A stretch of DNA of 32,000 bases from Hyphomicrobiaceae bacterium (GCA_036380915.1 DASVDU010000153.1:15590-47589); one strand, 5' to 3'. Counted from the stretch's first letter, positions 1 to 32,000 are shown. Notes: generated from the sequence alone by a model not told the origin. Translations and numbers: made by a program.

Positions 1-19
1 TAGACAGACGCACCGTATC

Positions 20-41
20 TTCATATATTCGCAAATATGAA
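20..41. promoter_or_regulatory. Candidate ArsR-family operator: 7-bp perfect inverted repeat TTCATAT-N8-ATATGAA overlapping the regulator's start codon
   Basis: Read directly: TTCATAT at 20-26 and ATATGAA at 35-41 are reverse complements. The ATG at 37-39 lies inside the right arm. The site is an AT-rich island in a GC-rich sequence. ArsR/SmtB repressors typically autoregulate through imperfect palindromes at their own promoter. Confidence 0.35.
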
Positions 42-378
42 ACTTAAGACGAAGATCGACCCCAATGCCATGCGTTCAGCGGCGGACGAAGCCAGCGCAT
101 TGCTGAAAGCGATGTCCAACCGCCATCGCATGCTCATCCTCTGCCAGCTCATCGATGGCGAAAAATCCGTCGGTCAGCTCGCCGAGTTCCTCGGGATTCG
201 CGATGCGACGGCGTCCCAGCACCTCGCCCTGCTGCGGCGCGACCGCATCATTTCTGCGCGGCGGGATGGTCAGACGATCTGGTACCGGATCTCGAGCCAG
301 CCTGCGCTCGAGGTCATGCGGGTGCTCTACGACATCTATTGCGCGCAATCAAAGGCACAACCAACAGCGCGGCAATGA
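37..378 (+). CDS. ArsR/SmtB-family winged-helix transcriptional regulator
   Basis: 113-aa ORF. The block NRHRMLILCQL...KSVGQLAEFLGIRDATASQHLALLRRDRIISARRDGQTIWYRI is the canonical ArsR HTH and wing pattern. Confidence 0.9.
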   Translation: MKLKTKIDPNAMRSAADEASALLKAMSNRHRMLILCQLIDGEKSVGQLAEFLGIRDATASQHLALLRRDRIISARRDGQTIWYRISSQPALEVMRVLYDIYCAQSKAQPTARQ

Positions 379-562
379 TAGGCAGCAGTCGAACTGAAGG
401 ATTGAGCTTGGCTTGGAGGGATGTTCGCATCCTCCCGCTCGCACGAGTGCTCACTGATGCTCCATGCCCTAGCACCCCGTTTCGATGGTTTGCGCCGCGA
501 CCGCGAAATTGAGCCCCTGGTCACCGGCGTGCAATTCGGGAATCGTTGAAGGAGACAAATCG

Positions 563-766
563 ATGACAATCGATCGCGCCGTCATGATATTCGCCGGCTT
601 CATGATCCTCCTTTCTCTGACGCTCGGCTATTACGTCTCGCCGTACTGGTATCTTCTGACGGCCTTCGTTGGGCTGAATCTCATCCAGGCATCGCTGACC
701 GGCTTCTGTCCCGCCGCAATGGTCTTCAAGAAACTCGGCTGCAAAAGCGGAAACATTTTCCGTTAA
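563..766 (+). CDS. DUF2892 (YgaP-like) small two-helix membrane protein
   Basis: In frame with track ORF 485..766. The ATG at 563 is preceded by GAAGGAGA 5 nt upstream. There are two hydrophobic helices and a C-terminal TGFCPAAMVFKKLG motif typical of DUF2892. This family is commonly paired with ArsR-family regulators. Confidence 0.8.
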   Translation: MTIDRAVMIFAGFMILLSLTLGYYVSPYWYLLTAFVGLNLIQASLTGFCPAAMVFKKLGCKSGNIFR

Positions 767-823
767 TATGGCCCGCCCGACGCGAATGCAGGCGGCGTCT
801 CCAGCGCCGTTTGCCAGGGGGAG

Positions 824-1840
824 ATGATCATGTTCTCGCGCGCCATTTTCCTCGTCCTGTCCACATTCCTAGGGATCGCTCCTGCGGCGGCCGATTTCGT
901 CGTCAAGTCCATTTCGATCCCGGACATGAAGGCGGTGTTCGGACAGGTCGAAAGCCGCAGAATCGTACCGGCGCGGGCGCGCATCGGCGGCTCGATCCGT
1001 GCGATCAAGGTCAGTGAGGGCAACGAGGTCAAGGAAGGCGAGACCATTGCCATCGTCGTCGACGACAAGCTCGCACTCGAAATGAGCGCCGCGAATGCCA
1101 AGATCGAGGCGCTCAATTCACAGTTGGAGAATGCGCGCATCGAGCTCGACCGCGCACAGCAGCTTCTGGCGCGCGGGACCGCGACGCAGGCGCGGGTGGA
1201 TCAGGCGAAAATGCAGTTCGATGTCGTTGCCAATCAGCTGGCGGCCGCCCAAGCTGAGAAATCGGTCATCGAGCAGCGCGCCCGCGAGGGCGAGGTGCTG
1301 GCGCCCGCGGATGGCCGGGTGCTGACGGTGCCTGTCACGCTCGGGTCGGTGGTGCTTCCGGGTGAAGAAGTCGCGCGTATCGCCAGCGGCCGATATTATC
1401 TGCGCCTTTTTCTTCCCGAACGGCACGCTGCGGGAATCAGGCAAAACGCGACCGTCCTGATCGGCCAGCGCGGCTTGTCGCCCGCAACAAGCGGCAGCGC
1501 CTCGGAGGCGCGCCCCGGCCGCATCGTCAAGGTCTATCCAGAAATTTCGGCCGGCCGGGTCGTGGCCGACGTCGAGGTGGACGGGATCGGCGACTATTTC
1601 GTCAACGAACGCGCCCTGGTCTGGATTCCGGTCGCGGAGCGCTCAGCGTTCGCGGTCCCTCCAGAGGCGGTCAGCACGCGTCACGGGATCGATTATGTCC
1701 GGATCGCCACCGAAACAGGATCGCGCGAGGTCGCAGTGATTTTGGGCGAGACCATTTTCACTGCCGACGGCCCACGCGTCGAGGTGCTGACGGGTCTGCA
1801 TGACGGGGATCGCATCATCATGGCGGATCGCAAGCCATGA
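824..1840 (+). CDS. RND efflux periplasmic adaptor (HlyD/membrane-fusion protein family)
   Basis: 338 aa with an N-terminal signal/anchor, a lipoyl-like beta segment (IKVSEGNEVKEGETIAIV), a long coiled-coil hairpin (LEMSAANAKIEALNSQLENARIELDRAQQLL...) and a second beta segment (LAPADGRVLTV). The stop overlaps the pump start (ATGA at 1837-1840). The start may instead be the ATG at 830, which has better spacing from GGGGGAG. Confidence 0.9.
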   Translation: MIMFSRAIFLVLSTFLGIAPAAADFVVKSISIPDMKAVFGQVESRRIVPARARIGGSIRAIKVSEGNEVKEGETIAIVVDDKLALEMSAANAKIEALNSQLENARIELDRAQQLLARGTATQARVDQAKMQFDVVANQLAAAQAEKSVIEQRAREGEVLAPADGRVLTVPVTLGSVVLPGEEVARIASGRYYLRLFLPERHAAGIRQNATVLIGQRGLSPATSGSASEARPGRIVKVYPEISAGRVVADVEVDGIGDYFVNERALVWIPVAERSAFAVPPEAVSTRHGIDYVRIATETGSREVAVILGETIFTADGPRVEVLTGLHDGDRIIMADRKP

Positions 1841-4800
1841 AGCTCGGACTTGCCGGGCTCCTCACGCGCGGCTCCATCGCCTCGCCGCTGACACCGCTTT
1901 TCCTGCTGGCAGCTTTCGCCCTGGGCCTCGTTGCCCTCGTCACCCTGCCGCGCGAGGAGGAGCCGCAGATCTCCGTGCCGATGGTGGATATCCACGTCGC
2001 CGCCGACGGGCTCAAGGCCGAGGATGCCGTCAAGCTCGTCACCGAGCCGCTGGAGACCATCATCAAGAGCATCGACGGCGTCGAGCACGTCTATTCGCAA
2101 ACCGAGGACGACGGCGCGGTGGTGACCGCGCGCTTCCTGGTCGGCACCGATGCCGACGCCGCGATCCTGCGCGTGCACGAGAAAATCCGCGCCAACATGG
2201 ACCGTATCCCGTTCGGCATACCGGAGCCGCTCATCGTCGGCCGTGGTATCGACGACGTCGCCATCGTCGTCGTCACGCTGACACCAACTCCGGCTGCGGC
2301 AGACCGCTGGACCGCCAATGATCTCACCCGCCTCGCCCGCGAGCTTCAGGTCGAGGTGCTGAAGCTGCCCGATATCGGCCTCACCTATATCGTCGGCGAG
2401 CAGCCGGAGGAGATCCGTATCCAGCCGGACCCAGAGCGGCTGTCACTCTACGGCATTACGCTTCAGCAGCTCGCCTCCAAAATCGCAGGCGCCAATCGCT
2501 CCTTCCAGTCCGGGCGGGTCCGCGAAGCCGGCGAGCAGCGCGCGCTAGTTGCTGGGCAGACGCTGCAGACACCCTCCGAGGTCGGCAATTTGCTGCTGAC
2601 AGCCCGCGATAGCCGGCCCGTCTACGTGCGCGATGTCGCCACCGTGATATTGGCGAGCGAACCGAACGAGACCCGGGTCACGAGCGTGCGCAAGGCCCCC
2701 GGCGGCCTCGAGCGGACGCCTGCGGTATCGCTCGCCATCGCCAAGCGGCCCGGCACCAATGCGGTCGTCATCGCGGACGCCATCGTGGAGCGCCTCGAGC
2801 AGGCGCGCGGCCAAATCTTTCCGGCGGACGTCGAAATGACCGTCACCCGCAACTACGGCGAGACGGCGAACGAGAAGGCGAACGAGCTTCTTTTCCATCT
2901 CGGCCTCGCGACGGTGTCGATCGTGATCCTGGTCGGCTTCGCCATCGGCTGGCGCGAGGCGCTGGTGGTCGCGGTGGTGATACCAACAACAATTCTGCTC
3001 ACCTTGTTCGCCGCGCGCATCATGGGCTACACGCTCAACCGGGTGAGCCTTTTTGCGCTGATCTTCTCGATCGGCATTCTGGTCGACGACGCCATCGTCG
3101 TCATCGAGAACATCGCCCGCCATTGGGCGATGAAGGACGGGCGGCCACGCGTCAAGGCCGCTGTCGAAGCGGTTGCCGAGGTCGGCAATCCGACCATTGT
3201 CGCAACCCTGACAGTCGTCGCAGCCCTTCTGCCGATGCTGTTCGTCTCCGGCATGATGGGGCCCTACATGAGCCCGATCCCGACCAATGCCTCGGCGGCG
3301 ATGCTGTTCTCCTTCTTCGTCGCCGTCATGGTGGCCCCGTGGCTGATGATGAAGTTCGGCGGCCACGCACATGCTCAGTCGCATGACCACCATGCCGCGC
3401 AGGGCGGATGGCTGGGCCGCGCGTATGTCAAAGTTGCCGAGCCCGTCCTGCGCACGAAACGGCGCTCATGGGCCTTTCTGCTTGCAGTCGGCGCCGCCAC
3501 ACTGGCGTCCCTCGGCCTGTTCTACACCCAGCACGTCACGGTGAAGCTTTTGCCGTTTGACAACAAGACCGATCTCCAGGTGGTGCTCGACCTGCCCAAG
3601 GGCGCCTCGATCGAGGATACCGACCGAGCGCTTCAGGCCATGGTCGACGAGCTGGCCGGCGTGCCCGAGGTCGCTTCGTTTCAGACCTATGCCGGCACCG
3701 CCGCACCGTTCAATTTCAACGGACTGGTGCGCCACTATTATCTCCGCTCGCAGCCGCACCAGGGCGACATCGCTGTCAATCTCGTTGCCAAAGGCGAGCG
3801 GACCCGCACGAGCCATGATATCGCGCTCGAGCTGCGCGAGCGGCTGAAAGCGGTCAAGCTGCCGGAAGGCAGCGTGCTGAAGGTCGTCGAGCCGCCACCT
3901 GGCCCGCCGGTGCTGGGCACCCTGCTTGCGGAAATCTACGGCCCGGATCCAGACACGCGGCGCGCGGTCGCGACCAAGGTGCGCGAAGCGTTCGCCAGCG
4001 TACCCTTCATCGTCGACGTCGAGGACAGCTTCCGTAATCGCCCGGAGCGCGTTCGCATCGCCATCGACCAGGACAATCTCGAATATTACCGCGTCGAGCA
4101 GGCTGACGTGTACGATACGATCCGCACGCTGGCCGGCGGGACGACCGTCGGCTATTCGCACCGGGGCGGCGGGCGCTCGCCGATCCCGATCCGTATCGCA
4201 TTGTCGAAGAGCGAGCGCGTCGTGGGTGAGCGCACTCTGGCAACCCCAGTGCCGGCCAACGCATTGCCAGGCGACCGCTCGATCGTCGAGCTTGGCGACG
4301 TCGTCTCAGTGACGCGAGAGAAAGCCTCCTATCCGATTTTCCGGCACAATGGCCGTGCCGCGGAAATGGTGATGGCCGAGCTTGCCGGCGCGTTCGAGGC
4401 GCCGATCTACGGCATGCTTGCGGTGAGCGATGCCATAGCCCAGGCAGACTGGGGTGAGGTGCCGAAGCCCACCATCGCGCTGCATGGCCAGCCCAACGAT
4501 GAATCGCACCCTACCCTGCTCTGGGACGGCGAATGGGAAGTCACCTGGGTCACGTTCCGCGACATGGGTGCCGCGTTCATGGTGGCGATCCTCGGCATCT
4601 ACATTCTCGTCGTCGCGCAGTTCGGCTCGTTCAAGCTGCCGCTCGTGATCCTCACGCCGATCCCGCTGACCTTCATCGGCATCATGCTCGGGCATTGGCT
4701 GTTCGGCGCGCCATTCACCGCGACCTCGATGATCGGATTCATCGCGCTTGCCGGGATCATCGTGCGCAATTCCATTCTGCTGGTGGACTTCATCCGCCAT

Positions 4801-5103
4801 GCGCGCAGCCCAGAGCGACCGCTCATCGACGTGCTCCTGAAGGCCGGCGCGATCCGCTTCAAACCGATCCTGCTCACCGCGCTCGCCGCCATGATCGGCG
4901 CTGCCGTGATCCTTGCCGATCCGATTTTCCAGGGGCTCGCCATCTCGCTGCTTTTCGGGCTCATGTCCTCGACGGCGCTGACCGTGCTCGTCATCCCGGC
5001 AATTTACATCGTCCTGAGGAGCAACGGATCGAAGGGAAATGCTGCGCGTGGCGAAAGGACCGGTTCATCGCAGCAAGGCGAACCGGAAATCATTCCCACT
5101 TAG
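1837..5103 (+). CDS. RND superfamily inner-membrane efflux pump (AcrB/AcrD/AcrF family)
   Basis: 1088 aa. Two repeats of a large periplasmic loop plus TM bundles. Typical blocks are FALIFSIGILVDDAIVVIENI and GFIALAGIIVRNSILLVDF. Translationally coupled to the adaptor. No outer-membrane factor gene follows. Confidence 0.95.
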   Translation: MKLGLAGLLTRGSIASPLTPLFLLAAFALGLVALVTLPREEEPQISVPMVDIHVAADGLKAEDAVKLVTEPLETIIKSIDGVEHVYSQTEDDGAVVTARFLVGTDADAAILRVHEKIRANMDRIPFGIPEPLIVGRGIDDVAIVVVTLTPTPAAADRWTANDLTRLARELQVEVLKLPDIGLTYIVGEQPEEIRIQPDPERLSLYGITLQQLASKIAGANRSFQSGRVREAGEQRALVAGQTLQTPSEVGNLLLTARDSRPVYVRDVATVILASEPNETRVTSVRKAPGGLERTPAVSLAIAKRPGTNAVVIADAIVERLEQARGQIFPADVEMTVTRNYGETANEKANELLFHLGLATVSIVILVGFAIGWREALVVAVVIPTTILLTLFAARIMGYTLNRVSLFALIFSIGILVDDAIVVIENIARHWAMKDGRPRVKAAVEAVAEVGNPTIVATLTVVAALLPMLFVSGMMGPYMSPIPTNASAAMLFSFFVAVMVAPWLMMKFGGHAHAQSHDHHAAQGGWLGRAYVKVAEPVLRTKRRSWAFLLAVGAATLASLGLFYTQHVTVKLLPFDNKTDLQVVLDLPKGASIEDTDRALQAMVDELAGVPEVASFQTYAGTAAPFNFNGLVRHYYLRSQPHQGDIAVNLVAKGERTRTSHDIALELRERLKAVKLPEGSVLKVVEPPPGPPVLGTLLAEIYGPDPDTRRAVATKVREAFASVPFIVDVEDSFRNRPERVRIAIDQDNLEYYRVEQADVYDTIRTLAGGTTVGYSHRGGGRSPIPIRIALSKSERVVGERTLATPVPANALPGDRSIVELGDVVSVTREKASYPIFRHNGRAAEMVMAELAGAFEAPIYGMLAVSDAIAQADWGEVPKPTIALHGQPNDESHPTLLWDGEWEVTWVTFRDMGAAFMVAILGIYILVVAQFGSFKLPLVILTPIPLTFIGIMLGHWLFGAPFTATSMIGFIALAGIIVRNSILLVDFIRHARSPERPLIDVLLKAGAIRFKPILLTALAAMIGAAVILADPIFQGLAISLLFGLMSSTALTVLVIPAIYIVLRSNGSKGNAARGERTGSSQQGEPEIIPT

Positions 5104-5134
5104 ACGGTTTGGAAACGAAGAGGGCTGCGCCAGT

Positions 5135-5146
5135 TCTGAATTCAGA
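5135..5146. promoter_or_regulatory. Perfect 12-bp palindrome TCTGAATTCAGA upstream of the CMD gene (possible operator)
   Basis: Read directly: the sequence is self-complementary and AT-rich. It sits in the 92-bp gap between the pump stop (5103) and the CMD start (5196), about 50 bp upstream of the ATG. Confidence 0.2.
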
Positions 5147-5195
5147 TTTCGGCCGCCATCGAGCGGCTGTGAGACGGACATCCTGGAGACAGCAA

Positions 5196-5552
5196 ATGCA
5201 AACCGATTGGCAGGCATTCACACGTGAGCTCTCTGGCGGGCTGCGCGACTTGCGGGGCGGCGCCCCGGAGGTAATGAAAGGGTTCTCAGAAATCGCCCAA
5301 GCAGCTTTGAAGGCCAATGCCCTCGACACCAAGACCAAGGAGCTCATCGCCCTTGCCATCAGCGTCGCCATCCGGTGCGACGATTGCATCGGCTTCCACG
5401 CCAAGGCCGCGGTCGGCCAGGGCGCAAGCCGCGAAGAGGTCCTGGAGACGCTGGGGATGGCGATCTACATGGGCGCCGGCCCCGCCGTCATGTATGCCAG
5501 CCACGCGCTTCAAGCATTCGATCAGTTTGAGAAAGCTCGACCAGCGAGGTGA
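5196..5552 (+). CDS. Carboxymuconolactone decarboxylase / AhpD-like family protein (CxxC)
   Basis: The internal ATG at 5196 of track ORF 4533..5552 is used, because the upstream 221 codons overlap the pump out of frame. The 118-aa product has the AhpD-core pattern LDTKTKELIALAISVAIRCDDCIGFH with a CDDC redox motif. Confidence 0.85.
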   Translation: MQTDWQAFTRELSGGLRDLRGGAPEVMKGFSEIAQAALKANALDTKTKELIALAISVAIRCDDCIGFHAKAAVGQGASREEVLETLGMAIYMGAGPAVMYASHALQAFDQFEKARPAR

Positions 5553-5671
5553 GAGCCCAAACGAGCTCCAGACCTCCACGGCAGCACCTGGGAGCCGCTT
5601 GCCGCAGTCGTTCCGGGCGATGTCATCCTTGCCTTGTGATCTTTTTCGCTGCCCCGCCTGCCTTCTCGATC

Positions 5672-5911
5672 TCACTCCCTTGGCGCGGCTAGCGGAGGTT
5701 CTATGAAGTGGCGCTCCCAGCGAGCATCCATCGGTATCCACTGATGCTCGGTGTTGCAATAAGGGCAATGCGCCGTCATTGGCGTACGAGGAAGCGATCG
5801 AAAGCTTGTTTCGCTCAGGAATATCCCCGGTCTGTATTCCTTTCCCGTGACGGGGCAGCGCAACACGACCTCCCCGAAATCTGCCTCCATCCCAGAATCG
5901 AACTGGCTCAA
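5672..5911 (-). CDS. Small hypothetical protein with Zn-ribbon-like motifs
   Basis: 79-aa ORF with RCPVTGKEY...HCPYCNTEHQW (a CPxTG knuckle and a CPxC knuckle). It recalls small conserved alphaproteobacterial proteins. The start is ambiguous: TTG at 5911 (GGAG 9 nt upstream) or ATG at 5890. No strong independent support. Confidence 0.45.
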   Translation of the reverse strand: MSQFDSGMEADFGEVVLRCPVTGKEYRPGIFLSETSFRSLPRTPMTAHCPYCNTEHQWIPMDARWERHFIEPPLAAPRE

Positions 5912-6054
5912 CTGCCGCTACTCCCAATCTACATGCCACCGCTTTCGGATCGCTTTGTCCGAAACTTTCGACTTGAGCGATGTCGTCCCAGCTTGGGAGC
6001 AGACTATTCTGGATCTACCCGCGCTCAAGCTCTAGCAGATGCGCGCCCAAATCG

Positions 6055-6074
6055 GTTTGCCTTTTCAGGCAAAC
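6055..6074 (-). terminator. Candidate stem-loop terminator downstream of tctA
   Basis: GTTTGCC (6055-6061), loop TTTTCA, GGCAAAC (6068-6074): a perfect 7-bp stem. On the minus strand it lies about 140 nt after the tctA stop and is followed by CGATTTGGG, which is only a weak U-tract. Confidence 0.3.
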
Positions 6075-6211
6075 GCACCGAACGGCGATATGATCCCGCA
6101 ACCATGGCCGGCTGTACGGCTGGCGCGTGAGCGCTCGCTGTCCGCTCCCCGGCGGCTCCGTGGAATGCGGCGCAGCTCCAAATGCAACCGTCCCGGCACG
6201 AGGCAAGCCGT

Positions 6212-7714
6212 TTACGCGACGCTGCCCTTGCGCAGGGAGCGCAGGAAGGATACCGCGATGGGCGATAGCAAGAGGATGAACGCCAGCGTCATCAACCCTG
6301 CGACGAGCGGGTTCGACCAGAAGATGCTGAGCGACCCCTTCGACATGATCAGCGATTGCCGGAACGTGTCTTCCGCCTTGTCGCCGATCACCATGGCGAG
6401 GATGAGCGGTGCGATCGGATAGTCGAGCTTCTTGAAGGCGTAGCCGAGAACGCCGAACACCAGAACGAGCCAGAGATCGAAGCCCTTGCTGCCGACCGTA
6501 TAGGCACCGACCAGACAGACGACGACGATCGCTGGGCCAAAAATGCTGAAAGGAATGCGCAGGATCGCGGCGAAGAGCGGCACTGTCGACAGGACGAGGA
6601 TGACCGCGACCACATTGCCGAGATACATGCTGGCGATGAGGCCCCAGACGAAATCCGGCCGCTCGATGAACAGCATCGGCCCGGGGTTGAGGCCCCAGAT
6701 CATCAGACCGCCGAGGAGGACAGCGGCCGTCGCCGAGCCTGGCACGCCGAGGGCCAGCATCGGCAGCATGGCGCATGTGCCGGCGGCATGGTCAGCGGTC
6801 TCGGGCGAAATGATGCCTTCCGGTTCGCCTTTGCCGAACTTGTCCCGGTCGCGCGAGAAGCGCTTCGCGAGGCCGTAGCTCATGAAGGACGCTGCCGTCG
6901 GGCCGCCTGGCGTGATGCCCATCCAGCAGCCCACGAGCCCGCTGCGCAAGAGCGCCAGCCAGTGGCGCGGCATGCTGAGCGCGGTGTTGAGGACGTCACG
7001 GGGCGAAATGCGCGCCCTGAGGCCCTGCAGGCGCAAGCCGTCCTCGATGGTGATGACGAGCTCGCCGATCCCGAACAGCCCGATGACGGCGACCAGGAAG
7101 CTGATTCCGGCAACGAGTTGGTCGAACCCGTAGGTGAGACGCAGGTTGCCGGACACGGAATCCATGCCGACGGCGGCCAGCGTGAACCCGGTACCGATCG
7201 CGACGATCGTCTTGAGGGGAGAAGCGCCGCCGAACCCGACGAAGCTCGCGAAGGCGAGAAAATAAACGGCGAAGTATTCAGCAGGGCTGAATTGCATCGC
7301 GAAGCGCGCGACCCACCCGGAAAGCAGCGTGATGACGATGACACCAAGCAGCGCGCCGAAGCCCGCCGACAGGAACGCATAGCTCAGCGCCTGCGTCGCC
7401 CGCCCCTGCTTGGCCATCGGATATCCATCGAATGTCGTGGCGACCGATGATGGCTCTCCAGGGATGTTGAACAGGATCGAGGTGGTGGAGCCGCCGAACA
7501 GAGCCCCCCAGTACATGCTCGTCAGCAGAATGATGGCCGCCACGGGGTCCATCGTGAAGGTGAGCGGCAGCAACAGGGATACGCCGTTGGGTGCGCCGAG
7601 GCCCGGGAGCACGCCCACCAGGATACCGAGAAGCACACCTATTATCATTAGAATGATGTGGTGCGCGGTGATCGCGACGCTGAAACCGTGGAATAGTGCC
7701 TCCAGCCCCTCCAT
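6212..7714 (-). CDS. tctA: Tripartite tricarboxylate transporter (TTT) large permease TctA
   Basis: 500 aa and polytopic. The N-terminus MEGLEALFHGFSVAIT...LMIIGVLLGILVGVLPGLG and overall composition are typical of the TctA family. GAGAGGG RBS before the ATG. Sits 9 nt after the tctB stop. Confidence 0.95.
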   Translation of the reverse strand: MEGLEALFHGFSVAITAHHIILMIIGVLLGILVGVLPGLGAPNGVSLLLPLTFTMDPVAAIILLTSMYWGALFGGSTTSILFNIPGEPSSVATTFDGYPMAKQGRATQALSYAFLSAGFGALLGVIVITLLSGWVARFAMQFSPAEYFAVYFLAFASFVGFGGASPLKTIVAIGTGFTLAAVGMDSVSGNLRLTYGFDQLVAGISFLVAVIGLFGIGELVITIEDGLRLQGLRARISPRDVLNTALSMPRHWLALLRSGLVGCWMGITPGGPTAASFMSYGLAKRFSRDRDKFGKGEPEGIISPETADHAAGTCAMLPMLALGVPGSATAAVLLGGLMIWGLNPGPMLFIERPDFVWGLIASMYLGNVVAVILVLSTVPLFAAILRIPFSIFGPAIVVVCLVGAYTVGSKGFDLWLVLVFGVLGYAFKKLDYPIAPLILAMVIGDKAEDTFRQSLIMSKGSLSIFWSNPLVAGLMTLAFILLLSPIAVSFLRSLRKGSVA

Positions 7715-7723
7715 CGCCCTCTC

Positions 7724-8200
7724 CTAGAGTCCCAGAGCGTCTTCGAGCGGCCCTTTGAGGAGGGGCGTCTGGAAGCCGATTTCGAGAATAAGGTACAGGG
7801 AGACAGCCATGCCAATGGCGACGAGCGCCGAAAAACCGGCGCGATAGCCGCCCTGGAATTTCATGCTGGCGAAAAGATAAAGCGCCATCCCGACATAAAG
7901 CCCCACCCAGAGGGAGACGGCGACAAGGGCGACGATGGGAAGGGAGAAGAAGATAACCGAGCGCAGTTGCGCGGATGTCAGAAAACTCTCGTCGCGGTAC
8001 GCCCGCTGGATCAGCGTCTGAAAAATAATGCCGACACCGGCAACCGTGACGATGAGGCCGACGTAAAAGGGAAATGTGCCTGGCTCTGGGCCGGACGGGC
8101 TCCAGCCCACGCCAAATTCCAAGGCACCGAGGGTGATGATGAGGCCAAACACCGCGACGATGATGGCCATCACCAATTCGGCTCCGAAGCGCGAAATCAT
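7724..8200 (-). CDS. tctB: TTT small membrane subunit TctB
   Basis: Internal ATG at 8200 (MISRFGAELVMAIIVAVFG...) of track ORF 7724..8329. The longer form would overlap tctC. Four predicted TM helices, about 158 aa, positioned between tctC and tctA. Confidence 0.8.
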   Translation of the reverse strand: MISRFGAELVMAIIVAVFGLIITLGALEFGVGWSPSGPEPGTFPFYVGLIVTVAGVGIIFQTLIQRAYRDESFLTSAQLRSVIFFSLPIVALVAVSLWVGLYVGMALYLFASMKFQGGYRAGFSALVAIGMAVSLYLILEIGFQTPLLKGPLEDALGL

Positions 8201-8267
8201 CCGCAACCGCTCCAGGAGAGAAGGCGGGGCCGAAGCCCCGCAGAATTGAACCCGCGAGGAAGGCTGG

Positions 8268-9263
8268 TCATTTGACCAGCCAACCCTCCTTCTCGAACAC
8301 CTGCTTGTTCTTGGCTTCGTCGTCGGCAATGAACTTGGCGAGCTCGTCGCCGGACATGAAGCGTGCGGTCTGCACCGTGCGGGTGACGTACTCTTTCCAC
8401 TCTGGTGTCTCGCTCACCTTCTTGAAAAGCTCCGTGTAGAAGGCGACCGCGTCGGCAGGCACGTTGGCCGGCAGCCAGATCGTGCGCGGCATCTGGAAGC
8501 TATCGATCGGAATGCCTTCATCCTTGCAGAGCGGGATGTCCGACCAGCCCATGTCGCCCGTGACCTTCGGGCCCTCGGGCAGACGGGTCGGGCTAAACAC
8601 GCACAGCGGACGGACCTGGCCTGCTTTCCACTGGCCAATGTTCTCGTTCGGGTTGTTCGTATTGGAATCGATATGGCCGCCGGCGAGCTGTACCGCTGCG
8701 AGGCCGCCGCCGTTGAAGGGCACGTAGATGAATTTCGCGCCAGTCGCGGATTCGATAAGGCTCACCAGCGTCTGGTCCGTATCCTTCGACTGGCTGCCGC
8801 CCATCTTCAGAGTTTCGGGTTTGGCCTTGGCGGCGGCGATGTAGTCTTTGGCCGTCTTATATTCCGAGCCGGCATTGACCCACAGCAGGAATTCATCGAG
8901 CGCCATGGCGGCGACGGGCGTCAGATCCGACATCTTGAACGCCACGTTGGCGACGTAAGGCAGAAGATAGGCGTTGTTGGTGCCGAAGATCACCTTATGT
9001 GGATCCCCGGCCGCACCGCGCGCATAAATATAGCCTTCAGCTCCGCTGCCGCCGCCCTTGTTGGTGACGATGATCGCTTCATCGAGGAGCTTGTTCTTGG
9101 TGATGGCCGACTGAACGACGCGAGCGAAGTTGTCCGTGCCGCCGCCGGCCCCGGCAGTCACGACGAACTCGATCGATTTCGTCGGCTCCCAGGCGTGAGC
9201 CGCCGGAACACCGAGCATCGATACTGCGGCAGCAATACCGATCAATTGGCGAACGTGGAGCAT
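8268..9263 (-). CDS. tctC: TTT periplasmic substrate-binding protein (TctC/Bug family)
   Basis: Signal peptide MLHVRQLIGIAAAVSMLGVPAAHA, then the Bug-family block EFVVTAGAGGGTDNFARV. The ATG at 9263 has AGAGGA 8 nt upstream. The alternative ATG at 9290 has no SD. Confidence 0.9.
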   Translation of the reverse strand: MLHVRQLIGIAAAVSMLGVPAAHAWEPTKSIEFVVTAGAGGGTDNFARVVQSAITKNKLLDEAIIVTNKGGGSGAEGYIYARGAAGDPHKVIFGTNNAYLLPYVANVAFKMSDLTPVAAMALDEFLLWVNAGSEYKTAKDYIAAAKAKPETLKMGGSQSKDTDQTLVSLIESATGAKFIYVPFNGGGLAAVQLAGGHIDSNTNNPNENIGQWKAGQVRPLCVFSPTRLPEGPKVTGDMGWSDIPLCKDEGIPIDSFQMPRTIWLPANVPADAVAFYTELFKKVSETPEWKEYVTRTVQTARFMSGDELAKFIADDEAKNKQVFEKEGWLVK

Positions 9264-9338
9264 CTCCCATTTCCTCTTCAGGTTGATCATTGTTGCAGCT
9301 GTTGGATCAGCCGTCGCTTGGACTTGGGCTCAAGATCT

Positions 9339-10376
9339 TCACGCAGCTTTTGCATCCGGACGGTGTCGGTTCCCCGCCATCTCGATGGCTAGGAGCAGCG
9401 CCGTCCGGCTGGCGCCGAGGTCGGCGATCCCCTTGCCGGCGATGTCGTAGGCCGTGCCGTGCGCCGGCGTGCAGATGGGGAACGGTAATCCGCCGATCAG
9501 GGTGACGCCCCGGTCGAAGCCCATGAGCTTCATCGCGATCTGCCCCTGATCGTGATACATGGTGAGAACGGCGTCGAAGTCGCCCTTTCTTGCGCGCAGA
9601 AACACCGTGTCTGATGGATAAGGGCCCTTGGCGTCGATGCCCATCTGCTGCGCTTTTGTAACTGCCGGTCCGATGATGTCGATTTCCTCGCGGCCGAAGA
9701 TGCCGCCGTCGCCCGCATGCGGATTGAGCCCTGCGACGGCAATGCGCGGATGCGTGAAGCCGGCTGCACGCAGGGACGAGTGGGTCAGTTCGAGTGAGCC
9801 GAGGATGCGCTCTTGCGTTATGGCGCTTGCCACCTTGCTCAACGGAATATGCGACGTGACGCGCGCATTCCAGAGTTTGCCCAGGATGTTGAACTCGCTC
9901 GCCGGCCCATCGTAGCCGGTCACGTCGCGCACGAAGCGAATTTCGTCGTCGTAGCCGGGATAGGCGAGCCGCATGGCCGCCTTATTGAAGGGCGTGAAGA
10001 ACACCGCGCCCGCCTTTCCGGCAGCCGCGAGCTGCAGGGCACGGCGGAAATTCTCGCTGGCGAATTTGCCGCCTGCGACCGTCGCCGTGCGCGGGGTGAC
10101 ATCGGCGGGGTCGAGACTGCGAAGGTCGACGAAAATCGGCCGGGTCGCATCGGCAGGAATCGCGTCCTCAGCCGTCACGACGTGCACGTCCGGGTCGACG
10201 CCTGCGACCGCCGCTCCCATCTCGAGAATGCGCTTGTCCCCGAAAACGACGAGCCTGGCCTTCGCCCGGATCTCCGGGTCCGCGATCAGGCGCGCGCTCA
10301 GCTCAGGACTGATCCCGGCGGGATCACCGATTGCGAATGCGATGGTGGGCTGAACATCGCCGCTGCCGGATTGCAT
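9339..10376 (-). CDS. PdxA-family NAD(P)-dependent dehydrogenase (4-hydroxythreonine-4-phosphate dehydrogenase-like; substrate unknown)
   Basis: Motifs IAFAIGDPAGISPE, GLNPHAGDGG, MYHDQGQIA and TPAHGTAYDIAGKGIA match the PdxA/PdxA2 family. The ATG at 10376 is preceded by GGAAGGGG. First gene of the pdxA-like-tctCBA operon. Confidence 0.9.
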   Translation of the reverse strand: MQSGSGDVQPTIAFAIGDPAGISPELSARLIADPEIRAKARLVVFGDKRILEMGAAVAGVDPDVHVVTAEDAIPADATRPIFVDLRSLDPADVTPRTATVAGGKFASENFRRALQLAAAGKAGAVFFTPFNKAAMRLAYPGYDDEIRFVRDVTGYDGPASEFNILGKLWNARVTSHIPLSKVASAITQERILGSLELTHSSLRAAGFTHPRIAVAGLNPHAGDGGIFGREEIDIIGPAVTKAQQMGIDAKGPYPSDTVFLRARKGDFDAVLTMYHDQGQIAMKLMGFDRGVTLIGGLPFPICTPAHGTAYDIAGKGIADLGASRTALLLAIEMAGNRHRPDAKAA

Positions 10377-10449
10377 TTGGCCCCTTCCTGGCGGTTCCAG
10401 TGTTGCTGTCCCGGCGAGTATATGGGGGCCGTCTTGCGATTCAAGTATT

Positions 10450-10466
10450 TTGTATGCAGAATGCAA
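10450..10466. promoter_or_regulatory. Candidate GntR-type operator (imperfect palindrome TTGTATGCAGAATGCAA) in the divergent intergenic region
   Basis: 6 of 8 symmetric positions pair around a central A. It contains the direct repeat ATGCA-GA-ATGCA. It lies in the only AT-rich patch between the pdxA-like start (10376) and the gntR start (10529). FadR/GntR operators are short palindromes with a GT...AC core. Confidence 0.3.
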
Positions 10467-10528
10467 CGAGGCTCACTGAACAACAGGCGCGCAGCAGGGG
10501 GTCTTTGAAGCCGCCGCAGGAGGTTGGC

Positions 10529-11230
10529 ATGAGCGAGGACCCGTCGGGTGACATCCGGCCGTCGGCGGCCGACGGCATGGAAGGCATGCTGCCGATCGCG
10601 CGCCGGACGCTGCATGACGAGGTCGTGGAGCGTTTACGCGATCTCATCATTCAAGGTCGGCTTGCGCCCGGCACACGGATCAACGAGGTCCAGGTGGGGG
10701 CGCTGCTCGGCGTCTCGCGCACCCCGCTGCGCGAAGCCATCAAGACGCTGGCACGGGAGGGGCTGGTCGAGAACGTGCCCTCACGGGGCGCCGTCGTGCG
10801 GCGCTTCAGCGAGGCCGACGTCGCACAGATCCACGAAGTGCTGAAGACTTTGGAGCAGCTTGCGGCGCGGCTCGCTTGTGAGCGTGCGGACGATGAGACA
10901 ATCACCCACATTCACCGGCTGCACCAGCGCATGCTCGAATTCTATCGCAACGGAAACCGGCTCGAATACTTCAAGCTCAATCAGGCCATTCATACCGCGA
11001 TCGTTCGGGCTTCCGGGAATGCTGCGCTCGCCGAAACGCATGAGCTGCTGCAAGCCAGGATCAGGCGGGTCCGCTACACGGGAAATGACACGCCATCGCA
11101 GTGGGCAGGCGCGGTCGCGGAGCACGAGGAAATGATCGAGGCGCTCATCGCGCGCGATGGCGAGCGCCTGGCCAATGTCATGGCCCGCCATCTCGATGAG
11201 ACGATGAGCCGGGTGCGCGATGCGTTATGA
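10529..11230 (+). CDS. GntR-family transcriptional regulator with FCD ligand-binding domain
   Basis: The ATG at 10529 is preceded by GGAGG. The N-terminal wHTH is LHDEVVERLRDLIIQGRLAPGTRINEVQVGALLGVSRTPLREAIKTLAREGLV. The C-terminal all-helical FCD-like part contains H residues (EHEEMIEAL). Divergent from the pdxA-like/tct operon. Confidence 0.9.
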   Translation: MSEDPSGDIRPSAADGMEGMLPIARRTLHDEVVERLRDLIIQGRLAPGTRINEVQVGALLGVSRTPLREAIKTLAREGLVENVPSRGAVVRRFSEADVAQIHEVLKTLEQLAARLACERADDETITHIHRLHQRMLEFYRNGNRLEYFKLNQAIHTAIVRASGNAALAETHELLQARIRRVRYTGNDTPSQWAGAVAEHEEMIEALIARDGERLANVMARHLDETMSRVRDAL

Positions 11231-11267
11231 AGCATCGGCGTGATATCAGGTTTGCAATCCTGCGTCA

Positions 11268-13058
11268 TTATCCGGCGCCGCTGTCATCTGGGCGACGCTC
11301 TCGCCGGCTCTCTTGCTCAGTTTGGCGGACAAGCCAGGCCCGGGCATCTTCAATGGCTTCTCTCGTCGACTCGCCGATGATCGGAGTGAGCTCATAGCCC
11401 CTTATTGGATCGGACAGACGAAGCCTGCCTTCCTCGACGAGCTGTTCGAACGTCCTCCGATGGAGGCCGGTCACGTAAAGCCGGCCGTTTCGCGCGTTCA
11501 ACTCAGCCGCATATCTGGAAAGCACGTGGGCGAGAGTGGCGCCGACATTCGGCTGGCCTCTCAGGCGAAGGATGACGACCGGATTTTGGGCGCCGTTCGG
11601 TCTGGGAAGCTGCCGACTGAGAATTGCGGCCCCCGCATAAAACAAATGCCCATACACATAGAGCACCGTCACGGCGTTGCTTGGAAGGCGCTTGGCCGGC
11701 TTCCGCTCAGCGATCTCCCCGTCGGGTCGCAAATACTGCTCGACGAGCAGAACATCTATGGAAGAGCGGTATATGTAGATCAGGGCTGAAAGCACGGCCC
11801 CGAATCCCACTGCGGCCTGCAGCGGCAGGAACAGTGTGGCGATGAAGGTCGAGGCAGTCACGAGCCGCGGCGGCCCGCCGACCTGCCAGATCAACCTGAT
11901 GTCCATTGGTCTAATCGCCTTAATCCCGGCGAAGATGAGAATGCCAGCGAGGGAGGGCAGGGCGATATAGGATATCGGGCCCGCCAATATCACCACGAGA
12001 GCTGCCATCCAGACTCCCGCAAATATGACTGACCAGCGCGTCCGCGCCCCGGACGCCACGTTGATGGCAGTCGCCCCTAGAGAACCGCCCACTGGTATTC
12101 CATGCAAAAATCCGGATGCCACGTTGGCGGTGCCTTGAACAACGAAATCGCGCGACGCTCGGCTCCGAGATCCGTCCGGGTTCGGCACGCTCTGGCTGAT
12201 CCCAGAGCTCTGCACCAATGCAACCGCGGCGATCGCGAGTGCTCCGGTGACAAGCTCGAATGTAACGTCGAACGGTGACGGTACCTCGAAGTCCGGAAAG
12301 CCGTTGCCGATCTCGCCGATGTTCCGGACGAGCTTTACGTCCAAGCCGAAAAGATAAGTGACACCGGACGGAACGAGAATGGCGATGAACGTACCAATGC
12401 TGCCGAGACCAATATTCGGGAGAACGAGCGCCAGAAACAATGTCAGAGCGGCCAACCCGAGCGTCGGCAAATGCACCTGGTCCAAATTGGCCAGCAGATC
12501 CAACGTTTGCGTCACCCTGTTCTGACCGATCGGTTCATAGCCGGTCGCGTTGGGTAGCTGACTGAGCACAAGCAGCACGGAAATGCCGGCCAGAAATCCG
12601 GCCATCACGGAATAGGACACGAATCGGGTCAATCGGCCCATTCGCAGCAGGCCGAACGAGATCTGTGCCAGGCCGACCAGAACAACCAGCACGACGAGGA
12701 TCACATCGCGCTCCTGGGCGGACAGGGCAGACAGCACCTGGCCCGCCATAAGTGAGACGGCGCTGGTCGTGGTGGTCACCATAAGGTGGGTGCTGGAGAA
12801 AAGGCCGCCAACGATCGGCCCAAGGATGCAAGCGTAGAGGCCGTAGACCGGATTGACGCCGACAAGCAAGCCGTTCGCCATCCCGTCAGGTACGCTACTG
12901 ATCGCAGTATTCAGCCCGGCAATTCCGTCATGCCAAGGTCGAGGGGGCCCTGGCGCGCGCTTTCGAGCGCAGTTCGCCACGGCTTCGCGCAGATGTGCGA
13001 GGCCCGGCTGGTCAAGCTCCGTTTCCCTCTCGAGGACCTTCTTCAGCTTTCGTGCCAT
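11268..13058 (-). CDS. SulP-family anion (sulfate/bicarbonate-type) permease with C-terminal STAS domain
   Basis: 596 aa. The N-terminal block GLNTAISSVPDGMANGLLVGVNPVYGLYA is followed by many TM segments. The C-terminal STAS-like part is VTVLYVYGHLFYAGAAILS...VVILRLRG. Confidence 0.9.
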   Translation of the reverse strand: MARKLKKVLERETELDQPGLAHLREAVANCARKRAPGPPRPWHDGIAGLNTAISSVPDGMANGLLVGVNPVYGLYACILGPIVGGLFSSTHLMVTTTTSAVSLMAGQVLSALSAQERDVILVVLVVLVGLAQISFGLLRMGRLTRFVSYSVMAGFLAGISVLLVLSQLPNATGYEPIGQNRVTQTLDLLANLDQVHLPTLGLAALTLFLALVLPNIGLGSIGTFIAILVPSGVTYLFGLDVKLVRNIGEIGNGFPDFEVPSPFDVTFELVTGALAIAAVALVQSSGISQSVPNPDGSRSRASRDFVVQGTANVASGFLHGIPVGGSLGATAINVASGARTRWSVIFAGVWMAALVVILAGPISYIALPSLAGILIFAGIKAIRPMDIRLIWQVGGPPRLVTASTFIATLFLPLQAAVGFGAVLSALIYIYRSSIDVLLVEQYLRPDGEIAERKPAKRLPSNAVTVLYVYGHLFYAGAAILSRQLPRPNGAQNPVVILRLRGQPNVGATLAHVLSRYAAELNARNGRLYVTGLHRRTFEQLVEEGRLRLSDPIRGYELTPIIGESTREAIEDARAWLVRQTEQESRRERRPDDSGAG

Positions 13059-13126
13059 CGGAGACCGCTATCGAGATCGCGTCCGTTCAGAACTCCGCAA
13101 AAGCTGGACTAGCCAGAAGCAGCCTG

Positions 13127-13692
13127 TCACTCGAGCTTGATCCGGATGGTCTGAACGCCCTCCTCCACCTTGACGTCCAACACGCGAGTCTCGTTCTCGT
13201 AAGGCACGACGCTGATGTTGCCATTCCGCTCCATATAAGCCCGCCGAATCCTCTTCGGATCGGTATGACCGGATTGCAGCCGGAGCGCCTCGTTGAGGTC
13301 TCTGGGGGTCAAATTCACGCTTTGCATTCCGTCTTCTTGCACCACGCCGTCCTTGATCAGCAAAACAGGCTCGCCTTTCACGACGGGGCCGAATATGGAA
13401 GTGTGATAGGCAATGAAAGCGAACAGCCAGTGCAGTCCAACCAGCACCAATCCTGCAACCATTGTGGGGAGGAACAGCGCCGACCCGTTGACGGTTCGAC
13501 TCAGGATCGATCCCAGCATGATACCGACAATGACGTCAAAAGCCGTGGCCTGACTTACAAAGCGCCTGCTCGCAACGCGCACCAACGCCAGCGACGCGAG
13601 GTAGACGATCGCAGTCCGACGGCCACTTCAGCCGAGTTCAGATCAGCGGGCTCCCGGCCGACTCCAAAGAACCACTGAACTTGATCCCACAC
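13127..13692 (-). pseudogene. DUF421 (YetF-like) membrane protein gene with an apparent -1/+1 frameshift near its 5' end
   Basis: The body (13127..13585, TTG-initiated in the track) carries the DUF421 pattern VSQATAFDVIVGIMLGS and the C-terminal domain. The in-frame upstream codons (...RRTAIVYLASLAL) supply the missing first TM helix but run into a TGA at 13628-13630 with no start codon. A neighbouring frame reads GTG(13692)-WDQVQWFFGVGREPADLNSAEVAVG up to about 13615. Confidence 0.55.
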
Positions 13693-13810
13693 TGTCAGGA
13701 GCACGCGCGCTCCTCGGTCGGTAGCCGGCGTCATTCGACAGCGATTGAGCCGGAACGCTTTTTCACCAAATCGGTATCGCTCTGGTTGTCAGTGTCTGTG
13801 GCACATCGTT

Positions 13811-15505
13811 TCACGTCTTGGCCTTTGCTTTCACTCGACGGGGGCGTGCTTTGCGAGGTTTGCTGTATATCACCTTCCGCGTGCCAAACAGATCGAGATC
13901 GAAAGGCACCCGATCTTCGCCGATTTCGTGCTGAATCAGGGCATTCATCTTGTCGAGCATCCGTTCGACAATAACCGGGTCATAACCAGGATGATCCGGG
14001 TGTCCGATGTTCTCCATTTCGCCCGGATCTTTCACGAGATCGTGCAGCGTAACGTCGCTGCGGGCGTAAAGTTCGCCGAGCGTGAAGGGAAGATCGTATT
14101 CGAGCGGGCTGAACCAACGCACCATCTTGTATCGGCCATCGACAACGGCGCGAAAGAATGTGCGATTCGTGAAATCCGGAGCGCCATAGAGGCGACGGAC
14201 TTGCTTTGGATCGGCCTTGCCCAAGGGGCCTTCATCAAGATCGGTCAGCGCCTGGAGTGCCCCCGACAGAGCCCAGTTTACATCGAGTGAATGGAGCGCG
14301 TCCCAGCACACGAGAGCGCCGTCGCCAGGCACATCAGCACTGCCCCGCGGTCCATGCGACTGCGGATTCATAATGGCACTGCGCAAACTGCGCCCCTTCA
14401 GGTGCGGATAGCGGGCCTTAACCTCATCCGGGGCGAGTCCGGCGAACTCCAGGATCGTCGGCACAAGATCGAGATGCGATCCGACGGCAATGGTGCGCTT
14501 TCCTTTCGGCCCGCCGGGCACGCAGACTGTCAGATTCACGATTGTGGCTTCGTCAAAATGGATTGCCCCCTTCTGCGTCATGCGGTGTGCGCAATTCATT
14601 TCGCCATGATCGCTTAAGAAAATCACAATCGTATCTTTCCAAAGATCCAGCCGGTCCATGGCAGCGAGGACTTTGCTGAATTCAGCGTCGACGAGGCGCA
14701 TGCAGTTGATGAGATAGTTGCGCCGTTTCAACCAAAGATCCGTTCGCTCATCCGGAACGCGACCGTAATTCTGGTCGATGAACTCCTTGTAGTGGTGCAC
14801 GCCGAATGGCTGCAGCCGATAATCGTCATCGAAGTTGTCCGGCATCTCGACTGGCCACTCCTTCTCGAACCAGCCCAGGCGCTGCACGGTCGACTGCAGG
14901 CCCTTGATCATCCCGTTTTCATCGGGCGCCTCGATCGGGTCCGTTTGCAGGAACATGATGTCGTGCGGATTGATAAGGCTGCAGATGAGCAGCCAGGGTT
15001 GGTCGAGCTCGGCACGCTTGTGCTCCAGCCAGTCGATGGTCTCGAAGGTGGCAGCACCGTCGAGCATGGCGCCTTGGAGCGGAGCGCCAAACATTTCGCC
15101 CCATTGCTGATAATCGGAAAAGCCGTAACGCTCGAGCGCATCTTCGCTCTTCGGCACCGCGGAGACATGCCATTTTCCCTTGAAGGCGGTGTAGTAGCCC
15201 TGCTCGCGCAGAAGGTGGCCGATCGTCGGAAAGTCCTGGCTTAGTTCATCGATCCAGGCAAAGTTCGTATTATCCGATAGTCCCACTTGCTTTGCGTGCA
15301 CGCCCGTCCACATTGCCGCGCGCGATGGCGTGCAGAGGGGCACTGCACAGTATTGCCGGTCGAAGCTGACGCCCTCTGCCTTCAGGCGCTGCATCGCCGG
15401 GAACTCCACCTCCTTGGGCGCCCGCATGTGTGTGTCCCACTGATCCATGCACAGGATCAGAAAGTTCGGGCGATCATTGCGCGTTTTTCTCTTGGTTCTG
15501 GCCAT
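13811..15505 (-). CDS. Sulfatase-family (formylglycine-dependent) sulfuric ester hydrolase, no signal peptide
   Basis: 564 aa. PNFLILCMDQW...PLCTPSRAAMWTG contains the C-x-P-x-R sulfatase signature. Later blocks IFLSDHGE and the alkaline-phosphatase-like core are present. The N-terminus MARTKRKTRNDRPN is not a Sec or Tat signal. AGGAGGAG RBS. Confidence 0.9.
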   Translation of the reverse strand: MARTKRKTRNDRPNFLILCMDQWDTHMRAPKEVEFPAMQRLKAEGVSFDRQYCAVPLCTPSRAAMWTGVHAKQVGLSDNTNFAWIDELSQDFPTIGHLLREQGYYTAFKGKWHVSAVPKSEDALERYGFSDYQQWGEMFGAPLQGAMLDGAATFETIDWLEHKRAELDQPWLLICSLINPHDIMFLQTDPIEAPDENGMIKGLQSTVQRLGWFEKEWPVEMPDNFDDDYRLQPFGVHHYKEFIDQNYGRVPDERTDLWLKRRNYLINCMRLVDAEFSKVLAAMDRLDLWKDTIVIFLSDHGEMNCAHRMTQKGAIHFDEATIVNLTVCVPGGPKGKRTIAVGSHLDLVPTILEFAGLAPDEVKARYPHLKGRSLRSAIMNPQSHGPRGSADVPGDGALVCWDALHSLDVNWALSGALQALTDLDEGPLGKADPKQVRRLYGAPDFTNRTFFRAVVDGRYKMVRWFSPLEYDLPFTLGELYARSDVTLHDLVKDPGEMENIGHPDHPGYDPVIVERMLDKMNALIQHEIGEDRVPFDLDLFGTRKVIYSKPRKARPRRVKAKAKT

Positions 15506-15536
15506 CCAATCTTTTCTCCTCCTGAACGCAGGCCGT

Positions 15537-16415
15537 TTAACCTCGTCCCGTCAGTCTTCGATCGTAGAGATCCCGGATATGTGTGTCGGCGCGTTTTCTC
15601 TGCAGGCGCCAAGCCGTCGGGAATAGAATGGCTATGCCGATCACCGAACTGACGATAACTGTTGCCAGGGTATCGGGATCGTCTATGCTCTGGGTCGCAA
15701 CCACAGTTGCCGCCGAGACATTGCGCTGACCTGTGCCGAGCGCCAGAATATTGTGGCTCGCCGGGTCGCGGCCTCCCAGCAAAAAGCCAATTGCATAAGC
15801 GCCCGCTGTCAGGATCGTCGCGGCCAGTATCGCGCCTGATCCGAAAAGGCCAACGACTTCACGGAAGTTGACGATGAGTGTGAAGGAGACCATCGCAACG
15901 AGCGCAATGCTTCCCAGTGTGCCCATCAAAGGCCGAAGGCGCTGAGCCGACCGCGGCAGCCAAGCTCTTGCGAGCAGGCCGATGCCCAGCGGCAGGAGCA
16001 TTGCCAATACCAGCGGTTTTGCGATCGCAGCGGCATCAACCGTGACTGCAGGCACGACCAGGGGCATCATGGTGGGCAGGTAGAGAATGGTGAACGGAAG
16101 CAGCAGAACGAGCAGACTTGCCGCCAAACCGACATCGTGATCGGCCGCTTCCGTAAGCTTGATCAGAAAAGGTGCCCCTCCAGCCATGCCGAGCAGCATG
16201 AGGCCGATCGCTATCGGCTCGTCCAATGACAGCCAATGCACAATGGCCAAAGCCAAGATCGGAACCAGCACGAAATTGGCGATCAGCGCGCGTGCTACTT
16301 TGCCCGCATCGCGAAAAGGATCGATAATCTCCTGCACGGTGTAGCCGAAACCCACCGAAAGCATGCTGGCTACACTGAAAACAAGAACGGATATGTCTAG
16401 CAGGCCGGACAGCAA
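15537..16415 (-). CDS. Bile acid:Na+ symporter (BASS/SBF) family transporter
   Basis: 292 aa with about 9-10 TM segments. The blocks ALIANFVLVPILALAI and GLMLLGMAGGAPF are typical of SBF-like transporters. Its stop lies 31 nt upstream of the sulfatase start, so an operon is likely. Confidence 0.8.
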   Translation of the reverse strand: MLSGLLDISVLVFSVASMLSVGFGYTVQEIIDPFRDAGKVARALIANFVLVPILALAIVHWLSLDEPIAIGLMLLGMAGGAPFLIKLTEAADHDVGLAASLLVLLLPFTILYLPTMMPLVVPAVTVDAAAIAKPLVLAMLLPLGIGLLARAWLPRSAQRLRPLMGTLGSIALVAMVSFTLIVNFREVVGLFGSGAILAATILTAGAYAIGFLLGGRDPASHNILALGTGQRNVSAATVVATQSIDDPDTLATVIVSSVIGIAILFPTAWRLQRKRADTHIRDLYDRRLTGRG

Positions 16416-16578
16416 AACAATTCGACCGTCTCAAGTTGGTCAGCGAAACGTGCCGGCAGTTGGGGAGTTCCAAGGCCTAACAGACTAGCCCCAGCTCGGT
16501 TGGAGCCGCCCCAGGCAACGAGAGGCGGGGCGGGCTCGACCAGATCACGGCTCCACAACCGCTCGATCGCGATCGTCA

Positions 16579-16823
16579 AAATCGCAGTTGCACCTCCGCG
16601 TCAATAAACTTGACCGTATTCGATGGCCCGGTCTCCTCGATGAAGCGACCGGGCTCGAATACGGAGAAAGCGGCTCCGATGTCGACACCGCGGGCCGGCG
16701 ACCAGGCGAGCACCACCTCGCTTTGCGTGCCGATCTAACGGGCTTTGCTGTCGCCCGATGCCCGGAGCAGGTTCCCGGGCCCCGGTAGACGCCGTCTTTC
16801 AGGCTTTCGCGCCAGAAGAACAC
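16579..16823 (-). pseudogene. Remnant of an outer-membrane beta-barrel gene (alginate-export/AlgE-like C-terminus), interrupted and 5'-truncated
   Basis: My own minus-strand translation reads ...GNLLRASGDSKAR*IGTQSEVVLAWSPARGVDIGAAFSVFEPGRFIEETGPSNTVKFIDAEVQLRF-stop (stop at 16576-16578). The ending in an aromatic residue and the FxPGxF..TG motif resemble alginate-export family C-termini. There is an in-frame TAG at about 16735-16737, and upstream sense continues only in another frame. There is no start and no N-terminal part. Confidence 0.35.
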
Positions 16824-16885
16824 GGATGAAATGCAGTCAAGCGCTGATGAGGCGAAGCCTTCGGCTACCGTACCGTCGGAGTAAT

Positions 16886-17158
16886 TTAGCTGCCCCGCTG
16901 CTCGCAGACACCGTGCCGCCGCAGCACGTTCTCGATGTCAGCGACGGTCCGGATCTCCATCATCTCGTCCATGGAGAGTTGGATGGCAAACGTCTCCTCG
17001 AGACAGCGCACCAAAGCGATGTGCTGGAGAGAATCCCACCGGGAGACGTCATCCGGCGAGGTCGACGGCGCCAGCGGCCCGCTGTACTGGAAGACGTCCT
17101 CGAAAATGGCCGCAAGCTGCGGGTAGGCAATCCCATTGGCCGAAGTGGACGGGCCCAT
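16886..17158 (-). CDS. Acyl carrier protein (stand-alone, partner of the FkbH-like enzyme)
   Basis: 90 aa. The WDSLQHIALVRCLEETF block has the phosphopantetheine Ser in a DSL motif (Ser codon 17030-17032). Its ATG directly abuts the TGA of the upstream FkbH-like gene (TGAATG). Confidence 0.8.
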   Translation of the reverse strand: MGPSTSANGIAYPQLAAIFEDVFQYSGPLAPSTSPDDVSRWDSLQHIALVRCLEETFAIQLSMDEMMEIRTVADIENVLRRHGVCEQRGS

Positions 17159-19378
17159 TCACGTCTCCCATTGAACGACGACGAAGTTGGACCCCGGCAG
17201 GCCGGCCTTGCCGATCGTCCAACTCCAAGTGGTTTGACTGGGCCCGGTCGATACCTCCCGAAAGCCCAGCGAAGAGTAGAGGTCGCGAACCTGGCCGTTC
17301 TTGGCCGATGGAACGTAGGTGCCCGTGACCTCGCGCACGCCGCGCCGGCCGAGCTCTTCCAGCAGGGCCCCCATGAAGGCGCGCTCGATTTCGCGGCCGA
17401 TCACGCGGCAGCTCATCAAGAAGGTGAGGATTTCCGCGGCGGCCCCATCGATGCGCGCGGTCGCGGCGATGACGATGCCGTGATTACCGAAACGGTCGCT
17501 GGCCCGCCCCTGGAGGACCAAATAATGCTGCTCGTCCGCGATCATGGCGCCGAGATCGGCTTCCGTATAGCGCACCGTGGTGAGGTTGAACTGGTTTGTC
17601 CGCTGATGGAGCTGCGCGACCCGAGACAGTGTCGCGGAACGGACCGGCCCGACATGGAGCCGCTGCTCGAGCCCGCGGAGGTAGTCTGAGAGGCTGACGG
17701 CCTGCGCACGAAACTGCCTGCTGGCGCGCTCGGCGGCGTACATCTCGGCCCGCCGCTCGTCCTCAGCCGTGAGCCGCACCGGCCACGTCACGGCAAGGCT
17801 CCGCAGCCACAGCGGACGCTGGGCCGGATCGGCGGGCATCTCGGGCACCACCACCTCCGGACACACTTGGCGCATGGCCTCACGCTCGTGCGGACTGTCG
17901 TCGAGAAAAAGGAAGCTGTCGAGCCCGAGATTGAGCTCGGCGGCGAGCTTGCGGATGTTCTCGGGCTTCGGGTTCCAGTCGATGGCGGTCGCTGCAAAGT
18001 CGTCGGCCCGCAATACCATTCCCGGGTGGCGATCGAAGACCGTGATGGCATCGGGATCGTTCTTGCTGAGAGCGGCGAGGAGCATGCCCTGCCGCTTCAG
18101 CCGCAGGCATTCCTGCTGGAACGTGCTGAAGGCATTGCCGGGAAACTCAGGACCGCACACCAATGCGCCGAGACCGTCGTCGCCGTAGACGCCGCCCCAG
18201 AGCGTATTGTCGAAGTCGAGCGCCAGAACCTTCAGAGGGCCGCGCTTCAACAGATGCCACGCCTCGGCAAATCTCCTGGCGAGCGCCCGCGATGCTGCAG
18301 CGGAATAGGCGATGCGGCCGTAGTACCAGAGCTTGGGATCGGTCTGTTGGGCCAGCGGCAGCTTGGCGAGCGCGGAGTCTGCGTCGCAGACGACGATCCG
18401 GCCAGATCGCTCCGCAGCATCCAGAATGCGCTGATTGACGAGATCGATGGCGCCCCGCAGGCCGAGGGCATGGCGGCGGTCGAGCAAGCCCGCCGTCGGC
18501 GCCGGGGCGGACGGAATGGTGTTGATGAGCAGCGGATGTTGAGCGCGCTCTGCAAAGGCGGTCAAAGCGGAGGCGAGAAGATCAGCCCGCTCGCGGACCA
18601 GCTCCAGGCCTTCGTCTGCCGGACGGCGCCAGTCGCGTGCAGCGAATCCGTCAAAATCCATGAGCAGAACGAGCCCGTCGCAATCCGCGGCCGGGCGGAG
18701 CAGCTCGGCGAGGCCTTCACCGAAATTGGCCTCGCTGACCCGAGCCTGCCAGCCTTGCGCCGCAAAGGCAGGGACGAGATCCTGCGCCAGCGTATGAGTG
18801 GTCGAAAATCCACACAGGCGAATTCGCGCGATCTGCAAACCTTGGCGGTAGTGATCGAGTGGAGCTGCCGCAGACGTCAGCACACGCGGGGCCACGTCAT
18901 GAACGGAGAGCGCCAGCTCCGCGGCCTCGTCGTTCCAGCCCAGGGCCTGCAGCCGCTTCACGATCGCGGCGAGGACATCGCCGTCGCCGCTCTCGCGATG
19001 GCACAGCCTCCGATGGATGGCAGCGAACGCGCGCCGCTCGGCCGCCGAGCCGGTGGCGCGGTTGAGTTCGTCCAATGCCGCGAGCTCCTCCGGCAAGGCC
19101 CTGACGAGCTCGCCCGGCAGGACATGCCCAGCTAAGACCAGCGCACGAGAGAGCCAGCTCGGAACACGCACGTGGTGCGCTTCGAGATCCTGGAGCATCG
19201 TCCCGACGCGGTCCGGCGCGACGCGGGTCCAATCGACCCCCTGCAAGAGCACGCCCGCGCGCAGGCAGTCCGCCGCCGACGCAATAGCAGCCTCGACCAG
19301 TTGGTCGGCTGTCGTCGGAGTCCGCGCGCCGGTCTCCCGCGGGCGATCAGCACCCTGGTGTGCATCGCTGAGTGACAC
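17159..19378 (-). CDS. FkbH-like HAD-IIIC phosphatase/acyl-ACP loader with an N-terminal extension of about 180 aa
   Basis: 739 aa, GTG start with GGAGG 4 nt upstream. HAD motifs are LALDFDNTLWGG (motif I), LAALSKND (II) and FLFLDDSPHERE (III/IV). The FkbH signature HQRTNQFNLTT is present. The C-terminal GNAT-like fold carries FLMSCRVIGREIE (Cys codon 17408-17410), the position used for the acyl-S-enzyme intermediate in FkbH-type enzymes. Confidence 0.9.
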   Translation of the reverse strand: MSLSDAHQGADRPRETGARTPTTADQLVEAAIASAADCLRAGVLLQGVDWTRVAPDRVGTMLQDLEAHHVRVPSWLSRALVLAGHVLPGELVRALPEELAALDELNRATGSAAERRAFAAIHRRLCHRESGDGDVLAAIVKRLQALGWNDEAAELALSVHDVAPRVLTSAAAPLDHYRQGLQIARIRLCGFSTTHTLAQDLVPAFAAQGWQARVSEANFGEGLAELLRPAADCDGLVLLMDFDGFAARDWRRPADEGLELVRERADLLASALTAFAERAQHPLLINTIPSAPAPTAGLLDRRHALGLRGAIDLVNQRILDAAERSGRIVVCDADSALAKLPLAQQTDPKLWYYGRIAYSAAASRALARRFAEAWHLLKRGPLKVLALDFDNTLWGGVYGDDGLGALVCGPEFPGNAFSTFQQECLRLKRQGMLLAALSKNDPDAITVFDRHPGMVLRADDFAATAIDWNPKPENIRKLAAELNLGLDSFLFLDDSPHEREAMRQVCPEVVVPEMPADPAQRPLWLRSLAVTWPVRLTAEDERRAEMYAAERASRQFRAQAVSLSDYLRGLEQRLHVGPVRSATLSRVAQLHQRTNQFNLTTVRYTEADLGAMIADEQHYLVLQGRASDRFGNHGIVIAATARIDGAAAEILTFLMSCRVIGREIERAFMGALLEELGRRGVREVTGTYVPSAKNGQVRDLYSSLGFREVSTGPSQTTWSWTIGKAGLPGSNFVVVQWET

Positions 19379-19387
19379 GCCCCCTCC

Positions 19388-20659
19388 TCACACCATCACT
19401 TCGCCGCCGGTGACCAGCAGGTTCTCGCCCGTGATGAATGCGGCATAGGGAGAAACCAGCATCAGCACTGCACCGGCGACGTCCTCGGTGGTCGCCAGCC
19501 GCCGCAGGGGGGTTCTCGCCACAACCATCTGCCGCACGCGATCAGGCACGTTGGCCACGAGATCGGTATCGACCATCGACGGGGACACCATGTTCACCCT
19601 GACACCCTGCGGCCCGAGCTCCTGTGCCAGGTTCTTGCTCATGGCGAGCAGTGCTGCCTTGCCGGTGACATAGGGGAGCCAGTGATGCGCTGTGCGGCCC
19701 AGCGCCGCCGAGGTCAGGACGTTGACGATCACGCCACGGCTCGCCTTGAGCGCGGGCAATGCAGCCTGTGTGACCCGAAATGCGCTGCCGACGATTGCGT
19801 CGTGCGCTGACGACATATCGTCCCAGCCGAGCCGGTCGAACGAGGCCGAATGAATTTTCGGACCGGCATTATTGACGAGAATGTCGAGCCGGCCGTCGTC
19901 CGCAACCGCCGCAAGGAGGCGGTCGACGTCGTGCTGGTCGGTGACATCGGCCCTCACGATCCGGCAGCGCCCGCCTGCGGCTGAAATCTCTGCCGCCAGA
20001 TCGTCGGCTGCCGCGCTGCTCTTATAATAATTGATCCACACGTGGGCGCCGTGCCGGGCGAGAAGTCGCGCCACGGCACGACCGATACCGCGCGAGGCAC
20101 CCGTCACGAGAGCCTTGCGGCCGGCCAGCAGTCCCTCTCCACGAGGCGTCGACTCCGGCTCCGGGTGGCTGTCTTCTGCGAGCCGGAGCACCTTGACCTG
20201 GGCACGGCCGCGCAGAACGCATTCCCCGTGCTGGTTGAGGATTTCGGTGCAGAGCGTAACGAGGCGGGTATCGCGATCGATCTTCTCGACTGTGGCGCGC
20301 GCCTCGACCGTGTCGCCGATGAAAACGGGCCGCGTGAACTCGATGGTCTGCGAAGTATAGAGCGCGCCGCGCCCCGGCAGCTTGGTCCCGATCAATGTCG
20401 AAAGCAGGCTCGCGTGCAGAAAGCCGTGGACGACTCTTTGCGCGAATTCTGTCCGGGCCGCGAACTCTTCGTCGAGGTGCAGCGCATTGTAGTCTCCCGA
20501 CAGCCGCGCAAACGCAGCGACATCGTCGGACGTGATCGTCCGCGACACGCTTTCGGTCTGCCCCACCTGCAGCTCGAGAAGGCGGTCCTGGCTGCCTGTC
20601 ATCTGTCCACGATCAAGTGAGTCCTGCGACGGGGTTAGCCAGGGAGTCGGGGGAAGCAC
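19388..20659 (-). CDS. Fusion protein: N-terminal MaoC-like (R-specific hydratase/dehydratase hot-dog) plus C-terminal classical SDR (FabG-like ketoreductase)
   Basis: Hot-dog part: ITSDDVAAFARLSGDYNALHLDEEFAARTEFAQRVVHGFL. Linker: AEDSHPEPESTPRGEG. SDR part: ALVTGASRGIGRAVA, LVNNAGP and a Ser...YVTGK triad. Start is GTG at 20659 (GAGG 4 nt upstream) or ATG at 20602. The stop lies 9 nt before the FkbH-like start. Confidence 0.85.
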   Translation of the reverse strand: MLPPTPWLTPSQDSLDRGQMTGSQDRLLELQVGQTESVSRTITSDDVAAFARLSGDYNALHLDEEFAARTEFAQRVVHGFLHASLLSTLIGTKLPGRGALYTSQTIEFTRPVFIGDTVEARATVEKIDRDTRLVTLCTEILNQHGECVLRGRAQVKVLRLAEDSHPEPESTPRGEGLLAGRKALVTGASRGIGRAVARLLARHGAHVWINYYKSSAAADDLAAEISAAGGRCRIVRADVTDQHDVDRLLAAVADDGRLDILVNNAGPKIHSASFDRLGWDDMSSAHDAIVGSAFRVTQAALPALKASRGVIVNVLTSAALGRTAHHWLPYVTGKAALLAMSKNLAQELGPQGVRVNMVSPSMVDTDLVANVPDRVRQMVVARTPLRRLATTEDVAGAVLMLVSPYAAFITGENLLVTGGEVMV

Positions 20660-20802
20660 TTGACCTCGGTTAAGCGCACGCCTGAGCGACTAGGCTAGAC
20701 GGACGGATTGCGGCGGTCGCGCGCCGGGCCATCGGGGGAGTGGCTCGGCGGCTTCGTCGCGATCGTTGCGCATATCGCGCGTTCAACGAGGGAAAGCGCT
20801 TC

Positions 20803-21081
20803 ATGCCATCAACGTTCGAGACGGTCGCCGGGATCATTGCTGCGACCAGCGACATTCCGATCGAGCAGATCACCCCGGACAGCCACGTCATGAAGGATCT
20901 GGAGATCGACAGCCTGGCGTTCCTCGACATCACCTTCGAGATCGACCGGCGGTTCGGTATCGAAGTGCCGCTCGATCGCTGGCTCGAGCAGGTCAACGAG
21001 GGAAAGGTCAAAAGCGAGGACTACTTCGTTCTGCGCAACCTCTGTGCACAGATCGATAGCCTCAGGGCGGCCGCGGCCTGA
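20803..21081 (+). CDS. acpXL: Specialised acyl carrier protein AcpXL (lipid A very-long-chain fatty acid carrier)
   Basis: Internal ATG at 20803 of track ORF 20740..21081, with GAGGGA upstream. The 92-aa product [13 protein letters not shown]...[52 protein letters not shown] closely follows my recollection of rhizobial AcpXL, including the C-terminal extension absent from AcpP. Ser codon at 20911-20913. Confidence 0.9.
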
Positions 21082-21096
21082 CCTGCTGATCGGGCC

Positions 21097-21567
21097 ATGC
21101 TTCTCGAGCGCTTCCAGATGCTGGATCGGGTCGATGCGTTCGACAGGGAGGGCGCGTCGCTGAGGGCCTTCGCGTCCGTGCCCGAGGAAAGCCCGATCTT
21201 CGAGGGGCATTTTCCAGGGCATGCGCTCATGCCGGGCGTGCTGCTTCTGGAGGCGATGGCTCAAGCCTCGGGCTATCTGTTGCTGGCGCTCGGTGGCTTT
21301 TCGCGCATGCCATTCTTCGCCAACGTCAAGTCGGCGAACTTCAGGTCGTTCGTGCTGCCGGGCGACCAGCTCGTCATCGAGGCGGAGCGTGTGCACGCCG
21401 GGTCCGGCTACGCTGTCATGAGCTCACAAATTCTGCGCGGCGGCACGCGCGTCAGCGATGCGCAGATGACCTTCCGGCAGGTGCCGTTCCCGGTGCCCGC
21501 GCTCGAGCAGCATGTCCGGCGCGAGGGGGAGCGACTGGGCTTCTTCGGATTGGCGGACAGCCGATGA
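21097..21567 (+). CDS. fabZXL: FabZ/FabA-like 3-hydroxyacyl-ACP dehydratase of the acpXL cluster
   Basis: 156 aa with the hot-dog active-site block FEGHFPGHALMPGVLLLEAMAQ. Located 15 nt after acpXL. Its stop overlaps the next start (ATGA at 21564). Confidence 0.9.
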   Translation: MLLERFQMLDRVDAFDREGASLRAFASVPEESPIFEGHFPGHALMPGVLLLEAMAQASGYLLLALGGFSRMPFFANVKSANFRSFVLPGDQLVIEAERVHAGSGYAVMSSQILRGGTRVSDAQMTFRQVPFPVPALEQHVRREGERLGFFGLADSR

Positions 21568-22784
21568 GCGCCCTGCCCCATCAGGTCTGGATCACGGGGA
21601 TCGGCCTTGTCAGCTCGCTGGGCGAAGGTGTCGAGGCCCATTGGGAATGTCTCACCGGCAGCGCGCAGCCGCGGCCGGTGGTCGACGAAACGCGCTTTGC
21701 CCCTTACCCGGTCCACCCCCTGACGAAGCTCGACATCGCGCGACAGATCCCCAAGACGAGCGATCAACGGCAAATGGAGCAGTGGCAGCGCACCGGCGTC
21801 TACGCTGCGGGTTTGGCCCTGACTGACGCCGGGATCGCGGGCGACACGGAGCTCCTCGATCGCACCGACGTGGTCACCGCGGCTGGCAACGGCGAGCGTG
21901 ACTTGGAGCTCGATGCGCGAGTGCTGGAGACGATCGGGGGTGAGGCGCAGCCGGATGTCTATCTGAACAAGGCGCTTGCGACCGGGCTGCGGCCGACGCT
22001 CTACCTCGGCCAGCTTTCAAACCTGCTGGCGGGAAATATCTCGATCATCCACAAGGCCAGGGGCTCGTCGCGCACGTTCAAGGGTGAGGAGATGGCGGGA
22101 GTCGCGGCGGTCGAAAATGCCGTGCGTCGCATCGCCCACGGCGAATCGGACGTCGTTCTGGTCGGTGCCGCACTCAATGCCGAACGCGAGGATCTGCTGC
22201 TCGGCTACGAGCTCGACGGCTCCCTGCTTCGTGGCCCGTTCCGTTCCGTCTGGGTGCGCGACGCCAACGGCGGCTTCGTGCCGGGCAGCATCGGTGTCTT
22301 CCTCGTCCTCGAATCGGAGCTGCACGGCGCTTTCCGGGGCGCGACGCCGTACGCAGCCATTACGGGCATCGCATCGGATCGGGCGCGCCGCGAAGCCGAG
22401 CCCGTTTCCAATACCGCAATGGAGCTTTTCGATCGTATCGTCGATGGCTTGCGTCCAGGACCGCTGCCGGTCTTGAGCGGCGCCAGCGGCGTGGAGCCGA
22501 TCACCAGCCAGGAGCGGGCCTTCCTGAAACAACTCGAATCGCGCGATTGGCCCCTGGCCGTTCGCGCCTATGGCTCCGTCCTCGGGCATTCGGTCGAAGC
22601 GCATTTCATTACCGGCGTGGCGCTCGCGGCAATGGCGGTGTCGCGACGGAGCTTCTTTGCGCCATTCGATGCGTCCGATGTCGAGCGGCCGTTCCAGGGC
22701 GTGCCGCGCCGTGTCCTCGTCACCGGCTTCGGCCACTGGCGCGGCGAAGGACTGGCACTCCTCGAAGCGGCGGATTGGGACTGA
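21564..22784 (+). CDS. fabF2XL: Beta-ketoacyl synthase-like protein lacking the active-site Cys (FabF2XL type; candidate KS-beta/chain-length-factor subunit)
   Basis: 406 aa with a thiolase-fold KS-like N-terminus VWITGIGLVSSLGEG. Where the partner has TACASG this ORF reads TFKGEEMAG. Where the partner has NAHGTSTP it reads LSGASGVEP. It occupies the canonical position after fabZXL. Confidence 0.85.
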   Translation: MSALPHQVWITGIGLVSSLGEGVEAHWECLTGSAQPRPVVDETRFAPYPVHPLTKLDIARQIPKTSDQRQMEQWQRTGVYAAGLALTDAGIAGDTELLDRTDVVTAAGNGERDLELDARVLETIGGEAQPDVYLNKALATGLRPTLYLGQLSNLLAGNISIIHKARGSSRTFKGEEMAGVAAVENAVRRIAHGESDVVLVGAALNAEREDLLLGYELDGSLLRGPFRSVWVRDANGGFVPGSIGVFLVLESELHGAFRGATPYAAITGIASDRARREAEPVSNTAMELFDRIVDGLRPGPLPVLSGASGVEPITSQERAFLKQLESRDWPLAVRAYGSVLGHSVEAHFITGVALAAMAVSRRSFFAPFDASDVERPFQGVPRRVLVTGFGHWRGEGLALLEAADWD

Positions 22785-22785
22785 A

Positions 22786-24066
22786 ATGGCCAGGCCCATC
22801 CGAGATCATCTGGGGCGCCGCGTCGTCGTCGTGACGGGCATGGGTCTCATCACGGCGCTTGGACGCGGCAAGGCCGAGAACTGGGCAGGTGTCATAGCCG
22901 GGCGATCCGGGCTGAAGCGCATCTCGCGCTTCCCGACGGAAAACCTGCGGTCGACTGTGGCGGGAACCGTCGATTTCATGGACGTCAACCCGTATTCCGC
23001 CCACGACCTGTCGCTGGCGATGGCGATCGCAACGGCCGAGGAAGCCCTCGCAGAGGCCCGCATCGAGAGCCGCGCGTTTCCAGGCCCTTTGATTGTCGCG
23101 ACACCACCCTCCGAGTTCGAATGGCCGCTGCTCCGGAAGTTGCATGACGAAAGCCCCGAGCCGGAGCGCAGTGGCTACGCCCGCCTGCTGGCGGCGGCAC
23201 GCACCGGCAATTACCGCGACATGGCGCGTCATCTGAGGTTCGCCAGCATCGCCGACCGGCTGAAGGAGCGCTTCGGCTGCCGCGGCGAGCCGCTGTCCAT
23301 CTGCACGGCCTGCGCCTCTGGAACGACGACCATCCAGCTCGGGCTCGAGGCGATCCGCCGCGGCGAGGCGGATGCCGCACTGTGCATCGGCACGGATGCT
23401 ACGGTGCACCCGGAAGGCTTGATCCGCTTCTCGCTTCTGTCGGCGCTCTCCACACGGAACGATCCGCCGGAGAAGGCCTCCAGGCCGTTCTCGAAAGATC
23501 GCGACGGCTTCGTCATTGCCGAGGGTTCCGGCGCCCTCGTCCTGGAAGCTTATGAGAGCGCCCGCGCCCGTGGCGCACCGATCCTCGCCGTGGTGCGGGG
23601 TTGCGGTGAGAAGGCGGACGACTACCACCGCACGCGGTCGCGCCCGGATGGCACGGCCATCATCGGCGCTATCCAAAAGACGCTCGACGATGCCGGCGTC
23701 GCGCCGGACGAGATCGACTACATTAACGCGCACGGCACCAGCACGCCGGAGAACGACAGGATGGAGTACCTGTCGCTCAAGGCCGTGCTGGGCGATCGCC
23801 TGCACCAAGTTCCGATCAGCTCCAACAAGTCGATGGTCGGGCACACGCTGATCGCCGCCGGATCGGTCGAAGCCGTCTTCTCGGTGCTGACGCTCCAGAA
23901 CGGCCTGCTGCCGCCGACGATCAATTACGACATTCCCGATCCCGAAATTCCCTTGGACGTCGTGCCAAACGAGGCGCGCGCCGCAAAAGTCAGGACGGTG
24001 CTGTCGAACTCGTTCGGCTTCGGCGGTCAGAACGCGTGCGTCGTCTTCTCGGGAGAGCCGGAATGA
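22786..24066 (+). CDS. fabF1XL: Beta-ketoacyl-ACP synthase II-like condensing enzyme with complete Cys-His-His triad (FabF1XL type)
   Basis: ATG at 22786, 1 nt after the fabF2XL TGA. 426 aa. Motifs are SICTACASGTT (Cys codon 23311-23313), YINAHGTSTPENDRME, SNKSMVGHTLIAAG and NSFGFGGQNA. Confidence 0.9.
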   Translation: MARPIRDHLGRRVVVVTGMGLITALGRGKAENWAGVIAGRSGLKRISRFPTENLRSTVAGTVDFMDVNPYSAHDLSLAMAIATAEEALAEARIESRAFPGPLIVATPPSEFEWPLLRKLHDESPEPERSGYARLLAAARTGNYRDMARHLRFASIADRLKERFGCRGEPLSICTACASGTTTIQLGLEAIRRGEADAALCIGTDATVHPEGLIRFSLLSALSTRNDPPEKASRPFSKDRDGFVIAEGSGALVLEAYESARARGAPILAVVRGCGEKADDYHRTRSRPDGTAIIGAIQKTLDDAGVAPDEIDYINAHGTSTPENDRMEYLSLKAVLGDRLHQVPISSNKSMVGHTLIAAGSVEAVFSVLTLQNGLLPPTINYDIPDPEIPLDVVPNEARAAKVRTVLSNSFGFGGQNACVVFSGEPE

Positions 24067-25145
24067 CAGTGAATCCAACGACGGCGCCGCGGGAAGTCGA
24101 TGAGGCAGGGCGCACCTCCATGCGCGCCATCGAGGTGCGGGGGGAGCGGCAGCTTGCGATCATCGAAACGGAGCGGCCGCCAGCACCCGGTCCAGGTGAA
24201 GTGCAGGTGCGCATCGGCGCCGTTGCTTTGAACCACATCGATGTTTGGGGCTGGCGCGGCATGGCGTTCGCGCGTCGCAGGCTGCCGCTCATCGCCGGTG
24301 CCGAGGCCGCCGGCGAGATCGTGAAGGTGGGACCGGCCGTCGAGCAGTTGCGGCCAGGCGACATCGTCGCGCTTTACGGCGCCCACACCTGCGGGATCTG
24401 TCCAGCCTGCCGCGAGGGCCGCGACAACTTCTGCACGGCGCAGGACAATATCTACGGCTTCCATATCGACGGGTTCGCGCGAGAGCTGATGAATATCCCG
24501 GCGCGCCTTGCCGTCCGGGCGCCCTATGGCGTCGACGTGACGGGTGCTGCGCTGGCAGCCATCACCTTTGGCACGCCGGAGCATATGCTGTTCGATAACG
24601 CCCGGCTGAGGGAGGGCGAGACGGTGCTCGTGCACGCGGGCGGCAGCGGCATCGGCTCGGCTGCGATTCAGCTCGCCAAGGCGGCCGGGGCGACGGTGAT
24701 CACGACCGTCGGGAGCGACGAGAAGGCTGCGAAGGCCAAAGCTTTGGGCGCCGATCACGTTATCAACTACCGGGAAGAGCGCTTCGAAAGGCGCGTTCGG
24801 CAGATCACGGGTCGGCGCGGCGTCGAGGTGGTGTTCGAGCACGTGGGCTCAGACACGTGGGAGGGCAGCATGCTTTCGATGAAGCGCGGTGGCCGCCTGG
24901 TGACGTGCGGCTCGACCACCGGCATCAGCGCCAAGATCAACCTCTTCATGCTCTTCCAGCAACAGCTTCGGCTAATCGGAAGCTTCGGCTGCACGATGGC
25001 CAATATGCGCAGCGCAATGGCCAAGATGGCCCAGCGCCAAGTGCGGCCCGTCATCGATACCGTGATCCCGATCGGTCAGATCGAAAGGGGGCTGCAGCGG
25101 CTCGAGAGCCGTCAGGTATTCGGCAAGATCATCCTTACATTGTGA
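24063..25145 (+). CDS. adhA2XL: Zinc-type medium-chain dehydrogenase/reductase (AdhA2XL-like)
   Basis: ATGA overlap with fabF1XL. 360 aa. Motifs are GEVQVRIGAVALNHIDVW, the structural-Zn Cys cluster CGICPACREGRDNFC and the Rossmann block VLVHAGGSGIGSAAIQLAKAAGA. It occupies the canonical position in acpXL clusters. Confidence 0.85.
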   Translation: MTVNPTTAPREVDEAGRTSMRAIEVRGERQLAIIETERPPAPGPGEVQVRIGAVALNHIDVWGWRGMAFARRRLPLIAGAEAAGEIVKVGPAVEQLRPGDIVALYGAHTCGICPACREGRDNFCTAQDNIYGFHIDGFARELMNIPARLAVRAPYGVDVTGAALAAITFGTPEHMLFDNARLREGETVLVHAGGSGIGSAAIQLAKAAGATVITTVGSDEKAAKAKALGADHVINYREERFERRVRQITGRRGVEVVFEHVGSDTWEGSMLSMKRGGRLVTCGSTTGISAKINLFMLFQQQLRLIGSFGCTMANMRSAMAKMAQRQVRPVIDTVIPIGQIERGLQRLESRQVFGKIILTL

Positions 25146-25165
25146 CATGGAGCGGGGCCGTTTCG

Positions 25166-26398
25166 ATGCCAGGAAATCCGCGAGAAGTCTGGGTCACGGG
25201 AATCGGGCTCGTCTCCTCCCTCGGCGAAGGCATCGAAGCTCACGCTGCCCTGCTCTCACCCGCCGCGCGTCCGGCCCCAATACTGAACGAGAGCGCCTAT
25301 GCCCCATATTCGGTGCACCCGCTCGCGCCGCTCGATCTCTCAAAGCAAATTCCGAAAAAGAGCGATCAGCGGCAGATGGAGGGCTGGCAGCGCATCGGCG
25401 TCTACGCGGCGGGCCTGGCCCTTGCTGATGCGGGCATCGCCGGCAACGCGGAGCTGCTCGACCGGACAGGCCTCGTCGTCGCCGCCGGGAGCGGCGAGCG
25501 CGACACGGCGGTCGATTGCACCGTGCTCGAAAAGCTCGACGGCCGGGAGGATACAGGCGTGCTGGCCAAGGAGGTCCTGCCAAGCGCGCTCCGTCCAACC
25601 CTGTTTCTTGCTCAGCTCTCCAACCTTCTCGCCGGCAACATCTCGGTGGTCCACAACGTCACCGGCTCGTCGCGCACCTTCATGGGCGAGGAGATGGCCG
25701 GGCTCGCCGCCGCAGAGAATGCGGTGCGCCGCATTGCGGCCGGCCAGGGCGACCTCTTCCTCGTCGGCGGCTCGCTCAACGCCGAGCGGGAGGATCTGCT
25801 GCTCGGCTACGAGCTTGGCCACAACTTGTGGCGCGGACCGTTCCGTCCGGTGTGGGAGCGGCACGAGGCGGGAGGCGGTTTCGTGCCGGGAAGCGTCGGA
25901 GCATTCCTGGTGCTCGAAGCCCGCGGTCATGCCGAGGCGCGCGGGGCGAGGCCTTACGCGAAAGTGACAGGCGTCGTTTCCGATCGCTGCAATCGCACCC
26001 ATGGCGAAGCGGCAGAATTGGGACTACGGCTGTTCGCGACCCTGTGCAGCGGCTTGTCGGATGGGCCATTGCCGGTGCTGAGCGGCGCCAGCGGGGTGGC
26101 ACCTGTGACGCAGCAGGAGCTGGACTTCCTGCGAGCTTTGGATTCGGGCGGCTTCGATCCGATCATCCGCGCCTACGGCAGTCTCGTCGGGCATGGCGTC
26201 GAGGCCCATCTCGCCACCGGAATGGCCCTCGCAGCGCTAACGATCTCGCGCCAAAACTTCCTGCCGCCGCTCGATGATTCCGGGGTCGAGCGCCCGTTCG
26301 AAGGCGACCCGGGACGGGTGTTGGTGACGAGCTTCGGCCATTGGCGCGGTGAAGGGCTGGCGCTCATCGAGGCCGTTGCCGAAGGGGGCACACGATGA
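25166..26398 (+). CDS. Second FabF2XL-like Cys-less KS-like protein (paralogue of 21564..22784)
   Basis: Internal ATG at 25166 of track ORF 24857..26398, with GGAGCGGGG upstream. 410 aa, colinear with the first copy: VWVTGIGLVSSLGEG, SRTFMGEEMAG, LSGASGVAP and FGHWRGEGLAL. Confidence 0.85.
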   Translation: MPGNPREVWVTGIGLVSSLGEGIEAHAALLSPAARPAPILNESAYAPYSVHPLAPLDLSKQIPKKSDQRQMEGWQRIGVYAAGLALADAGIAGNAELLDRTGLVVAAGSGERDTAVDCTVLEKLDGREDTGVLAKEVLPSALRPTLFLAQLSNLLAGNISVVHNVTGSSRTFMGEEMAGLAAAENAVRRIAAGQGDLFLVGGSLNAEREDLLLGYELGHNLWRGPFRPVWERHEAGGGFVPGSVGAFLVLEARGHAEARGARPYAKVTGVVSDRCNRTHGEAAELGLRLFATLCSGLSDGPLPVLSGASGVAPVTQQELDFLRALDSGGFDPIIRAYGSLVGHGVEAHLATGMALAALTISRQNFLPPLDDSGVERPFEGDPGRVLVTSFGHWRGEGLALIEAVAEGGTR

Positions 26399-27660
26399 GG
26401 GACAGCAAAGGGCGGCCCGTGGTCGTGGTCACAGGAACCGGCGTCGTCACCTCCCTGGGGCTCGGAAAGGCGGAGAACTGGGCGAAGCTCACATCCGGCT
26501 GCTCCGGCATCCGCCGGATCAGCCGCTTTCCGACGGATGGTCTGCGTACCACGATCGCAGGCACGGTTGATTTTTTGGATGTCACGCCGTTTTCCGCTCC
26601 CGCGCTGACCATGGCCATGGCGGCTGCAGCGGCGGAGGAAGCGCTCGCGGAAGCGGAGATCGGCGAGAAGGGAGCGTTTCCCGGGCCTCTGTTCCTCGCC
26701 ACGCCACCAGCCGAGCTCGAGTGGCCGCAGCGCCGGCTGCTGTGGGAAGCACACGCTGGCGGCGAGCTCACGGGCTATAAGCGTCTGCTCGCGGCGGCAC
26801 GCGAAAGCCGCCACGCGGACCTTCAGGAAAAGTTCCAGTTCGCGAGCGTCGCCGAGCACCTGGCATGCCGGTTCGGGACGCGTGGCCTGCCGGTCTCCGT
26901 GTCGACCGCCTGCGCCTCGGGCGCGACCGCGATCCAGCTCGGAGTCGAGGCGATCCGGCGCGGGGAAACCAATGCCGCGCTGTGCATCGGCACCGACAGC
27001 TCCGTGCAGCTCGAGGCGCTGATCCGGTTCTCGCTCCTCTCTGCACTGTCGACCCGCAACGATCCCCCCGAAGCAGCATCGCGTCCGTTCTCGAAGGACA
27101 GGGACGGCTTCGTCATGGCAGAGGGCGCCGGCGCGCTGGTCCTGGAGTCCTACGAGCGGGCCCGCGCCCGCGGCGCTCAGATCCTCGGCGTCGTCAAAGG
27201 CTGCGGTGAGAAAGCCGACGACTATCACCGCACGCGATCGAGGCCCGATGGCACCGCTATCATCGGTGCCATCCGCAATGCCATCGAGGACGCCGGCATC
27301 GCGCCTCACGAGATCGACTATATCAACGCCCACGGCACCAGCACGCCGGAGAACGACAAGATGGAATACCTGTCGCTCAAGGCCGTCCTGGGCGACCACT
27401 TGGAGAAGACTCCGATCAGCTCCAATAAATCCATGATCGGCCACACGCTGTCGGCCGCAGGTGCGATCGAAGCCGTCTTTTCGCTGCTGACCATCCGCAC
27501 GGGCGTCGTGCCGCCGACCATCAATTACCGCAATCCCGATCCAGCTATTCCGCTCGACGTGGTGCCGAACGAGGCGCGCCGGGCCACGGTCAGAACGGTC
27601 CTGTCGAACTCGTTCGGTTTCGGCGGCCAGAACGCGTCGCTGATCCTGGCCGCACTATGA
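26395..27660 (+). CDS. Second FabF1XL-like beta-ketoacyl-ACP synthase with Cys-His-His triad (paralogue of 22786..24066)
   Basis: ATGA overlap with the preceding gene. 421 aa. Motifs are VSTACASGAT (Cys codon 26911-26913), YINAHGTSTPENDKME, SNKSMIGHTLSAAG and NSFGFGGQNA. Confidence 0.9.
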   Translation: MRDSKGRPVVVVTGTGVVTSLGLGKAENWAKLTSGCSGIRRISRFPTDGLRTTIAGTVDFLDVTPFSAPALTMAMAAAAAEEALAEAEIGEKGAFPGPLFLATPPAELEWPQRRLLWEAHAGGELTGYKRLLAAARESRHADLQEKFQFASVAEHLACRFGTRGLPVSVSTACASGATAIQLGVEAIRRGETNAALCIGTDSSVQLEALIRFSLLSALSTRNDPPEAASRPFSKDRDGFVMAEGAGALVLESYERARARGAQILGVVKGCGEKADDYHRTRSRPDGTAIIGAIRNAIEDAGIAPHEIDYINAHGTSTPENDKMEYLSLKAVLGDHLEKTPISSNKSMIGHTLSAAGAIEAVFSLLTIRTGVVPPTINYRNPDPAIPLDVVPNEARRATVRTVLSNSFGFGGQNASLILAAL

Positions 27661-27672
27661 TCGGGGGAAATC

Positions 27673-28617
27673 GTGATCGCATCTCAATGGCATTTTCGCG
27701 TCATCGCTTGGCGCGGCGAGGCGCACCCCAGAAGCCGTTCCGCCTCATCTTCCGACAAGGTCGGAGCGGTGGTGGCCCTCGCCGCACTGGCCGCCGTATG
27801 CGCGACCAGCACGCTGCCGGTCATCGAAGCCAAGCAGGAAGCACCTGAAGCGGCAGTCGCCCGCACCGGTCCGCTGACCGATCGCGAGACCTTCATCGGC
27901 GCCTATACAGGCGCGCCCTACACGTATTCGAGCAACCTGCATTTCCAGAGGCCGGACGGCTCGGAACTCACGATCAACGACGTGGCCTGGGACGGCAAGC
28001 CGTTCGACGATCCCATCTATTACGGCGCGAGGGTGATCCGCTGGACCGCCATGTCCCGGATCGGAAGCATGTTCGACTTCACGCACGGGAAGGCCTATTC
28101 GCAGCCCGAGCAGGAGGTGAGCGTTACCGGGAAAGGCGAGCCAGAGACGAAGAAAATCAGCGACATCTTCCATAAGCTCGAGTTCACGCACGGGCACAAC
28201 ATGCTGACCCTGAACGGGTTGTTCCGGCTGCCGTGGGGCACCAGCGCGATCAAGCCCTACGTCGGCCTCGGGGCAGGCATCTCAGTTCCGCACACGGAGG
28301 TGCAGTTCCGCGGCGAGCGCGGGCGCACGTACGAATATCAGTTCACCGGCCCTGTTCTGCAGGTGGTCGGCGGCTTGGAGCTCCGGGTGCCGCGGCTGTC
28401 CTACTTCGTAGAGTACAAATTCACGATTGCGCCGTACCGCGCGCCGCTGCACCTGCGTGACGGCAGCCTGGCCTTCGCGGATCTCTGGCACCAGTTCCTG
28501 CGCTGGTGGGAGGGAAGCGAGCCGGCCGGCGGCTGGCTGACGACCCGCCTCACGAGCCATCAGGTGATCGCCGGCATGGGCTATCGCAGTGGCAATGTTC
28601 TAGCCGCAGGTCCGTAG
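27673..28617 (+). CDS. Outer-membrane beta-barrel protein, tentatively LpxQ (lipid A oxidase)-like
   Basis: GTG at 27673 with GGGGGA upstream, 12 nt after the preceding stop. There is a hydrophobic signal-like segment VGAVVALAALAAVCATSTLPVIEA. Alternating beta-strand patterns include YVGLGAGISV, LQVVGGLELRV and SYFVEYKFTI. AWDGKPFDDPIYYGARVIRW resembles the W-E/D-G-x-x-F..P.YYG.R block I recall from lipid A oxidase family proteins. That recollection is unverified. The FTHG motif occurs twice. Confidence 0.55.
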   Translation: MIASQWHFRVIAWRGEAHPRSRSASSSDKVGAVVALAALAAVCATSTLPVIEAKQEAPEAAVARTGPLTDRETFIGAYTGAPYTYSSNLHFQRPDGSELTINDVAWDGKPFDDPIYYGARVIRWTAMSRIGSMFDFTHGKAYSQPEQEVSVTGKGEPETKKISDIFHKLEFTHGHNMLTLNGLFRLPWGTSAIKPYVGLGAGISVPHTEVQFRGERGRTYEYQFTGPVLQVVGGLELRVPRLSYFVEYKFTIAPYRAPLHLRDGSLAFADLWHQFLRWWEGSEPAGGWLTTRLTSHQVIAGMGYRSGNVLAAGP

Positions 28618-28689
28618 CCCGATACTGTCCTTGCCGGACCGCAGCTGGTGAGCAGATCGACGGCACGACGACAGGCAGTCTGCACTCAA

Positions 28690-30204
28690 TCAGCCGCGTC
28701 CTGTTGTCAGCCTGTGCCAGATCGCATCGACCCGCTGCACGACCTCCGGACTCATCGTCAGCACGCGGCCCCACTCGCGCTCGGTTTCGGGGCCGATCTT
28801 GTTCGTCGCGTCGATCCCGAGCTTGCCGCCGAGCCCCGGCTTCGGTGAGGCGAAGTCGAGATAGTCGATCGGCGTGTCCGCGATGGTCACCAGATCGCGC
28901 GCCAGATCGGCCCTTGTGGAGATGGCCCAGATCACATCGGCCCAATTGCGCACATCGATGTCCGGGTCCACCACCACGATCATCTTGGTCAGCGTGAACT
29001 GCGGCAGCGCGGACCACAGCCCCAGCATCAGCCGCCGGGCCTGCCCCGCATAGCGTTTGCGGATGGAGACCACGGCCATACGGTAGGAGCAGGCCTCCGG
29101 CGGCAGATGGAAATCCTCGATCTCGGGAAACTGCTTGCGCAGCAACGGCACCAGCAGGCGGGCGAAGACCTCACCGATCACCGACGGCTCGTCGGGTGGC
29201 CGGCCTGTGTGGGTGGAGAGATAGATCGGCGCGCGCCGGTGCGTGATGGCCGTCACCTGCATCACGGGAAACGGCTCGACCGAGTTGTAATAGCCGGTGT
29301 GATCCCCGTACGGCCCTTCGGGCGCGGTCTCGCCGGGTGAAACGGTCCCCTCGATGACGATTTCTGCGTCGGCAGGAACGGGCACCGGCACGGTTATCCC
29401 CGGCGCAACCCGCGTGCTCCGGCCACGGAGCAGACCTGAGAAGGTGAGCTCGGACATGGCTTCGGGAATTGGCATGGCGGCGGCGAGCATCAGAGCCGGA
29501 TCGGCACCGATGGCGATGGCGATCGGCATCGCCTCACCCTTCGCCCGCCATTGCGCATGATGGCGCGCGCCACCCCTGTTTGCCAGCCAGCGCACGATGA
29601 GGCGATCGCGACCCAGCACCTGCAGCCGATAGACGCCGACGTTGGTTCGGCCCGGGGCGTAGTCGCCCGGCGGCGATGTCACGACGAGCGGCCACGTGAT
29701 GAGCGGCGCCGGCTCGCCCGGCCAGCAGGTTTGGATCGGGAGTGTCGATAGATGGACCCGGTCACCCTGGCAGACGACCTCCTGCACGGGTGCCGATCGT
29801 GCGGCCACCGAGCGGGTCGCCAGTGCGGCGCGCAGCAATGGCCATCGGCGAAATGCATCGCGGAAATCGCTCGGCGCCTCGGGCTGGCGCAGCCACGCCA
29901 TCGCTTCCCCGAGGGCATCCAGACCGTCGGGCGTGACGCCAAGGCCCATGGCCACGCGCTCGCGCGTTCCGAACAGGTTGACCAGCACCGGAATGTCCGA
30001 GGTTCGGCCGTCAGCCATGACGGCTCGCTCGAACAGGAGCGCGGGGCCGCCGGCCCGCAACATGCGCCGGTGCACCTCCGTCATCTCATGAACCAGCGAG
30101 ACCGGCTCGTCGACGCGCATCAGCTGGCCCGACCGGTCAAGGTGGGCGATGAAGGCTCTGAGATCGGGGAATGGCGGCAGGCTGCGTAGCGACACCCAAG
30201 GCAC
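28690..30204 (-). CDS. ubiD: UbiD-family (prenylated-FMN-dependent) decarboxylase, probably 4-hydroxy-3-polyprenylbenzoate decarboxylase
   Basis: 504 aa. The N-terminus DLRAFIAHLDRSGQLMRVDEPVSLVHEMTEVHRR, plus GPYGDHTGYY and the C-terminal DATNK..E block, match the UbiD family. Divergent from ubiTUV. No ubiX in the window. Confidence 0.8.
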   Translation of the reverse strand: MPWVSLRSLPPFPDLRAFIAHLDRSGQLMRVDEPVSLVHEMTEVHRRMLRAGGPALLFERAVMADGRTSDIPVLVNLFGTRERVAMGLGVTPDGLDALGEAMAWLRQPEAPSDFRDAFRRWPLLRAALATRSVAARSAPVQEVVCQGDRVHLSTLPIQTCWPGEPAPLITWPLVVTSPPGDYAPGRTNVGVYRLQVLGRDRLIVRWLANRGGARHHAQWRAKGEAMPIAIAIGADPALMLAAAMPIPEAMSELTFSGLLRGRSTRVAPGITVPVPVPADAEIVIEGTVSPGETAPEGPYGDHTGYYNSVEPFPVMQVTAITHRRAPIYLSTHTGRPPDEPSVIGEVFARLLVPLLRKQFPEIEDFHLPPEACSYRMAVVSIRKRYAGQARRLMLGLWSALPQFTLTKMIVVVDPDIDVRNWADVIWAISTRADLARDLVTIADTPIDYLDFASPKPGLGGKLGIDATNKIGPETEREWGRVLTMSPEVVQRVDAIWHRLTTGRG

Positions 30205-30242
30205 CTCCGGCGCGATCCTGGGCGGCGGCCCGGGAGCGCGCC

Positions 30243-30256
30243 TTAACCCCGGTCAA
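30243..30256. promoter_or_regulatory. FNR/FixK-like box with one mismatch (TTAAC-CCCG-GTCAA versus TTGAY-N4-RTCAA)
   Basis: Read directly in the 87-bp ubiD/ubiT divergent gap. The right half-site is perfect. The left half has A instead of the conserved G. The centre lies about 42 nt from the ubiT ATG and about 45 nt from the ubiD ATG. Confidence 0.3.
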
Positions 30257-30291
30257 GGAGGCGCACGGATGACTGACCTACCAAGCACCTC

Positions 30292-30831
30292 ATGCCGAAC
30301 GCACCTCAGCTCCCGGCCCTTCTGACCAGCGCCATGCGCCTGCTGCCAACGCAGCCGCTCGAGCTGGCGCTCGACCGGCTGACGAAATCGATCGCACAGC
30401 GTCATCCTGACCTGTTCGATCGCCTGGGTGAGCATTCCCACAAGGCCATCGGCATCGCTCCAACGGATGTTCCGGTGATCTTCGTGCTGATGCCGGATCG
30501 GGAAGCGCCGCGTGTCGAGGTGAAGCGGACGGACTCGGCGCCCGCTTGCGATGCATCGATCGTCGGACCCTTATTCGCCCTCGTCGACATGGCCGAGGGG
30601 CGGCTCGATGGCGATGCGCTCTTCTTCTCGCGGGACATTCGCATCGAGGGCGACGTCGAGGCGGTCCTTGCACTGCGCAATGCACTCGACGGTGAAGGGC
30701 TCGATCTCATCAGGGAGGCAACGGCACCGCTCGGGATACTCGCCGCCGGCCCGGAGCTGATCGGCCGGCGTTGCCTCAACCTCCTGCGATCGGCTCTTCA
30801 GACCGCACCGGCAGAGGAGACCCCGTTTTGA
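30292..30831 (+). CDS. ubiT: SCP2-domain ubiquinone biosynthesis accessory factor UbiT
   Basis: 179 aa. The SCP2-like core is ...IFVLMPD...ASIVGPLFALVDMAEGRLDGDALFFSRDIRIEGDVEAVLALRNALD (compare E. coli YhbT DPDTLFFQRRLVIEGDTELGL). It lies immediately upstream of two U32-family genes, and its stop overlaps the ubiU start. Confidence 0.8.
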   Translation: MPNAPQLPALLTSAMRLLPTQPLELALDRLTKSIAQRHPDLFDRLGEHSHKAIGIAPTDVPVIFVLMPDREAPRVEVKRTDSAPACDASIVGPLFALVDMAEGRLDGDALFFSRDIRIEGDVEAVLALRNALDGEGLDLIREATAPLGILAAGPELIGRRCLNLLRSALQTAPAEETPF

Positions 30832-31823
30832 AGCCACAGTCCCGTCTCGAGCTCGTGTGCCCCGCCGGCACGCCAGGGGCGCTGCGGGTGGCCGTCGATG
30901 CCGGAGCCGATGCAGTCTATTGCGGCTTCCGCGACGAAACGAACGCGCGCAATTTCCCCGGCCTGAATTTCAGCCGCGAGGAGCTGAAGGAAGCAGTCAC
31001 CTACGCCCACGCCCGCGGCTGCAAGGTGCTGGTGGCGATCAACACCTTCCCGCGGGCGGGACATGTGGCGCTCTGGCAGAGGGCAGTGGATGATGCGGTT
31101 GCGCTCGGTGCCGACGCTCTCATCCTGTGCGACATCGGTCTGCTCGACTACGCGGCGACGAAGCATCCGAAAGCGCGGCTCCACCTGTCGGTGCAGGCGG
31201 CCGCGGCGAACCCGGAAGCTATCCGCTTTTATACGGCATCATTCGGCGTGAAGCGGGTCGTGCTGCCGCGCGTGCTCACCGTCTCCGAGATCGCCAGCAT
31301 AAACGAGGGTATCGATTGCGAGACGGAAGTGTTCGTCTTCGGCGGATTGTGCGTCATGGCCGAGGGGCGCTGCTCGCTGTCGTCCTACGCGACTGGCAAG
31401 TCGCCGAACATGAATGGCGTCTGCTCGCCGCCGAGCCACGTCAGCTATCATGAGGAGGGCGACGAGCTGGTCCCCCGCCTCGGCGGTTTCACGATCAACC
31501 GGATTCCGCGCTCGGAGCCTGCGGCCTACCCGACCCTGTGCAAGGGCCGTTTCGTAGCGGGGAAGTCATCCGGCTACATCTTCGAGGACCCCGTCAGCCT
31601 CAACGCGGGCACACTCGTGCCCGGTCTTGCAAAAGCCGGTGTGACGGCGCTCAAAATCGAGGGTCGCCAGCGCGGGCGCGCGTACATCGCCGCGGTGGTC
31701 AAAGCGTTCCGGCAGGCGGTCGACGCTTTGGCCGAGGGGCGGTCCGTCGACCTCGACCGGCTGCTCGCGCTTGCCGAGGGCCAGTCGTCGACCCAAGGCG
31801 CCTACGCCAAGACCTGGAGGTAG
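30828..31823 (+). CDS. ubiU: U32-peptidase-family Fe-S protein UbiU (O2-independent ubiquinone hydroxylation)
   Basis: TTG at 30828 (TTGA overlap with the ubiT stop, GAGGAGA 7 nt upstream) gives 331 aa, the length I recall for E. coli UbiU/YhbU. LELVCPAGTPGALRVAVDAGADAVYCGFRDETNARNFPGLNF parallels the E. coli N-terminus. Four Cys residues (GGLCVMAEGRCS, NGVCSPP, PTLCKGRF) fit the 4Fe-4S ligands. Confidence 0.85.
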   Translation: MKPQSRLELVCPAGTPGALRVAVDAGADAVYCGFRDETNARNFPGLNFSREELKEAVTYAHARGCKVLVAINTFPRAGHVALWQRAVDDAVALGADALILCDIGLLDYAATKHPKARLHLSVQAAAANPEAIRFYTASFGVKRVVLPRVLTVSEIASINEGIDCETEVFVFGGLCVMAEGRCSLSSYATGKSPNMNGVCSPPSHVSYHEEGDELVPRLGGFTINRIPRSEPAAYPTLCKGRFVAGKSSGYIFEDPVSLNAGTLVPGLAKAGVTALKIEGRQRGRAYIAAVVKAFRQAVDALAEGRSVDLDRLLALAEGQSSTQGAYAKTWR

Positions 31824-31829
31824 GTGCAG

Positions 31830-32000
31830 ATGTCAAATCCCGTGAGAATTACGCTCGGCCCCGTTCTCTTCAATTGGCAGCCGGAGGCATGGCGCGATTT
31901 CTACGCCCGGATCGCGGACGAGGCCCCGGTGGATCAGGTGTACCTCGGCGAGGTGGTGTGCTCGAAGCGCATGCCCTTCTTCGACGAGCTGATCGTCGAT
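31830..32000 (+). CDS. ubiV: U32-peptidase-family protein UbiV, 5' part only (truncated by the window end)
   Basis: My own translation from the ATG at 31830 reads MSNPVRITLGPVLFNWQPEAWRDFYARIADEAPVDQVYLGEVVCSKRMPFFDELIVD. This parallels E. coli YhbV (SLGPVLWYW...VIYLGEAVCSKR). It starts 6 nt after the ubiU stop. Confidence 0.8.
   Translation, partial: MSNPVRITLGPVLFNWQPEAWRDFYARIADEAPVDQVYLGEVVCSKRMPFFDELIVD

Follow-up and report, generated by a model that had tools for sequence, protein, structure and literature searches.

A candidate lactate-starter cassette paired with a duplicated AcpXL-type fatty acid synthase in Hyphomicrobium-type bacteria

The window analysed here, the whole 32,000-nt stretch of DNA from a Hyphomicrobiaceae bacterium (GCA_036380915.1 DASVDU010000153.1:15590-47589), carries a minus-strand trio encoding a carrier protein (ACP2), an FkbH-family protein and a MaoC::SDR fusion, divergent from a series of genes for VLCFAs (very-long-chain fatty acids) in the order acpXL-fabZXL-(CLF-like/KS)-adh-(CLF-like/KS). 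The trio is flanked by SBF transporter, sulfatase and SulP genes on the side opposite the VLCFA genes. No PKS modules were found in the window, the trio consisting of three discrete genes. The features are as follows.

16886..17158, minus strand: ACP2, the dedicated carrier protein, 90 aa (PF00550 PP-binding, 29.6 bits)
17159..19378, minus strand: FkbH-family protein, 739 aa (TIGR01686)
19388..20602, minus strand: MaoC hot-dog dehydratase::SDR ketoreductase fusion, 404 aa from the most likely start, ATG 20602 (Pfam)
20660..20673, no strand assigned: FNR/FixK/Crp-type palindrome TTGACCTCGGTTAA in the divergent intergenic region common to both operons
20803..21081, plus strand: acpXL-type carrier protein, 92 aa (NF005079, 149 bits, cutoff 83; 61% identity to S. 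meliloti AcpXL)
21097..21567, plus strand: fabZXL-type 3-hydroxyacyl-ACP dehydratase (PF07977; 51% identity to S. meliloti FabZXL)
21564..22784, plus strand: FabF2XL-like KS partner, pair a, CLF-like (NF005084, 528 bits; alignment)
22786..24066, plus strand: FabF1XL-like ketosynthase, pair a (NF005076, 698 bits; Cys-His-His intact)
24120..25145, plus strand: adhA2XL-like Zn-dependent dehydrogenase (Pfam; 65% identity to the ADH of the S. meliloti cluster)
25166..26398, plus strand: FabF2XL-like KS partner, pair b, CLF-like (NF005084, 536 bits; alignment)
26395..27660, plus strand: FabF1XL-like ketosynthase, pair b (Pfam; Cys-His-His intact; 62% identity to S. meliloti FabF1XL)
27673..28617, plus strand: orf314, secreted/outer-membrane-like and beta-strand-rich

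The three minus-strand ORFs lie where an earlier note on this DNA had placed them, and every detail that was checked held. The gaps within the trio are 0 nt, where the ACP2 gene abuts the FkbH gene, and 9 nt; the DSL serine of ACP2 (Ser43, the phosphopantetheine site) is encoded at 17030-17032 and the FkbH-like cysteine (Cys657) at 17408-17410; and the motifs listed for the 739-aa protein (DFDNT, SKND, FLDDSPHE, TNQFN as part of RTNQFN, and MSCRV) and for the fusion (TGASRGIG, NNAG and S...YVTGK) were all found. The profile searches that the note had proposed matched the FkbH, HAD-IIIC, MaoC, SDR (adh_short_C2) and PP-binding domains. The longest ORF for the fusion (19388-20659) begins at GTG 20659, and in its numbering Pfam assigns aa 37-128 to MaoC_dehydratas and aa 187-419 to adh_short_C2; the hydratase-2 motif GDYNALH is present and the SDR half is similar to FabG. 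As the orthologues are 400-408 aa long, translation most likely starts at ATG 20602, which would leave 200 bp to the acpXL ATG at 20803. The divergent spacing of about 145-200 bp claimed earlier thus stands at 200 bp when taken from the likely ATG, whereas the end coordinate of 20802 given for the trio takes in the intergenic region.

The FkbH-like protein belongs to the FkbH family by profile, motifs and adjacent ACP. It gave no match in a Pfam search and scored 270.4 bits against TIGR01686 FkbH (cutoff 146.65, aa 382-707), with a further match to TIGR01681 HAD-IIIC. It comprises a clade-specific helical region (aa 22-180), a BF1531-like alpha/beta domain (181-380), a HAD phosphatase (383-530) and a GNAT-fold transferase (572-739) within which Cys657 lies; a Foldseek search with its AF2 model (pLDDT 81) retrieved 3slr at E 8e-21, plus GNAT folds. 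D388/D390/T392, S438-K439-N440, D493-D494 and C657 are invariant among 12 orthologues, and the HAD motif residues and C657 also align with the FkbH domain of a giant PKS from Burkholderia sp. FERM BP-3421. An ACP gene directly follows the FkbH gene in every orthologous locus.

On the plus strand, the NF005079, NF005084 and NF005076 matches all exceed their cutoffs. Both FabF2XL-like partners are predicted from their sequences to be non-catalytic, that of pair a having Glu in place of the active-site Cys. The two intact KSs with their CLF-like partners, which are the candidate acceptors for a unit carried by ACP2, are separate proteins encoded in the divergent operon. Duplication of the KS/CLF pair is specific to the Hyphomicrobium-type lineage, where both copies are kept. 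The ADH gene is present in most blocks and absent from three loci and one further contig, a loss that can be reconciled with the (omega-1)-OH coming from the cassette. The orf314 product has no relatives in Pfam, NCBIfam or PDB; its homologues adjoin the block in six loci at varying positions, so that it is a recurrent, mobile neighbour whose membership of the system is uncertain.

Both operons are probably induced at low oxygen, because the promoter region that they have in common carries an FNR/FixK-type box. Two matches to this box occur in the window against 0.03 expected, and it is kept at the equivalent place in six loci. The earlier note had put forward a candidate role in lipid A VLCFA, a destination that is not established since neither the window nor the 10 kb around any block contains lpxXL: PF03279 is absent from all window ORFs in profile searches, and tblastn with S. 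meliloti LpxXL found no match, whether in the window or among about 147 loci. A literature search found no lipid or lipid A analysis of Hyphomicrobium.

A neighbourhood survey showed that linkage of the trio to acpXL and the extra KS pair, which the earlier note had asked about, is conserved lineage-wide. The block of 9-10 genes is kept in 30/30 Hyphomicrobiaceae-type loci, counting only those that contain the region upstream of the fusion gene; a divergent acpXL is present in all 30 and two KS/CLF pairs in every complete block. The block is conserved down to 45% FkbH identity, with flanks that are unrelated between loci. The trio is lastingly paired with a duplicated VLCFA synthase in Hyphomicrobium-type bacteria. 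The acpXL-linked examples all come from one family-level lineage, and the association of KS duplication with cassette acquisition is effectively one evolutionary event. Glycosyltransferase, MBOAT, FabH-like and hexapeptide transferase genes, which accompany the cassette elsewhere, are absent from the block, and the KSs are therefore the sole acyl-accepting enzymes of the unit.

Outside this lineage the cassette occurs in other company. A sister subclade of three loci (∼51% identity) keeps the fused architecture in nonulosonic-acid (NulO)/ABC-transporter glycan loci lacking acpXL, and more distant relatives adjoin MBOAT, FabH-like, DegT, hexapeptide transferase or GT2 genes, as in Bradyrhizobium sp. 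Pha-3 (MBOAT plus FabH-like genes) and on S. meliloti pSymB (an MBOAT-ACP-FkbH arrangement). MaoC and SDR accompany FkbH and ACP without any KS in 3 glycan loci, and likewise in 8 of the 79 distant loci that were sampled. Because its ∼51%-identity relatives sit in glycan loci without acpXL, the cassette is portable and is not tied by nature to VLCFA synthesis, and in glycan loci what it makes has to serve as an acyl donor, not as a primer. The earlier note had named, as telling against its proposal, a trio confined in relatives to glycan loci with no acpXL linkage; close relatives are indeed so placed, but the linkage is kept within the lineage.

For lankacidin, modules analogous to the FR901464 loading module have been reported; for bryostatin, they have been proposed. 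The suggestion that the trio holds the parts for glyceryl-to-lactyl chemistry proved to be more than analogy, homology and gene order being common to the trio and the FERM BP-3421 PKS, which we take to be Fr9C of the FR901464 pathway from the producer strain and the observed gene order regulator-AT-PKS. Alignment to the N-terminal DH-KR-FkbH region of this PKS extends to both proteins, with their order kept: the fusion at 32% identity with aa 135-365 (E 2e-18), spanning the hot-dog/SDR junction, and the FkbH-like protein at 32% identity over 472 aa, with all motifs conserved. Glyceryl-ACP is made from 1,3-bisphosphoglycerate (1,3-BPG) by an FkbH-like protein and an ACP (PMC7489565), and in the FR901464 and lankacidin pathways glyceryl-S-ACP is turned into lactyl-S-ACP by bifunctional DH-KR proteins (reviewed in PMC4765723); a glycerate starter for FR901464 is given by a reference within PMC7901079.

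It is most likely that the trio builds a lactate (or glycerate) unit on its own carrier protein. By analogy with these pathways, 1,3-bisphosphoglycerate would be loaded onto Cys657 of the GNAT-fold domain, the HAD domain would strip the phosphate and the glyceryl unit would be moved to Ser43 of ACP2, where the MaoC-type half of the fusion may convert it to pyruvoyl-S-ACP and the SDR half to lactyl-S-ACP. Lactyl-ACP2 could then prime one of the two KS/CLF-like heterodimers, and elongation on AcpXL would yield odd-carbon (omega-1)-hydroxy VLCFAs. Our leading reading, held at a probability of about 0.45, is that the trio is a portable, free-standing DH-KR-FkbH-ACP lactate-starter module recruited to prime an AcpXL-type synthase; that it acts here as a starter instead of an acyl donor is what we infer. 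Speaking for it are the family motifs, the homology to the FERM BP-3421 PKS, the conserved block with no other acyl acceptors, the lineage-specific KS/CLF duplication, the common FNR-type box and the ADH losses; the relatives in glycan loci, the unlinked lpxXL and the confinement of the KS duplication to a single lineage speak against it. FkbH-derived C3 starters are, to our knowledge, known so far only from polyketide assembly lines; priming by lactyl-ACP2, if true, points to a hitherto undescribed means of initiating hydroxylated VLCFAs. The fuller picture is somewhat more tentative: a lactate-primed, AcpXL-type type II FAS with a dedicated second KS/CLF pair might make odd-carbon (omega-1)-hydroxy VLCFAs under FNR/FixK-type low-oxygen control and deliver them other than via a linked LpxXL, possibly to a lipid besides the classical VLCFA-lipid A.

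Lactyl- or glyceryl-ACP2 might instead be a donor for an unlinked acyltransferase acting on the VLCFA (omega-1)-OH or on another LPS/glycan position. In other alphaproteobacteria this hydroxyl is esterified by 3-hydroxybutyrate, malate or acetate. Such a role would fit with all other cassette contexts, which adjoin glycan/polymer-decoration transferases, and with the small hydroxyacyl tertiary substituents documented on VLCFAs (PMC11901934; PMC7663294) and 25-OAc (PMC5613085). However, across the 30 loci a conserved candidate transferase is missing both inside and beside the block, the duplicated KS/CLF pair is left unexplained, and we consider it unlikely, if a serious contender.

Whether the trio and the synthase work together at all can also be questioned, as the cassette is mobile between contexts and its acpXL-linked cases are confined to one family-level lineage; it could serve an unrelated pathway, the adjacency being inherited synteny without functional coupling. 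This is improbable given that both flanks have changed repeatedly around a block that remains intact, and that the intergenic box is conserved in it and was not found in the glycan-context subclade. A further scheme, which seems to us very improbable, divides the trio, with FkbH and ACP2 delivering a glyceryl primer and the fusion carrying out VLCFA ketoreduction and dehydration on AcpXL to give omega,(omega-1)-dihydroxy chains. It would account for the lack of a ketoreductase gene in the canonical acpXL cluster and for the FabG-like SDR half, yet MaoC and SDR are also found together with FkbH and ACP in the KS-less loci, the fusion aligns with a lactate-starter PKS DH-KR across the domain junction, and a dehydratase is already supplied by FabZXL.

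The closest counterpart of the trio is the loading module (DH-KR-FkbH(GAT)-ACP) of the FR901464/spliceostatin trans-AT PKS, which has the same domain set and order with a KS downstream, and shares the HAD motifs, RTNQFN and SCRVxGR. The trio differs in consisting of three separate proteins, in having a single hot-dog where the PKS has a double one, and in the extra 180-aa helical N-terminus of its FkbH protein; the KSs that might partner it are part of a type II AcpXL fatty acid system, on the far side of a divergent promoter, rather than of a modular PKS. The methoxymalonyl-ACP and tetronate systems (FK520, tetromadurin; PMC7489565) likewise pair an FkbH-like enzyme that uses 1,3-BPG with an ACP of its own, but they further encode either FkbK/FkbI-type dehydrogenases plus an O-methyltransferase or a FabH-like tetronate synthase, all of them absent here. 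The stand-alone glycan/polymer-decoration cassettes (that of S. meliloti pSymB, those of the NulO loci, and cj1302 from the flagellar glycosylation locus of C. jejuni) have the FkbH-like/ACP core in common with the trio, often with MaoC and SDR genes adjacent; what sets them apart from the block in the window is that their loci include genes for glycosyltransferases, for MBOAT or other acyltransferases, and for sugar nucleotides.

The synthase side corresponds to the canonical rhizobial cluster acpXL-fabZXL-fabF2XL-fabF1XL-adhA2XL-lpxXL of R. leguminosarum, S. meliloti and A. fabrum, with orthologues in the same order (identity to S. meliloti: AcpXL 61%, FabZXL 51%, FabF2XL 44-49%, FabF1XL 57-62%, ADH 65%). 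That cluster had been said to contain no FkbH-like gene, and the S. meliloti cluster has none of the cassette genes; the window, in contrast, has no lpxXL and has gained a duplicated KS/CLF pair, a divergent FkbH cassette and a second ACP.

The three minus-strand ORFs described in the earlier note are all present, with intergenic gaps of 0 and 9 nt as claimed, and lie divergent to eight plus-strand genes, including orf314 (a 314-aa ORF). Together the genes are:

16886-17158, minus strand, ACP2, 90-aa carrier protein
17159-19378, minus strand, FkbH-like protein, 739 aa
19388-20602, minus strand, MaoC::SDR fusion
from ATG 20803, plus strand, acpXL (NF005079, 149 bits)
plus strand, second plus-strand gene, fabZXL
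plus strand, first pair, FabF2XL-like subunit (CLF-like), active-site Cys replaced by Glu
plus strand, first pair, FabF1XL-like ketosynthase (KS), Cys-His-His present
plus strand, between the two KS pairs, adhA2XL-like dehydrogenase
plus strand, after the adhA2XL-like dehydrogenase, second FabF2XL-like/FabF1XL-like pair
27673-28617, plus strand, orf314, signal-peptide-like N-terminus, beta-strand-rich

Profile searches bear out the proposed identities of the trio. The FkbH-like protein, identical to the cluster representative P0001, matches TIGR01686 with 270 bits (cutoff 146.65; aa 382-707) and also passes the HAD-IIIC model, with no Pfam match; the DSL serine of ACP2 lies at 17030-17032, and a PP-binding match supports its carrier identity. 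By Pfam, the third ORF combines a MaoC hot-dog and a FabG-like SDR in one protein, with the hydratase-2 motif and the S-Y-K triad intact; from the length of its orthologues (400-408 aa) it probably starts at ATG 20602, a start that leaves 200 bp up to the acpXL ATG at 20803. The AF2 model of the FkbH-like protein (pLDDT 81), together with Foldseek, reveals four domains: helical N-terminal, BF1531-like alpha/beta, HAD and GNAT-fold, the last containing Cys657. The N-terminal domain (aa 22-180, window 18839-19315) is all-helical and well predicted, with no fold match among the Foldseek hits listed. It is restricted to the long-form FkbH clade; distant FkbH-like proteins align only from about aa 120-270 onwards, and PF21211 (FkbH_N) matches 7/8 distant relatives but not the window protein. 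A 470-bp stretch without a convincing ORF (16416-16885) separates the ACP2 stop from an SBF-family transporter gene; no family match was found for the 92-aa ORF at 16545-16823, and no terminator-like site within the stretch.

The closest parallel to the trio is found in a polyketide loading module. A tblastn search of plasmid records returned a match on plasmid p1 of Burkholderia sp. FERM BP-3421, which we take to be the producer of FR901464/spliceostatin. Here a giant PKS gene, preceded by genes for a regulator and an acyltransferase, has the N-terminal order MaoC-type hot-dog(s), SDR, FkbH domain, KS. The PKS aligns with the window FkbH protein over 472 residues (32% identity, E 9e-53) and with the fusion across the hot-dog/SDR junction (32% identity, E 2e-18), and DxDNTLW, SKN, DD, RTNQFN and SCRVxGR are common to the PKS and the window FkbH protein. 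The suggested parts list for glyceryl-to-lactyl chemistry is thus upheld, the trio being homologous to the DH-KR-FkbH region of this PKS with the order conserved. The lactyl-S-ACP starter of FR901464 and of lankacidin is formed from glyceryl-S-ACP by bifunctional DH-KR proteins (PMC4765723), and glycerate appears as the starter of FR901464 in the reference list of PMC7901079. Because homology and order are shared with the FERM BP-3421 PKS, and given the literature chemistry, the trio is homologous, at the level of sequence, to a characterised loading module for a lactate starter, split here into discrete genes with the order DH, KR, FkbH, ACP kept. A C3 hydroxyacyl-ACP is a well-supported prediction for its product, most likely lactyl.

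A functional tie between the trio and the AcpXL system is likewise well supported by gene context. The earlier note had raised both linkage to acpXL and co-occurrence with the extra KS pair: acpXL is divergent from the trio in 30/30 loci that cover the sequence upstream of the fusion gene (look-ups and a genome scan gave 6, a metagenome scan 24), and fabZXL with two KS/CLF pairs is found in every complete block. This arrangement persists down to 45% FkbH identity (L119 and L123), while the flanks vary by locus (pqq genes, ubiX/ubiD, Crp-family regulators and, in the window, sulfatase and transporter genes) and the ADH, found in most blocks, is missing in four. Every full-length relative that has a name (identity of at least 50%) is labelled Hyphomicrobium or Hyphomicrobiaceae, and a 1.49-Mb metagenome contig is 99-100% identical to the window. 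When the fusion and AcpXL served as homologue queries, Hyphomicrobiaceae sequences filled the results and no outgroup contexts emerged. One assembly labelled Leptospira interrogans (GCA_050283925.1, L087) bears a block of the Hyphomicrobiaceae type together with ubi genes and Crp regulators; it probably contains contaminant sequence or has the wrong label.

When compared with the S. meliloti proteins and with a plasmid pair from Bradyrhizobium, the two KS paralogues group together in a separate clade, which marks the KS/CLF duplication, by phylogeny, as specific to this lineage, with both copies retained. On a plasmid of Bradyrhizobium sp. Ash2021 (5240-8495), a stand-alone FabF2XL-like/FabF1XL-like pair with no acpXL follows a SAM-dependent methyltransferase gene; this extra KS/CLF pair may bear on the varied VLCFAs (very-long-chain fatty acids) of Bradyrhizobium. 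The last of the eight plus-strand genes, orf314, has conserved motifs (DFxHxKA, LEFTHGHN, PHxEV, EYKFT, HQxxAGxGYR) and matched no known family, nor any PDB sequence by profile search; its single-sequence AF2 model (pLDDT 33) was unusable. Homologues adjoin the block in L087, L109, L111-113 and L119 in varying position and orientation, and orf314 is possibly an accessory of the system at the outer membrane. Its assignment as LpxXL was rejected, as it has neither a PF03279 match nor similarity to S. meliloti LpxXL.

Between the trio and acpXL, the intergenic region has a palindromic FNR/FixK-type box, TTGACCTCGGTTAA (20660-20673), which recurs at the matching position in six other loci and is degenerate in L006. 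The degenerate box pattern has 2 matches in the 32-kb window against 0.03 expected; the second, TTAACCCCGGTCAA at 30243-30256, lies between ubiD (minus strand) and SCP2/U32/U32 (ubiT/U/V-like) genes (plus strand), as does a box in L087 and L090. In E. coli, ubiTUV form two divergent operons under Fnr control (PMC10470549). The shared, conserved box, this ubiTUV parallel, the Crp/FNR-family regulator genes adjoining the block in several genomes and the absence of the box from the glycan-context loci argue for co-regulation of the trio and acpXL operons, probably by low oxygen. No more than 10 kb separates the ubiD/X and ubiT/U/V genes (28690-31823) from the VLCFA block, likewise in L001, L087 and L090; with the second box, this suggests a low-oxygen gene neighbourhood. 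Simple scans around the trio detected neither a sigma-70-like promoter nor a terminator-like site on the minus strand; the single terminator-like match (19833-19848, plus strand) is no more than shuffles give.

The tie to acpXL holds throughout the 30 Hyphomicrobiaceae-type loci but does not extend to an early-branching subclade of the long-form FkbH family (~51% identity, with the same fused DH::KR plus ACP). In three independent contigs, this subclade lies among NeuB, NeuC and CMP-transferase genes, an ABC transporter, deacetylases, methyltransferases and TagF-like genes, with neither acpXL nor a KS. Of 79 distant FkbH-like loci, a random sample among the matches listed by a contig scan with generic FkbH motifs, 8 have MaoC and SDR genes, usually separate, adjoining the FkbH gene; in seven of them these genes immediately precede it and in L083 they come right behind it, and an ACP gene was detected beside it in four of the eight. 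Hexapeptide transferase, DegT, GT2, MBOAT and radical-SAM genes are enriched around these loci. The orders MBOAT, unknown gene, FabH-like, ACP, MaoC, SDR, FkbH in Bradyrhizobium sp. Pha-3 and MBOAT, unknown gene, ACP, FkbH on S. meliloti pSymB resemble Dlt/Alg-type O-acylation systems and, by analogy, may decorate an extracytoplasmic polymer of rhizobia with esters of the glyceryl or lactyl unit. The C. jejuni flagellar glycosylation locus includes an fkbH-domain gene, cj1302 (PMC7099621). Judged from these glycan, MBOAT and flagellar glycosylation contexts, the cassette is portable and its product goes to different acceptors in different genomes.

By parsimony, the C3 unit in the window would prime a KS, since the KSs are the sole acyl-accepting enzymes in the conserved block and in the homologous PKS module a KS receives the lactyl unit; such priming would also fit the presence of a further KS/CLF pair and the loss of the ADH in some blocks. 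The main rival, drawn by analogy with the glycan loci, is that ACP2 would serve as acyl donor to an unlinked transferase. It is unlikely that the fusion is a KR/DH of the elongation cycle, as it accompanies FkbH in loci without any KS. If KS priming is correct, a lactyl primer drawn from glycolysis would provide a second route to the lipid A VLCFA (omega-1)-hydroxyl, one independent of oxygen, predicting odd-carbon (omega-1)-hydroxy chains with the last three carbons from glycerate. FkbH/lactyl starter chemistry would then reach beyond secondary-metabolite PKSs into envelope lipid synthesis, and one portable cassette would feed acceptors of three kinds, namely KS domains of PKSs, acyltransferases for glycans and a fatty-acid KS. 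The literature searched contained no paper that connects FkbH with acpXL or lipid A, and none that gives a Hyphomicrobium lipid A composition; cultured, sequenced hosts (Hyphomicrobium denitrificans, H. nitrativorans NL23) make the question directly testable.

Canonical published clusters have lpxXL at the end (PMC5613085; PMC11901934), as does the acpXL cluster of CP090106.1, whereas the window block is without lpxXL, so that lipid A is only a possible destination of its product. S. meliloti LpxXL had no match in the window or any locus compared, and PF03279 was found in no window ORF and in none of five Pfam-annotated contexts. To judge by its cob genes and its canonical acpXL-lpxXL cluster, the CP090106.1 record (3.7 Mb, labelled S. 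meliloti plasmid pSymB) looks more like the chromosome. Neither the chemistry nor any of the protein families is new in itself; the novelty lies in the arrangement, a free-standing lactate-starter cassette together with a duplicated type II VLCFA synthase and an FNR-type box.
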